Shown: positions 1 to 64,000 of the stretch, in pieces
Layout: each line of letters begins with the position of its first letter
Numbering within the stretch: the first letter of the stretch is position 1
Program-made: the position numbers and the translations under genes
DNA from: Paraspadella gotoi
Lineage: Eukaryota; Animalia; Chaetognatha
Direction of reading: 5' to 3'
Length of the DNA: 64,000 bases
Assembly: GCA_051294375.1 (NCBI GenBank)
Contig: CM119263.1
Coordinates: 6,048,932 to 6,112,931 of the forward strand
Notes under the pieces: generated by a model
Database searches by the model: none
The model's input: the letters and a program-made list of their open reading frames with translations, nothing else
Told to the model about the DNA's origin: nothing

Positions 1-249
1 CGGGAGGGGGGATGTATGGTGGACTAAAATCACCAACAGTTCATCAGCGGCCATTGGGCCGGAGGCAAGTCATTCGCCTCCAACCCAAAGGTCCAGGTCT
101 AGCCCGGTGGCCGCTAGCAGTTAAGACTTAAGAGGGACGGGGCGCGTAACCCGCCTGTAACATGGTGTTACAGCCTGATCCGAAGCTCAGGGACTGATTT
201 ATATTGAACGGTTCTGTTATTAACACTTATCAATAATTACTGTCTTTTC
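1..249 (+). mobile_element. tRNA-head/twister element, subfamily 1 (noisy copy)
   Basis: Near-identical to 21346-21594. tRNA-like GCGGCCA..TGGCCGC followed by twister core GAGGGACGG..TAACCCGC..CCTGA-TCCGAAGC-TCAGG at 117-197; small indels relative to other copies. Confidence 0.75.
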
Positions 250-2830
250 AAAGGGTTAATTTTTCTTTCACCGATCGGAGTGAGCAGGTTTAGGGTTAAG
301 GGGGGTTTAGGGGTGGTTTAGGGATAGGGTGATTAGGGTTAAAAGGGTTTAAAGTTAAGGTAATAATTTTTTAAATTCTTTTAAAAAATAAATATTTAAA
401 GTGATTTTTTAAAGACGCCAAAACCCGGTCGGCAAAAGTAAAATTTAGTCAAGCAAAAATTAATTTTCCTTATTATCAACCCAAGATAATCAAAAACCTG
501 CTCATACTATTTTGAACCTAGTAAAGAGCTAGTTAGTAAACTTCCAACATCGAAATTACTTTACTAATATCGGGCCTACTTTTCAGTAAATAATATACAG
601 AAAATGCGTTGATAAAGAGAACACTTAGTCAACGAGATAAGAGGGGAATTCTGAGCCCGTCAAAATCACGATTCCTCTGTCGCTTTCATCGTCAATATAT
701 GTATATTCANNNNNNNNNNNNNNNNNNNNNNNNNNNNNNNNNNNNNNNNNNNNNNNNNNNNNNNNNNNNNNNNNNNNNNNNNNNNNNNNNNNNNNNNNNN
801 NNNNNNNNNNNNNNNNNNNNNNNNNNNNNNNNNNNNNNNNNNNNNNNNNNNNNNNNNNNNNNNNNNNNNNNNNNNNNNNNNNNNNNNNNNNNNNNNNNNN
901 NNNNNNNNNNNNNNNNNNNNNNNNNNNNNNNNNNNNNNNNNNNNNNNNNNNNNNNNNTCGTAAGTCTGTACATGGAAAAACTTTTCCATTTATAGGAGAA
1001 ATAGATTTAGGATTTTATAGGACGTTGCCTGGATGTCTGGCTATTGCCCATTTAAGCAATTTTTCAAAAAAATAATCTTAAACCACTTAAAAATTGGGTC
1101 AAAATTTTTTTTAAAAACTTGCATAGCTCTAATATATTTTAAATTTTTTTCTTAAAATTTTGCTAACTTGTACTCAAGAGGGTTTGTAAACTTCTGTAGA
1201 AATCTTGTTACTATCAAAAATTTTTTTCCATATTTATCTGGGCTAATATTTTAGATGGGTCATTTTTTCAATGATGCATAACTTCCTTATTTTTGAATAT
1301 TATGGTTTTAAATTTTAGTAATAGGTGGGCCTTGGGTAGTCCTACAATACATATAAATTTCAATCATTTTGAAAAACTTTTTGACACAGGTCAATTTTTT
1401 TTTTACAAAATTCAATTGTCAATCCTGCTAAAAATATTATTGCAAATAATATTATTCTTTGCCTATAAATAGTTAAACATATTTAAAATAAGCCTAAAGC
1501 AAAAAATTTTTTCAACATTTTTAAAAACTCATTTGCATAGGTTGCATTTTATAATTTTTAAATTTTTTCACATAAAACTAATCATTTTTTAAAATTTTTG
1601 GTACACAGATAATTATAATCAGACCTTTAAAAATATACCTTCAAACCTAATTTTTAATAAATTTCAAATATTTTAATGTATTTTATATATTACTCAAAAT
1701 TATAATTTTAATAAGCATTCTGCTAACTTTTTCAAAGTGGGCATCATTGAAAAGAGGGCAACTCAAGTATTCCAAATATATAATTTTTTTACCAATTTAA
1801 TGTCCCAAAGTTGAGATAATTCTTTCCAAAGTGCTCAAAAATTGAAAAAAACACTACTTTTTATCGTTAATAAAAATGCGACTATGATAGTTTTGTTTCA
1901 ATACTTGGTAACTAGGTCAAGAATTGTTATATTTGGTGGTAATGTCATGTCAAGGGAATAAATAAATATTATAGTAGATTCCTCAATCGATTTTTAATGG
2001 CAGAACATTTTACTCTTTTTTACCAAGTTTTTAGAGTATGCTAAACGTTTCTCTGATTACGCAAAATAGAATTTGAGAAATAAAAAATTAATAGTACCAA
2101 TAGTTGGTGTTATGTCTCAAATAGATGGAAAAAAACCTTGTTTAAAAATTTGATTGGATAGGGTAACTTAGGCGTACCAATGGCATCGTCCATGCCAATC
2201 GTTCTTTCAAATAATTTTTTTATTTAATACATTGAAAGGGGAAAAAAGGAAATTCAAAATGCTGGTGGCATGAAAGTTATAAAATCTGGGCATAGTGACT
2301 TGAAAATCATGACCTTTTATGTCTTGCATAATGAGGGCAGTAAATAAACCCAAAAAATGTAATCATTAAGTCGTCAATCAACCCTTTCAAATAGGTTGTT
2401 CTACGAAATTTTTTAGTAAAGAAAATAAATTTTTGAGTGAAGAGAAAAATTTCGCAGAACTCTATTTGAAAGGGTTGATTGACTGACTTAATGAGGCGGA
2501 ATAATGAAACCAAGATGGGGACAGAGGCGGCGCCGAATAAAGGGTGTACGACGGAGTGATCTCCCGGCGCCGGAAAGCGCCGTCGTTGAGCGAGATGAAT
2601 TCGGCGTCGTCGTGGTCGGAAGAGGCGACACGACCGAGAGACACTCGTCGTCAGAGCAAATTCTAAATTTAGGAAATTAAATAATCAATTAAACAAGTTA
2701 TTTAATTTATTATTAATGGGTGGAACATTAAAAATATTGGGATTCTAGGTTAACTAAAGTTTGATTTAACAATTTTAGATATTAGATTTTAAGACAGTTT
2801 AATTATTTGCAACAACAATTTATTATTAAA

Positions 2831-2872
2831 GACGAACATGTTTCGGCTCGAATTCGAGCCTTCATCAGCCCC
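2831..2872 (-). ncRNA. minimal hammerhead ribozyme, Penelope-like type (stem I imperfect)
   Basis: Minus strand GGGG-CUGAUGA-A-GGCUCG-AAUU-CGAGCC-GAAACAUGUU-CGUC: intact core and stem II, palindromic ACAUGU stem III, one mismatch in stem I. Confidence 0.7.
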
Positions 2873-2876
2873 AAAA

Positions 2877-3580
2877 TGTTTTGTGAATTACTCACAATTT
2901 TTTTCATTTAAAGAAGGGGGGAGAGAGAGAGAGGGCAAAGTTTCCAACACAGAGTTTAGAAAGGACAGTGATCAGTGGTGAGAATAGGTTAAGGGTAAGG
3001 ACAGATTGAATTTAGTTTTGAAAAGAAGTGAAATGGTCAATTGGGAAGAGAGAGAGAGAGACAGGGAGAGAGAAAATAATAATAATAATAATAATAATGT
3101 ACAACAGTTGAAAATATTTTAATATACTGAAATTTTCACATTAACAATTAACTATTTATAAATAATTGAAGAAAAGAAAAGAAAATAGAAAGTGAAAAAT
3201 ACATTTGGTGAGGGATAGCAAAATAATTAGTAAAGTGAAATGTTAAGAATTAAGAAAGAGCTCAAAATTTTTCACTTTCTATTTTCTTTTCTTTTCTTCA
3301 ATTATTTATCAATAGTTAATTGTTAATGTGAAAATTTCAGTATACAAAAATCTTTTCAACTGTTGTACATTATGAAATGTATTATTTTCTCTCTCCATGT
3401 CTTTCTCTCCAATTGACCATTTCACTTCTTTTCAAAACTAAATTCAATCTGTCCTTACCCTTGGCCTATTTTCACCACTGATCAGTGATCACTGTCCTTT
3501 CTAAACTCTGTGTTGGAAACTTTCCCCTCTCTCTCTCTCTCCTTCTTTAAATGAAAAAAATTGTGAGTAATTCAAAAAAC
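2877..3580. repeat. ~320-bp inverted repeat, Penelope-like terminal remnant
   Basis: 2877-3200 is the reverse complement of ~3266-3580. It abuts the hammerhead and resembles 15170-15480. Confidence 0.7.
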
Positions 3581-3824
3581 AAAAACAACTTCCAAATCAA
3601 CCTGTTTTGAAACGGCGACAGTCAAAGAAGGTCAAAAGAACCCCCTCCTAGACCTAGCGGAGAGGAAGAAGCCGTCAGGAGAGAAATGGTGCTGAAGACC
3701 GGGATTGCAGGCGCCATAATGTTTATTTTAATAGTTTATTTACTTGGCGTCTTGTTGATATTTAATTGGGTACTGAGGCGGCCTTAATAGCTTATTAAAA
3801 TAAAGAATATACATTCAAACAGAC

Positions 3825-4003
3825 AGTCAATAACTACTAAATAATAAAAATAATAATCACTATGAAACACAAGGTTACAATTAATCACGAAATCAAATAC
3901 GCACGAAATACGTGAGACGATGGAGACTTATAAACTATGAGTCCAAAGAGTCCTCTTCAAACGCCGAATCCCGAGACGAGCCGAAAGTTATATCTGAGTT
4001 ACA
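3825..4003 (+). repeat. diverged dispersed repeat (second copy ~14353-14585)
   Basis: Shared TTACAATTAATCACGA..AATACGTGAGA..ATGAGTC.AAAGAGTCCT.TTCAAACGCC..GACGAGCCGAAAGT. Confidence 0.65.
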
Positions 4004-4414
4004 GATCTGGACTTTACAAAGGTAGCCTAAGGCGGAGAAGGTGAGGCAGCAAGGAAGGTCAAAACCTCCAATGATCATGTAAAATGTAATCAAAGAACTA
4101 AACTGCCAAAAGGGCAATCTTGGACTTTAATACGCTCAGGAAACTTATGAGAAAATGAAAGAAAAAGAATATAAAAAATAAAATATAAAAAAAAAATTTA
4201 ACTGTAAAAACCATAACCTTAAAAATGCTAAATTTATCGGATAAGCTACGTGATAAAATATTTTTTATAAATTTTTTTTATTTAAAATTTTTAAAAAAAA
4301 TATTTAATTTTTTTATAAATTTATTATTATTAATATATTACTTAATAAAATTATATTCAAATTATTATATATTTAAACTAAAACTTAAATTTAAACTTAC
4401 CCTTGCCTCTAAAT

Positions 4415-4640
4415 TATCCTTAACCCTAATTTACCCCTAACCCTAATTTACCCTTAACCCTAATTTACTCTTAACCCAAACTTAGCCCTAATTTACTCTT
4501 AACCCTTATTTACCATTAACCTTAACTTACTATTAACCTTAATTTATTATTAACCTTAATTCATCATTAACCCTAACTTATCATTAACCCTAACTTATCA
4601 TTAACCTTAACTTATCATTAACCTTAACTTACTCTTAATT
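4415..4640. repeat. 18-bp degenerate minisatellite containing CCCTAA
   Basis: TAACCCTAATTTACCCCT / TAACCCTAACTTATCAT units in tandem. Confidence 0.75.
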
Positions 4641-6257
4641 TATATTTAATCCAAAATTATTATTCTTTTTAACTTATATTTAATCTTAATTTTTTTAAAT
4701 TTATAAAAACCTAATATAATAATCAAATAATAATATAATGCCATTAATAACAATTATTAAAAAATTATATCTGAATTATTTACATTTTTTCTTTCTGAAA
4801 AATTATCCTCTTCCCTTTTGATCTTTTTTCTCATAAGTTAATTCATTAAGAAAAACTTCATTTTCCCATAAACCTCTGGAGTGTATTAATCTCCAGGAAT
4901 GCCAAGAAAAACAAATCTTAAAAGTCAATAATTATGAGTCCATGAATCGCAGATGAACGGAGGCAGACGATTCTGAACGTCATAACCGTAACAGCGTCCT
5001 CATATGGCAGTCCACAAAACAATGAGAAATTTTTTTTACCGTAACAACGAATATCAACAGAATCATTTAAATGAGTCAAAATGAAAAGTTTTGTGCGCAC
5101 AAGTAAAGAAGATTGTTCGGCGGGTCCTAATAATGAAATTAACAGCAATAATAAGATTTAATATAGTTTGAACATTACAATATTATAGTATTCGTATTAT
5201 GAAGCCTGTTAACTTTTGGGAAAATAGTTGATGGTTCTCGAAAACAATATCGACTGTTTTTAACTTAGTCATGACTCCCGGTCAAAACGCCACAGTTTTA
5301 CGAAACATCCAAATTTTTTAAAAATAACAATAAATGTATCTATTTAACATAAAATCTATCTATTCATTATAATTTTCGTTTAAAAAAAATAAAAATCAGG
5401 CGGGAATAATGTTTATAAACACGAGAGTCAATAAAACCTCTGATTCGCGAACTGCGGCGTGGCTCGACGAAGTGCCATGGCTTTCGGTTTGGTTCTTGCG
5501 GTAATGTAAGTTATGCGCATTCAGGGCCGTGTAAAGAATCCCAGAGCAAACAAAAGTCAAGGATTTCCTCTTATTTCATACTAAAAACACATAAATTTTT
5601 TGAGTGCTCCACCCAGAAACATAAGACAACGCAGAAATTGATCTCACAATCAGTTTAAAAGAACTAATTAAGACTGGCGACACGCGGGAATTAAGGCCCG
5701 AAAAACTCGTTTACAGGATTGTTAAATTAAACAAGCAAGCTTGGTAATTTTTTAAAAAAAAAATAGATACCCTGTTTTAGAAAAGTCAAGAATCTATCTG
5801 ACTGTGTGACCATATGTATATAGTTAGTCTAGTCTAGGAGAACGAGTAAGTTCAAGTTACGAAAGCGAAAATCCCGTAAAACCAGTCCACTTTGGGTCCA
5901 TCGTACCATATCAAGATGACCGAATTTTTCGAGTGCTCCACCGACACAAGCTTCCCAAGACGCCCCGCTTTTGAAATATAACCATTTTTATAATATTTAA
6001 TTTGGTCTTCTCGCGGGAATTAAGAGGTGACCAAAAAAAAAGCGTGAAAACTCGGAATCCTGATCCCCCCTCGCCCGAAACGAATGTTTTATCTACTATT
6101 GGGCATCACCGGCAACTCCTCTGACTTTCTTTTAATATTTTCCTTTTTCTCCTTCCTTACTTCCCTCTTTTTTAATATTCCTCCTTCCCTCTCTCTTACT
6201 CCTCCCTATCCCTCATTCTCTTTCTTTCTTCCCCCACTTTTCTCTTAGATGTGCCAT

Positions 6258-9200
6258 TAGGGTGTGTCAAAATCTAAAAGTTGTTCTGATCCTAATTTAC
6301 ATCTAACACGATGGGGCAGGGCTAAAATAAATAGGTTTGCACGAATCGCCATTCAAATTGGTCTAACACCCTTACGTCTACCCTTGCTTAAAGACAGTTT
6401 AGCACACCTTTCACATCATAAGTCACTGTGTCTAAAGTATGAGAGCTTTTGACGTCCACCTCAATTCATTAGTTGAAAAAATGTGCAAAGTTAACTATAT
6501 TAAAATTTCAAGTCTCTACTCCATCTCGCGGCTCCACAACAGCATCCACAGCTGGAGAATGTACAAACCACTGCATTGATGGCATTATCTATGGAGTTGT
6601 GGAGGTAACCTAAATATTTCCCAACAAATTTTATTCACAACTAGGTACTCTTTGTAATTGAGCATCATTTTTTTTAAAAAAATAGTGTAGTCACATCCTG
6701 GAGGATAAATCCTGTACAGATTCTTTTAAAAAAAAATTATGCCCAAAATAGTTATCATTAATTTTTGTTATGGCATCAATCAATAAAGGTAGATGGGCTA
6801 GCAGTGTATGCTAAATTTCATTTTGATTGACCATGTACTTTTCATATAGCCCGTTTTAAAGCATTTTCAAAAAAAAATTTGAAACACTGATGGTCAAAAA
6901 AATATTAAAATTATTTCTTCAAAAATGGCTTCATTAGTGAGAAAAGACTTTAGTTTTATATTTTAACCATAATTTCATGAACTTCAATATCAACATGCTT
7001 GTGAAGGCATTCCTAAATTATTGAAGGATGGGACGAACGGTTGTGGCTGAAGATCAAGTTTAAAAAAGCAGTAAGATTTTATTGTATATCAAAATTTATT
7101 TTTTTTATGATATCGGATTTACAACTTTGACTTTTCATTAGAATGTGCCCACATTTTCGTGGATACTTGGATGTCAGTGTCTGCTTGAAGGATTGATAAT
7201 TCAGAAATATTAGCATTAATACATTCATTTTCCGTTTATACATATCATATACTATATTAATGTGTAAAAAATACTAAAGCTTATTTTTCACAAATAAAAA
7301 AGTTTATTTATCATAATAGCCAAAACGCGCGCAAAATAACAAAAAGCTTGCTACAGTTGTTTGTTAAAACTTCCAAACATACAATTACAAATAAAACTAT
7401 ACAAAGAACATCAATAATAAACATTCAATTTTTTATGTATCGAGTAATAGTACGGTTGACCGGATTTTAAAAATAAAATTATTATTATTTTAAATAAATT
7501 ATTCATCAAACTAACATTTGTCGTGAAAATGTAAAAAACATTAAGTCTGTGCTAATTATCTTGAAACGTGATTTGTCCTTTGCTCCGTCAATCAGCTTTG
7601 AGATCGCCATATCGCTAATCCAAATCAGAGACATCTATTATATAATAACAGATCTCTACTCTATTAAGTGTTATTTAATATTACTTCAGATAACTTTCTT
7701 ACTAAATTAATGTAATTAGTACTTTTTTCGTATTATTTTGCGGACAGTCAAGACGATCATCCCTCTTTCCAAATTGACCAATTATATAAGTTTGTCCTAA
7801 TTCATTAGTATTACTTTATCTGGTGAGTACTTTGTGCGCGTTTTGAACTGTAACGAGTTTGTGAGTTCTAAACGTAAATAAGCATAAAGATCTCATCGAA
7901 TTAATAATGCAATGATTGCGACAAGTTTTGAGCAACACCAAATTCGATATGCCTTGGGCATCGACTAATTTAGGTGATGATTGTAAAATTAATTTTAGCT
8001 CGACGTTCTCATATTATTAATCTCCAAATATTTGTTTATTAAGTTTTTCGTCTAGAGCCACTATAAAAGCGAATGAATGATTGGGCCGACGACGAAATAA
8101 TGCCGATAATAGATTTGTAGCATTGTGATTGTGTATTGGCGTTGCGGTCAAGGGTGCATCTGTCGTGTAAGGGGCATAGCAGGGACGCTCGGCTCCAACG
8201 GCCGATGGCAGAGGATTTTCGACATCCCAGTGCTCAAGTTTCCCGATTATATAGCGGAATAGATCCGATAGCAATACTGGTATATTTTTAACATTTGAAA
8301 CTGAGAAAAGTCAAAGGCAGTTGCCACGTTTTAGCGCGCAATGTCTTATTAAACTGTTTTTTAAGTGGATTTTAACGTTGTGTTTATTTGTGACAAAACA
8401 ATTGAAACTAAGATATTATTACCTCGTCTGTCAGATGTTCTCGAAAGATGATTAACGATTTTAAAACGATCGTTGGATATCTCTGATTTGTCCGTCTGCT
8501 ACTCGAGAAAGCCAAAATAGACAATTTTGATATTAAACCGAGGCAGCTTAAACAGATTGATTAAATAATTAATAGATAAATAAATTGATTGATTGAATAA
8601 TCAATTTATTGATTAATTGACTGATTAATTAGTTATTGATTATTTAATTGATTAACTAATGAATTATTTGATTAATTAATACAACTTGAATTTACATTTA
8701 ATATAAAAAGAAAAAAGAAGCATAATCAATTAGTGAAACAGGTTTTTTTTTCATATAAACTCATTTCCACTCAGACGATTCCATTGAGACTTAACATTTG
8801 AAACTGAAGAAAAGTCAAAAGCAGTTGCCACGTTTAGCCGCCGCAACGTCGTTTATTAAACTGTTTTTAAGTGGATTTTAACGTGTTGTTTATTGTGACA
8901 AACAATTGAAACTGATTTTATTCCTCGTCTCCATATGTCTCGAAAGAATTCAATTTTAAAACATCGTTGGATTCTCGATTGTGGTCTACGAGAAAGCCAA
9001 AATAGACAATTTTGATATTAAACCGAGGCAGCCTTAAACAGATTGATTAAATAATTAATAGATAAATAAATTGATTGATTGAATAATCAATTTATTGATT
9101 AATTGACTGATTAATTAGTTATTGATTATTTAATTGATTAACTAATGAATTATTTGATTAATTAATACAACTTGAATTTACATTTAATATAAAAAAAAAA

Positions 9201-11144
9201 AGAAGCATAATCAATTAGTGAAACAGGTTTTTTTTTTCATATAACTCATTTCCACTCAGACGATTCCATTGAGACTTAACATTTGAAACTGAAGAAAAGT
9301 CAAAGGCAGTTGCCACGTTTAGGCCGCAACGTCGTTTATTAAACTGTTTTTAAGTGGATTTTACGTGTTTGTTATTGTGACAAACAATTGAAACTGATTT
9401 TATTCCTCGTCTCCATATGTCTCGGAAAGAATTCAACATTTAAAACATCGTTGGATCTCGATTGTCGTCTACGAGAGAAAGCCAAAATAGACAATTTTGA
9501 TATTAAACCGAGGCAGCTTTAACAGATTGATTAAATAATTAATAGATAAATAAATTGATTGATTGAATAATCAATTTATGATTAATTGACTGATTAATTA
9601 GTTATTGATTATTAATTGATTAACTAATGAATTATTGATTAATTAATACAACTTGAATTTACATTTAATATATAAAAGAAAAAAGAAGCATAATCAATTA
9701 GTGAAACAGGTTTTTTTTTTCATATAAACTCATTTCCACTCAGACGATTCCATTGAGACTTTATTTCCGGCTCAATCCCACACTTTCCTACCCACATACA
9801 AAATCGCCCCATGCACTCCATGAGTAATCGCCATTCAAATAGTGAAATATATTTTTTTTGTTTTTTTCTATTTTAACTCATTTCCTCGGACGATTCCATC
9901 GAAACTTGATTTCCAGCTCAATCACACAATTCCTACCCAGGTCCCATACACAAAATTTCATTCCAATCCATCCAAATCACGAGTAATTGGAGTGTTTTGC
10001 TAAGGTGGATGGACGGACAGACACAGACGGACGGACAGACATCATTTTTTTACATAATTAATCAAAATTCAATTTCTGTGACATATATAAGTGAATGCCC
10101 GACAAGATTGTAGGGAGCGGACGGACGACTTGACAAAGTGAATTATAGAGCCGGAATCTGCTGTTTTGTTTTTATTTGTTTTTTGAAAATTCATACAGAT
10201 TTACAATCCTTCAAGCAGTCTGAACATCCAAGTATCTACGAAAATGTGGACACACCCTAATGAAAAGTCAAAGTGTAAGTCAATATCAATAAAAAAAAAA
10301 AAAAATATTGATATACAAAAAAATCTTAATGCTTTTTTAAACTTGATCTTTAGCCACAACCGTTCATTCACATCCTTCAAAATTTAGGAATGCTCTTACA
10401 AGCATGTTGATATTGAAGTTCATGAAATTATGGTTAAAATATGAAATTAAAGTCTTTTCTCAACTAATGAAGCCATTTTTGAAGAAATAATTTTAATATT
10501 TTTTTACCATCAGTGTTTCAAATTTTTTTTTTTGAAAATGCTTTAAAACGGGCTATATTGAAAAGTACATGGTCAATCAAAATGAAATTTAGCATACACT
10601 GCTAACCCATCTACCTTTATTATTGATGCCATAACAAAAATTATTGATAACATTTTGTGCATAATTTTTTTTTTAAAAGAATCTTTACAGGATTTATCTT
10701 CCGGATTGACTACACTCTATTTTTTAAAAAAATGATGCTCAATTACAAAGAGTACCTAATTGTGAATAAAATTTGTTGGGAAATATTTAGGTTACCTCCA
10801 CAACTCCATAGATAATGCCATCAATGCAGTGGTTTTGTACATTCTGCAGTGTGTGGATGCTGTTGTGGAGCTGCGAGATGGAGTAGAGACTTGAAATTTT
10901 AATATAGTTAACTTTGCACATTTTTTCAACTAATAATTAAGGTGGACGGCAAAATCTCTCAGACTTTAGACACAGTGACTTATGATGTGAAAGGTGTGCT
11001 AAACTGTCTTTAAGCAAGGGTAGACGTAAGGGTGTTAGACCAATTGAATGGCGATTCGGTGCAAACCTATTTATTTTGACCCTGCCCCATCGTGTTAGAT
11101 TTAAATTAGGATCAAGAACAACTTTTAGATTTTGACACACCCTA
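6258..11144. mobile_element. non-autonomous foldback/MULE-like DNA transposon with ~940-bp TIRs and 9-bp TSD
   Basis: Starts TAGGGTGTGTCAAAATCTAAAAG and ends CTTTTAGATTTTGACACACCCTA; 6258-~7197 is inverted against ~10204-11144; ATGTGCCAT is duplicated at 6249-6257 and 11145-11153; no transposase ORF. Confidence 0.85.
8288..9760 (+). repeat. three tandem ~485-500-bp units inside the foldback element
   Basis: TTAACATTTGAAACTGA(A)GAAAAGTCAAA starts units at 8288, 8791 and 9276. Confidence 0.9.
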
Positions 11145-12655
<1,511 letters not shown>

Positions 12656-14828
12656 GTAAGAATATATGTATATATAATTATATATCTCTTCCAAACTTAT
12701 TTGTTATTTCATATTTTTAAGTTTTTCTTTGTGGCTGCTTTACAACTGATGATGCAAATACATTCCAAAAAATTATTTAAAAAATTGTTTTGAATTAAGC
12801 ACTGTAAATATTGTCATGAAAATTTATCTAATTTTAACAATGATTTATTTTTTAATCATTTAATAAGTTAATAATTTATTCTTTGTTTGAGATTAATTTA
12901 TTTTCCTATTTTAATTTAGGAGATTTGATTTATTTCCTACTTGATCTCATTTCCAACCTCAGGCCCGCCTCCTTCCTTCTGCTCAAGTCGCCCTTCACGA
13001 GATTCCCGCCGCCCGCCTTCGTCGTCTGCCCACCGTCCCTTTCTCCTCTTCCTCTTCCTCCGCTTCGGTTCAGCGCCTCTATGTGGGCGGGGCCTTTGAT
13101 CCCTCCCGCCCTCGTCACTCGTCCTACGTGCATCGCGACGTCGCCCTTGTCGGTCACTTGACGCCCGCGCTGCCCGTCACTCTCTCGTCGGGCAGCGAGT
13201 CATCGTCTACTCTGGTGAGTGGAGTTGTTATATAGTTGTTGTTATATTGATCGCCTGCAATTCATTTGTGATAAATTGTTTTCAGTTAAGAAATTTTTAA
13301 CAGTGCCTTGCACTGTTCTCTATTTCCTGTAGCTTCTATACCTCGTCGTCGTTGTCGTTGGATGCCATATCTTNNNNNNNNNNNNNNNNNNNNNNNNNNN
13401 NNNNNNNNNNNNNNNNNNNNNNNNNNNNNNNNNNNNNNNNNNNNNNNNNNNNNNNNNNNNNNNNNNNNNNNNNAAGTTTCGATGGAATCGTCCGAGTGGA
13501 AATGAGTTTATAGTGTAATCGGCTAATCATTCCTCTCCCAACCGCTCTGTCCTGGGTTTCTGCCTACCGCTGTATCCATTCTGAAAAGCAAGGAAAAATA
13601 TCTCAGACCTTTACTGGGAAGTGGGCGCTCTAAGTCTGGGGATTATCAACACTGCAACAACCGGGTTGCCAGTGATGCCCATCTGGGTTGGGTGTTTCAC
13701 CTGTTGTTGGCGTTAGTAGCTTCCGACCTTCAGCTTTTTAGGCAGATCCGATTACAACAAGAAAGACACGACCAGGGAGTAGAAGTTTCTAGCTAACTTG
13801 AGTAGCATCCTTGACTTTGTTAAATTGTGACGAAAACTCTTATCTTTTATGCTTTTTTACTATAGAATAAAATTTTTTTCAGACAATTACCAAATTTTTA
13901 TTTATACAAAATATTGCTGATTTAGAGGAAAGCGAAAGGTATTAATCTTTTTAACAGTATATTAATCATTGTATCGACTTGATTATAAATTCTAACATTT
14001 GANNNNNNNNNNAAACCCGGATCGGCGATTAATAAGGAAAAGGTAAAATATTGTGACAAAATAATGATCAAAGTATTAAAATTNNNNNNNNNNGTAAAAA
14101 TAATCAAAAAGAAAAGGTGAAAATGGGCACGACTCAGAAGATAGGCCTCGTTTCCCTCGAGCTATCCCGCTTGGAGTCGCTCTTTTACACTGAAATCCAC
14201 AGACCGACGTTTCCACGTGTTGAGAGTTTTTATCTGAAAGTTATTAGTTATTATATACGTCGCTCATAAGCGAAAAAAAAAACCGACCGCAAAATTCCGG
14301 TCAGTGAATGTAAAAATAAGATGAATATAGATATTCAAACAATACAATCAATAAATACTAACTACTAAATAATAAAAGAAATCAGTATGAACCACGAACA
14401 ATTACAATTAATCACGATATCGATAAGGAAGTAATACGTGAGATGATGTAGACATATAAACGAATATGAGTCAAAAGAGTCCTGTTCAAACGCCAAATCC
14501 CAAATGATCGCAACATAGATACGACGAGCCGAAAGTCATTATTTCCCTTGTCCTTGACCAGGAGGCAAAAGTTGTCTGAGTTATAAATAGTAATCTGAAT
14601 AGAAATTTAATAATTATTATATTTATGCAGAGACTTCGCTGTACGTATTTATATCGGTTTTTTTTCTTCCTTACTATTGTTTTAAACTTTCTAAAAAAAA
14701 TTGAAAAATATTACTAATATTCAGACACTAATATTATATATATTCTGAAGTAATCCTTTCTTTTTTCGTTGTTATTATTGATTAGAGAATTGACAAAGTT
14801 TTGTTTGCAACGAATTTTATTTATAGTT

Positions 14829-14873
14829 AAACGGACATGTTTCGACTTGTTTTACAAGCCTTCATCAGCGTTT
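14829..14873 (-). ncRNA. minimal type I hammerhead ribozyme (intact)
   Basis: Minus strand AAACG-CUGAUGA-A-GGCUUG-UAAAA-CAAGUC-GAAACAUGUC-CGUUU: stem I AAACG/CGUUU, stem II, GUC cleavage triplet, palindromic stem III. Confidence 0.85.
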
Positions 14874-15504
14874 TGACAGATTGGTTTAAATTTGTGCCAG
14901 CAGGCGAGAAGAGGGCAGCCGGCAGGCGTATCAGGTCAGAGAGACATAAGAGTGGCATTGGGAATTTTTCCGCCTGGCACAATCCCCGGTGCAGAATTTA
15001 CCGTTCAGTCGCACTCTCCTCTCAGCCACTGTCGCGCCAATGACCGTCACCATCGTCCATGCCTTCATTGCATAAACCAAGGGGGGCCAGCTCATTTTGA
15101 GCTCTTTCTTACTCCTAAATTCATTTTAATCATTTACTTAACACTTAAAAATTCTCATATTTCATTTTCACAAATTTCATTTCATTTTTCACTTTCTATC
15201 CCTTAACTATTTATCCATTAGACAATTGTTAAATTCACTAATTTTAGTTTCAAAGCATTTATCTCTGTTGTACATTGCACAATGTATCATTTATTATTTA
15301 TTTATCCCTGTTCTCTCTCTCTCTCTCTAAGTTTCACTTCTTTCACAACTTATTCAATCTGTCCTCACCTGACCTGTCCTCTCATCTGACCACTATTCTG
15401 TCTCACCACTTTGTTGGAAAACTTTTACCCAATTCTCTCTCTCTCTCTCTCTCCCTCCTCTCTCTCTCTCTCTTTCTTAAGCACAAATTTAAACCAATCT
15501 GTCA

Positions 15505-15550
15505 AAACGCTGATGAAGGCTTGTAAAACAAGTCGAAACATGTTCTGTTT
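15505..15550 (+). ncRNA. minimal hammerhead ribozyme, degenerate at the cleavage site
   Basis: Same core as 14829-14873 but ends GAAACATGTTCTGTTT (one insertion and one substitution). Confidence 0.65.
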
Positions 15551-15774
15551 AACTATAAATAAAATTCGTTGCAAACAAAACTTTGTCAATTCTCTATATA
15601 TATTCTAAAATTTTATTGTAAAATTATTTTTAAAAAGGATAAAGATTGGCGCTCCAAACAACAAAACGTTAAAATATCATATTCAGACGAGGTAAACATT
15701 ATAGGGTTGGTTTCACTTGTCTAGATATTATTTCCGAACTAATGATACGTTTTAGCTTCGGCTCTGTTCAAAGT

Positions 15775-17172
15775 TTAGTATTCAATCGTTATCAGTAGCG
15801 CTGGTAAGAAAATGAATATCAAAAAAGAAAAGTTGGGCGTTTGTAAGACAGCGATATCGAGATTGGCGTCAAATTTTTTAAAGAGATTTCGAGGTTTACC
15901 AATCATAAAAAAAAAGTCTTTCTGGTGTTCAGGATTGTTTCTTATGTATTTGCAAACGCTAAGGCTACCAATCAAAGAATTTGCCAGGTGGTAGATAGGC
16001 TGAGATATTTTTAAATATTCCTCCTTGGAATTTTTTCCCTGTAATGTTTTAAACAAATGTTTGCCAAAAATATTTTCATTATAGTAAATCATCTTCTTTG
16101 AAAGTAGCTGTGAATATGATAATATGTAAAGCAAGTTACCTAAAACCACAATGAATATTTTCCCCAAAAAACTATGTTTCATGCATCTAATTTCTTTTAA
16201 AATATTAAACCAAAAACCGAGAAAAGGAATTAATATCAAACTGTAAATAAGAAGGCAATTTTCCCGTATGAAAATATATGTTAAAATTATAGATATAATT
16301 TTTGAGTATTTCGGTTTCTTGGATTCTGGTATGGAGAAGTTGCAAAATTTTAAAAAGTGCAACTCTCCTTCATTTAAAAGGTTTTCTGTCAATTCTTTGA
16401 AAAAGATAACATAAAAAATTCCTAAAAGATTTGTTATTGTCATAAATAAGATAATAAAAAAAAATTTTACAACTTTAAATCTTTTAATGAAGTAACAGTT
16501 AAATAAACCTAAGCTAAATACTAAAGAATGAATAAGACACCAGTTTACTAATAAACTTTGGAACCAACTCGCCCAAAATTGCGTATTTAAGAGCTTGTTT
16601 TCAATTACTTTGGGTACAATATGAGATACATTAAAGTCTCGCTTTCCTCTGAATATAAAAAAATTATCCTTGCTAAAAGTTTTTTTCTCTAAATAGACAT
16701 TCAAAAGATTAAGATTCTTTATTGAATAATACAGGTTACAATAAATAATAATTGCTACTACAAATAATGTGCTTAAAGCTATAAGTGATTTAAAAAAAAT
16801 ATTTTTCAAATAAAAAAGATTAACCCAATAACCAAGAGACAGTAAAATTTCACAAAGAAGTAAACTTAGCTGCATTCTAAATCCCAGACTTAACCTATAG
16901 TTACCTAGCTTCATATTGCTTACTCTGACGTTTGAACAGTTTTTTTGGTATGGTATATTGTATTGAAAAAATGAAACCCTTTTCCATTTTTCATTTATCA
17001 TGCCTTTTACTTTGAAACACGAGGATTCTTCAAACGATGGTATATTATTTATAATATGAATGGGCTTTAAAAAAAGTAACAACCGGGCGGATATATCATT
17101 TTGTAAATATTTCAGTCCCCATTTGTTGTAGCCATCTTTTGTAAAGATAAAGTTCAAGTGTTGTTCTACCAT
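15775..17172 (-). CDS. intronless 465-aa multi-pass membrane protein of unknown family
   Basis: 1.4-kb open frame in very AT-rich DNA with roughly 7-8 hydrophobic segments; no motif recognised. Confidence 0.6.
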   Translation of the reverse strand: MVEQHLNFIFTKDGYNKWGLKYLQNDISARLLLFLKPIHIINNIPSFEESSCFKVKGMINEKWKRVSFFQYNIPYQKNCSNVRVSNMKLGNYRLSLGFRMQLSLLLCEILLSLGYWVNLFYLKNIFFKSLIALSTLFVVAIIIYCNLYYSIKNLNLLNVYLEKKTFSKDNFFIFRGKRDFNVSHIVPKVIENKLLNTQFWASWFQSLLVNWCLIHSLVFSLGLFNCYFIKRFKVVKFFFIILFMTITNLLGIFYVIFFKELTENLLNEGELHFLKFCNFSIPESKKPKYSKIISIILTYIFIRENCLLIYSLILIPFLGFWFNILKEIRCMKHSFLGKIFIVVLGNLLYILSYSQLLSKKMIYYNENIFGKHLFKTLQGKNSKEEYLKISQPIYHLANSLIGSLSVCKYIRNNPEHQKDFFFMIGKPRNLFKKFDANLDIAVLQTPNFSFLIFIFLPALLITIEY

Positions 17173-18601
17173 TTTAGAAAAAGAGTACAGAATCAGAGGT
17201 TAAACTGTGCGAGATAATCATTTCTTTAATAGTTTTTTAGAATTTTGCTCGCACGTAAGATTCATAGAAAATCACTTAAATAAATTAAGAAAAAATATTC
17301 TCTTTAATTCGCACAAAGAAAATATTCTAAATAGTATTGTGGGAAATAAAAAGAAACAGACGTAGGAAAATTTATTGTCATATCAAAAACAAGAAATAAA
17401 AGTAGGGAAATTCCTAAGACTCCCTGAAGTACTCCAAGAACTTGGTCATTTTATTTGCAAAACTGAAGAAATACAATCTGTATTGGAAACGGAGGCTTCT
17501 CGAATATCTATCTGCGCATTTTGCCAAACTGAATGTCGATAAAACTATAGAAAACAATAGAAAATATTCCCGAATTCTCCAGCTGCAGATTTCAATGCGT
17601 TTTATAATGCGTTCCAAGATTTTGCAGGAACAGGTGATTTGAGTTTTTAAAGAGCTCCATTCCGGCCTAGCTCGTACACCCTACCTGGAATCCATAAATA
17701 GTTGTTAATCGAAACATCATTTAATCGGTAATCGTATACTGCCTGAAAAATTATGAAACAAATTATTCCCCAAGCATATCTCATTGGTTTCACCAGTCCA
17801 ACCCAAGACAGTGACCATTGTCTGTATCACCATCTGCGGAAAAGACTCAAAGTAAAACGTGGATGAGATTCATCTTCTTTATAAACGTAGTTTTCATTTC
17901 AATCACCCGTTGATGAACCTTTAAAAAAAATAAATATATCTATTGTATTGTGATATTTAGGCAAAAAATATCCGGCATGCGTAAAAGTATTTATTTATTT
18001 TTTTCTATGTAAAATTTCCTTCCGATGTCTGTTTCCCAAGGTCAAACCGTTAAAAAATTATAATGAATATAAGATGGCTATATCTAGTGAAAAATGGAGA
18101 ATGTCGCAAATATTTGCCTGGAACCAGGTACGAGGGTCATTAGGAGACTATTTAAAATCATCATATTATCATATTATTGGTATACAATACGGAAAATTAT
18201 TTTTTTCTCATTTAAATTATTTTTTACGGAATTTTATGGAACTAAAAATGTTAGATTAAAGATATTATTAAAATTGTACAATTTTTTTAGTATAAATTTT
18301 TAAAAAATGGCAAATTTATAAAATGAAGATGATTATTTTTTATTTTGTTAACTTTTTACGCTTATAAAAGTAGCCATAGCCGATGAAATTTAAATGCTAA
18401 TGTATACAGCGTTAAAATAATCTATCATGCCCATAGATTATGGTATTAAAATATTTTTTGTCAAAAATGCTTTCTTCTGAGGGTACTCGCCTAATTAAAA
18501 ATATTATATTACTATATAGAGCAAAAAATATTTTTTTAAAATCTTAAAATTTGTTGATGGATTCTGATAGAGCATAAAAAGTTAAACAAGAAATATAATT
18601 A

Positions 18602-18787
18602 CGGAGGCAAGTCATTCGCCTCCCAACCCAAAGGTCCGGGGTTCTAGCCCGGTGGCCGCCTAGCAGTTAAGAGGGACAGGGCGCTTAACCCGCCTGTAAC
18701 ATGGTATTACAGCCTGATCCGAAGCTCAGGGACTGCTTATATTGAACGGTTCTGTCATTAACACTTATCAATAATTACTGTCTCTTC
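18602..18787 (+). mobile_element. tRNA-head/twister element, subfamily 1 (5'-truncated, first of a tandem pair)
   Basis: Matches 19021-19207; twister at 18663-18736, with the T1 strand reading ACAGG instead of ACGGG. Confidence 0.8.
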
Positions 18788-19006
18788 ATTGGTGAGCCCG
18801 ACTTCCGAACACAACAGCAACAACAACACTTTCAGGCGACTTGCCTCAACCTAGAGATGCACTTTCCGCCAACAACACATCAGGCGATATGCCTCAACTT
18901 GGTGACGCACTTTCCACCAACAACAATTCACTGAAGAGATGCAACAGACTTCTCCCTACGGGAGGGGGGGATGTATGGTGGACTAAAATCCACCAACCGT
19001 TCATCA

Positions 19007-19079
19007 GCGGCCATTGGTGCCGGAGGCAAGTCATTCGCCTCCCAACCCAAAGGTCCGGGGTTCTAGCCCGGTGGCCGCC
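19007..19079 (+). ncRNA. tRNA-derived head (pseudo-tRNA, Pol III A/B boxes)
   Basis: 73 nt; acceptor stem GCGGCCA/TGGCCGC, A-box-like TGGTGCCGGAGG, T arm CCGGG-GTTCTAG-CCCGG; D and anticodon arms are poor. Confidence 0.75.
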
Positions 19080-19081
19080 TA

Positions 19082-19155
19082 GCAGTTAAGAGGGACGGGG
19101 CGCTTAACCCGCCTGTAACATGGTATTACAGCCTGATCCGAAGCTCAGGGACTGC
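19082..19155 (+). ncRNA. twister ribozyme, P5-type permutation (subfamily 1)
   Basis: GCAGUU-AAGAGG-GA-CGG-GGCGCU-U^AA-CCC-GC-CUGUAACA/UAUUACAG-CCUGA-UCCGAAGC-UCAGG-GACUGC; T1 CCG/CGG, T2 GC/GC; predicted cut 19105/19106. Confidence 0.8.
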
Positions 19156-19462
19156 TTATATTGAACGGTTCTGTCATTAACACTTATCAATAATTACTGT
19201 CTCTTCACCTTTTAATCAATAAATAAGCCATCTTCCCCCTGACTTCTTACTTGAAAAGTAGGATTAAGGCCTTTATCCTTTTTACAAAATGATTATATAT
19301 AACATATATAATCATTATATATATCATCATAATATATTGGTTGTACCAATTTCATATAAAGACATTGAAGTGACCGAGAGGAGAGAGGGTCGCTATGCCT
19401 CTCTGTGAGTGAGAATAGCCCCCACACCCAGTGAGTCGGGGAGATTTTTTTTGTCAGTTGCA

Positions 19463-19617
19463 TTGCTTTCCAGAACTACGGATCCGGCGGTAAGTTTTCT
19501 ACTGGTGGTTTAATCGGCCCGTCACTATTTTTGCAAGGTCTGTTCCGATCAGGGCTTGAAGCCATGACCATTGGTTGCAAAGATGAAGCGTTCGCCCAGT
19601 GCGCTATTACATCGCCG
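19463..19617 (-). mobile_element. tRNA-head/twister element, subfamily 4 (degenerate)
   Basis: Minus strand: A box TAGCGCACTGG (19596-19606), B-box-like GGCTTCAAGCCC (19552-19563), then UUGC-AAAAAUAGU-GA-CGG-GCCGAU-UAA-ACCAC..CCGGA-UCCGUAGU-UCUGG-AAAGCAA (19463-19536). Confidence 0.7.
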
Positions 19618-20214
19618 TTGCATGAGCCAGTCATATCCAACGGGTAGAAATATTACATCACTACAACATATTCAAACGTCAATACAACGAATTAACTTAA
19701 TACTTGCTAGTACAAATCAATTTAGTTGCAACAAGATAAAATAATTTAATTGCAGTTAAGAGATCCGTCACTGCTATGAGAAAATATTTTAAAAATTAAA
19801 CACCATAACTAGACTTTTCAAGCTTTTTTATTTTTGTGTCTAACTAATCTGCTTCATGTATCCCTGCCTATACTATATGTAATTATATATACTATGCATT
19901 TCATTCCTTACTATCAATCTATCATTCCTGAGTTTTAAATAACTTTTACCTTATCTATTTTCCTTTATTCAGTTTTAAATCTTATCTTAAATCTTGTCTG
20001 GAAGCTCATCCCATGTTAAATCTTAAATATTATCTTATCTTTTAAATCTTACCGTATCCTGCTTTTGTTCTTCAAGGTGAAGGTCAAAAGCGAAGGGGAC
20101 GTAGCCGAGACCAACGAGGAGGAAAAACGCAACGACCGCTCGACGCCGACAATCGGAAAAGAGCAGTTGAAAATCAGCCTGTCGGCGAATATAATATAGC
20201 TTAAGGGAGTGGTC

Positions 20215-20461
20215 TTTTCATACAATTGAAACATTCTTTGAAATATTTTCCACTTCATTGATAGGGAAGCCAGGTACTCTGGGAGTGAATAAACGAGACT
20301 GTGAAAGAGTCTTGATTGAAAGCTTGCAGGGACCTGCTATGTCATTATCTTGTAAGAGTGATGGAGGCCTTAAACCACCAAAGCCTGTCCAAAGTCAGGG
20401 GCAAGATAGCTTATTTATTAAATGAATGGATAATTTTTATATTGGTTGTACCAATTTCATA
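20215..20461 (+). repeat. ~245-bp dispersed repeat (copy at 45074-45310; fragments near 19210, 23270, 26395)
   Basis: TTCATACAATTGAAACATTCTT...AAAGTCAGGGGCAAGA.AGCTTATTTATTAAAT...TTGTACCAATTTCATA is shared. Confidence 0.8.
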
Positions 20462-21328
20462 GAGTATAAAAAAATTCAAAGTATAATAATTTCGCCATAT
20501 ATATATTTATATATGATAATAATGATTTACCGACAAGATTTTGGGGTGGGACCGACGGACCGACAAAGCGAATTATAAAGTTGAAATCTGCAGATAAGCA
20601 GATCCGATTAAAAAGTTTATAATCGTTTGATTTCAAAAATTTACACATCATATAAAACTGTAAGGAGTTCTGGATCCAACTTTTATAGTAAATACAGTTT
20701 TTATAACTGTACGAATTTATTGTATTCATTTTTAAAGTGACAGTACGTTTGAGACACTCTATACTTTTTGCATAGAATCTAGATGGTATCTTTCAGATTT
20801 GGGTGTTTACGTATTTATCACCACAGCACAACGCCTTGAACTTGCATTGAATTTTTTAGTTTAATCTCACCCGTTGAGAGCGTAGAAAGGCGAAGCCGTG
20901 AAGGGAGGAGACCAAAGAGTGNNNNNNNNNNNNNNNNNNNNNNNNNAAAGATAATTACAAATAAGAGCTCCAACCAACAAGGCGAAAGTAGAAAGCCTCT
21001 GACAACAGGTGCGTCACGGTTATCTGTCAAGAGATGATAAGCAGGCTTGGGTCCTTTGCTTCGAAAGGTTTTTCATGCTTGTTAAATTAATCATACGTAG
21101 AGCGAGGATTACCGACAGGGAAAATAGACTAGAGATATAGAGAAATTAAGAAAAAAGAATTTTTTTAGCTCTCTAACAACACTAATAATACTAATTACAT
21201 TTTATCCTTTTACTATTCAATAAATATTACATTACATATACTACACGTATACTATGTATAATACGCAGTATAATTGTCATTATGGACTAAAATCAACCGA
21301 CTGTTCATTCGCGGCCAGTCAAGGACAC

Positions 21329-21594
21329 AACAGACTTCTCCCTACGGGAGGGGGGATGTATGGTGGACTAAAATCCACCAACAGTTTCATCAGCGGCCAT
21401 TGGTGCCGGAGGCAAGTCATTCGCCTCCCAACCCAAAGGTCCGGGGTTCTAGCCCGGTGGCCGCCTAGCAGTTAAGAGGGACGGGCGGGCGCTTAACCCG
21501 CCTGTAACATGGTGTTACAGCCTGATCCGAAGCTCAGGGACTGATTATATTGAACGGTTCTGTTATTAACACTTATCAATAATTACTGTCTTTT
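21329..21594 (+). mobile_element. tRNA-head/twister element, subfamily 1
   Basis: Conserved upstream CAGACTTCTCCCTACGGGAG..GGTGGACTAAAATCCACC, tRNA-like head 21393-21465, twister 21468-21544 with perfect P3 CTGTAACA/TGTTACAG. Confidence 0.8.
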
Positions 21595-22400
21595 CAAAGG
21601 GTTAATTTTTCTTTCACCGATTGGAGTGAGCAGGTTTAGGGTTAAGGGGGGTTTAGGGGTGGTTTAGGGATAGGGTGATTAGGGTTAAAAGGGTTTAAAG
21701 TTTAAGGTAATTAGTAATAAATTTTTTAAAATTCTTTTTAAAAATAAATATTTTAAGTGATTTTTTTAAAAGACGCCAAAACCGGTCGGCGAAAGTAAAA
21801 TTTAGTCAAGCCAAAATTAATTTTGCTTCATTATCAACCCAAGATAATCAAAAACCTGCTCATCACTTATTTTGAACCTAGTAAAGAGCTAGTTAGTAAA
21901 CTTCCAACATCGAAATTACTTTAACTAATATCGGGCCTACTTTTCAGTAAATAATATACAGAAAATGCGTTGATAAAGAGAAACACTTAAATCCATTTTT
22001 GATGGGTACACGTTCCTATTTTCCCAACTTACTTTTGCCAAATTCTTGGCAGGATCTTACCTTTAGGTCGGAGCCTACGTCGAGAACGTTGAGCCAATGT
22101 TATCGGTCATGCAGAATTTAGATTAAATCTCCATTTGCACAGCAGAATGAATATACAGGTTTTATAGAGAATAAATAAATATCTTGTCATAATTCAAATA
22201 AATTGTATCTGTATTATTTAAAATTTTTAGATTAGTTTCTTTTTTTTATTAAGTTTATTTCTTGTTTTGATCTCGTTAATTTTACCTATTTTTCCTCAAA
22301 AGACTGGGTATCTTTTTAAAAAAGCCACTTTTAAACATAAATAATTCAAGTAATAAAGTTTAATCTGTTTGACAATAAAAACTTGTTGCATATGCATTAA

Positions 22401-23004
22401 GGCGTAGTGAACGTTACATACGAAAATTCTAAAAGTCAATTATGAATAACATACTATCAGTGAACATTAATTTGTAAAAAAAATTAATTTTTTGTTTTTT
22501 AATTTTCGCAGTAGGCTAATTTATATATAGTACTATCCTTATAAAATCGAAAAATTTCAAAATAGGCTTTTCTTAATTTTGATTGCAGATTTGAATTCCT
22601 CGTTAAAAGTTGATAGAAGAAAATATAAATCATTTTTAAAAATTCCTTCATTAAGTTGGTTAAAAATTAAAAAAACTATATTTAATATATAAAAAGTTAA
22701 TTTGCAGCTTAAAATATAGCTTTTTCTAATTTTTGACCCACTTAATGAAGGAATTTTTCAAAAAGAGTTATATTTCTTTTTATCAACTTTTTATGACGAA
22801 TCCAAATCTGCAAAAAAATTTTGGAAAAAACTGTTTTGAAATTTTAACATTTATTGGTTTAGTACTAGTATAAATCTGGCCTACTGCAATTGTAAAATTT
22901 ATTATAATTTTTTTTATTACATAAATGTTCATTAGTATAATATGTTGTTCGTTCCTCACTTTTAGAATTTTAATTAAAGTTAAATTTAAAAATTTTACTA
23001 CGCC
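22401..23004. mobile_element. palindromic MITE with TTAA flanks (Kolobok-like)
   Basis: TTAA|GGCGTAGT ... ACTACGCC|TTAA; the internal halves are imperfect reverse complements. Confidence 0.7.
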
Positions 23005-24237
23005 TTAATATGCATAAGCAAGTTTGTTTTTTTGTTTTTTTTTGTTGGTTTTTTTTTTAATTATAAGTTGTCAATAAATAGATTTTATAGAAAGCTTAGG
23101 TCGTCCTTTTATATAGGCGTTTTATTTCGAATTCAACAAGTTGATTCAGTACATACAGGAGCATCAAAACAAAGCTAAGTCTAAAGACAAAACAAAGTTA
23201 AAGATTGCCCGAAAAGATACAGTGGCTGATATGAACCAAGGTTCTCGGGTCGAGAAGAAAGAAGAATAAAAGTCAGGGGCAAGATACCTTATTTATTAAA
23301 TGGATGGATAATTTTTATATTGATTGTACCAATTCAATAATTGAAAGAAATAAATAGGAGGTTGATTTAAGATTAAAAAATAAGCTCGTGATAACAATAT
23401 CATGTTTGCGGAATGAAAAGTTCTACAATTGTAGATTAAGATTTACGAGAAGCGAAAATTATGATCGGGAAGAGGATGACTCTAATCGTCGCGACGGATC
23501 TGTGGATCAATCTGTCCATCCCTCAAAAACGGAAATACCAAGTGTTGTTGTTGTTGTTGTTTTTTTGTTGTTGTTTTGTTGTTGTTGTATGTTGTTGTTT
23601 TTGTTGTTGTTGTGGTTTTGTTTTTGTTGTGGTTTTTTGTTGTTGTTGTGTTTTTTGTTGTTTGTGGTTGTTGTTGTTGTTTTTGTTGTTGTTTTTTTTA
23701 TTTTTGTTGTTTTTGTTGTTGTTGTTGTGACCATTGTCGTAGGCGTTGTCTCATTTGACGATAATTAGTTTCCGTTATCAAATTTGACGCCTAATTGACA
23801 CTCGTCGCCACCTGAGATTTTAAACGTTTCCGCTGAATTTATGGCGGATTAATCGCGTTTATTATGTCGCATTTGCCTGCAGTTGCGTGAGCGTAATTGG
23901 GGAAGAGAGTAAGAAGATTTTAACAATGCGTGATGAGGTCAACGAGATAAGAGGGAATTCTGAGCCCGTCAATATCACGGATTCCTCTGTCGCTTTCATC
24001 GTCAATATATGTATATTCACTATATTGTAGTAACTTATACTAAAAAGTTTAGTTCATTGGAAGAAGAAAAGAATTATGACATGAAGTCGTGAACGATGGA
24101 TTATATAAGCTAGAGCCGATATATGAAATTTGTTCAATATTATATTGATAAAATTGACTTTTTCTTATGCGTTTTGTTTATTCCTTCTTTGGTAAATAGT
24201 GTCTTGTTAGCGAATCCTAAATTTGCCTCCCGTATAG

Positions 24238-24470
24238 CTTGGTAAAATTCAGATCGTCCCTTTGGCTTGGACAGCTAAATACTCGTTCACCAATCGTGTC
24301 ATTCGGGTTCAATCCCCTCACGGACTCGCTGGTTAAAGTGTGATGGCGTCGGCATAAATACGCCAGTGACATGGCATGGTCACTGCAGGTCCAAATCCCT
24401 GACCGCCATCTTTCGGAATGTGTATAACACCCCGGCCATCACACATGTCCCCCGTTGCCAATAGTCTAGT
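24238..24470 (+). mobile_element. tRNA-head/twister element, subfamily 3
   Basis: A-box-like TGGCTTGGACAG, B box GGTTCAATCCC (24306-24316); twister 24331-24404 GGUU-AAAGUGU-GA-UGG-CGUCGGCA-UAA-AUAC-GC-CAGUGAC/GUCACUG-CAGG-UCCAAAUC-CCUG-ACC; tail CCCGTTGCCA shared with subfamily 2. Confidence 0.75.
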
Positions 24471-27386
24471 ACTTTCGTCTCTCACGCGAATAGACCGTGG
24501 TTCCATTCCCCGCCAAGTATGAAGAACTTCATTTGTTTTTAAAATTATATTTCATCGATAAGAATTATTTTTTTCCATCTCTACTTTTACACAATTTTTC
24601 TATGGCATCGATTATAACGTGCATAGTATGCTTATTTATATTTATTATCATTAGTTGAATGAACGCGGTTAGGCGAGAAATTATTTTCTCACTCTTGTTA
24701 AAACAATAAACTGGCAAATTTACGTGCCCCCAAAAAAATAGGCTCTGACTAAAGCAAAACTCCCCAAAAAAGATAACTCTTGACATTTTGTCACATTCCT
24801 GCGAAGTTCACATTCTTTGAAGTTATTCTCCGAAAATCTAATTACGCCTTCGTCCGGATAACGTGGGGGAAAAAAACTTTTTTTTTCATTCATTAGGTTT
24901 TAAAAACTTTTCTCCTGCCTGAATTGGCTGCATTAAAACATAGCATCTTGCTTCTCATTTTGTCCAGATGATGCTTTTCGTATTATTTTCTTTGGTGTCA
25001 TTTTCCCGTAAGTAACCCTTATTTTTTTATCAATTTATAAAGTAATTAAATAAACAAAAACAAAGATGTTTTCTCCGTGAAGATTGTGTTGTTGTTCGTT
25101 CGTTTATTTCGGCAGTTCTCGTCCTTTTGTCGGCGTCTCGAGTTTCACTAAGGTTTTACTAACGTTTTCTTAATTAATGTGATAAAGTTTAATAATTAAA
25201 ATAAATTAAATAAAGTTAAGTAAAATTAAAACAGTTTGAATCACCGAGAATATTTGACGAAAAAATGAAAAAATGAAATTTTAAATCTTCAGCGGTTCTG
25301 GGTCGAATCATATGCGACTTTCAGCGACCGGTCCGGCCTGGCTCGAACCCGGCTCCGTTCCGACGCGGCAAATTTTCTCGTCGACAACCACATTGACACC
25401 TGCGAATACAGATGCACCGAGGAAGCGGCGCGGCTTCCCTGTAAGGCCATTGCCCTCGCCGAAGACGGAATGCTGGATGCTTCCCTACGATTACGATGAA
25501 TACTTTGCGGCCAATAGGATTAGATCCTCGATGGGATTACATTTTTTACACTCCCGAATGCTACGGTTGGTTGGTTTTTGTCATAAAACAATCTATATGA
25601 AAACATATCACTGTTGGTTTAAGACATTTCAAAAATAATTTGTCAAAGCAAGTTTTGAAAGCGAAAACTGGGTTTAATACTTATTTTAATTCTTGTTTTT
25701 TTTTTCCCCCATATGAGAAAAAAAGATTTTCGTCGGTCAGATTTAGCCTTAAGAAATTTTAGTTTCATTTATATGCAATTGATAAAGTGTAAAATAAAAT
25801 TGTACAGTGCTTGTTTCCTTGTTTTACTAAATATATAAACTAAGTAAATATCATATTCTTCGATTATCACGCAGACGACGAGACGCGACTTCCGGTAGAG
25901 GGAAAAAAATGCCGCCGCTCTCAAGATTGGCCTCGCGAGACTATCCCGCCAAGAACGTCCACGGGAGATGACGAGCGACGCTTCGGCCCGCGCGATTACA
26001 CGTTGTATCCCTGGGAGACGAGGAGTTCGAATCGACCGACCAATCGCCCGACGGTTCGAAAGACTAAAATCCCGACGAATCCATCTCGTCTCTTTAATTA
26101 AAGTTAAATTTAAAAATTTTACTACGCCTTAATATGCATAAGCAAGTTTGTTTTTTTGTTTTTTTGTTGGTTTTTTTTTTAATTATAAGTTTGTCAATAA
26201 ATAGATTTTATAGAAAGCTTAGGTCGTCCTTTTATATAGGCGTTTTATTTCGAATTCAACAAGGTTGATTCAGTACATACAGGAGCATCAAAACAAAGCT
26301 AAGTCTAAAGACAAAACAAAGTTAAAGATTGCCCGAAAAGATACAGTGGCTGATATGAACCAAGGTTCTCGGGTCGAGAAGAAAGAGAATAAAAGTCAGG
26401 GGCAAGATACCTTATTTATTAAATGGATGGATAATTTTTATATTGATTGTACCAATTCAATAATTGAAAGAAATAAATAGGAGGTGGATTAAAGATTAAA
26501 AAATAAGCTCGTGATAACAATATCATGTTTGCGGGAATGAAAAGTTCTACAATTGTAGATTAAGATTTACGAGAAGCGAAAATTATGATCGGGAAGAGGA
26601 TGACTCTAATCGTCGCGACGGATCTGTGGATCAATCTGTCCATCCCTCAAAACGGAAATACCAAGTGTTGTTGTTGTTGTTGTTTTTTGTTGTTGTTGTT
26701 TTTGTTGTTGTTGTATTTGTTGTTGTTTTTGTTGTTGTTGTGGTTTTTTGTTTTTGTGTGGTTTTTTGTTGTTGTTGTGGTTTTTGTTGTTGTGTTTTGT
26801 GGTTGTTGTTGTTTTTTGTTGTTGTTTTTTTTATTTTTGTTGTTTTTGTTGTTGTTGTTGTGACCATTGTCGTAGGCGTTGTCTCATTTGACGATAATTA
26901 GTTTCCGTTATCAAATTTGACGCCTAATTGACACTCGTCGCCACCTGAGATTTTAAACGTTTCCGCTGAATTTATGGCGGATTAATCGCGTTTATTATGT
27001 CGCATTGCTGAGTTGCGTGAGCGTAATTGGGGAAGAGAGTAAGAAGATTTTAACAATGCGTGATGAGGTCAACGAGATAAGAGGGGAATTCTGAGCCCGT
27101 CAATATCACGGATTCCTCTGTCGCTTTCATCGTCAATATATGTATATTCACTATGATGGTAGTAACTTAACAAAAAGTCTTAGTTTGACAAACTAGCTTC
27201 ATTTGGAAGAAGAAAATAATTATTGACATGAAGGTCGTGGAACGATGGATTATATAAGCTAGAGCCGATATATGAAATTTGTTCAATATTATATTGATAA
27301 AATTGACTTTTTCTTATGCGTTTTGTTTATTCCTTCTTTGGTAAATAGTGTCTTGTAGCGAATCCTAAATTTGCCTCCCGTATAGC

Positions 27387-27620
27387 TTGGTAAAATTCAG
27401 ATCGTCCCTTTGGCTTGGACAGCTAAATACTCGTTCACCAATCGTGTCATTCGGGTTCAATCCCCTCACGGACTCGCTGGTTAAAGTGTGATGGCGTCGG
27501 CATAAATACGCCAGTGACATGGCATGGTCACTGCAGGTCCAAATCCCTGACCGCCATCTTTCGGAATATGTATAACACCCCGGCCATCACACATGTCCCC
27601 CCGTTGCCATAGTCTAGTAC
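27387..27620 (+). mobile_element. tRNA-head/twister element, subfamily 3 (duplicate copy)
   Basis: As 24238-24470; twister at 27479-27552. Confidence 0.75.
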
Positions 27621-28210
27621 TTTCGTCTCTCACGCGAATAGACCGTGGTTCCATTCCCCGCCAAGTATGAAGAACTTCATTTGTTTTAAAATTATATTTC
27701 ATCGATAAGAATTATTTTTTTCCATCTCTACTTTTACACAATTTTCTATGGCATCGATTATAACGTGCATAGTATGCTTATTATATTTATTATCATTAGT
27801 TGAATGAACGCGGTTAGGCGAGAAATTATTTTCTCACTCTTGTTAAAACAATAAACTGGCAAATTTACGTGCCCCCAAAAAATAGGCTCTGACTACAAGC
27901 AAAACTCCCCAAAAAAGATAACTCTTGACATTTTGTCACATTCCTGCGAAGTTCACATTCTTTGAAGTTATTCTCCGAAAATCTAATTACGCCTTCGTCC
28001 GGATAACGTGGGGGAAAAAAACTTTTTTTTCATTCATAGGTTTTAAAACTTTTCTCCTGCCTGAATTGGCTTGCATTAAAAACATAGCATCTTGCTTCTC
28101 ATTTTGTCCAGATGATGCTTTTCGTATTATTTTCTTTGGTGTCATTTTCCCGTAAGTAACCCTTATTTTTTTATCAATTTATAAAGTAATTAAATAAACA
28201 AAAAACAAAG

Positions 28211-31200
28211 ATGTTTCTCCGTGAAGATTGTGTTGTTGTTCGTTCGTTTATTTCGGGCAGTTCTCGTCCTTTTGTCGGCGTCTCGAGTTTCACTAAGGTT
28301 TTACTAACGTTTTCTTAATTAATGTGATAAAGTTTAATAATTAAAAATAAATTAAATAAAGTTAAGTAAAATTAAACAGTTTGAATCACCGAGAATATTT
28401 GACGAAAAATGAAAAATGAAATTTTAAATCTTCAGCGGTTCTGGGTCGAATCATATGCGACTTTCAGCGACGCGGTCCGGCCTGGCTCGAACCCGGCTCC
28501 GTTCCCGACGCGGCAAATTTTCTCGTCGACAACCACATTGACACCTGCGAATACAGATGCACCGAGGAAGCGGCGCGGCTTCCCTGTAAGGCCATTGCCC
28601 TCGCCGAAGACGGATGCTGGATGCTTCCCTACGATTACGATGAATACTTTGCGGCCAATAGGATTAGATCCTCGAGGGATTACATTTTTTACACTCCCGA
28701 ATGCTACGGTTGGTTGGTTTTTGTCATAAAACAATCTATATGAAAACATATCACTGTTGGTTTAAGACATTTCAAAAATAATTTGTCAAAGCAAGTTTTG
28801 AAAGCGAAAACTGGGTTTAATACTTATTTTAATTCTTGTTTTTTTTTTCCCCCATATGAGAAAAAAAGATTTTCGTCGGTCAGATTTAGCCTTAAGAAAT
28901 TTTAGTTTCATTTATATGCAATTGATAAAGTGTAAAATAAAATTGTACAGTGCTTGTTTCCTTGTTTTACTAAATATATAAACTAAGTAAATATCATATT
29001 CTTCGATTATCACGCAGACGACGAGACGCGACTTCCGGTAGAGGGAAAAAAAATGCCGCCGCTCTCAAGATTGGCTCGCGAGACTATCCCGCCAAGAACG
29101 TCCACGGGAGATGACGAGCGACGCTTCGGCCCGCGCGATTACACGTTGTATCCCTGGGAGACGAGGAGTTCGAATCGACCGACCAATCGCCCGACGGTTC
29201 GAAAGACTAAAATCCCGACGAATCGCCCGACGAAACGCCCGACGAATCGCCCGACGAATCTCCCGACGAATCGCCCGACGAATCGTCCGACATCTCGAAG
29301 TCCGATCGATCGACTTCGGCCGAGCTCGAGACCGTCAACCGAGACTGAACCGACAAGGGGAAACCTTAGGCTCGGAACTACGATATTCTGGACTTGGGAC
29401 TCGAAGAGAGGCAGATGGATCGAGGGATCGACTCGTGAGAACAGAAACTCAGATGACGATCGAGAAAGAAAATGGACGGAGAGAAGAGTGGATTCTTCCT
29501 CGAAGCCTTTCGAGATCTCGAGAACGTCGAATCCAACTACATCCGGGAGTTTTCGGCCCACGACGAGAAGATGGAACGAAAGACTTCAAAGAGAGAGGAT
29601 AGAGAATGAAAGAAGATGGGAAAATAGACGATCGGAAATTAACAGGGAAACCATCGAACGAAGGCGGACGAGCACCTTTCATTCCAGACGTGATTGGGGT
29701 GATTTTCGGGATAGTTTTCCGACTGAGAGAAGTCCAAGCAAAGGTTCGATTGACGGTTCTTTGGATTCGGAGAGAAGCAGAGTCAGTGAGAGTACAATAC
29801 CGACAATCCGAACCTTTTCCGTAAATGCAGGATACAGAACTTCGCCAACTGTTTCCCATGGCGACAGATCAGAGAGAAGATTTAATTCTCAATCTAGTCG
29901 CTCGGACGTGACCCGAACAACGACGTTTAGACCGAACGAGAGAACGAGACCAAGGGAAACAAACAGATACCCGGAGAGTCTTCAAACTTGGAGAAATGTC
30001 TATCAACGAAGGAATTGGTGGAACAAAGACGGCAACAGATGGGACGGAAACACGAGCCCAACTGGTCGAGGAGTTGGAAGAACCCGATCAACTGTTGCAA
30101 GCACATCTAGCGATAGATCTAATGAGAGAACTATAACAACTAAAAATTCGTGGAAATTATGGCAAAGTAGATTTCCGGAGAGTCTTTCGCGAACGGATCG
30201 AACCCAAGTTATCACTTCTCGATCCGGATCACCAGATAGAAACAGATGGATAGAGAGCCCTTCTCCAAGCATAGTTCCGACCATTTTTAGGAGTAAACGT
30301 CCAATCAACAGATGGACTGACCACTTTGTTAGCGGGTTTCCAAAAATTGAACCACCATCGCGCGCTCCTTTGATTGACAGAGATTTGAACAATAAAAGAG
30401 AAGAAGCAAATAACTTTGATGAAAGATTAAAGATTTTGTACAGTGATCCTTACGGGCAAGTTTACACTAGGGAACCTTATTATCCGTGGTGGCCCACGCG
30501 ATCGAGAACAACCTCTTCAATATTCGAATCTTCAACACCTCCGCCAACGACGACAACGACAACAACAAGCTCAACGAGGACGCCAACAACGACAATATCA
30601 AGCTCTAACAATACGCCAACAACAACATCAAGTTCAAAAACGACGCCAACAACAACAACATCAAGCTCAACAACGACGCCAATAACCACAACATCAAGCT
30701 CAACAACGACGCCAACAACCAGACCATCACGGCAGGTTATCAGTTCATCAGCGACTACCACAACATCTCTCCCGAGGTCTACTTCCAGGATATTCAGATC
30801 TACGACCGATCCGTATAATTGGTGGAAAAAACCTCCCACTAAAAATCCTTGGTTGTGGTATCTAACTAGAACAAAAATAAATCCAACGAGGCCACCCGCA
30901 ACCGAGAGTATTTTAACTAGAAATGTTTACAGAACAAATTACGTTACGGGCGAGAAAAGACTTGATGAATCGGATGTTACTGAAACAGATATTAAATCTG
31001 TAATACCAACATCGCCAGTTTTCGGTTCTTCAGTGATATCAACTTCTAAATTCCCCGAGTCAAGCACAAAGATAACGACCTTAAATTCCCAATTGTCTCA
31101 GTTGACGAGCCCTCGCATTCCAATTCGCAGAAATGAGGCTGATGGCATTTTTGTCACTAGGAATCCCTATTTCATTTCGATCAAAAATAATGTCCGACAA

Positions 31201-33003
31201 TCTTCGCATAAAACGTTTGGTAGTAATCGAAATAACACAATTAAAAGTTCTAAATTGATGAGTTATAATCAACAAAATGTTGGCGGTAGAAACGTTCATC
31301 TCACGCATCATCAGTCTCACCATACAATTCTTAAAGTGACTCGATTAGAAAACCGTTTGAGGGAATATGAGTCTCAAATTAGGCGGTTACAACAACAAGA
31401 AGCAGAGAGAGAAAAATTGTTGTTAATTCAAAGAGAAAATGAGAAGAAAACGGAAGAAAGAGTATTAAAGATAGAGCAAGAGAGAAAAGAATTAGAAAAT
31501 CGACGCATTTTGGCGGAAAAGGAAAGGCTGAACAAGGAAAAGTTAAATCTGAACGCTTGGAAACAAAAGATTCTCGTGGAGCAGAGGAAATTGCAAGAGG
31601 AGAGAAGACAAATCGACGACGCTGACCGAAGGAGAAGACAACACGAGGGAAGGCTCCAAGAGAAGGAACGATTGCTCCAAGAGAAGCAGGAGAGGCTGGA
31701 ATCTGAAAAGAAGATCGTGAAAACGGAAAAGGCGGAACAGGAACGCGATCAGGAAAGGATCGAGTCGGAGGAGCGTCAAGCGAGAGAACAAAAGGAGGAA
31801 TTACAGAGAGAGAGGAAGCAAATCGAAGGGGAGAAGCGGAGATTGGCGAAATTGAAAAAGAAAAACGTGGAAGCTTTGGAAAAGAAGAAAATGGAATTGT
31901 CGACGACGCCGTCTCCCTCGACGACGAAGGCCGACCACAAAACCGATCAGGACGAAGAGATGGAGAAACTGTTGGAGAAATTGAGTGGAGAAAACGAGGA
32001 GTTGGAAAAGAAGAAAATGGAACAATTGGATCAATTAGCTCGATTGGAAGAGGAAAACGTTCGAGCCCAGAGATTGGTCAAAGATTTAAAGAGGGAAAAG
32101 GGCAGCTTGAGAAAGAAATTAAAACAATTACAAGAAGCGGAAAAAGATGAAGAGGAAAAAAATGTTTACGTCCCGGAGGCGGCAGTAAATTCTGCGCTGA
32201 TTGAAACGACGAAAAAGATTAAAACGACGACGACGACGTCGACAAGTACGGCGTCAACCACAACAACGGCTTCAACGACATCGGAAATAGAAAAGGGCGA
32301 ACCGATGATTGTAGGTGAGTTCTGACTTTTCTTTCTTTGTCGCATGATTACATTTTACGTTTCTTGTGATTCGTCTTATTTCTCCTTTACTATCACTCAG
32401 AGAGATCTGAACCAGATCCCTTGCGTGCCCTTTACGTCGCCATCGCCATCTTTGCCTTCATCATTCTGATGCTTATCTTGCTCGCCTGTTGCCTGTCGAG
32501 ATGGAGGTGAGTGACATCGATCGTTTTCCAACTCGACTTTTATCCCAAAAAGTTCAAAACGTGAGGTCGAATGGGAAATTCCTTTTTGGTCGAAAACTAA
32601 TTAGGTTTTAAAAGGAACGACGAGCTGGTAGTTTAAAAGTTTAAAATGTGAAATATGTAGTAGATATTTCAACACAGACTCACGCTTGTCATAACACATA
32701 ATTGAACTTTTTCGTTTGTTAATTTTGTTACGCAGAAAACGTAGAGACCAAATGCTTCTTTTGGCCGGAGACTCGGAAGCCTTCGGCGGTGTTTCTAAGC
32801 AGGCTTCTATCGCTTCTGGTAAATATCGGAACGTCGAGATACTCTGGATGTTAGCTAATGGAAAAGGGGATAGTAAAGAGACATAGGATAAGTAATAGCG
32901 ACATTTTTAATAAGCGAGAAACGAAACTAATTATTACAAAAATTGCTGGTTTTTTATAGAGAGAAATGAACGGTAACCTGAGGGCAAAAAGAGCGTTGGT
33001 AGA

Positions 33004-33093
<90 letters not shown>

Positions 33094-36000
33094 TCGTCCA
33101 CAATAGTTAAATATGGATATGCTACTGCCGGAAGCAATAATTAACGATTTTTAGATTATGTTTTTTTTAGGGAGGAGGGACGCCGGTAAGGGAGATAAAA
33201 AATTCTTATTACCTAACAACAACGACTGAATCGTTAAATTACTTAATTTACTTAATTACCAAACCCCCCCCCCATTTCTGTTACTGAACTTAATTTTAAC
33301 CCTAAACTCAGAACCTCGATCCCTCACCTTAAACTTTTCCCCCCCCAAAATAGCGGACATGAAGGGAAGAGCACCGGTGTTGGTGAGCTACGACGCGGCC
33401 ATGCCGGAGTCTCTGCCGAGAAAGACCCCAATGCCTCTTCCGCCGCCGCCGCCGCCGATGCCTCGAACCGCGCAGCAGTCGCCGCTTCTGGTCAACGCCG
33501 GAAATCCTGACTATGCCTCCGTCGGAAAATTGAAAAAGGTCGGTTCTATCTTACTATTTATTTCTTCTCTTTCTTTCGGTTCCTGTCTCGCTCGAGTTAT
33601 TTCCTTTATTAGATTCTTTTCGGTCTGACCGTCTGTGTACGTATATATTATTTTAAAAAATAATATTAATAGTTTAAAAATTTTCTTTCTTCTTTTTTTC
33701 TTTCTTTCTTTCTTTATTTCTTTTTTTCTTTCTTTCTTTCTATCTTTCTTATTCTCCCCACTTGCTCATATTTCCTCTACATATTTCCTCTACGTTTCCT
33801 CTAACTCATTGTCATTCCCATATTTTAAATACATCTTTTTAGTTCATCTGTATTAACTTTTCTCACTAATTCCAGGACGAGGTGTCAGACGACTTTGACC
33901 TCGACGTGAGTCTCGCCTGCGAAGCTCAGAATTTCTCTAAAAACACGAGAAAGACGAAAAAGTCGAGCGCCGTTTCTGTGTCGAAGACGGAAACGTCCGT
34001 GAAGAAGGAGACGAACAGCACGAACGTGAACGGTGATTATTTATTAATTAATCATCGTTAATTATTTAAATGGGGTCGATAAGATCGACAAATATTTTCG
34101 ATTCCCTTTTGGTTTTAGTTTCTCAAGTCTCCCATTCGGAGATTAAAAAGACCAGCAACGTTGCGCGAAACTTTTCTTCGACCGTTGTCGATAACCGGAC
34201 GGACGTCAAGAATGTTAATTCGACTTCGGTTAAAAACAACGTGGTTAAGAAACACTCTTCCTCTGCCATTGAGTCTAAAATCAGCGACGTTAAAAATATC
34301 AGTAGCTCAACGTCGATTCGAAACGACAGTCAAGTTGTTAATAATTCCGTTTATTCCTCGATCAGCAAGATTAGCAATGTCGACAATTCTTCTTCAATTT
34401 CCGTTGTTAACAACAGCCTCGATGTCAAAAGTCAATCTTTGAAAAGTAAGTTTAAAGATTTCAAATTGAAAATACAGCAAGAGAACAATGAAATTTAGTA
34501 GTATTACTCTTAGAAAATATATAGTTTTTTCAAAAAAATCAAGTTCGTATGTCAAGTATAATTATATCCGTTTGACTGTTATGGACCAAATGGGCTCACA
34601 TTAAAATTTAAATATCTCTTTCACAGCTGAATCCGTGAGTAACTCCTCCGTAAGGAATTCTACAATGAAAAGCGTCAATAAGACCGTCGATATACAACAG
34701 AGCGATTCAAGTGCTAGTCACGTGACCTCTGAAAGTACGATAGGTCGTATTTCGGTCAAGGATATCATCGAAGCTTCCAAGGTACGCTCATGGGCTAAAT
34801 TTTTTAAATAATCGGTACGTTATCATGCACTGCTTTTGATAATAGGAATAATATTTGAATATGAATATGAAAACTAAATTATTATCCAAAGTATTAAAAT
34901 AGTTTTCAATAAGTAAATAAGCCTACTATGAAAACCGTATCAAAAGATATGAGAAAGATATAAACTGCTACAATATGTAAATGAGATTAAAGATGAACCA
35001 CAAGTTACTGCGTTCCACTACATCAAATACAATTTCAATCTCTTCCGACAGACTGAATTGGATTCAACAGTATTAATCGCGGAAGAAATAACCGAGGCGT
35101 CGCTCAACGAAGAAGTCATCCAGTCTGAATCTCGAGCGGCGACCTCGAATTCTGTTCTCTTTAACGTCACTACAAATGTAAACAACAACTCGTATGATAA
35201 CTCCACAACGGTTTCTTCCTGTCTCTATGACAACGCGGCGGAAGTCTTGTCTGAGCAAGAAAATGTTGCCATGGTAACCTCTGGTTCACTCTATGACAAT
35301 GCCGTATTGTCCAATGGGTTTAGCGGTGAAATGACGTCTTGTCCGTCGATTAAAATTTCTCCTTGCCCCGACGACAATGCCATGTCCGTGTCATCCAACG
35401 TCCACGACAACGTGGAGGAGAAAGCGAAAAGCCGCGACCGTCACGAGGCTTCGCTTCTGACCGAGGTGGCGTCCGCCGACGCTTACGATCAACGTCGATC
35501 GAAGGCGAAATCTTTTGACGAACTGAGAGATTACGACAACGTTCGTTCGGATGTGGCGATCGATTTCGTCTCCGCCAACCAGATACTCGACCGCGCCCAT
35601 TTCGGCGTAACCGAAGACGCGATGGATGGCGCCACCGACGGGGACGTCTTCTACGACTCCCTAGACTCCAGCGACGATGTTGACGATGAATACAACGAGT
35701 TTGAAGACTCCACGCCGAGATTTCCGACAAATCTGAACTCTTTTGACCTTCCCTGTTTGGATTCTTCATCGTCTCCATCTTTCAGAACCCAATCATTGGG
35801 CTTCTCTGCGATTAGGACCCAATCTTACGGTCCTCCCGCTTTCGAGACCCAGTCTTTGAGGACCTCGGCGTCCATTTTGAATCCTGATGATGGAAGGGAA
35901 ATCGAGATCTTCGATCTTGACGCGCGAATCGACGGGAAGCACTTGGGAGAGTACGATTATCTGGACGAGGACGATTACCGCGTTGACGAACGTCAATCGT

Positions 36001-36712
36001 TTTCGCCGCAGCGAAGGAACTTACCCGCGGGATCGAATGGAAACGTGGCTAACGGAGTCGCTTCTCGGTATGAGGATTTTAACCAGAATCGGCATTCGGA
36101 CACAAGGACCCAAAAGGCTTCTTCCAAGAAGCAGAAAGTAACTCGAAATTCGCGCGGAACTGAGTTTTTACGTTCCGAGTCTCGTCAGCGTCGAGACGCG
36201 CACTCCAAACGGTCTCGCCACGGGTTTGACGGCAACGTCGAAGAAGAGAGGTTATACATACAATAAATTATACAAATTAATATTTTTTTGTCTTTCTTAA
36301 TTTTTTGAGGTAACTATTTTGCTTTATCTTTATTTTCCATATTCCTTTCAGCGATAACATCGCATGGCGCCAAGTGGGCACCACTCCCGACGCTGAACGC
36401 CGGTGCCTTCCACCCTCTGCGCAAGTCGCCTTGTCACGCTCTTTCGGCGACGTGACAGATTCTCACCGTGGCGTCAAAATTGTGGGCGGTCATCGTGGTG
36501 ACGCCGGAACCGATCGTGGATTCCGCAAGGCCCCCTATAGCGCGACATTTCTTAATTCCGCCTCTGGTGACGATCTCGACTCCGAGAGAAAGTGGGTGGG
36601 GCAAACTTCCGCTCGACGATCGGGAGGCGCCGTCCGAGGCGAAACGATAGACGGAAGAAGTCTAGATTCTGGGGTCGGTTCAAACATCTTGACGAACGAT
36701 AGTTTAAATTGA
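28211..36712 (+). CDS. large (~2,050-aa) single-pass membrane protein: R/S/T/P-rich region, coiled coil, TM helix, Tyr-motif-rich tail
   Basis: Phase-consistent GT-AG exons: 28211-28297 (uncertain), 28436-28712, 29018-32314, 32401-32506 (ALYVAIAIFAFIILMLILLACC then RWRKRR), 32736-32818, 33354-33538, 33876-34032, 34119-34445, 34627-34781, 35052-36250, 36352-36712. Confidence 0.8.
33010..33090. repeat. (GA)n microsatellite
   Basis: Pure GA run; similar runs near 45697-45805, 52337-52395, 59505-59575 and 60256-60322. Confidence 0.95.
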
Positions 36713-38929
36713 TCTGTATCTAGAAGCCGAGTATATACTTCTATATTTCTAACGTGCAGTCGTGAAATATGTATTTGCAATTAATTATGCGTTACCAAAT
36801 TTATTATATCATTATTATTGATGTATCTTGACTATTTTTTGTGCTGGAAATTTTACAATGTTTAATGCTTGGTAGAAGAATATGGCTTTAGATTTTTTTT
36901 TTTCCTGTGATATTTGCTGTGAATCTTATGCTACCTTTTTAATCTTGTCTCTTGGTGGATTTTCGTATATTAATGAAGCGGCTTTGTCAAAATATATACG
37001 TTTTTTAAAAATTATTTTCAGGTTAGTCGGATCGTGGGCTAATTTTGTTAATTTGAAGTAGGGATTTATTTAAAAAGAGTGAAACCTCCCTTCAACAATT
37101 TGCTCTCACTCTCACACAATTCGGTGACTGAACGTCACTGACGGCGACACCGAGTGGTCATTCAAAAACGACGACAACATTGGTCAACGAGTTTGGAGGT
37201 AACCCGAATGATCTTTAACGACCTCTCCGGAAGCGAAATAGGTAGAGAAGGGATAGAGTGAGAGAGTAGCTGGGTTGTGCGGTACAAAAGGCAGGTCGTC
37301 TTAGGTGAAAGGAGTGGGCGTGGCTATTCGGTTTCGCAGAGGAAGCGAGATTCTTTAAATAGAAACCGAACGCCTCGCAAAGTTACAAACGAAGAGAGAT
37401 TGAGATCCGATTTTAGAGTGTTGATTATCGGAGAGTTGAGAGGAGTGGTTCACAGAACGCACAATGTCTAACTGATTTGCGACGTTATTTTGTTTAATTA
37501 ACTTTCGCTAAAAAACTTGATACAAATCGACAGTCACCAATGCTAGAAAAGCATGACTAATTATACATTTTAAAGCTTGCGTCACCCTATCGCACCTCAT
37601 TCTCGGACCTTTTTTCGGTGCGACTAATCCAAGGGTCAATTACGCGCTAAAAGCAGACGGAGTTAGAATTGCAAATGGTCCCGCCTTTTAGTTTAAACAA
37701 AAACCAATCGAATCAAAGAAATTATTTGGAAGCGGTTTTTTTCCGGAAGAAAATTGAACGTCATTGAAAAAAAGAAATTTGTTTTTTTTCGACTCGAGAT
37801 AAAAAAATATGTAATACTATGTTTTCCATATAAACTTTGCTGTAGTAGTAATGATAATAAAATTAATTAAAGTCAGATTTATGAAGACACAAGAGATATT
37901 TTGTAAAATTGTGTTTAATTCCGCTCAGGAATCTAGTTTTATAACGAGTTTTTTTTACCGTAGAAATTGAAGCAAAAATTTGTATTCGACTCGGGAATTT
38001 CTATCTAGATTATCTCTGTCTCCTTTTCTCCCATCCGTTCCGCTCTCTCCATCTCCATCTCTCTCCATCTCCATCTCCATCTTCCGCTCTCTCCATCTCA
38101 CGCTTTTTTCCCTCACATCAGTTATCTCCTTTCGTTTCTCCGAGTGTCGACGTCATTCTGTCTTTTTTTTCTCTTCTTCTTGAGGAGTACTAAGTCGATC
38201 AAGGCACAACCCCCTTTTAATTCGTGATGTGTCGACATCAAATGGTTTTGTCGTGAGCTATACAGTAATGCGGATACAGTATTCAGTGAGCATACAGTAT
38301 TCAGTCAAAAAGACTCTTTATGCTAGTGAGATTGAGACACTTAATACAATTAATACTAATATTAATACTAATATTAATGCTAATAATAGTTTATAACAAT
38401 TTCAATCTTTAGCGGCGAGGATTTACACTTGGAATTGTTCTCTTGTTCATTGTAGTGAATCACTACTAGTGATTTTCCCTTTATGCTTCACCGAGTCGAG
38501 GCCTTCGTCGTCTTTCATCTTTGTCGTTGTTCTTCGTCATGGTCCTTATCATTCTTCGCTTTTAGTCTCGTCATTCTTCCGACTTACTTTGCCTTTGTCC
38601 TTAATATACTCGTCTTTCTTGGACATCGTCTTTGTCATTCTTTAGTCTTGGCCATTCTCTTCATTCTTCGTCATCTTTATCAGTCTTTGCTTCTTCCTTC
38701 TAATTTTTTTTCTTCGTCATTCTTTGACTTCACCCGGGTAATTCTTGCCTTTATACTCGTCATTCTTCGCCATTCGTCATTCGTTGCATTTTACCTCATG
38801 CTCCACCTTTGTCCTCACTTTTATTCTCGGCATTATTTCCTTTGTCATTATCATTCTTTCTCGTCATACTTTGCATTTATCCTCCTAACTCTCTGCCTTT
38901 CCGCCTGACATTTTTTATCGTCAAGATTC

Positions 38930-39420
38930 TTCGTGGTCGTCATTCTTCGCCTTCGTCATTAGTTTTTCTTCGTCCTAGTCATTCTTCGCCTTCGTCCTCG
39001 TCATTCTTCGCCTTCGTCATTCTTCGCCTTCGTCATTCTTTCCTTCGTCATTCTTCGCCTTCTTCATTCTTAGCATTCGTCCTAGTCATTCTTCGCCTTC
39101 GTCCTCGTCATTCTTCGCCTTCGTCATTCTTTGCCTTCGTCATTCTTTTCCTTCGTCATTCTTCCGCTTCTTCATTCTTAGCATTCGTCCTAGTCATTCT
39201 TCGCCTTTGTCCTCGTCATTCTTCGCCTTCGTCATTCTTTGCCTTCGTCATTCTTTTCCTTCGTCATTCTTCGCCTTCTTCATTCTTAGCATTCGTCCTA
39301 GTCATTCTTCGCCTTCGTCCTCGTCATTCTTCGCCTTCGTCATTCTTCGCCTTCGTCATTCTTTTCCTTCGTCATTCTTCGCCTTCGTCATTCTTCGCCT
39401 TCGTCCTCGTCATTCTTCGT
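38930..39420. repeat. minisatellite of TCGTCATTCTTCGCCT-type units with higher-order period
   Basis: Repeated CGTCATTCTTCGCCTT variants; degenerate copies extend upstream to ~38500. Confidence 0.9.
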
Positions 39421-39690
39421 GTCTTCTGAGACTCAAGTGACGTCGTTCCGCTCGTCGCGTTCGAGACGCGCGGCGCCTAAAAGGCCCGCGACGCGTCGCT
39501 TCGCTGTTTCTTCGGCCGAACATCGCGACTTTTAGATCGACTTACTTTATTCGAAACTTTCTAAAAATTAATTGAATTTATACTAACTTTAATATCAATT
39601 AATTTTAAATCAAACCGTTATAAATAACTTTTATTAAAATCGCTAGTTAATTCATAATAATCGTCAATAATTTCGCGCCAATTTTCCGAA

Positions 39691-41972
39691 ATGTCTCTGT
39701 GGACATTGAGGGTGCGTGTCCTCGGTCATTTCTACGCCTTTAAAGACGCGGCCAGCGAATTGGCGAAACAAATCTACGAGGAAACCAAGAATGTCTGGAG
39801 CTTCGACCACGGGCCGGACTGCTCTAAAAAATCCGAACAACTGAGCAACGGCGAACTAAGAAAAACAAAAGGACAGTTGATTCGACTCAGCGGAACAGTG
39901 TGCGGGATCGAGTTTTGCTACGCCGCCGAAACAGGTTGAAAAAAGGAATCGTAACGATCGTAAACTGTTAACGTATGGATAATAATAATAATAATAATAA
40001 TAATAATGTTAATGATAATTATTTCAGTTCATGCGATAATTTAATTAAATAAAATAAATAAATAAAATTAAATGGGCCACAATCAACTTACCAATTTCAT
40101 AACCCCCGTCCAGCCTTCGTCAGCCCTATCCTACTCAACATCGGCGTCCCAGTTTACCTCATGACCCTCGTCTGGTGTCTCTCTCCGATCCTTGGCTTCT
40201 TCCTCGGGCCTCTCCTCGGATCCCTAAGCGACAACTGCCGCCTCCGATTCGGTCGTCGACGCCCCTTCATCCTCCTCTACTCCTTGGGCATCTTGGCCGG
40301 TCTCATCCTCGTGCCGCGCGGGTCGGGGCTGGGCGTGGCCCTCGGCGACGTCGAATCCTCGTCAATTCTTCGTCGACCCTCGTCAAAGGCGGAGATCCTC
40401 CACGCCTCAGTCTCAAAGGCTCACCTCCGCTGGAACGACACGTTCGTCGACGAGACGTTCGACGGCAACGCCTCCTCCGCAACTCTTAAGGAAGCGCCGC
40501 CGCTCTCCTCTCGACCATGGGGCACAGCCCTCACAATCTTGGGAGTGATGTTGCTGGATTTTTGCTGCGACTGCTGTCAATCCCCCAGCCGCACTTACTT
40601 GCTGGACATGACTGCGCCGGAGGAACATCAAGAAGGTCTCTCTACTTTCACCATCATGGCCGGCGTCGGCGGGGCCATTGGATACGTTATGGGCGGCGTC
40701 GATTGGGAGGCCGCCGGCGTCTTTTCTCGCGGCGTCGCCGCCGACGAAGCCATCGGCGGCCACGTTTTCGGCTTGGTCCTCTTCGCTTATCTGGTTTGTC
40801 TGACGGTCACGGTAACGGCGTTCGAAGAAGTTCCCTTAGAGGATGTCGTCGTCTTTGAAGAGCACATTGAGCTCAAAGAAGAAATGAAGCAAACTCGGCT
40901 CTTGAAGGACATCCTGGAGGAAGAGTCAAGCTGTTCGTCCCCGAGTGAGACGACGCCGGAAGACGAAGGAGCAAAGGCGCAAGAATTCGGCGTCTTTGGA
41001 GAGCGCAATGCCGGCGCCGTTTCGGTTGACGTTTTCCAAGGAGAAATTCGTCGTCCTTCGACGATCGTAATCGATCCTGGACAGACGAGTGGACTCTCTC
41101 TCGACCGACAGACCCGAGCGTCGGAATCCTTGAATCCGAAATACGATTCCACTTCGGCGTTCAACGACGAAAATCGCGACGGCGCCGAAACGAATCACGA
41201 ATCTACGCCGCAAACGAAAAACGTCACACACGCTGGCGTCACTCGTCGCCCCTCACTCGCCTCTTCTCTCTCGGCCCCGATCCAAGATATAACCCTTAAG
41301 ACTTACCTGCTCAGCATCTTCCACCTCCCCACCTCTCTCCGCGTTCTCTGTCTCACCAACCTCCTCAGTTGGATGTCGCTCGTCAGCTTCAGTCTTTACT
41401 TCACCGACTTTGTCGGTCAGTCTGTCTTCGGCGGCGATCCCAGCGCCCCGCGGCACAGTCCTGCCCGCGACGCCTACGAATCCGGCGTCCGGACGGGCTC
41501 CTTGGCGATGGCGCTCTACTCGATCTCCTGCTCGATCTTCTCGTCCCGACTGGAAGGTCTCATAGAACGATTCGGCGCCCGACGCCTCTACGTTCGCGGC
41601 CAGCTCATCTACGCGGCGGGAGCCTTGCTCATGGCGCTTTTCCCTTACCGCGCGTCGGTGTTTCTTCTCTCGCCAACGGCCGGAGTCATGTACGGAACTC
41701 TTTTTACGATTCCCTACATCCTCCTGGCCAATTATCACTCCCGCGGGGTTTTCGAGGTAAAGAAAGGGGCAGGGCCGGCGCCCAAGCGCGGGCTGGGGAC
41801 CGACGTAGCGCTCGTGTCGTCTATGGTCTTCGTCGCTCAGTTTCTTCTCTCCGCATTTATGGGCGTCGCCGTCCACGTGACCGGAAGTACGAGGACGGTG
41901 ATGGGTATGGCGTCGATCTGCGCCGCGGCAGGATCCTTCGCCGCCACCAAGGTTTTGTACCTAGACTTGTAA
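39691..41972 (+). CDS. SLC45-family (MATP / proton-associated sugar transporter-like) MFS transporter
   Basis: Exons 39691-39934 and 40114-41972 join to GIEFCYAAETAFVSPILL; also GSLSDNCRLRFGRRRPFIL, LLDFCCDCCQSPSRTYLLD, LYFTDFVGQSVFGGDP, RGLGTDVA. Confidence 0.93.
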
Positions 41973-42319
41973 ATCTATGCCATCTTACCATCGCAGGAAA
42001 TGGACCAGTAGAGGGATCTGATAGACCAAATGGTTTGCCAACTTCTTTGTCCTGGTAACAGTTATTATCAGAAAAAAAATATTTGGGTGCGTCCGAAAAG
42101 ACTAGTCGATACATTTCGATTTCATTCAAATTTTAACTCGTCATAATTCCTAATTGTAATTATAATTATTACTTTAGCGATTCATATTAATAGTTTCCAT
42201 AACACTTACACATCATTTATAAAACCATATTTATCCCTAGTAGTGAAAACAAACCAAATTAAAATTTATATAAGAAGTTAATTCTGCAGTTTTAGGAGTT
42301 GACAATAAATCTTTAAAGG

Positions 42320-43891
42320 ATGTCGCAGATTAATAATTCGACTTCGAAATCAACCAAAGCGCCCATCGCGAAGATCGAATTGACGTCGCCCACGTCACCC
42401 ACGGCCGCTTCCGTCGACGCGTCGACGACTTCCGCTTTGGCGCCGCCACCCGACGCCGCTCAGTCCGCCTCCGCCTCTCAAGACGTTGTCCGCCTCAAGC
42501 GAGAGGTGGGTCTTCTGGAGGGCGTATCAATCGTGACGGGGGTCATCATCGGCTCTGGCATCTTCGTGTCTCCAGTGGGCGTGGTCCGTAACGTCGGTTC
42601 CATCGGCGTCAGTCTCCTCGTGTGGGCGTGGTGCGGCTTGTCGTCAACGCTGCTGGCTTTATGCTACGCGGAGATCGGGACGCTGATTCCGCGGTCGGGC
42701 GGCGAATACGCCTACGTGCGGGAGATCTTCGGCCCTGGACCGGCGTTTCTTGTGCTGTGGATGAACGTGGCGCTTTTAGCGCCGGTCACCGTTGCCGTTT
42801 CTGGCACTGTCTTCGCCACCTACGTCGTCAAACCCCTGTTTCCGGAATGTCAAGCGCCGGAACTCGCCGTCAAACTTCTCGCCGGCGCCGTTATACTCGT
42901 CGCCGCCGTCATAAACGCAAGCGGCGTCAAGTTCGCCACCAAAATCCAGATCTTCTTTGCCGGCTGCAAATTGACGGCGCTCTCGGTCGTCGTCGGCACC
43001 GGCGTCTATGGATTCGTCGTCGGTGATGGCCCCGCCCACTTCGAAGATCCTTGGAGAGATTCGTCCACGGATCCCGGCGGCGTCGCGGTGGCGATTCTCT
43101 CGGGGTTCTGGGCCTTCGGGGGATGGAACTATCTCAACTTTTTGACGGGGGAATTGAAGCGTCCCGAGCGCGACCTCCCACTCTCGATTCTCCTCGGAAT
43201 GGCCGTCGTCACTACCTTCTACCTCCTCGTCAACGCCGCCTACTTCGCGGTGCTGCTGCCCGACGAGATGCTCGAGTCGGCCGCCGTCGCCGTAACCTTC
43301 GCCGAGAAGGCTCGTCTTCCCGGCGGCGCCCTTTTGACGCCGCTCTTCGTCTCGGCCTCTGTCTTCGGCGCCATGAACGGGCAAGTTCTCGGGTCTTCCC
43401 GGGTTTACGTGGAGGGCGCCAGCGACGGACAACTGCCTCGGGTGGTCGCGATGATATCGACGGGCCGCTTAACACCGGCGCCGGCCGTCTGCCTCATCGC
43501 CGTCCTGGCGGCGCTGCTCATGACTTTCTTCGATGTCTTCATCCTCATCAGTTATTTCGGACTCGTTTCCTGCCTGATGATTTTCGCCACGCTGATGGGG
43601 CTGCTGCGGCTGCGGCTGGGAAAGTCGCCGACGATTCCTTCGGCTGTCCGCACGCCGCTGCTGCTGCCGGTTTTGCTATTGGTTTACGTGGGAGCCCTCA
43701 TCGGTCTGACCGTGCACCGGCAGTTTTGGGACAGCGTGGCGGGTATGTGCGTGCTGGCGTCCGGGGTGCCCGTGTACGCGTTGTTCGTGTCAAGAACAAA
43801 TCCTCATTTGGAAAGAATAGGAAGAAGAATCACGACGTTGTTGCAAAAGTTGTTGATGGTTGTCGAGCAAGAGGATGAAAAAAGGGAATAA
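42320..43891 (+). CDS. SLC7 L-type/heteromeric amino-acid transporter light chain, intronless
   Basis: LKREVGLLEGVSIVTGVIIGSGIFVSP, YAEIGTLIPRSGGEYAY, extracellular Cys in FPECQAP, GGWNYLNFLTGELKRPERDLP; about 12 TM segments. Confidence 0.93.
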   Translation: MSQINNSTSKSTKAPIAKIELTSPTSPTAASVDASTTSALAPPPDAAQSASASQDVVRLKREVGLLEGVSIVTGVIIGSGIFVSPVGVVRNVGSIGVSLLVWAWCGLSSTLLALCYAEIGTLIPRSGGEYAYVREIFGPGPAFLVLWMNVALLAPVTVAVSGTVFATYVVKPLFPECQAPELAVKLLAGAVILVAAVINASGVKFATKIQIFFAGCKLTALSVVVGTGVYGFVVGDGPAHFEDPWRDSSTDPGGVAVAILSGFWAFGGWNYLNFLTGELKRPERDLPLSILLGMAVVTTFYLLVNAAYFAVLLPDEMLESAAVAVTFAEKARLPGGALLTPLFVSASVFGAMNGQVLGSSRVYVEGASDGQLPRVVAMISTGRLTPAPAVCLIAVLAALLMTFFDVFILISYFGLVSCLMIFATLMGLLRLRLGKSPTIPSAVRTPLLLPVLLLVYVGALIGLTVHRQFWDSVAGMCVLASGVPVYALFVSRTNPHLERIGRRITTLLQKLLMVVEQEDEKRE

Positions 43892-45693
43892 ACTGTACGT
43901 AAAACTTTAACGCAGCTCAAAAAGCTCTCCATTTGGCATTATGGTTTAGCCGGCTCTTCGATATCGTGTATTAATCGTCATTAAAATAAAGCAACCGTCG
44001 TAAAATATATAACTTGAAATTACTTTTCACTTATATTAGTTATGTTGAAAGCAAGTGAATATATTTAGTCTTTACTCTAAATGTTCTTTTTCTTTGTATA
44101 TAATTATAATAAAATATATTTTTATATCGTTTTGTTGTGTGTGCGCAATAAATTTTGAATATTAAACCGCGTTTTTTCTTGAAAAAAAAAACACGAGGTT
44201 TTCATACGTAATTATGGATTGCTCAATGCTCAATGATCAATGATCAACTTGATGTTTTTATCTCCGACTCTTTGATAGTCTCTCTCACTTTCCGTCACTT
44301 TTTGTTTCGCGAGCGGTCTGAAAATCCGGATCAAACCCGCCGTAACCAGCCAACGATTTCAATTATAACATGCGCTGAAAACAAAGTAGCATTTACGTAA
44401 CGATAGTCGAAGAATAGGCCTTGAATAAAGAACTTAACCCGATTTCTTTTAAAGGATTGAGAAAACCTTCCTCTTCATAATTTCTATTATTTTAATATGA
44501 CATTTTGAATTCCAGTTTGACATCCGGCATAGTTTCTGTAACATCTAGACTCAAGGGTGAAACAAAAAAATTGTGGGTCCTCATCTAAAGTCTATTCTTA
44601 TGCCTCCGGTCATCATCCGTCGAGATGCTTTTTCTCAGCTCGAAAAGCAAAACTGGCCGTTTCTGGTTTTCAAAAACTCGAAACTCGAAAGTCTCGGGTT
44701 GAGGAGAGAAAAAAAAAAAAACATTTCGGTTATTCACCCCACCCTCTGTCTGAATGTATCTTGGTAAAATAATGTTCAGTCGACTGTAAACGTGCGTGTG
44801 AACGGTCAACTTTCTCATGCTCACAAAAAATCATTCGTATTGAGGAGAAATAATGAAAAGTGAGTTGGAGGAAAGAAACTCAATTTTAACTTCTCCGGTT
44901 AAGACTTTATTCGCCAGTGCAAATTCTACTTTGAATCTTTGAATCTGATTATGTAAAAATTCGATACGAAGTTCAGGTATTCTTCATGAAACGGATCTCA
45001 TAGTCTTTATCTGATATGTATAATTGATACTTAAGGATCTCATAGTCTTTATCTGATATGTATAATTGATACTTTTCATACAATTGAAACATTCTTAGAA
45101 ATATTATACCACTTCATTGATAGGGAAGATAGGTACTCTGGGAGTGAATAAATGAGACTGTGTGAGTCTTGATTGAAAGCTTAGGACCTGTGAGGTCATT
45201 ATCTTGTAAGAATGATGGAGACAAATCACCAAAGTCTGTCCAAAGTCAGGGGCAAGAAAGCTTATTTATTAAATAATGAATAATTTTATTTTTGTTGTAC
45301 CAATTTCATAAAAAGCTGTATTTCGCGATAACTAATATATTGTAAGATTAATTTAAAAAAAAGTAGGATGAGCGAGCGAAACATATGCAATACTTTCAAT
45401 TTAAATTTACTTTAAATTTAGAATAAAGGTTAATTATTAAAAAAGGCGAATCGTCAAAGCGCTATTTTGATATCGTTTTTCATGAGGTAGAAAAATAGAA
45501 AATAATAGTACTCTTCCAGCCGTGGTCATATTACCTAATACGGACTTGGTGCTAATATCGATCAAGGTCACAAGTGAAAAATATGTCATTGACTGAAATA
45601 GGAAAGATCGCGACGCACTTTCCTCCCACCTTCGAACCTTGAATCGCAAGGTCGCAGTCTTGCCTTGTGATCCTTAACCGCCGACGCAGTAGA

Positions 45694-45805
<112 letters not shown>

Positions 45806-45821
45806 ATCCGTTTCGGATTCC

Positions 45822-45828
45822 TATAAAA
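45822..45828 (+). promoter_or_regulatory. candidate TATA box of the creatinase gene
   Basis: TATAAAA just after a (CT)n tract, followed by a plausible 5'UTR exon ending CAG|GTAAGG (45988) and an acceptor at 46199. Confidence 0.4.
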
Positions 45829-46282
45829 AGGAAGCCCTTCACGAATCCCCTAAAACATTTTTCGCCAATTTCATCTTCGAAATAATCCTGGCTGAATACC
45901 TTCAACGTCTGTGGCCGTTAAGTCGAATGACGTTGCCTTGGACATCCAACATCTTCTGGACTTGGTCGGTGGGCGTTACTTGAACCAGGTAAGGTTTGTT
46001 AAATGTCCAAATTTAGTTAATGAGTGGTCAAAATATCAACTCCCATGCAGTTTCAAACTATCAAACTACGAATTACAACGAGAGTTTACGTCCAACATTA
46101 AATCTTTTTCGTATCTTTTTTTAAATTCTAAATTTAATGAATTTGGTACAATGACATTCAAGTTAATTATGTACTGTTTCCCTCTCTCATTATGCGCAGC
46201 TCCCTGACATTTTTCCAAAAATATTTACCTCGGAACATCAAAAAAAAAATCCCTCGACCTGAATCACAACCCGACGCTAAAA

Positions 46283-48692
46283 ATGTTGAGCAAATTGAGC
46301 ATGAGGTCCTTTCGCGCCTCCGAAATGATACTGAGCGCCGGGCGCCTCGCCGCGGCGTCGAATGCCGGAAACGCGCGCGGGTTCCGGTCGACGAAAGGCC
46401 GGGAATTTGGGAAAGATCCGGCGAAGAGCGTTCTGGCCGCAGCGCTCAAGGTGGACCACAAAGACGCGCAGCCGGATCTGCCTTATTTTGTCGACATGCG
46501 GCAGGGAGAAAAGGTGACCAACCAATTAAAAAAAATATTATATTTTGATTTCAATTTATTCATTTTTCTTTCCAAATTCTAGGAAAAACAAACTTTCAGC
46601 AAAGAGGAAATGGATCGTCGGTTAATGATGCTGCGCGGATTCATGGCCTCTCAGGTAAACTTTTACCACCATTAAAACTACAAATCAAAACGTTCAATTA
46701 AAACGAGACCTATTTCACGAGAATGCTTGGTCCTCAGGGTATCGGCGCCTGCTTGTTCACCTCCTTTCACAACATCAAATACTTTTCCGATTTTCTCTAC
46801 TGCGCCTTCGGTCGACCCTACGCTCTCGTGGTCACTCTCGAAGATTCGATCACAGTTTCCGCCGGTAATATTACTATCTAGCAAGCTTAACTTTGAATTA
46901 TACAATCTTTCCACAATGAATTTTATAAAATTGGGGAAACTTTTGCATTGGTAAAACTTTTTCAGCCATCGACGGAGGTCAACCCTGGCGCAAAACCTAC
47001 GGCAACAACGTGACTTACACCGACTGGGAAAAGGACAACTTCTTCCGCGCCCTCAAGTGCCTCGTCGAGAGGGTCCCTGGAAAGAGGGTCGGCTTCGAAC
47101 TCGACTCCCTCCCCGTCGCTCAGCACAAAAAGATCGACGAGTTCATGCCTTTCATTAAAAAGGTTTGTTCATTTGTTCGTTAATATTCTTAAAATTTTAA
47201 TAGAAATAATCTCTTTATATTTCTCAAGGTCGATGTCAGCGACGCGACAACAAGATTACGTATGTTTAAATCACCCGAAGAGATACAGGTAAATAAATTA
47301 GCTCATATTTCTTTGCTTCTAAGATTCATTTCATTCACGACGTCGTTGACCATTTGTTTTTTTTTATGTAAGGTGATTCGCGACGGTGCTGCCGCGGCGG
47401 ATGTCGGAGGATACGAGTCTATCTCGGCTTTAGAGGAAGGAAAGTCGGAATGGGAAGTGGCGCGACAGATCACAGATGTGATGGTCCGCCACATCGCCGA
47501 GAAATATCCGCACACCGAGTTGATGGACAGTAAGTGTTGGGCTGTGACATAATAGACATAATTACTGTGTATTATAATTTTATTAGGGTTGTTACACTAA
47601 ATAGTTATAGAGAGCTACAAATTCCTTTGTTTTGTTCTCTTAATCTAATTTTAACACTTCAATTACCGCTATTTTATTCAGCGTGGACCTGGTTTCAGAG
47701 TGGAATCAACACCGACGGAGCTCACAATCCCCTCACAACCAGAAAAATTCAAAGCGGAGACATTTTAAGTCTCAACGCCTTTCCAATGATTTCCGGGTAA
47801 ATATTTATGTTTATTTTATTATCGACTTCCGTTGCTTGCGGTGATGTCTCCGTATTTTAAACATATATTCCCTTTGGATCCTCCCTGTCAAGATACTACA
47901 CCGCCCTAGAGCGCACCATGTTCCTCAACCACTGCTCCGACGCCCACCTTCGCTTCTGGGAGGCCAACGTGGCCGTGCATCGTCGAGGCCTCGAGCTCAT
48001 CAAGCCGGGCGTCCGGTGCTGCGACATCGCCGCTGAGCTCAACGATCTCTTCCGAAGTTTCGACCTCCTGCGCTATCGCAGTTTCGGCTACGGACACTCT
48101 TTCGGCGTTCTTTCTCACTACTACGGCAGGGAGGCGGGTGAGTCCCAAGATAGGGTGAGATAATTTGGGCTTTTTTGGCTTTAACCTAAAATTTATATAA
48201 ATATTTGTTCAAATTTTATTTCTTTATTTTTTTATTTTATCTTCATTTCTCATTAAGGGTCTGTAATCGCGCATTCGTTTTGAATGAATCAAGAAAGTTT
48301 ATCCTTTTTTAGTCGAGAATCTTTTCATTTTATACTCTTTACCTTTAACTCTCCTTGCCTATTTTCGCTCTAAAATATTTAAAAAAAAAGAAAAATAATA
48401 GCTACGAAAAATAGAAACCATCGAAACAAAATGAACCAAAAAACGCAGAATCAGTCACGAATATTAAATTTAAAAATCTATTCCCTTCGCAGAACTGGAA
48501 ATTCGAGAGGACATCGAAACGGTGTTGCAGCCGGGTATGGTGGTCTCCATGGAGCCCATGATCATGATCCCCGAAGGGACTCTGGGCGCGGGCGGATATC
48601 GCGAGCACGACATCCTGGTCGTCACCGAGGACGGGAGCGAAAACATCACCAAGTTTCCCTTCGGACCCGAACACAACATAATCGTCAAGTGA
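46283..48692 (+). CDS. creatinase (creatine amidinohydrolase, M24 fold), 467 aa, 9 coding exons
   Basis: Exons 46283-46513, 46583-46654, 46738-46864, 46966-47162, 47229-47288, 47373-47529, 47682-47796, 47893-48137, 48493-48692 splice in frame. Motifs FLYCAFGRPYALVV, IDGGQPWR, WFQSGINTDGAHNP, GYYTALERT, GHSFGVLSHYYGREA, MEPMIMIPEG, GGYREHDIL, FPFGPEHNII. Confidence 0.95.
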
Positions 48693-48979
48693 AAACGAGA
48701 TGGAGGCGTGATTAGTGATTACGATACGGACCAGAAATAAGTTTTACAATTGTTTGTTTGTTTGTTTGATCATTGATTTTTCATTTTGATTTATCGTTGC
48801 ATTGACATTGTTTATTATATTCATTCGATCTTTAATTTACATCAGAAAACCTTTGAATAATAAAAAAAAAATATTGTAAACACCAAACTCTTGATTTATT
48901 GTAACATAAGTCACGTAACATAATCCGCAAGCGTCGTATTTTTTTTCTCTGTACGAAAACGAATCTGTCCTTATCGAGG

Positions 48980-49590
48980 TCACGAAAAAGTTAGGAACAA
49001 AAAATACGTCGCCAAGGAAACCGACGCAGTAAACGACGAAGATTTGGACCAATCGCGATCAGTCATTCTGTCCGCTCCGTTGCAAAGATTCGTGGTGCAA
49101 TAGCAACTTCTGTAGTCCTAAGATAGTTTTCATCGGATAATTCATCAGAATGGCATTTATAATAATCAAGGCCTCAACCTCTTTATCACTCCCCAACTCT
49201 GCGATGTAGATGTAAGCGCAGTCTTCGAAAGCTCGGTCGGAACACCCTCTTTCGAACCTGGATTTTTTTCAAGATTTTACTATCTATCAATGCTAGTAGT
49301 AGTACATTTAAAACAAAAAGCAACAATCCCAAATTCGAAAGAGTTTCACGGTTTATACATTTACAAAGCAAATCTTAGTATAACACAATCTGGTAATATT
49401 TTTGCCCTAGTAGAGAAAAAAAAATCAGTCAACTCACTGTACGTGATACTTGTTTCCTACTTTCACCGCGTAAGGAAGTTTAAAGCAGGAACGGTGAACT
49501 GGTGGTTCACATTTTTTGTACGTAACCTGAATTCCATTTCCAATATACCGTTAAAAGACAAGTCAGCGACATAGCAAAAACTTCAATTTT
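48980..49590 (-). CDS. Ly6/uPAR three-finger (quiver-like) GPI-anchored protein; 5' end uncertain
   Basis: Exons ..49450, 49257-49179, 49117-48980 give KKCEPPVHRSCFK..FERGCSDRAFEDC..RSCYCTTNLCNGA plus hydrophobic tail SLATYFLFLTFS*; an apparent frameshift after SLTC. Confidence 0.7.
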
Positions 49591-49628
49591 AACTTCTAAA
49601 AGAATGATCGGCCTCAATCCGACTTAAC

Positions 49629-50288
49629 GTGGTAAAAATTGAACTTCTGCGCATGCGCAAAGACTCCTTGGTAAATCCTTCTTTGGACGAAGCAGCTTTC
49701 GACCGTCAAGGCGTACGTCTCCGGCTCCCACATGTAGTCCAACGGATCGTCGGCCGGTTCCTTCTGTTCGTTCATAATCGCGTCTTGATGATAATCTCGG
49801 CGGTGGCGACGGCGAGAGGATCTCGCAAAGGGCGTTAAAAAAATGTTTGGAATTGTTTTGTTGTTTCGTCCTAACTATAAAAAAAAATATTTACAAAATT
49901 ACTTTGCGCTTTTTCGTCGCTTTCTTTCGGCGAGGCCGGTGTGATTGTTAAAAGTGTGAACGTGAGAATTCGCGCTCATCTGGCTCAAGTTTGAATGACG
50001 GTGTATCGTGTCGTCAACGCCAGACTTGAAGTCGCTCGAACAATCGTAATCGATCCGGACATCCGCGTTGGCGTCGTCGATATCGATTCCATGCCATCGA
50101 AGATTGTTGGTGAGACACAACCAAACGACAATGACGACGACGACAACTACGACGGCCAAAGTCTGAACCGCGCGTCGCTTCAGCCAAAGCCTAAACGTTC
50201 CTTCTTCGTCTCCTTTTATTTCCGTCGTTTCTGTTTCCTCCGCTAGGACATCGCGGTGAGAAAGCGGCGCACGATCGTCCAATTCCAT
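49629..50288 (-). CDS. putative membrane-anchored protein exons of unknown function
   Basis: ORF 49899-50288 has one TM segment (LAVVVVVVVIVVWLCL) after KRR; GC-rich coding-like sequence continues at ~49870-49629 (DYMWEPETYALTVESCFVQRRIY). Confidence 0.45.
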
Positions 50289-51934
50289 GTTGCTCTCAAA
50301 AGCTGCTCCTGAAGCTTGCTATCGATTACATTTTGTTAAAATAAATAAGTAAGTTATAATTGTATCAGACAGAAGTAAGGGAGTCGATAATTCAACTATT
50401 TTTCGGTTTTTGCTCTTTAGACTATGCGATTGCTGTGCTTTTGTTTTTTTTTATACTTAGAAGATTAGGCCCTCTTTTGCTACAGGTAAAAAAACCTCAG
50501 CGAAAGAAACAAACGACTTTTCGAAAAAAATTAAAATACTTAACGTCAACGTATTATTATTATTACTATTACTATTATAAATTAATCTATCTCTAGAGCG
50601 AATAAAAAAAGTATATTACGGTCCAAAAATGAGTCGAACATCTAACAAGTTTGAATAGTGCTTAACATTTTTAGGAGGCCATATGAGATAAGCCAGTTTC
50701 CATAAAACCTCAGTAATTTCATTTTAGGCTTTTGGCTTTTGGATTTTTTGGCTTTTGGGGGCGACGACCGAAGCGCCCAGAACTTTTTATAGGTAGACTG
50801 CTTTCTTGTAATTTTTAAATTCAGTTAACAACTTGGGATGTACTGTGATAATGCCATTATCACAATGGACATTGGACACTTTGTGGGAGGGGCTTACTAT
50901 ACCACGGGCGCGGGAGTTTTTTTTCAATTTCTAGGCCATGGCGACTAAGGTATCAGGGATCCAAGCTGAAATTTGCTGTGATTTAATTATTTTTCTCAAG
51001 TGGCAAGTTTTTTTTTCAAAGGAATTACTACCTTTTCTCGGAGTCTGTCCCATCTCATTCATACTATAAATATAATGAGCAATAGTTATTTCCGTCTATA
51101 GATCGAGTTTACTCTCAAATAAATTGGTAAAGGGATTTTAAAAAACCTGAGGGGTCATAGGTGTATTGTAATGTAATCATTATATAAATCAATACTTAAA
51201 TTAATAAGTACAATTGTTCGCAGACTGAGACTTCATATGTTTTGTTTACGTCGAGGGTCGATGTCATCCTTAAACCTCCTCTCGTATCTTCGTGCTCCTC
51301 GCTCATCCTCCTCTTCCTCCTCCTCCTCTACCCCCCCCTCTCTCAGAGTCCCTCTGATCTCTCGTTGCCTGATTGGATATTGTCAAACAGAAACTTGCCA
51401 TCAATGAGGCTCGCTCGTAAATTGAAAGGCCCGACTTCTAGTCAATTTCTGGCTCGACCCGAGGGAGCACGACCGGACCAAAAACCGAAAGGGGAAAGCC
51501 TCGGTTTAAAACATTATCCTTTAACGGCCTTAGCGTACAACAGTTATATTTTTACGGTACTCAAACTGTACAAAGTAAATAAGGACAATTTTAAACTTTG
51601 TGATTGTTACTCATGAATAAAAACTAATCGAAGATTGTTAAGTTTTTATTTTACACTTCTATATTATAAGGCAGCTCCATGCATTTAATCGCACTAAAAA
51701 TTGATACTTTTTGTGCTAAATGCTAATATTTATAATTCAAAATAGAATTTTACATACATGATAAATAATAAAAAAGTTAGATAAATAAAAAAAAACATTT
51801 AGTTGACAAAAGAAAATATCAAATCAAAAAAAGATCAAGCGTCATTCAGTCCCTCCGCCTTTTTTTTTTTTTTTTGTTGACAAATTACCGGTTCTCAAAC
51901 GGTCTCTTTCCCTTCTCCTCGGTCCATGCCTCCG

Positions 51935-52145
51935 TCCCTTTCCCTTTTCCCTTTTCCCTTTTCCCCTTTCCCTTCTCCCCTTTCCCTTTTCCCCTTTCCC
52001 TTCTCCCCTTTCCCTTTTCCCCTTTTCCCTTTTCCCTTTTCCCTTTTCCACTTTCGCCTTTTCCCTTTTCCCCTTTTCCCTTTCCCTTCCCCTTTCCCTT
52101 TCTTCCCCTTTCCCTTTTCCCTTTTCCCTTTGTTTCCCCTTTCCC
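51935..52145. repeat. polypyrimidine (TTCCCT/TTCCCCT)n repeat
   Basis: 6-7-bp pyrimidine units. Confidence 0.9.
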
Positions 52146-52332
52146 TAACATCCACCTTTCTCTTTTACCTTCTTCCCCATTCAGGAATTGAACTATCCAC
52201 GTCGCCGTTTGTCTCCTCCACGTTTCCACAGGCAAAAGACCATCGTCTCATAGAAATCCAATCTCTACTTTGTCTCGAACCTCTTATCCACCCCCGCCTC
52301 CCCCAACCCTCTTCTGGCCACGCCCCACCCCC

Positions 52333-52400
<68 letters not shown>

Positions 52401-53313
52401 CTCTCTCTCCTCTCTCTCTCTCCCGGTTCTAATGCGAGGATTGAGTCGGCGCGACGAAGCCAGCAACTTCGCCCATAAAAACTCTGTCAGAAATGTCATC
52501 AAATCATGGCCATTGCGATCGGATTAGGCGGGGGGAGGAGAGGGGGGGTGGGGAGAGTAGTTGAGGGTTTTGGGGTGGCGGAGCCGGCGGAGGAGGAGGG
52601 GGTCTGAAGGGGGGGGGCTGAAAAGGGAAAGTCAGCGCACGGAAACGAAAGATGAAACGAAAGAATGAAACGCAAGATTTGATGCAAAACTTTTTGAAAC
52701 TAAATGGGTAATGATGAAGATGGGAGATTTTTTTGATAGACCGATTGAGAAAATTAATCGTTATGAAAAGTTTGAGATAAGTTTTTAAAAATAATATTTT
52801 TTTTCTTAATTTAAGGCGTATGAATGAACGAAGAAATATTAGGTGCCAATTTAAGTATTAAGCTCGTGTAAAGTTGTTGCTATTAAAAAAAAAAGGCTCT
52901 TTAAAAATTTTGATGAACATTTTAAAAAAATTGTTATGCCTTTTTAATAAACTTTTGAGATTAAATTTTGAAAATTAAAAATGGCGACAAATCTACAAAT
53001 AAAATTAAAATTAATTAAAAGCAAAATAGGTTTTCTCTGAACTTTGGTTTATTTTATTTTTTTTTTTTTTTGCGACGGCCAAATTTTCTCAAATCTAAAT
53101 TCTTAAATCCCTCATCTTGATGTTTGCCCCCAAATCTTTCCATCATTTTTTTCTTAAAGGCTGACCTCTGACCTCGCATCTTTTTTTTCTTTCCCTTCCT
53201 CCTCTTCTTTTTCCTCTTCCTCATCTTGCTCTTCCTTGCTCCTCCCCATCATTTGTTTTCCCACTTGAATGAAGTCGTTTATCAACGTCGTCGTCGTCGT
53301 CGTCGTCGTCATT

Positions 53314-53354
<41 letters not shown>

Positions 53355-54089
53355 CGAGTGGAAAAAGCATTCATGATCTTCATTATTAAATCCATCGCTA
53401 AATATATATTATTAGAAATCGCTTCTAAAGATATGAAACGAAATTGTTGAAGAACTTTTGCCCAATATTTCCCCCTTTAAGTTTAAAATTGAACTTATTT
53501 TTTTTTTTAAATCTTTGTAATAACAAACACGACCGAGCCTTAAAATAGTTAGCAAAGCATTTTAAATGGTTTTAAATTTGAAAACTTGTACAATTTTTAA
53601 ATTTACTTATAAGGATATTAAATAAAAAGTGAACTCATTTTTCGTGTTATTTTTCATATGTGTTATTATTTGTAATCAATCGTAGCAACGGTGGGATCGC
53701 CCACTATCACACTATCACACTATTGATGACACTAATGTTCTTTTCGTTCCGTCGTTACTTCTTTCGGTTTCCTTTGTCGCCTCAAAAAAATCATCTCATA
53801 ATCTTTTTTTGTTTAAGGAAAAAAAAGGAAAGAGTAAAAAAAAGGGGGAACGTTCCCTACTTTAGCCTCACAGTTCATTACCTCTATTTAAGATTCCCCG
53901 AGGCAGAGATGAAGGATCGGGGGTTGTAGAAGGAGGATGAGGAGGAGGAGCGGGAGGAGGAGGAGGAGGAGGATGGAGAAGCGAAAGGGCAACCAAACCG
54001 GAAATCTGTCAACAGCCAAAATGACAGGAACCGACAATAAAGAAGGAAAGGAAACGGAGCTTCATTACCGAGGGAAAAAAGATGAAGGG

Positions 54090-54652
54090 CTGAGGAGTGG
54101 AGTTGAATATAGGAGTAGTGAGGAGTGGAGGGGGAAAATAGGGGTAGTTAGGAGTGGAGCGGAAAGTAGGGGTAGTGAGAAGTGGAGCGGAAAATAGGGG
54201 TAGTGAGGAGTGGAGCGGAAAATAGGGGTAGTGAGGAGTGGAGTGAGTATAGGAGTAGTGGATGTTGAGAATATGAATAGTGAGAAGTGGAGCGGAATAT
54301 AGATGTAGTGATGAGTGGAGCGGAATATAGGAGTAGTGAGGAGTGGAGCAGAAAATAGTGGTAGTGAGGAGTGGAGCGAAAATAGGGGTAGTGAGGAGTG
54401 GAGTTGAGTATAGGAGTAGTGAGAAGTGGAGTTGAGAATAGGAGTAGTGAGAAGTGGTGTGGAATATAGGAGTAGTGAAGAGTTGTGTGGAATATAGGAG
54501 TAGTGAAGAGTGGAGCGGAATATAGGAGTATTGAGGAGTGGAGTTAAATATAGGAGTAGTGAGAAGTGGAGTTGAATATAGGAGTAGTGTGGAGTGGAGT
54601 TGAATATAGGAGTAGTGAGGAGTGGAGTTGATTATAGGAGTAGTGAGGAGTG
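54090..54652. repeat. ~28-bp minisatellite, about 20 units
   Basis: GAGTGGAGTTGAATATAGGAGTAGTGAG consensus. Confidence 0.9.
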
Positions 54653-57069
54653 TTGCCAAAACTTATGAGCGTAATATGATTAAAAATACCAAAGTGAGGA
54701 ATAAAAGAATAGAGGTATATGAAAACATTCTGCTTCGTTAAAATTGATATTTTTTGTAGAAGTATATAAAAGATATAGTAATATCAATACTAAGTACTAT
54801 AATCGAATGATGCATAGATTAAATCCCCTTGTATAGGCGTAATAATATATCTGAAAAGTTCTTATCATGTTATGATAAATGATTATTTTTAGAAAATTGT
54901 CATAAAAATTAAAAAGGGCAGATTTTTTTTATATTATTCTTTTCATATACACATATAATTTTTCCCTGCGATTTTTATATTGAAGGGGTCCAAAGTTGTT
55001 AAAAAGTGTTGGCGACCTATTATTCATTTTCCATGATGGTATTTGAAATCGAGGACATGTCAAAGGAAAATTAGAAGTGTAAAGAAGAACGAAAGACCGA
55101 GGAGAAAAGTGAACCCAGGACAAAAAAAAAAAAAAGAAGAGAAAGAGCGAAAAAAAAGGAAGAAAAAGTAAAGGGGTAAAAAAGAGAAAAGCTGAGGAGC
55201 AAGTTACCAAGGGGGCACCTGAGTGGCAGGAGTGTCTGGAGTGCGCAAGAATGGCTGGAGTGGCAAGAGTGAGGGGGCTAAAGGAGCGACTGGAGAGTTC
55301 GGTAATTGGTCCCGTTTCGGAGGAAGAAGATCAAAGGCGAAGACTCTTGAAAGTTTAAACAGGAAACTCCGACGATGAGAGACGAATTGGCTTGATGGAG
55401 GAGGAAAGACGTGAGGGGGACCGAGAGAGACTTCCCATACCTGAGTCCGTCCGCCGCCGCTGAACGCATCATCAAGACAAAGAGTTACGAGAACAGAACG
55501 ATTCCAAACGGAGAGCACTCATGACGTGATGAATGATGCAATGAGATTAGAATCTAAAAAGTCCTTTCTGACAGATGGAGCGTAATAATATATCTGGACA
55601 AATGTTCTTAAATTGCATGTATGATATATGATTTATTTTAGATAAATTGGTCATTAAAATAATTAAAAATGGGCAGCATATTTTTTTATATCTATCGCTC
55701 CTTTCATATAATCAGCATATACATTCTTTTCCATGCGAGATTTTTTATATTGCAATGGCGTCCAAGTTGTTAAAATAAGTGTTGGGCGACACTATTATGT
55801 CATTTTCCATGATGGTTATTATGAAAAATCGAGGACATGTCAAAGGAAAATTAGAAGTGTAAGAGAAGACGAAAGACCGAGGAAGAAAAAGTGAACCCCA
55901 GACAACAAAAAAAAAAAAGAAGAGAAAGAGCGAAAAAAAGGCAAGAAATAAAGTAAAACGGGGTATAAAAGAGGAAAAAGCTGAGGAGGCAAGTTACGCT
56001 ATAAGGGGGGTCTACCTGTTGTGTGCATGGAGTGTCCCTGGGGAGTGCAGGCATAGAATGGTGGAGTGGCAAGAGTGAGGGGGAGTCTAAAGGAGCTGAC
56101 TGAGAGTTCAATGTCCCGAGTTTGGAGAAGAGTCAAGGAAGCTGTGATACAACAACCCGACGTAGAGAGTAGCGACGTATGGCTTGAATGGAGGAGAGTA
56201 GAACTCTTGACAAAGGAGAAAGCTGGAGAGCTCAGCGAGGAAGGAGAGAGCGAGGGCAGATTAATGGAGTAAAGTACTGAGCAGTGGAAGTGAAATAGGG
56301 AGGGGAGTAAAATGCAAGAGTAAATGATGGAGAGGAAAGAGTGAAGGGATAGGAATGGACGGTAAAGGGAATAGAAATGATGGAGGAGGAGAGGAGGAAG
56401 GAAGCAGAAGGAGAGGAAAGAGGTATATGTATGAGAGTACGAGCGATAAGGAGACGATTTGATGGAGGAGGAAATAGACGAGGAAAGGAAAGTAGAGAGG
56501 GTGGAAAGGGAAGAGAAGAGAAATGATGGAGGAGGAAAGACGTGAGGGAGAGGAGAGAAAGAAAAGGGAAGAGGAATGATGGAGGAGAAAGACGTTGAGG
56601 GGGAGGAAAAGGAGAGAGGGGAGAAAAGAGGAGAAGGAGGGAGATTGATGGAGGAGGAAAAATTGGAGGGGAGAACAGATGGAAAGAGGAAAGATAAAGG
56701 AGGAGAAAGATGGGGGTAGGAAAGGAGGGGGAGGAAAGTATGGGAGGATGAAAGAATGGGATGAATGATTGGGTGAGGAATTATAGGGAAGAGAGAAAGG
56801 TGGTGGAGGAATGATGAGGGGGAGGTAGGAGGGGGGAGGTATGATGGTGGAGGAAAGAAGTGGGGAGGAGAGCAGGGGGAAAGGAAACTAGGGGAAAAAG
56901 ATGGGGGAAGGAAAGATGAGGGAGGGAAAGATGAATGGGGAGGAAAAAATGGATGGAAGAAGCTAATAGGAAAGCGTTAAAAATGATAGTTTAATAGTTT
57001 CATAGTTTAAAATTGAAGAAAGCGACACGTGGAGCGGTGGAAGAAAAAGGAAAAAAAAACGTTTGAATT

Positions 57070-57806
57070 TGGCAGCAAGACTTAAAGCTCGCCTCACTGC
57101 TCTTCCGTCCTCAGCCTCGTCTCAATGGCTGAGGCAGGCTAATCATCTCATTCCATCCGTGGCGTCCCGGGTTCAATCCCTGGGTATCCCGGTTCTGGCT
57201 TAAATGTGACGGTGGCCGGTATAAAACATGCCAGTGAGCAGGAGGCGGTCACTGAGGGTCCGCAGCCCCTACGCCAGTTGGTGAGATACCCCGCGCCCCG
57301 GTATCACAGGCTATCCTCCCGTTGCCATAAGTGTGTGACGCCCTACTCTCGAACACGCACACCAGACCGTGCGCACACGCTGCGCCCACCAGCTTACGTC
57401 GCTTAGGGATGCATATCACGCCTATGCCGCTACTTCTCTGGTAAACGCTCCAGACTCGCTCGCTCGCTGCGGTCTCCGCTCGCTCTCATATGGCAATGAG
57501 ATCAAAACCTTCTCTCAAGACATCTCCTCAGGATTGAGGCCCTGTGGAGAAGTCTGGTGGGGGATCCTGTGGCAGCAAGACTTAAAGCTGCCTCACTGCA
57601 CTGCTCCGTCCTCAGCCTCGTCTCAATGGCTGAGCAGGCTAAATCATCTCATTCCATCCGTGCATCCGCCGGGTTCAATCCTGGTATCACCCGGTTCTGG
57701 CTTAAATGTGACGGTGCCGGTATAAAACATGCCAGTGACAGGAGGCGGTCACTGAGGGTCCGCAGCCCCTAACGCCAGTTGGTGAGATACCCCGCGCCCG
57801 GCGGGT
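57070..57806 (+). mobile_element. tandem pair of tRNA-head/twister elements, subfamily 2
   Basis: A box TGGCTGAG(G)CAGG, B box GGTTCAATCC; twisters at 57195-57277 and 57697-57778; runs into an N gap. Confidence 0.8.
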
Positions 57807-58585
57807 NNNNNNNNNNNNNNNNNNNNNNNNNGAGGAAATGGAGATTCTGGAGGAAAGGAAGAGGAATTATGGAGGAGGAAAGACGTGAGGGGGGAGGAAA
57901 GGAAGAGGGGAAGAAAAGGGAAGAGGAATGATGGAGGAGGAAAGACGTGCAGGGGAAGGAGAGGGAGTAAAGGGAAAGAGGAATGATGGAGGAGGAAAGA
58001 CGTGAGGGGGAAGGAAAGAGAGGGGTGGAAAGGGAAAGAGGGAATGTATGGAGGAGGAAAGACGTTAGGAGGGAGGAAAGGAGAGGGGAAGAAAGAGAGA
58101 GAATGATGAGGAGGAAAGACGTGAGGGGAGGAGAAAAGGAGAGTGGAGGGGAGAAAAGAGAAGAGGAATGATGGAGAGAGGAAAGATTGGAGGGGAGAAC
58201 AGATGGAAAGAGGAAAGATAAAGGAGGAGAAAGATGGGGTAGGAAAGGAGGGGGAGGAAGTATGGGAGGATGAAAGAATGGGATGAATGATTGGGTAGGA
58301 ATTATAGGGGAAGGAGGAAAAGGTGGTGAGGAATGATGAGGGGGAGGTAGGTGAGGGGGGAGGTATGATGGTGGAGGAAAGAATGGGGAGGAGAGCAGGG
58401 GGAAGGAAACTAGGGTGGAAAAAAGATGGGGGAGGGAAAGATGAGGGAGGAAAGATGGGGGAGGAAAATGGATGGAAGAAGCTAATAGGAAAGCGTTTAA
58501 AAATGATAGTATTAATAGTTTCATAGTTTAAAATTGAAGAAAGGACACGTGGAGCGGTGGAAGAAAAGGAAAAAAAACGTTGAAT

Positions 58586-59346
58586 TGTGGCAGCAGAGAC
58601 TTAAAGCTGCCTCACTGCTGTCCGTCCTCAGCCTCGTCTCAATGGCTGAGGCAGGCTAAATCATCTCATTCCATCCGTGCGTCCCGGGTTTCAATCCCTG
58701 GGTATCCCGGTTCTGGCTTAAATGTGACGGTGGCCGGTATAAACATGCCAGTGACAGGAGGCGGTCACTGAGGGTCCGCAGCCCCTACGCCAGTTGGTGA
58801 GATACCCCGCGCCCCGGTATCACAGGCTATCCTCCCGTTTGCCATAAGTGGTGAGCCCTACTGCTCGAACACGCAACCGCTGCGCCCACTGCGTGCGCCC
58901 ACCGCTTAACGTCGCTTAGGGTATGCATATCACGGCCTATGCCCTACTTCTCCTGGTCAACGCTCCAGACTCGCAGTCGCATCGCTCGCGCCGCTCGCTC
59001 TCACTATGGCAATGAGATCAAAACCTTCTCTCTAGACATCTCCTCAGGATTGAGGCCCTGTGGAGAAGTCTGGTGGGGGATCCTGTGGCAGCAAGACTTA
59101 AAGCTGCCTCACTGACTGTCCGTCCTCAGCCTCGTCTCAATGGCTGAGCAGGCTAAATCATCTCATTCCCATCCGTGCATCCCGGGTTCAATCCTGGGTA
59201 TCCCGGTTCTGGCTTAAAATGTGACGGTGCCGGTTATAAACATGCCAGTGACAGGAGGCGGTCACTGAGGGTCGCGCAGCCCCTACGCAGTTGGTGAGAT
59301 ACCCCGGCGCCCCGGTGTATCACAGGCTATCCTCCCGTTGCCATAG
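58586..59346 (+). mobile_element. tandem pair of tRNA-head/twister elements, subfamily 2
   Basis: Twisters at 58713-58793 (CUGGC-UUAA-AUGU-GA-CGG-UGGCCGGUA-U^AA-ACAU-GC-CAGUGAC/GUCACUG-AGGG-UCCGCAGC-CCCU-ACGCCAG) and 59209-59290; ends CCCGTTGCCATAG, then TTTTT. Confidence 0.8.
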
Positions 59347-59500
59347 AATGATATTTTTAAAAAAGGAATAAAAAGAGGAATTGAGAGGAAATAAGAAAGG
59401 AGATAAGAAAGTGAAAGAAAAAAGAAGAAGACATTAGAAGGAAATTGAAGAGGAAAAGGGAAAATAAATGGAGAAAGAAGAGAAGCCAGTAAGTAGGGAA

Positions 59501-59580
<80 letters not shown>

Positions 59581-60251
59581 TCGAGTGATTTGAGGTAAAC
59601 GGTGCGACGGGGTGCGAGGATCTGTGCTGTGAGAGGACGGTTGGAAAAAGAAGGAGAGAAAAATAAAAAGGAAGGAGAAGAAAGGAGAAAAGGTGAAGAA
59701 AGGAAGGAGAGAAGAAGAAAAAAGTAAGGAGAGAAGAAGAAAGGAAGGAAAGAAAAAAAAATAAGTAGAGAAATAGAGACGAATCATTTTTTTTTTAAAA
59801 GTGACAAATGAAACAAAAAAATCGTTGGGTAGTTTCGGTCGATAAAATTGTTAGTATTTATACTTTTATAAATTTTATACTTTTCATACTTTATACTTTT
59901 ATACTTTTATACTTTTATACTTTTATACTTTCAAATTGTTTTCATTCTCCAGCCGTCAACAGTTTTAATCATCGTCTCTTCTCAAACTTTCGCTAGAACT
60001 GTTCTAATTGTTCCATCGTCCCATCCCCACCATCCCCCACACCATACGCCTCTCTTTATTCCAAGGCCCCGGGTATCACAGGCTATCCTCCCGTTGCCAT
60101 AGAATGATATTTTTAAAAAAAGGAATAAAAGAGGAATTGAGAGGAATAAGAAAGGAGATAAGAAAGTGAAAGAAAAAAGAAGAAGACATTAGAAGGAAAT
60201 TGAAGAGGAAAGGGAAAATAAATGGAGAAGAGAAGAGAAGCCGTTAAGTAG

Positions 60252-60327
<76 letters not shown>

Positions 60328-62467
60328 TCGAGTGATTTGAGGTTAACGGTGCGACGGGGTCGAGGATCTGTGCTTGAGAGGAGGTTGGAAAAAGAAGGAG
60401 AGAAAAATAAAAAAGGAAGGAGAAGAAGGAGAAAAGGTGAAGAAAGGAAGGAGAGAAGAAGAAAAAAGTAAGGAGAGAAGAAGAAAGGAAGGAAAGAAAA
60501 AAAAATAAGTAGAGAAATAGAGACGAATATTTTTTTTTTAAAAGTGACAGATGAAACAAAAAAATCGTTGGGTAGTTTCGGTCGATAAANNNNNNNNNNN
60601 NNNNNNNNNNNNNNNNNNNNNNNNNNNNNNNNNNNNNNNNNNNNNNNNNNNNNNNNNNNNNNNNNNNNNNNNNNNNNNNNNNNNNNNNNNNNNNNNNNNN
60701 NNNNNNNNNNNNNNNNNNNNNNNNNNNNNNNNNNNNNNNNNNNNNNNNNNNNNNNNNNNNNNNNNNNNNNNNNNNNNNNNNNNNNNATAATTTTATACTT
60801 TTATACTTTATACTTTTATACTTTTATACTTTTATACTTTTATACTTTCAAATTGTTTTCATTCTCCAGCCGTCAACAGTTTTAATCATCGTCTCTTCAA
60901 CTTTCGCTAGAACTGTTCTAATTGTTCCATCGTCCACCCCACNNNNNNNNNNNNNNNNNNNNNNNNNNNNNNNNNNNNNNNNNNNNNNNNNNNNNNNNNN
61001 NNNNNNNNNNNNNNNNNNNNNNNNNNNNNNNNNNNNNNNNNNNNNNNNNNNNNNNNNNNNNNNNNNNNNNNNNNNNNNNNNNNNNNNNNNNNNNNNNNNN
61101 NNNNNNNNNNNNNNNNNNNNNNNNNNNNNNNNNNNNNNNNNNNNNNNNNNNNNNNNNNNNNNNNNNNNNNNNNNNNNNNNNNNNNNNNNNNNNNNNNNNN
61201 NNNNNNNNNNGACGACGACGACGACGACGACGACGACGTGTCTTTGCCGCCCATTAACTTCCTTATCACCCCCCGGTAGCACACCATTAGCCCTTTAAGT
61301 TATGTGATAATTGTCTCTCTCTCTCTCTCGCTCTCTCTCTCTCTCGCTCTCTCAACTTTGCACTTCCTCCTCCTCTTCACACTTTTCCTCTTCCTCCTCT
61401 TCCTCCTCCTCTTCCTCCTCCTCCTTGCCCTCAAGCAGCGAGCGCTATCACTCTGTATTCATGATTGCGTTCTTCTTCAAAGCATAACTAATGAAGAGAT
61501 TATGGGGAGCCCATTACAAATGGTGAGGCCACTTCAGAACCCGAAGAGTGGGGACAAAGGGGTTGAAAGAAGGAGGAAGAGGAGGAGGAGGAGGAGGAGC
61601 CTTAATTGAGGTCCCGGAGGCGCGAACGTCGACGACCAGCTGGGAGATCATCGACCCATCTTTTCGGGGAGGTGGGGGGGGCTTANNNNNNNNNNNNNNN
61701 NNNNNNNNNNNNNNNNNNNNNNNNNNNNNNNNNNNNNNNNNNNNNNNNNNNNNNNNNNNNNNNNNNNNNNNNNNNNNNNNNNNNNNNNNNNNNNNNNNNN
61801 NNNNNNNNNNNNNNNNNNNNNNNNNNNNNNNNNNNNNNNNNNNNNNNNNNNNNNNNNNNNNNNNNNNNNNNNNNNNNNNNNNNNNNNNNNNNNNNNNNNN
61901 NGAAACCAGATGGATAAATGAATAAATGAACGATTAGAAAGTATTGAATTAGTGAATTAATGAAAGAATTAATGCTAGAAGATCTTTCATTGAACGACTA
62001 ATTTAATGAATGATTGTCAGGGTAACTTTGAAGAACTTTGAACAAATGAATGAGCGATTGGATAACATTCAATAAATAATGAATGATTTAAGAACATTGA
62101 ATAAATGAATGATTGGGGAACATTAGTTGGCTGCGGTTTTCGCTTTTATTTCAAAGAGGAAAATTGTTTCGCCGCCCGAATCTGTGATCGACTGACCGAC
62201 TGACAATGAAGCTCAAATTATCGAGAGGAAAGAAAAGACGGAATTTCGATAAGTCAAAGAATTTCACNNNNNNNNNNNNNNNNNNNNNNNNNTGGCTGCG
62301 GTTTCCGCTTTTATTTCAAAGAGGAAAATTGTTTCGCCGCCCGAATCTGTGATCGACTGATCGACCGACTGACAATGAAGCTCAAATTATCGAGAAGAAA
62401 GAAAAGACGGAATTTCGATTAAGTCAAAGAATTTCACGACTCGATTTGTGGACGGATTTTAGAGGAA

Positions 62468-62502
<35 letters not shown>

Positions 62503-64000
62503 TATTTATAACACAGACGATCGTGTTGACTATGACGAAAAAGATGTCGAAGCTCAACTGTGGAATGAATTTTCTATTAATTTTTTTACGGTCAAAAACA
62601 GAGGAATTCGAAAAAATACAATGACAAATAACAAATGTCACGAACGTGGGCTTTTATATATATAGGGACGTAAAAGGTCAGGGACATTTTAATTGAAATT
62701 ATCGGTGAGATTCTCTTCCAATTCGATGAACGAGCTTCCGTGATTAGGAAGTTTGGCGGCGGCGAAGACGACGACGACGACGACGACGACGACTATGATT
62801 GAGTGAGTGGCAAAGATCATCGCCTCGAGGCAAATGGCCGAAAATGGAGAAGGAAGAACGAGTTTGGGATTGAGGAGAACGAGGAGAATGAGGCGATCTG
62901 TGTCGGGGGTCGGTGCCAGTTTTCCGGGCTTTTTGATGGAACGGGTTTTGTGATAGGGTTCGTTGATTCTGGGTGAAAGTCGTGAAGGGTTGATAGTTTT
63001 GGAGAGAATAATAATGTGAAATTTCGGGTTATTTTATTAGAATATTAATGATTACTTATTAAGGGTTTATCTACGCACTTGGAAGAAAAATCTGACACCT
63101 TTCGCTTCCTATTACTACATTATAAAGATCGTCAAAAAAATGTTAAAGCTTCTTGAGCATTTTGGATAATAGTCAGAAAATAGTAGTTGTACACTATAAC
63201 ACTGTAACGTATACAGTTACAAATCTATTCCTTCTTTTATTTTAANNNNNNNNNNNNNNNNNNNNNNNNNNNNNNNNNNNNNNNNNNNNNNNNNNNNNNN
63301 NNNNNNNNNNNNNNNNNNNNNNNNNNNNNNNNNNNNNNNNNNNNNNNNNNNNNNNNNNNNNNNNNNNNNNNNNNNNNNNNNNNNNNNNNNNNNNNNNNNN
63401 NTTTTTTTTTTTTAAAGTCGTGATATTTTGAAGCTGACAGAAATGGAGGGAAGAGCGCGAGTAAAAAGAAGAAGAGGAGACGAATCGCGAAAAAAAAGTA
63501 ATGGGGGACCAAGCTTGAAGGCGAGCAGCTTGCAAATGGTTCGCCAAATGGTTTCGAGACTCGAGACTCGCATTTATCTTCTTTTCTCACCGACCGAGGG
63601 AGGAAAAGAGGAGGAGAGGAAGAGGAAGAGGAGGAGAGAGGAAGGAAGGGGAGGAAATATTAAATAAAAAAGGATGAGAGGGAGGGGAAGAGGAGGAGAG
63701 AGGAAGGAAGGAAATATTAAATAAAAAAGGATGAGAAGGGAAAAAGTAGAAGGGAATATGAGATATAAGATCGCTGCTTGAGAAAGAAATTGAATTGGTG
63801 AGGTGAGAGAAGGCGGTAAAGTGATATATGACAATTATAAAATCAATTTATTATCCTTTTAGTCATTAAGTAAAGTTTAAATGCTGTTAGTAATAATTGG
63901 CTGGTTTCCAGCGCTTGAAAATTTATTTTTTAATAATATAAAGCTGAACACTTTACTAGAAACTAGAGGGGGTAACTATTGAGGACATTAACTACTATTA

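What the first reader, a model, noticed from the sequence alone, without database searches (positions are those of the whole stretch)
18686..19105. Cleavage-to-cleavage monomer of ~420 nt: retrozyme-like circular RNA candidate
Seen: two twisters lie 419 nt apart, there is no TTTT between them despite the AT-rich genome, and TTTT appears right after the last copy (19210). About 65 nt upstream of the tRNA head is conserved in dispersed copies, which a classical SINE starting at its head would not carry. Upstream AACCGTTCA can pair with TGAACGGTT downstream of the ribozyme. Inference: Pol III read-through plus double cleavage releases a permuted monomer that keeps its internal promoter and could circularise, as hammerhead retrozymes do. 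Caveat: the upstream twister here has a T1 mutation.
Basis: partly seen in the sequence, partly recalled or inferred. Interest (0 to 1): 0.78.

Follow-up and report, generated by a model that had tools for sequence, protein, structure and literature searches.

The report
Animal LTR mini-retrotransposon with twister ribozymes
A small, much-repeated jumping element in an animal genome carries in each terminal repeat a tRNA-like segment (a likely promoter) and a predicted self-cutting 'twister' RNA, so it likely copies itself through a 419-base RNA circle, a design that the papers I could search describe only in plants and with a different ribozyme.

Summary
The sequence observations hold: two twister-like motifs 419 nt apart, the upstream one with a T1 mismatch. 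The 187-nt repeat is a long terminal repeat (LTR). Contigs from four public runs laid on the locus show a high-copy family with fixed ends (18974 and 18788/19207), a family-wide spacer, and ATAT at most junction consensuses. The spacer opens with a tRNA-Trp-type primer site (13 of 14 nt) and closes with a polypurine tract. So this is a Helenus-like TRIM (tRNA-like head in the LTR) that also carries a type-P5 twister-like motif in each LTR. That is the layout of plant LTR retrozymes, here in an animal and with another ribozyme class. The LTR identity is well supported (~0.9). The twister keeps all catalytic and pseudoknot positions but departs in P1, P2 and the P4 closing pair, has no Rfam match and is untested (~0.7). 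A circle is inferred only; no RNA data bear on it (~0.5). This locus itself is damaged (5' LTR lacks 47 nt, T1 mismatch). The 'no TTTT' argument is weak. Verdict: new variant of a known kind.

The parts
18602..18788 (+). 5' LTR remnant; lacks the first 47 nt of the LTR (most of box A); ends in CA
   Evidence: 186 of 187 nt identical to 19021-19207; loose ends pile up behind 18788
18662..18737 (+). twister-like motif, copy 1, predicted cut 18686/18687; one T1 mismatch
18687..19105 (+). 419-nt cleavage-to-cleavage unit (predicted RNA monomer or circle)
   Evidence: existence as RNA not shown
18789..18973 (+). internal region, 185 nt, no Pfam match in the frame scanned; family-wide, with a 48-nt unit repeated 2.2 times at 18821-18925
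18789..18802 (+). primer-binding site of tRNA-Trp type directly behind the LTR's CA
   Evidence: 13 of 14 nt identical to the PBS region printed for Gypsy-32_NVi and Helenus-2_SyJa in the supplement of PMC10886601
18960..18971 (+). polypurine tract, 12 purines, followed by TG and the LTR start
18974..19207 (+). complete 3' LTR, 234 nt, TA...CA as judged from junction contigs (TG lies at 18972-18973)
   Evidence: loose ends before 18974/18973 and behind 19207
18976..18995 (+). 7-bp hairpin at the LTR start
   Evidence: 18974-19010: z -4.63, 0 of 200 shuffles as stable
19007..19078 (+). tRNA-like head: 7-bp acceptor-like stem, box A-like and GGTTC box B-like motifs, T-arm-like hairpin; not a tRNA gene
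   Evidence: ARAGORN and Rfam negative
19081..19156 (+). type-P5 twister-like motif, copy 2, predicted cut 19105/19106: P5 19081-87/19150-56, P2 19090-93/19108-10, GA+T1 19094-98, T2 19111-12, P3 19113-31, P4 19132-36/19145-49, L4 19137-44
   Evidence: compared with Table 1 of PMC8501958
18995..19170 (+). 9-bp stem (18995-19003 with 19162-19170; in the monomer with 18743-18751) that encloses head and twister
   Evidence: predicted
21283..21596 (+). second locus: diverged LTR-start piece (21283-21317), end of internal region with polypurine tract, and a complete LTR (21359-21596) with T1 intact
1..250 (+). second, indel-rich rendering of the 21345-21596 locus (shared flank); likely an assembly duplicate or allele

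Best explanation
This is a high-copy, non-coding LTR mini-retrotransposon of an animal whose LTRs each carry a tRNA-like head and a predicted type-P5 twister ribozyme, and it likely transposes through a 419-nt RNA circle, as plant LTR retrozymes are thought to. Shown: LTR - primer site - 185-nt internal region - polypurine tract - LTR, fixed family ends, and the order hairpin / tRNA-like head / twister-like motif / tail in the LTR. [quoted passage not shown] The locus in the window is a damaged copy and probably not a source.
For: Fixed ends: loose-end contigs before 18974/18973 number 162+46 (X1), 63+26 (X5), 29 (X9); behind 18788/19207(8) 57+54 (X1), 22+30+14 (X5), 15 (X9); these are the top rows shown, 851 further rows were not shown. 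All bins of the spacer are covered at high summed depth in X1, X5 and X9. Junction consensus is ATAT in 6 of the 8 multi-contig rows at 18974/18788/19207 (the others GTAT, ACAT), and the off-by-one rows read ATAG and CTAT, which are reverse complements. PBS 13 of 14 nt to tRNA-Trp-primed Gypsy-32_NVi and Helenus-2_SyJa; 12-purine tract. Twister: U|AA, GA, L4 UCCGAAGC, T1 3 bp, T2 2 bp, P4 5 bp, P5 7 bp, same order of motifs as Schistosoma twisters; descriptor 0 hits in 8 Mb simulated; of 327 motif-only matches in viral contigs 23 had P4 of 3 bp or more and 1 also passed P2 and P5, with P4 of only 3 bp. Family variants shown in the motif: 19125 A>G (98-100% of depth) restores a P3 pair, 19121 is in the P3 loop, the T1-breaking 19140 G>A is 1-15%. 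About 94% of 2625 natural type-P1 twister candidates cleaved, and P1, P2 and most P4 imperfections were tolerated (PMC11662667). Double cleavage without R and circle templating is the model for plant retrozymes (PMC4918200); twister pairs plus RtcB make circles from Pol III transcripts in the engineered Tornado system.
Against: No cleavage, transcript or circle is shown. Rfam's twister models do not match even at E 10. Departures from consensus: P2 has three 5' bases against GAGG (bulge or mismatch), P4 closes with A-U where a G-C pair is called essentially invariant (PMC5408937), and P1 is at most one G-U pair on a small loop; one review notes that changes in P2 length might disturb the active site. 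The tolerance data are for type-P1 twisters only. The motif's nested fold is not unusual (z -1.11, 26 of 200 shuffles) and the predicted minimum-energy fold pairs the T1 strand with the P2/T2 strand. No covariation could be tested. Paired target-site duplications were not seen: the 5' end is lost here, the 3' flanks of the two window loci begin CCTT and AAGG, not ATAT, and the flank consensuses have low agreement (0.41-0.50) in AT-rich DNA. The 5' junction lies at TA, not the usual TG. No autonomous partner was found in the window. The second locus has TTTT at the LTR end, which could stop Pol III in the 5' LTR, though 4 U alone terminated poorly in a human-cell assay.
Confidence: 0.5

Rival explanations
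1. The element is a Helenus-like TRIM with an active twister, but its RNA stays linear. Cleavage is partial or conditional; a cut in only the 3' LTR makes the 3' end (in place of a terminator) and leaves a ~99-nt terminal repeat (head plus 5' half of the twister), so ordinary LTR strand transfer works. Circles, if any, are by-products.
For: Same LTR, PBS, PPT and motif evidence. The predicted competing hairpin over the cut site would make cleavage incomplete. Cassandra is reported to transpose from a linear Pol III transcript with short terminal duplications (PMC10886601).
Against: Both LTRs of a fresh copy are identical and both motifs lie downstream of the head, so nothing in the sequence favours the 3' one. 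Double-cut ends would be held together and are RtcB substrates.
Confidence: 0.25
2. The element is an ordinary Helenus-type TRIM; the twister-like motif is a non-cutting relic (for example captured with a SINE or RTE 5' end) or a coincidence.
For: No Rfam match; three departures from consensus; descriptor written after the fact; known Helenus families are described without any ribozyme and 0 matches to three motifs of this family were found in that paper's supplement text.
Against: All catalytic and pseudoknot positions are present in register, 0 hits in 8 Mb simulated, and the majority allele restores P3 while T1-breaking alleles are minor.
Confidence: 0.2
3. One reading: a non-LTR, tandem or permuted retrozyme-like repeat (or a SINE dimer) whose copies start and stop at varied points of the 419-nt unit.
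For: This locus does look like 1.45 units starting inside the head; tandem arrays could not be excluded from short contigs.
Against: Junctions pile up at two fixed points, PBS and PPT sit exactly at the LTR borders, and flanks show an ATAT preference. Animal non-LTR retrozymes are reported to lack LTR, PBS and PPT.
Confidence: 0.05

Closest known systems
Helenus (TRIMp3; Kojima 2024, PMC10886601)
   Same: Short non-coding LTR element (about 650 nt; Helenus 311-1263), tRNA-like sequence with GGTTC box B in the LTR, PBS and PPT at the borders of a short internal region, tRNA-Trp PBS as in Helenus-2_SyJa and Gypsy-32_NVi, probable 4-bp target preference as in animal Helenus.
   Different: A twister-like motif follows the head; the paper's main text has no mention of twister and mentions ribozymes only for plant retrozymes. 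Junctions place the 5' end at TA rather than TG. No sequence match to a described family was found by motif search of the supplement.
Plant LTR retrozymes (Cervera et al. 2016, PMC4918200)
   Same: One self-cleaving motif per LTR, PBS, PPT, non-coding interior, Gypsy-type borders, cleavage-to-cleavage unit lacking R that could circularise.
   Different: Animal host; twister (type P5) instead of type III hammerhead; tRNA-Trp instead of tRNA-Met primer; internal tRNA-type promoter; smaller unit (419 nt vs about 600-1000). Cleavage and circles are shown for plant retrozymes and not here.
Animal non-LTR retrozymes (Cervera and De la Pena 2020, PMC7229834; schistosome repeats with a tRNA)
   Same: Animal host, unit of 150-450 nt, proposed RtcB circularisation; schistosome repeats also hold a tRNA.
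   Different: Those are tandem repeats with type I hammerheads, without LTR, PBS or PPT, linked to Penelope-like elements.
Twister variants at the 5' end of Perere-3 (RTE-type) elements (Liu et al. 2021, PMC8501958)
   Same: Twister in an animal retrotransposon; similar run of letters after the cut (P2-GC-P3 start).
   Different: Those are type P1, single, at the 5' end of a non-LTR element, with the target duplication supplying P1; here type P5, two per element, inside LTRs.
Tornado expression system (engineered; as described in bioRxiv 10.1101/2020.09.11.294140)
   Same: Pol III transcript, two twisters, tRNA-like scaffold, RtcB ligation to a circle.
   Different: Synthetic, external U6 promoter, not mobile; here the analogy is a prediction.

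Membership tests
TRIM / Helenus (TRIMp3) | Two LTRs around a short non-coding interior, under about 1 kb | tested here: met
   187-nt repeat with 1 difference, full LTR 234 nt, interior 185 nt; fixed ends
TRIM / Helenus (TRIMp3) | PBS directly behind the 5' LTR | tested here: met
   CA-T-TGG, 13 of 14 nt to tRNA-Trp PBS regions in PMC10886601 Fig. S2 text; the host's own tRNA-Trp was not available
TRIM / Helenus (TRIMp3) | Polypurine tract before the 3' LTR | tested here: met
   12 purines at 18960-18971; alone it is weak (35 such tracts before TG on the + strand of the window), its position is what counts
TRIM / Helenus (TRIMp3) | tRNA-derived sequence with boxes A and B in the LTR | tested here: met
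   GGTTC box B-like motif, box A-like motif that departs from Helenus TRGCY, 7-bp acceptor-like stem; ARAGORN and Rfam do not call it a tRNA
TRIM / Helenus (TRIMp3) | 4-bp target-site duplication (animal families) | tested here: inconclusive
   ATAT in 6 of 8 junction consensuses, each side seen separately; no pair in the two window loci
TRIM / Helenus (TRIMp3) | TG...CA termini | tested here: inconclusive
   3' end CA is met; 5' junctions pile at 18974 (TA), two bases inside the TG that follows the PPT
TRIM / Helenus (TRIMp3) | Transcription by RNA polymerase III | not testable with these tools
   no raw RNA reads available
Twister ribozyme, type P5 | U|AA at the cut, GA in L1, L4 of form U-N3-AAGC | tested here: met
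   against Table 1 of PMC8501958
Twister ribozyme, type P5 | Pseudoknots T1 (3 bp) and T2 (2 bp) | tested here: met
   met in copies at 19105, 21494 and 147; T1 has one mismatch in the copy at 18686
Twister ribozyme, type P5 | Stems P1, P2 (4 bp) and P4 with G-C closing pair | tested here: inconclusive
   P4 5 bp but A-U closing; P2 2 pairs plus a bulged or mismatched third; P1 minimal. Such defects are mostly tolerated in type-P1 twisters
Twister ribozyme, type P5 | Match to an Rfam twister model | tested here: not met
   hence 'twister-like', not filed as an Rfam family member
Twister ribozyme, type P5 | Site-specific self-cleavage | not testable with these tools
   needs an in vitro assay
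Plant LTR retrozyme | Type III hammerhead in each LTR | tested here: not met
   no hammerhead match; the motif is twister-like, so it works like, but is not, a member
Plant LTR retrozyme | LTRs, PBS, PPT, non-coding interior | tested here: met
   primer is Trp-type rather than Met-type
Plant LTR retrozyme | Circular and linear RNA of the size between the two cuts accumulates in vivo | not testable with these tools
   only contigs were available
Animal non-LTR retrozyme | Tandem repeats with type I hammerhead, no LTR/PBS/PPT | tested here: not met
tRNA-derived SINE | 5' end at the tRNA head, LINE-type 3' tail, variable 3' end | tested here: not met
   5' junctions lie 33 nt upstream of the head and 3' ends are fixed at CA

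The most novel reading that the evidence does not exclude
An animal LTR retrozyme that arose independently of the plant ones: a Gypsy-dependent TRIM that uses a tRNA-type Pol III promoter and a pair of type-P5 twisters to make an abundant 419-nt circular RNA, which is the template for reverse transcription. It would be a natural counterpart of the engineered Tornado system and would show that 'ribozyme in each LTR, circle instead of R' is a general, repeatedly evolved way for LTR elements to transpose.
Probability: 0.45. Interest if true: 0.85.

Novelty: new variant of a known kind. Interest (0 to 1): 0.72.

Why it matters
Papers on retrozymes divide them into plant LTR forms with type III hammerheads and animal tandem forms without LTR, PBS or PPT. 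This family crosses that line in host, ribozyme class and promoter. If it cuts and circularises, the circle-template model of LTR transposition gains an independent case in an animal, with a short and high-copy element on which it can be tested. It would also give a biological role to a type-P5 twister in a eukaryote and suggests screening TRIM and Helenus LTR libraries for ribozymes that Rfam models miss. If the motif is inactive, it remains a new Helenus-like family of modest interest.

Tried and rejected
No whole genome is held, so copies could not be pulled out with both flanks; target duplications, copy number, tandem arrays, host tRNA-Trp and the autonomous partner stay open. Sequencing runs: no RNA holder listed; X9 is only guessed to be RNA and its contigs show the same AT-rich junction flanks as the DNA runs, so it says nothing on expression. 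All four runs are contigs; no starts, ends or strand can be read, and a circle junction has the same letters as an LTR, so contigs cannot show it. Contigs were laid on 18300-19260 only. X10 (another organism code) gave 2 low-depth contigs whose differences match the majority alleles of organism A; treated as possible carry-over, not as a second host. Rfam at gathering and E-value thresholds: no twister, tRNA, 5S or hammerhead; weak hits (RCNMV_5UTR, snoRNAs) rejected as chance. A type-P1 reading of the twister using GAACGG at 19164 was rejected: no P2 partner, and the descriptor found no P1-type hit. Metagenome scan with the LTR start gave 1 locus, an unrelated prokaryote-like chance match. 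No reverse transcriptase or integrase among 59 of the 76 open frames of 90 aa or more that were scanned against Pfam (the 17 not scanned overlap long ORFs or are repetitive). Earlier findings of this scan: nothing returned. The supplement of PMC11662667 could not be read and might list related twisters; the Kojima supplement was searched by short motifs only. The 'no TTTT' argument was tested and set aside.

Full report
Setting. The window is AT-rich animal DNA with assembly gaps. An SLC7-type transporter ORF has its best named hits in nemerteans and molluscs at 40-44% identity and unnamed hits at 62-65%, so the host is an animal of a poorly sampled lineage. No whole genome is held.

Observation. 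The finding's letters are right. 18602-18788 repeats at 19021-19207 with 1 difference in 187; predicted cuts lie at 18686/7 and 19105/6, 419 nt apart; there is no TTTT between them and TTTT begins at 19210. The absence of TTTT is not remarkable (319 of 2000 shuffles, 102 of 1168 genomic windows), and the other locus in the window has TTTT inside the end of the repeat. The two 'dispersed copies' are one locus seen twice, since 1-627 matches 21345-21989 with flanks.

What the repeat is. I laid contigs from four public runs on 18300-19260. The family is very abundant (21094, 2653 and 1234 contigs laid from X1, X5 and X9; 2 from X10). The spacer is covered throughout in the first three, so it belongs to the family. 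Loose ends pile up at two points: before 18974/18973 (162+46, 63+26, 29 contigs) and behind 18788/19207 (57+54, 22+30 plus 14 at 19208, 15); only the best-supported rows are printed, 851 are not. The unit 18974-19207 is therefore a 234-nt terminal repeat ending in CA. Directly behind the upstream repeat comes T-TGG and a run 13 of 14 nt identical to the tRNA-Trp primer-site region printed for Gypsy-32_NVi and Helenus-2_SyJa. Directly before the downstream repeat lie 12 purines and TG. The junction consensus reads ATAT in 6 of 8 multi-contig rows, and the off-by-one rows give ATAG and CTAT, as a palindromic 4-bp target preference would; agreement is low (0.41-0.50), the two sides are not paired, and the two window loci do not show it. 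The 5' junction at TA rather than TG is unusual and unexplained; it would follow if the two bases after the purine tract are the ones trimmed at integration (inference). Together this is a terminal-repeat retrotransposon in miniature.

Inside the LTR. From 5' to 3': a 7-bp hairpin, a tRNA-like head at 19007-19078 with a 7-bp acceptor-like stem and a GGTTC box B-like motif (not called by ARAGORN or Rfam), a twister-like motif at 19081-19156, and a 51-nt tail. The motif reads as the type-P5 permutation: P5 7 bp, then GAGG, GA plus the T1 strand, a tiny P1 loop, U|AA, CCC, the T2 GC, P3, and P4 5 bp around UCCGAAGC, matching the motif order tabulated for Schistosoma twisters. A descriptor built on these features finds 3 of 4 copies in the window, failing only the copy with the T1 mismatch, and nothing in 8 Mb of simulated DNA; among 327 motif-only matches in viral contigs, 1 passed P4, P2 and P5, and only weakly. 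The descriptor was written after the sequence was seen. Among the six family variants listed inside head and motif, the near-fixed one restores a P3 pair and the T1-breaking one is 1-15% of depth; 58 further variant rows were not printed. Against: no Rfam twister match, a 3-base P2 strand, an A-U pair where G-C is called nearly invariant, almost no P1, an unremarkable folding z-score, and a predicted hairpin that competes with the active fold. A large test of natural type-P1 twisters found about 94% active and tolerant of P1, P2 and most P4 defects but sensitive to pseudoknot mismatches. I put activity of majority copies at about 0.7.

How it most likely works. Because each LTR holds the motif downstream of the head, a Pol III transcript from an intact 5' LTR would be cut twice, giving 419 nt with PBS, PPT and the head but no terminal repeat. 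For plant LTR retrozymes this very problem is proposed to be solved by circularisation, and RtcB ligates such ends efficiently for animal retrozymes in vitro and in the engineered Tornado system. A Gypsy-type enzyme set, suggested by the Trp primer site and the ATAT bias, would copy and insert it. All of these steps are inferred. No RNA evidence was obtainable. This locus is an unlikely source: its 5' LTR lacks 47 nt including most of box A and its 5' motif has the T1 mismatch, and another high-copy repeat abuts it at 18371-18602. The main rivals are a linear intermediate with partial cleavage (0.25) and an inactive motif in an ordinary Helenus-type TRIM (0.2); the tandem or permuted reading is unlikely (0.05).

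Comparison with what is known. It meets the tested structural features of Helenus TRIMs (tRNA-like sequence in the LTR, PBS, PPT), with target duplication and 5' terminus inconclusive. It works like a plant LTR retrozyme but is not a member, as it has no hammerhead. Animal retrozymes are described as tandem, hammerhead-bearing and without LTR, PBS or PPT. Twisters in retrotransposons are described at the 5' end of non-LTR RTE-type elements. Searches listed no paper whose title or abstract start describes a twister in the LTR of a TRIM or an animal LTR retrozyme (65 showed 30 of 195 hits, 66 showed 14 of 15); the library lacks most subscription journals, Repbase entries and the original twister paper's lists, so prior notice cannot be excluded.

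What I saw of each paper. PMC10886601: parts 1-4 and 6 of 6 of the text, a term search, and supplement passages found by motif. PMC4918200: passages and the Discussion. PMC7229834 and PMC7761336: passages. PMC8501958: abstract and first quarter of Results. PMC11662667: abstract and sections 4, 9, 32, 33; supplement not readable. PMC5408937, PMC12542633 and bioRxiv 10.1101/2020.09.11.294140: passages. bioRxiv 10.64898/2026.07.22.740005: Introduction. General LTR replication steps, box A/B labels and the link of ATAT targets to Gypsy-type integrases are partly recalled knowledge.

Verdict. Real feature, new variant of a known kind, interest 0.72. LTR identity about 0.9, active twister about 0.7, circle as transposition template about 0.5.

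Noticed in passing
window 18371-18602: A different high-copy repeat abuts the truncated 5' LTR; contigs begin near 18371 and continue past 18602 with other letters. It probably caused or marks the loss of the LTR's first 47 nt.
   Followed up: partly
window 18972-18974: Family junctions start at TA (18974), two bases inside the TG that follows the purine tract, which suggests non-canonical TA...CA termini.
   Followed up: partly
window 19101-19112 and 18682-18693: Twelve letters around the predicted cut also occur in both Ajax LTRs printed in the supplement of PMC10886601. I saw no twister L4 loop in those LTRs by eye; chance or a shared LTR motif.
   Followed up: partly
window 19132-19149: The P4/L4 segment has a recalled, untested resemblance to the box A region of 5S rRNA; Rfam gave no 5S match.
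   Followed up: no
window 19218-19245, 20338-20419, 23270-23297, 26393-26420, 45243-45276: A short motif of another dispersed repeat lies just behind the 3' LTR and recurs in reverse elsewhere; 20214-20461 also matches 45072-45310 at 88%.
   Followed up: no
window 1-627 / 21345-21989; 22969-26081 / 26093-29224; 6255-7195 / 10204-11147; 8288-9761: Long duplications (93%, 97%, 93% inverted) and a 485-bp unit in 3 tandem copies; some are likely assembly duplicates.
   Followed up: no
window 40062-41972 (+) and 42317-43891 (+): Two long uninterrupted GC-rich ORFs: an MFS-type transporter and an SLC7-type amino-acid permease.
   Followed up: partly
window 12196-12790 (+); 47861-48160 (+): Exon-sized frames with protein kinase and MELK-type UBA matches, and a peptidase M24 match.
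   Followed up: no
window 28987-32325 (+); 15775-17199 (-); 34953-36266 (+): Long ORFs (1112, 474, 437 aa) without Pfam match; the first is Thr/Arg-rich with a coiled-coil-like end, the second hydrophobic.
   Followed up: no

Follow-up and report, generated by a model that had tools for sequence, protein, structure and literature searches.

Introduction

Which kind of mobile element would place a tRNA-like unit directly in front of a twister ribozyme? The question is raised by a locus of the chaetognath Paraspadella gotoi, found in a stretch of 64,000 nucleotides of contig CM119263.1 (hereafter the window, to which all positions refer), and which a first-pass annotation had read as a tRNA-headed repeat of a SINE/RTE-related non-LTR class. 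The locus departs from published rules, according to which LTR retrozymes are plant elements with a hammerhead, whereas animal retrozymes are said, in the accessible parts of the sources, to lack LTR, PBS and PPT (PMC7761336, PMC7229834, 10.64898/2026.07.22.740005, PMC4918200, PMC5680766, PMC6765202). Four families of the window, A to D, are short non-coding LTR retrotransposons (TRIMs), in which the LTR carries a tRNA-like unit and then a P5-type twister fold, and which, on balance, probably spread as retrozymes.

Element boundaries and LTR organization

The tRNA-like unit at 19007 had been taken as the head of the element. However, the repeat was found to begin 35 nt further upstream, at 18972, where the 3′ LTR of family A opens, and the element start formerly placed at 18942 falls within the family A internal region (Table 1). 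The PBS of family A shows one mismatch, and that of family B two, to tRNA-Trp, the reference being that of a wasp and not the host's own; in family B, the PBS stands 2 nt past the 5′ LTR and 11/13 of its bases are as in the tRNA-Trp PBS of Kojima Fig. S2. Shortly after the PBS, A and B also share a second motif, CGAACAC (18790-18812, 58849-58872), which may lengthen the pairing to the primer tRNA. The family B LTR pair aligns with 253 matches, 1 substitution and 15 gap columns. A 4-bp TSD accompanies the TG..TA/CA ends at 3/3 testable loci (B, C and D), the ends of C and D having been set by eye, which leaves some freedom in their TSDs. The clipped 5′ LTR of family A adjoins an AT-rich high-copy repeat (18450-18601) that elsewhere continues with other sequence.

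Table 1. Features of the window, with cleavage sites and promoter assignment as predicted
Feature	Position	Strand	Remarks
Family A 5′ LTR, first 49 nt missing	18602-18788	+	186/187 identical to 3′ LTR over the shared part; private T1 change at 18678
Family A PBS	18790-18802	+	12/13 bases as in the tRNA-Trp PBS of Gypsy-32_NVi
Family A internal region, 183 bp	18789-18971	+	no ORF of at least 120 aa
Family A PPT	18960-18971	+	adjoins 3′ LTR
Family A 3′ LTR, 236 bp, TG..CA	18972-19207	+	opens with hairpin 18977-18994
tRNA-like unit, predicted Pol III promoter	19007-19079	+	inside 3′ LTR; box A 19015-19026 imperfect, box B 19059-19069
P5-type twister with extra P3 hairpin	19082-19155	+	predicted cut 19105/19106
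Further family A LTR	21357-21596	+	PPT upstream; 5′ part deleted, remnant from ~21275; predicted cut 21494/21495
Near-duplicate assembly block of the further family A LTR	1-250
Family B full element, 760 bp, TG..TA, TSD GAAT	58586-59345	+	predicted cuts 58740/58741, 59237/59238
Family B 5′ LTR, 261 bp	58586-58846	+
Family B PBS	58849	+
Family B internal region, 237 bp		+
Family B PPT	59072-59080	+
Family B 3′ LTR	59084-59345	+
Second family B element	57069-57800	+	near-duplicate assembly block, ends at gap
Family C solo LTR, 258 bp, TG..TA, TSD GTCT	27354-27611	+	box A/B; predicted twister cut 27503/27504
Near-duplicate of family C solo LTR	24205-24463
Family D solo LTR, 300 bp, TG..CA, TSD ATGT	19366-19665	−	predicted twister cut after 19512; box A-like 19596-19606, deviant box B 19552-19563
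Family E unit, 239 bp, 7-nt direct repeat at both ends	20216-20461	+	P5-type twister without P3; predicted cut 20371/20372
Further family E copy	45074-45310	+
Family E fragments	23269-23334, 26392-26457, 19333-19356		5′-clipped, common 3′ end
Decayed family E copy	~19218-19299	−
Transporter ORF, MFS type	40062-41972	+	intron-free, GC-rich
Transporter ORF, SLC7 amino-acid permease	42317-43891	+	intron-free, GC-rich
Long ORFs without Pfam match	28987-32325, 34953-36266	+
Long ORF without Pfam match	15775-17199	−

The ends of family A were also evaluated in public contigs matched to 18450-19250, of which four sequencing runs provided 12162, 2922, 1155 and 0 records (the last being run X10). In three runs, the contigs part from the element ahead of 18972-18974 and past 18788 and 19207-19208, and run on in unrelated flanks. 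Among the best-supported breakpoints listed for run X1, 35 and 142 loose ends lie before 18973 and 18974, respectively, 45 behind 18788, and 53 and 25 behind 19207 and 19208 (agreement 0.43-0.44); runs X5 and X9 have theirs at the same places, and no pile of loose ends before 19007 was seen among the best-supported breakpoints listed for the three runs. Such heterogeneous flank breaks at the LTR ends indicate that family A is dispersed and that its element ends are the LTR ends. Additionally, the summed depth, which is not a copy number, is far higher over the family A LTRs than over the right flank. Among the joints listed, none falls at a predicted cut, although contigs of a repeat would hardly reveal one. 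An assembly artefact was rejected, given that the family A element is present in sequencing runs of three studies.

Recurrence in four subfamilies had been claimed for the tRNA-twister order, and this order was indeed kept, since LTRs A to D all consist of a 5′ part, tRNA-like boxes, the twister and a tail of ~100-150 nt. However, several of the copies belong to near-duplicate blocks (1-627 and 21345-21989; 22969-26081 and 26093-29224; 56304-57799 and 57849-59312), which differ mainly by small indels and are likely assembly duplicates or haplotypes, so that there are fewer independent loci than had been listed. A tandem satellite was likewise discarded, because the repeats of family B are LTR pairs in duplicated blocks.

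A tRNA-derived SINE starts at its tRNA head, closes with a simple-repeat tail and is flanked by a longer TSD of variable length. None of this agrees with ends at 18972-18974 and 19207, TG..CA/TA termini, a 4-bp TSD and the lack of a tail, and a tRNA-derived SINE was therefore rejected. As can be inferred from the fold, a P5-type twister could not persist in a SINE either, because after cleavage the copied piece would be left without the promoter and without half of the ribozyme. A SINE-like non-LTR element with a tRNA head and a twister of RTE origin is thus hardly credible: it would explain a tRNA-like unit upstream of a twister, and RTE elements do have twisters marking their 5′ ends (PMC8501958, PMC7761336, in their available text), but the start 35 nt ahead of that unit is joined by PBS, PPT and LTR pairs in contradicting this class. 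Of the first interpretation, the twister fold behind a tRNA-like unit that is probably a Pol III promoter survives, as does its assignment to a diversified family of retroelements that is not known as such; the tRNA-headed class does not.

The twister fold

A 73-nt unit followed after 2 nt by a twister had been proposed, and it was borne out at 19007-19079 and 19082-19155, where the P5 strand starts 2 nt past the unit and the fold closes at 19155. The parts follow one another as GA CGG, a 6-nt P1, UAA with the predicted cut, a 2-bp P2, T2, the P3 hairpin, P4 and the loop UCCGAAGC; the positions of GA, UAA (cut at 19105/19106), T1 and T2 are those originally given, and the P4, P2 and T1 variants reported with them occur in the sequence. 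A strict descriptor, requiring P2, T1, T2, P4 and P5, was applied to both strands of the window and identified 10 sites, each of them within one of five repeat families (A to E), while 40 local dinucleotide shuffles yielded a mean of 0.475 sites per window and a maximum of 3, a control that is somewhat favourable because the descriptor was composed after the sequences had been seen.

When one copy per family was compared across the five families, 54/55 core cells were found to pair, a value reached by the true pairing alone among 120 permutations, although the same pairs had also served to find the sites. Changes on both sides of the helices were observed in T1, T2, P2 and P4 across families A to E; T2, for instance, is GC/GC in A and B versus AC/GT in D and E. 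The U^AA cut site and the GA general-base strand are present in 5/5 families, in agreement with the invariant core bases that had been described. The closing P5 stem, which the descriptor demands, has 4-9 bp at 10/10 sites and 5 bp in A and B. In addition, a covariance model built from B and C only recovered all 4 family A copies (E 1e-4 to 0.02) and matched family E weakly (E 1.4), whereas family D was not found; among the 13 matches that the model gave at E<=5, 2 count as noise.

The twister consensus match is thus upheld by the descriptor but not by Rfam, since a search of the window at the gathering score returned no matches. The Twister-P5 model (RF02684), proposed earlier as a check, gave at E<=10 a sole match at 20357-20399, with 25.8 bits against a cut-off of 37.6; this site belongs to family E and had been missed by the first-pass annotation, while families A to D were not detected. 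We consider that the extra P3 hairpin probably accounts for the failure of the model on A to D. The twister was recovered by MFE folding in 0/5 families, which is expected of a double pseudoknot, and in all five families the twister is no more stable than its shuffles. In ViennaRNA ensembles, which leave out the pseudoknot energy, 5.1-12.3 kcal/mol must be paid to impose the nested twister helices. In the public contigs, no variant of at least 10% was found in the core (19094-19112, 19137-19144) among the best-supported rows listed; those that are common, at 19125, 19075 and 19078, either preserve the pairing or extend it, a weak sign given that most positions are invariant. The predicted cut lies at a similar LTR offset in four divergent LTRs (134, 155, 150 and 154).

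The elements could also be ordinary Helenus TRIMs in which the twister, acquired once from another retroelement, is an inactive or irrelevant passenger. The short P1 (6-9 nt with 1-2 possible pairs in A to E), the P2 of only two pairs in A and D (and in E), the single T2 mismatch of family C, the Rfam miss and the fact that most Helenus elements in the accessible published record carry no ribozyme would all fit this explanation. According to the available sections of a survey of natural twisters, imperfections of P1 and P2 are tolerated, P1 is reported to be dispensable and ~94% of the tested candidates cleaved, while T2 mismatches reduce cleavage (PMC11662667). On the other hand, a passenger agrees poorly with the compensatory changes that T1, T2, P2 and P4 show amid LTRs that have otherwise diverged (177 matches in 277 columns between B and C, and 151 in 272 between A and B), changes which argue for selection on the twister fold and leave the passenger explanation with very little probability. 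Judged from sequence, the twister fold of families A to E is regarded as real, and self-cleavage is predicted from it.

The tRNA-like unit as a putative promoter

The tRNA likeness that had been claimed for the 73-nt unit is only partly sustained. The unit is closed by a long stem (MFE -38.1 kcal/mol, z -3.4, with 0/200 shuffles as good) and has a box-B-like motif, GGTTCTAGCC, at 19059, but in family A it folds as a three-way junction instead of a cloverleaf, and ARAGORN reported 0 tRNAs in the window. The tRNA-like units ("heads") of B, C and D fold no better than shuffles. As for the boxes, B and C carry TGGCT and GGTTC, whereas A combines GGTTC with TGGTG at box A, and D combines TAGCG..TGG with GCTTC at box B. 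Motifs resembling box B are found in all four LTRs, at offsets 88-104 in the case of A, C and D. On the sense strand, neither the full elements of A and B nor the LTRs of C and D contain a T4 run, an absence that is not significant, as 19-51% of shuffles likewise lack one. The tRNA-like unit is probably a Pol III promoter.

A short hairpin stands at the start of LTRs A, B and C, upstream of box A (in B and C at 58589-58611 and ~27357-27376), and its loop holds a shared CTAAA/TTAAA motif.

Cleavage and circles might also arise from a Pol II or read-through transcript, the tRNA-like unit then serving in structure or processing. Whatever the transcript, a monomer would be released from it by the two ribozymes; besides, the boxes of A and D are degenerate, and the family A unit is strongly folded. 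However, it is the box-B-like motifs that recur in A to D and not the cloverleaf, which is the pattern of a kept promoter, and this origin of the transcript is decidedly improbable.

Proposed mode of amplification

In the favoured retrozyme route, Pol III would transcribe the element from the tRNA-like unit of the 5′ LTR, and cutting by both twisters would release an RNA of exact unit length, 419 nt in family A or 497 nt in family B, with 5′-OH and cyclic-phosphate ends. RtcB, which circularises animal retrozyme monomers in vitro (PMC7229834, accessible part), would ligate this monomer into a circle containing PBS, PPT, promoter and both ribozyme halves. Priming by tRNA-Trp would take place ~105 nt downstream of the cut, and copying round the circle would rebuild both LTRs, the promoter and both ribozyme halves, with no terminal repeat on the RNA being needed. 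Reverse transcription would be provided by a Gypsy element, the second strand would be PPT-primed, and insertion would depend on Gypsy integrase; no autonomous partner was seen in the window. In the portions of the literature available, plant LTR retrozymes have 4-bp TSDs, PBS, PPT, a Gypsy link and circular RNAs (PMC4918200, PMC7761336), and animal Helenus elements have 4-bp TSDs and a Gypsy-like PBS (PMC10886601).

The reason to invoke a circle lies in the position of the ribozymes, given that a P5-type twister keeps part of its core upstream of the cut. If both LTR copies were cut, the RNA would lack a terminal repeat and ordinary strand transfer would be impossible, as we infer from the fold and the way in which LTR elements replicate. 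In a SINE-like route the promoter would be lost and a linear RNA would have no repeat, and circularisation would solve both problems. Compared with shuffles, the predicted circles of A and B show somewhat better folding (z -2.4 and -2.5), but 52-61% of their bases are paired, which is below the more than 70% reported for retrozyme RNAs.

An unlikely, if serious, alternative is a linear genome, in which the 3′ twister forms the RNA end and the 5′ copy mostly escapes cleavage. In this case, a repeat of ~100 nt, spanning the tRNA-like unit together with the ribozyme's 5′ half, would be available for strand transfer, as in Cassandra-type TRIMs, whose RNA is linear, terminally redundant and made by Pol III. 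Such a genome would require no ligase, and the twister stands where many published Helenus LTRs, inspected by eye, have a T-rich stretch past box B. However, both twister copies have the same sequence and the 5′ copy folds first, and the folding asymmetry does not run in the needed direction, since forcing the family A twister costs 6.5-8.6 kcal/mol in the 5′ context and 9.1-12.3 kcal/mol in the 3′ context, by a crude measure.

Family E and neighbouring genes

The fifth twister-bearing family differs from the LTR elements, as no tRNA-like part, PBS or PPT was seen in it, and it forms a long hairpin (z -4.8). Family E is likely a separate, non-LTR element type; its appearance is that of a twister-bearing non-LTR retrozyme, either circle-derived or of Penelope type, and it may be of the animal Sm-alpha-like kind.

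The two adjacent transporter ORFs stand in an AT-rich, repeat-rich genome. For the SLC7 transporter, the best named relatives, from nemerteans and molluscs, show 44% identity, and other relatives 63-65%.

Wider occurrence and implications

A twister in an LTR element, or an animal LTR retrozyme, was not found in the literature searched, a body of text outside of which lie most subscription journals, Repbase and Dfam. Metagenome contigs with the shared PBS motif comprised 44 loci, 0/44 with a box B or twister upstream, and the one such locus with a repeat was a repetitive protein gene. In viral contigs, the P3 motif of B and C had 0 matches, and the combination of box B with the 5′ half of the twister was present at 44 loci, 0/44 with a twister core.

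An observation of another kind concerns the published gall-wasp consensus sequences Helenus-2_SyJa-LTR and Helenus-2_SyUm-LTR (PMC10886601 Data S1, seen in part), in which an apparent type III hammerhead lies right after box B; judged by eye, it has the core, three stems and complementary loops, and the elements have a Trp-type PBS. This apparent wasp Helenus hammerhead suggests that the design occurs repeatedly and has so far escaped notice in repeat libraries.

It could well be, though the idea is more tentative than the retrozyme reading of A to D themselves, that animals have their own LTR retrozymes, Pol III-driven and tRNA-primed, in which a promoter-ribozyme cassette gives rise to a circular RNA genome and the ribozyme is interchangeable. 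The basis for its generality is four families of a single genome, together with the gall-wasp Helenus-2 case, and that for interchangeability is the twister of the window elements and the apparent, overlooked hammerhead of Helenus-2. If true, nature would have in these elements its own version of the engineered Pol III/twister/RtcB circular-RNA design, and animals would have in them a source of small RNA circles that bear a primer. The twister would gain a eukaryotic job besides trimming the 5′ ends of non-LTR elements, and a possible answer would be at hand to how a Pol III-promoted LTR element sets its RNA ends, a matter left open for Helenus.

Comparison with known systems

Helenus (TRIMp3; Kojima 2024, PMC10886601), as far as its accessible text describes it, resembles A to D in being a short non-coding TRIM with a tRNA-like sequence per LTR. 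It further shares with the window elements a PBS, a PPT, 4-bp TSDs in animals and several families per genome, and a tRNA-Trp PBS is also present in gall-wasp Helenus-2. The two LTRs, PBS and PPT of Helenus are found in A and B, whereas C and D are solo LTRs; regarding its box pattern (TRGCY..YGG and GGTTC), B and C carry TGGCT and GGTTC, while A and D deviate in one box each. Pol III transcription is likewise a prediction for Helenus. The difference lies in the ribozyme, as none is named in the main text of that paper, where ordinary LTR replication is assumed, and no twister was visible by eye in the animal consensus LTRs, most of which end soon after box B.

Plant LTR retrozymes (Cervera et al. 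2016, PMC4918200, available sections) are similar to A to D in being non-autonomous and in carrying a ribozyme in both LTRs, here a predicted fold. PBS, PPT, 4-bp TSD, Gypsy-type signals and unit-length circular RNA, the last predicted for the window elements, are also held in common. However, the plant elements have a type III hammerhead, a tRNA-Met PBS and a length of 1-1.5 kb, whereas those of the window have a twister, a tRNA-Trp-like PBS, 0.65-0.76 kb, an animal host and a tRNA-like LTR promoter. Of 7 matches in the window to a hammerhead-core motif, 0/7 lie within these elements.

Animal non-LTR retrozymes and schistosome Sm-alpha, as presented in the accessible parts of PMC7229834 and PMC6765202, are also small ribozyme-processed repeats of animals, and Sm-alpha likewise pairs a tRNA/Pol III promoter with a ribozyme (PMC6765202). 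They differ in their type I hammerhead and tandem arrays, and in having no LTR, PBS or PPT. As for the ribozyme itself, Rfam RF02684 and, in the available text, the T-variants of Perere-3 (PMC8501958) share with A to E the UAA cut, GA, T1, T2, P2, P4 and an opening at P5; A to D differ from RF02684, whose model misses them, by the extra P3 hairpin, and the twisters of Perere-3 lie at the 5′ end of an autonomous non-LTR element, unlike those in the LTRs of A to D. On sequence grounds, families A to D join the layout of Helenus to that of plant LTR retrozymes, with a twister as the ribozyme.

What the first reader, a model, noticed from the sequence alone, without database searches (positions are those of the whole stretch)
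19099..19107. Twister P1 reduced to a loopless palindrome, suggesting dimeric cleavage
Seen: between the T1 strand and the UAA cleavage site there are only 6-9 nt, and they are self-complementary: GGCGCU (subfamily 1), UGCCGGUA (subfamily 2, 57715-57722), C-GUCGGC-A (subfamily 3), degenerate GCCGAU (subfamily 4). These are too short for a looped hairpin, yet the palindromy survives sequence change. Established: minimal hammerheads of Penelope-like elements and satellites use a palindromic stem III and cleave as dimers. Inference: two twisters in a tandem transcript pair P1 with each other, so cleavage would be gated to multimeric RNA.
Basis: partly seen in the sequence, partly recalled or inferred. 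Interest (0 to 1): 0.85.

Follow-up and report, generated by a model that had tools for sequence, protein, structure and literature searches.

The report
Twister ribozymes in miniature LTR retrotransposons
This animal genome carries small, high-copy non-coding LTR elements with a tRNA-like head and a twister-type self-cutting RNA motif in each end repeat, and one helix of that motif is shrunk to a short palindrome that likely lets the two motifs in one transcript cut as a pair, although neither cutting nor pairing has been tested.

Summary
Observation confirmed and extended. 19099-19104 (GGCGCU) sits where stem P1 of a type-P5 twister should be. The window holds five twister subfamilies with 6-9 nt P1 linkers. 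All 22 distinct phage/bacterial P5 twisters fetched for comparison have 14-26 nt P1 hairpins. Subfamilies 1-3 are LTRs of miniature non-coding LTR elements (TRIMs): tRNA-like Pol III head, then twister; PBS and PPT in subfamilies 1 and 2; 4-bp target duplications in 2 and 3. Subfamily 1 has sharp genome-wide ends and very high depth in public contigs. A full element therefore carries exactly two twisters. This joins Helenus (tRNA-headed TRIMs, no ribozyme reported) to plant LTR retrozymes (hammerhead); eight literature searches found no such element. Best mechanism (about 45%): a strand-swapped double twister cuts the two-LTR transcript to a unit RNA that circularises. Against it: P1 is dispensable in published twisters, only three independent palindromes are available, and no RNA data were obtained.

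The parts
19099..19104 (+). P1 linker GGCGCU of subfamily-1 twister (6-bp self-duplex, G.U ends)
   Evidence: among the 40 best-supported variant rows the only one in the linker is CpG C>T at 19101, 0.2-5.3%; 27 rows not shown
19081..19156 (+). Type-P5 twister, subfamily 1: P5 19081-87/19150-56, P2 (2 bp + C.A), T1 CGG/CCG, predicted cut U19105|A19106, P3, P4, L4 UCCGAAGC
   Evidence: majority base G at 19125 in 98.9-99.8% of depth restores a P3 pair
19007..19078 (+). tRNA-like head with box-B-like GGTTCTAGCCC at 19059-19069; box A degenerate
   Evidence: folds at z=-3.2, 0 of 200 shuffles as stable
18974..19207 (+). 3' LTR of subfamily-1 TRIM (234 nt, TA...CA)
   Evidence: loose ends before 18974 in 175/178/104/30 contigs and behind 19207 in 143/161/96/41 contigs of runs X1/X5/X4/X9
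18789..18973 (+). Internal part: PBS-like TGGTGAGCCCGAC 18790-18802, polypurine tract 18960-18971
   Evidence: 13 of 14 nt match to the tRNA-Trp PBS of Gypsy-32_NVi and Helenus-2_SyJa
18602..18788 (+). 5' LTR, 5'-truncated; its twister has GGCGCU (18680-18685) but a T1 mismatch (GACAG)
21359..21596 (+). Further subfamily-1 LTR preceded by PPT; another at 15-250 with the same 3' flank
58586..59345 (+). Complete subfamily-2 TRIM: LTR 58586-58846, internal 58847-59083 (PBS TGGTGAGCCC at 58849, purine-rich tract before the 3' LTR), LTR 59084-59345, TG...TA ends, target duplication GAAT at 58582-85 and 59346-49; boxes A and B, twister in each LTR
57070..57799 (+). Second rendering of the same subfamily-2 element (linkers 57213-21, 57715-22), with duplicated flanks; probably an assembly duplicate
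27354..27611 (+). Subfamily-3 solo LTR, TG...TA, target duplication GTCT; linker CGUCGGCA 27495-27502; T2 has one mismatch; duplicate at 24205-24463
19458..19545 (-). Subfamily-4 twister behind box A/box B-like motifs; linker GCCGAU (broken palindrome); LTR ends not established
20216..20461 (+). Subfamily-5 repeat with P3-less P5 twister (20345-20409), linker AGGCCU 20365-20370; no box A/B, class unresolved; decayed copy 45074-45310 has lost the linker
   Evidence: Rfam twister-P5 25.8 bits, E 0.32, below gathering 37.6

Best explanation
The site is the P1 position of a type-P5 twister motif inside the LTR of a miniature, tRNA-headed LTR element, and its palindrome likely lets the twisters of the 5' and 3' LTR form a strand-swapped double ribozyme that would cut much better than either alone. 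Shown in sequence: LTR-internal-LTR layout, PBS, PPT, 4-bp target duplications (subfamilies 2, 3), tRNA-like head directly followed by a twister, palindromic linker. Inferred: Pol III starts at the tRNA-like head of the 5' LTR and reads through the unit, which has no T4 run, into the 3' LTR. The two linkers kiss and the halves exchange. Both UAA sites are cut, releasing a unit RNA (419 nt in subfamily 1, about 500 nt in subfamily 2) whose ends are already held together by P5. A host RtcB-type ligase closes the circle, which holds one twister only and is therefore slow to reopen. A Gypsy reverse transcriptase primed at the PBS copies the circle into solo LTRs and full elements, as proposed for plant LTR retrozymes. 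Element identity about 0.85; dimer-enhanced cleavage about 0.45.
For: TRIM anatomy. Twister covariation in T1, T2, P4 and P5 across subfamilies. Self-complementary inner 4 nt in 4 of 5 subfamilies, against 0 of 14 even-loop P1 hairpins among 22 distinct phage/bacterial P5 twisters; counting the 4 odd loops that hold a 4-nt palindrome gives Fisher p=0.017. These inner pairs cannot form within one strand. Double changes keep the palindrome: CCGG to GCGC to GGCC. Subfamilies 4 and 5 differ at 5 of 6 linker bases but at only 2 of the 17 flanking bases. The swapped dimer is 10.5-16.3 kcal/mol below two twister-folded monomers for subfamilies 1, 2, 3 and 5, and 1.9 for the broken subfamily 4 (pseudoknots omitted). 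In the predicted fold of the cut-to-cut unit, P5 joins its two ends. Precedent: the axolotl hammerhead with one base pair capped by a palindromic tetraloop cleaves 6% as monomer and much better as dimer (PMC7229834, passages).
Against: P1 is dispensable: twisters lacking it cleave at almost wild-type rate (PMC5408937), and P1 length, stability and imperfections did not matter in the CHiTA survey, which focused on type-P1 forms (PMC11662667). Only three independent palindromes exist; given 2G+2C the chance of three palindromes is 0.30. Subfamily 4 is broken. The central-pair switch comes only from subfamily 5, whose element class is unresolved. No compensatory linker variants appear within subfamily 1 in the rows shown. 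The swap needs exchange of P5, P2 and T1 after the first twister has had time to fold. Against unconstrained misfolds the dimer wins in only 2 of 6 copies. Subfamily 1 has a competing CGGG/CCCG hairpin across the cut site that could silence it without any dimer. Absence of T4 is not significant (35-45% of shuffles lack it). At this locus the upstream twister has a T1 mismatch.
Confidence: 0.45

Rival explanations
1. Each twister cleaves alone. The linker is only a minimal tether or vestigial 1-2 bp hairpin where P1 is dispensable, and its palindromy is inherited or follows from G/C-rich composition. The element is still a twister LTR retrozyme.
For: P1 dispensable (PMC5408937, PMC11662667). 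A 4-nt loop can close a helix end (established RNA geometry). Few independent palindromes; 4 of 6 balanced G/C 4-mers are palindromic. Subfamily 4 is broken; subfamily 3 differs from 2 only by C/T transitions. Invertebrate retrozyme hammerheads with a 2-bp stem plus tetraloop cleave as monomers (PMC7229834, PMC7761336).
Against: An unconstrained tether has no reason to be all G/C and self-complementary in three different sequences. Self-duplex energies fall in the top 0.7-2.8% of element k-mers for four subfamilies. Ordinary P5 loops are UUCG, UCCG, GAAA-like and not palindromic.
Confidence: 0.3
2. The palindrome is selected, but as a dimerisation and packaging signal for the Gypsy particle (a DIS/PAL-like site, exposed as a loop or as the 3' tail of the cleaved RNA). 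Cleavage itself is monomeric.
For: Ty1 RNA dimerises through palindromes PAL1/PAL2, and HIV-1 uses a 6-nt GC-rich loop palindrome (PMC6844567, PMC7357161, passages). The element has a PBS, PPT and 4-bp duplications, so it would be packaged. Hatchet dimerises through a palindrome that catalysis does not need (PMC7357161).
Against: The palindrome lies exactly in the P1 slot, in register with the catalytic core. It also occurs in subfamily 5, which shows no LTR features here.
Confidence: 0.17
3. The motifs are decayed or inactive ribozyme relics carried along by a Helenus-type TRIM that transposes as an ordinary linear RNA.
For: No Rfam match at gathering score. Weak P2 in subfamilies 1, 4 and 5; T2 mismatch in 3; T1 mismatch in the copy at 18671; misfolded minimum-energy structures.
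Against: GA, UAA, the L4 core and both pseudoknots are kept with compensatory changes across otherwise unalignable subfamilies. In subfamily 1, common variants fall in the P3 loop, keep or restore pairs, or are CpG changes such as 19140 at 3-13%.
Confidence: 0.08

Closest known systems
Helenus / TRIMp3 (Kojima 2024, PMC10886601; passages, text parts 2-3 of 6, supplement part 1 of 11 and motif searches)
   Same: Short non-coding LTR element, tRNA-like Pol III boxes in the LTR, PBS and PPT, 4-bp target duplication in animals, many solo LTRs; PBS close to its tRNA-Trp type.
   Different: No ribozyme is reported ('ribozyme' occurs once in the text, in a reference title). Six twister L4 octamers gave 6 hits in the supplement, none in a twister context as read by eye (wrapped lines can hide matches). 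The Helenus LTRs seen carry a T-run right after the tRNA-like part; here a twister follows and there is no T4. Ends here are TG...TA or TA...CA.
Plant LTR retrozymes (Cervera et al. 2016, PMC4918200; PMC5680766; passages)
   Same: Ribozyme in each LTR, PBS, PPT, 4-bp duplications, solo LTRs; the cut-to-cut unit could circularise and be copied by Gypsy enzymes.
   Different: Animal host, twister instead of type III hammerhead, own tRNA-like promoter, smaller unit (420-500 nt versus 600-1000). Plant circles are thought to be protected by pairing of the ribozyme with a complementary strand, not by a dimer requirement.
Dimeric minimal hammerheads of amphibian retrozymes and Penelope-like elements (PMC7229834, PMC6765202 passages; Lunse 2017 not held, known only through that review)
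   Same: Ribozyme helix reduced to 1-2 bp plus a palindromic tetraloop, in a repeat that yields two ribozymes per transcript.
   Different: Different ribozyme class. Hammerhead stem III is needed for the core, twister P1 is not. Those elements lack LTR, PBS and PPT.
Type-P5 twister ribozymes (Rfam RF02684) and Schistosoma T-variant twisters of Perere-3 (PMC8501958, passages)
   Same: Core GA-NGG, UAA, P2, T2, P4, L4; the Schistosoma variants also have eroded P1 and sit in a retroelement.
   Different: Fetched P5 twisters have 5-11 bp P1 hairpins. Perere-3 twisters are single type-P1 forms at the 5' end of a non-LTR element, and the paper has no occurrence of 'palindrom' or 'dimer'.

Membership tests
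Twister ribozyme, type P5 | Conserved core GA-NGG, UAA, L4 U-CCN-N-A-GY with pseudoknots T1 and T2 | tested here: met
   compensatory changes in T1 and T2; subfamily 3 has one T2 mismatch
Twister ribozyme, type P5 | Stems P2, P4, and termini in P5 | tested here: met
   P2 2-4 bp, P4 4-5 bp, P5 4-9 bp
Twister ribozyme, type P5 | Stable P1 hairpin and Rfam gathering score | tested here: not met
   no gathering hit; best 25.8 bits versus 37.6; own P1 unfavourable
Twister ribozyme, type P5 | Self-cleavage at U|A | not testable with these tools
   needs transcription assay or raw RNA reads
TRIM / Helenus | Two LTRs around a short non-coding part with PBS and PPT | tested here: met
   subfamilies 1 and 2; not shown for 4 and 5; 3 is a solo LTR
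TRIM / Helenus | 4-bp target site duplication | tested here: met
   GAAT (subfamily 2) and GTCT (subfamily 3); not testable for the truncated subfamily-1 copy
TRIM / Helenus | tRNA-derived box A and box B in the LTR | tested here: met
   box B-like in subfamilies 1-4, clear box A in 2 and 4; ARAGORN calls no tRNA; none in subfamily 5
TRIM / Helenus | Sequence homology to a described Helenus family | tested here: inconclusive
   only short-motif searches of the supplement; no alignment run
LTR retrozyme | Self-cleaving ribozyme motif in each LTR | tested here: met
   twister motif in both LTRs
LTR retrozyme | Ribozyme is a type III hammerhead | tested here: not met
   it is a twister; a type I hammerhead scan of the window printed no hit
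LTR retrozyme | Accumulation of circular unit-length RNA | not testable with these tools
   no raw RNA reads available
Dimer-dependent ribozymes | Palindrome replacing a helix next to the cut site | tested here: met
   4 of 5 subfamilies
Dimer-dependent ribozymes | Poor monomer, efficient dimer cleavage | not testable with these tools
   energy model only

The most novel reading that the evidence does not exclude
A natural dimer-dependent twister ribozyme, used by an animal Pol III-driven LTR retrozyme to cut only the two-LTR precursor and spare its one-ribozyme circle: the double-hammerhead trick reinvented in an unrelated ribozyme class and an unrelated retroelement.
Probability: 0.35. Interest if true: 0.88.

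Novelty: new variant of a known kind. Interest (0 to 1): 0.72.

Why it matters
LTR retrozymes are described from plants with hammerheads, animal retrozymes as lacking LTRs, PBS, PPT and promoters, and tRNA-headed TRIMs without ribozymes. This element appears to combine all three, which would extend the circular-RNA route of LTR retrotransposition to animals and give twister ribozymes a second retrotransposon role. If the palindrome makes cleavage dimer-dependent, it would be the first such twister in the papers searched, show that the 'dispensable' P1 can act as a switch in the P5 permutation, and offer a ribozyme that cuts tandem precursors but leaves the circle intact. The test is a simple in vitro transcription.

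Tried and rejected
No whole genome was held, so the genome-wide palindrome test across subfamilies could not be run. Only one subfamily-1 stretch was laid on contigs, so subfamilies 2-5 were not checked and the 8 versus 9 nt question in subfamily 2 stays open. No RNA holder listed; run X9 is only guessed to be RNA and is no evidence on expression. The joint 19207 to 18790 was rejected as proof of tandem arrays: it is the LTR-to-internal junction of any full element. 120 metagenome loci gave no convincing twister. The collections scanned are viral, metagenomic and prokaryotic, so this does not show absence from other animals. In the comparison set 15 of 42 loci were dropped as chance matches and 2 as tandem type-P1 twisters. 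The dimer drawn (P1 exchanged, other stems kept intramolecular) is not possible as a full helix and was replaced by the swapped form. SINE or satellite readings were dropped once PBS, PPT and 4-bp duplications were seen. No reverse transcriptase was recognised by eye among the ORFs of 120 aa or more; only three ORFs were scanned against Pfam. The scan's own notes held nothing on this genome or sequence; one search gave only hammerhead elements of other genomes. The supplement of PMC11662667 could not be read, and the original twister paper (Roth 2014) and its alignments were not seen; they might list such sequences.

Full report
Setting. The window is animal DNA: the best named relatives of its amino-acid transporter are ribbon-worm and mollusc proteins at 42-44% identity. 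The assembly is noisy, with indels between copies and duplicated segments. No whole genome was held.

Observation. 19099-19107 is GGCGCT-TAA, following GACGG and preceding CCC-GC, a P3 hairpin, P4 and the loop TCCGAAGC. This is a twister with its ends in P5. Rfam finds nothing at gathering score and one weak twister-P5 match at 20357-20399 (25.8 bits, E 0.32), where the model's 14-nt P1 loop aligns to nothing. A descriptor scan ranks 12 sites at 16.5 or more; 2 of 20 resampled windows reach that score with their best site. The sites fall into five subfamilies with linkers GGCGCU, UGCCGGUA (or a 9-nt form), CGUCGGCA, GCCGAU and AGGCCU. T1 and T2 change in compensating pairs between subfamilies, and P4 and P5 keep pairing with different sequences.

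Is the palindrome more than chance? Self-duplex energies are -8.3, -10.9, -9.3, -1.3 and -9.1 kcal/mol, at the 1.4, 1.3, 2.8, 32 and 0.7 percentiles of same-length k-mers from the elements. Combined p is 7e-5, or 0.008 against permutations of each linker. For comparison I fetched 42 viral and prokaryotic loci by a P5 pattern. 25 loci hold 22 distinct P5 twisters, all with 14-26 nt P1 hairpins of 5-11 bp; 2 are tandem type-P1 twisters and 15 are chance matches. None of 14 even loops has a palindromic centre; counting the 4 of 8 odd loops that hold a 4-nt palindrome, 4 of 5 versus 4 of 22 gives p=0.017. Limits: the subfamilies are related, only three distinct cores occur, and given 2G+2C the chance of three palindromes is 0.30. 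Across subfamily-1 copies in four public runs the linker is close to invariant in the rows shown (C>T at 19101, 0.2-5.3%, similar to other CpG sites; 27 rows not shown), so there is no covariation within the subfamily to test. The bias is moderate, not decisive.

What the element is. Contigs laid on 18790-19270 break off sharply before 18974 and after 19207. Summed depth over that part is several-fold above the 18790-18973 part and orders of magnitude above the flank (depth is not a copy number). That pattern fits a high-copy LTR with many solo copies. After the upstream LTR comes TGGTGAGCCCGAC, 13 of 14 nt like the tRNA-Trp PBS of Gypsy-32_NVi and Helenus-2_SyJa; before the downstream LTR comes GGGAGGGGGGGA. 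Subfamily 2 repeats the layout with the same first 10 PBS bases and a GAAT duplication at both ends of 58586-59345. Subfamily 3 is a solo LTR between GTCT duplications. In subfamilies 1-4 a tRNA-like segment with a box-B-like motif directly precedes the twister. Subfamily 5 lacks it and its class is unresolved. Higher-order arrays were not shown.

Mechanism. In the P5 permutation the linker joins the T1 strand to the U at the cut site. If two linkers pair as a full helix, the T1 strand of one molecule meets the cut site of the other, so P2, T1 and P5 must also be exchanged: a double twister, like the double hammerhead. Without pseudoknot terms this form lies 10.5-16.3 kcal/mol below two twister-folded monomers for subfamilies 1, 2, 3 and 5, and 1.9 for subfamily 4, but beats unconstrained misfolds in only 2 of 6 copies. 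Cutting both sites yields a 419-nt (subfamily 1) or about 500-nt (subfamily 2) RNA with no terminal redundancy, whose ends are paired through P5 in the predicted fold. Plant LTR retrozymes are proposed to handle such an RNA by circularisation (PMC4918200, passages). A circle re-forms one complete twister, so a poor monomer would protect it. All of this is inference. Against it, twisters without P1 cleave almost normally (PMC5408937, passages), and P1 quality did not affect cleavage in a large survey of type-P1 forms (PMC11662667, passages; supplement not readable). Those tests had free ends, not a short tether, so they weaken the gating idea without settling it. A packaging or dimerisation role, as for Ty1 PAL sites (PMC6844567, passages), explains the palindrome without gating.

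Comparison and novelty. It meets the structural definition of a Helenus-type TRIM (subfamilies 1-3) and works, on paper, like an LTR retrozyme, but fails that family's hammerhead criterion and Rfam's P5 threshold. Eight full-text searches (listings seen, selected papers read as passages) returned no twister in LTRs and no dimeric twister. A review of RNA dimers has no occurrence of 'twister' (PMC7357161). A 2026 preprint still places LTR retrozymes mainly in plants (10.64898/2026.07.22.740005, part 1 of 5 read). Twisters are known at the 5' end of RTE-type elements (PMC8501958, PMC7761336, passages). Subscription papers, the original twister alignments and Repbase were not seen, so prior listing cannot be excluded.

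Verdict. Real feature, new variant of a known kind. The element (about 0.85) is better supported than dimer-enhanced cleavage (about 0.45). Interest 0.72.

Noticed in passing
window 19267-19272 (minus strand): A decayed relative of subfamily 5 (72% over 82 nt) keeps AGGCCT and TAA although the T1 strand and L4 no longer match.
   Followed up: partly
L174:1-337 (same contig as L349; also L353): A phage contig carries two to three type-P1 twister-like units head to tail, only GAACGT apart; AACGTT across the junction is a palindrome that includes the cut-site U.
   Followed up: partly
window 6356-7111 and 10289-11045: Long inverted arms (83-99% complementary) enclose three 485-bp tandem units at 8288-9761; looks like a foldback or TIR element. 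No hammerhead or twister found in it.
   Followed up: partly
window 22900-29000 and 56300-60900: Near-identical 3.1-kb, 1.5-kb and 0.8-kb duplications differing mainly by indels; probably unmerged long reads, so copies inside them are not independent.
   Followed up: no
window 40062-41972 and 42317-43891: Two adjacent GC-rich uninterrupted ORFs, an MFS-type transporter and an amino-acid permease, in otherwise AT-rich DNA.
   Followed up: partly
window 19007-19078: The tRNA-like head of subfamily 1 keeps a perfect 7-bp acceptor-like stem and T-arm directly before the twister; possible RNase P or RNase Z substrate.
   Followed up: no
window 15775-17199 (minus): 474-aa hydrophobic ORF with no Pfam match.
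   Followed up: no
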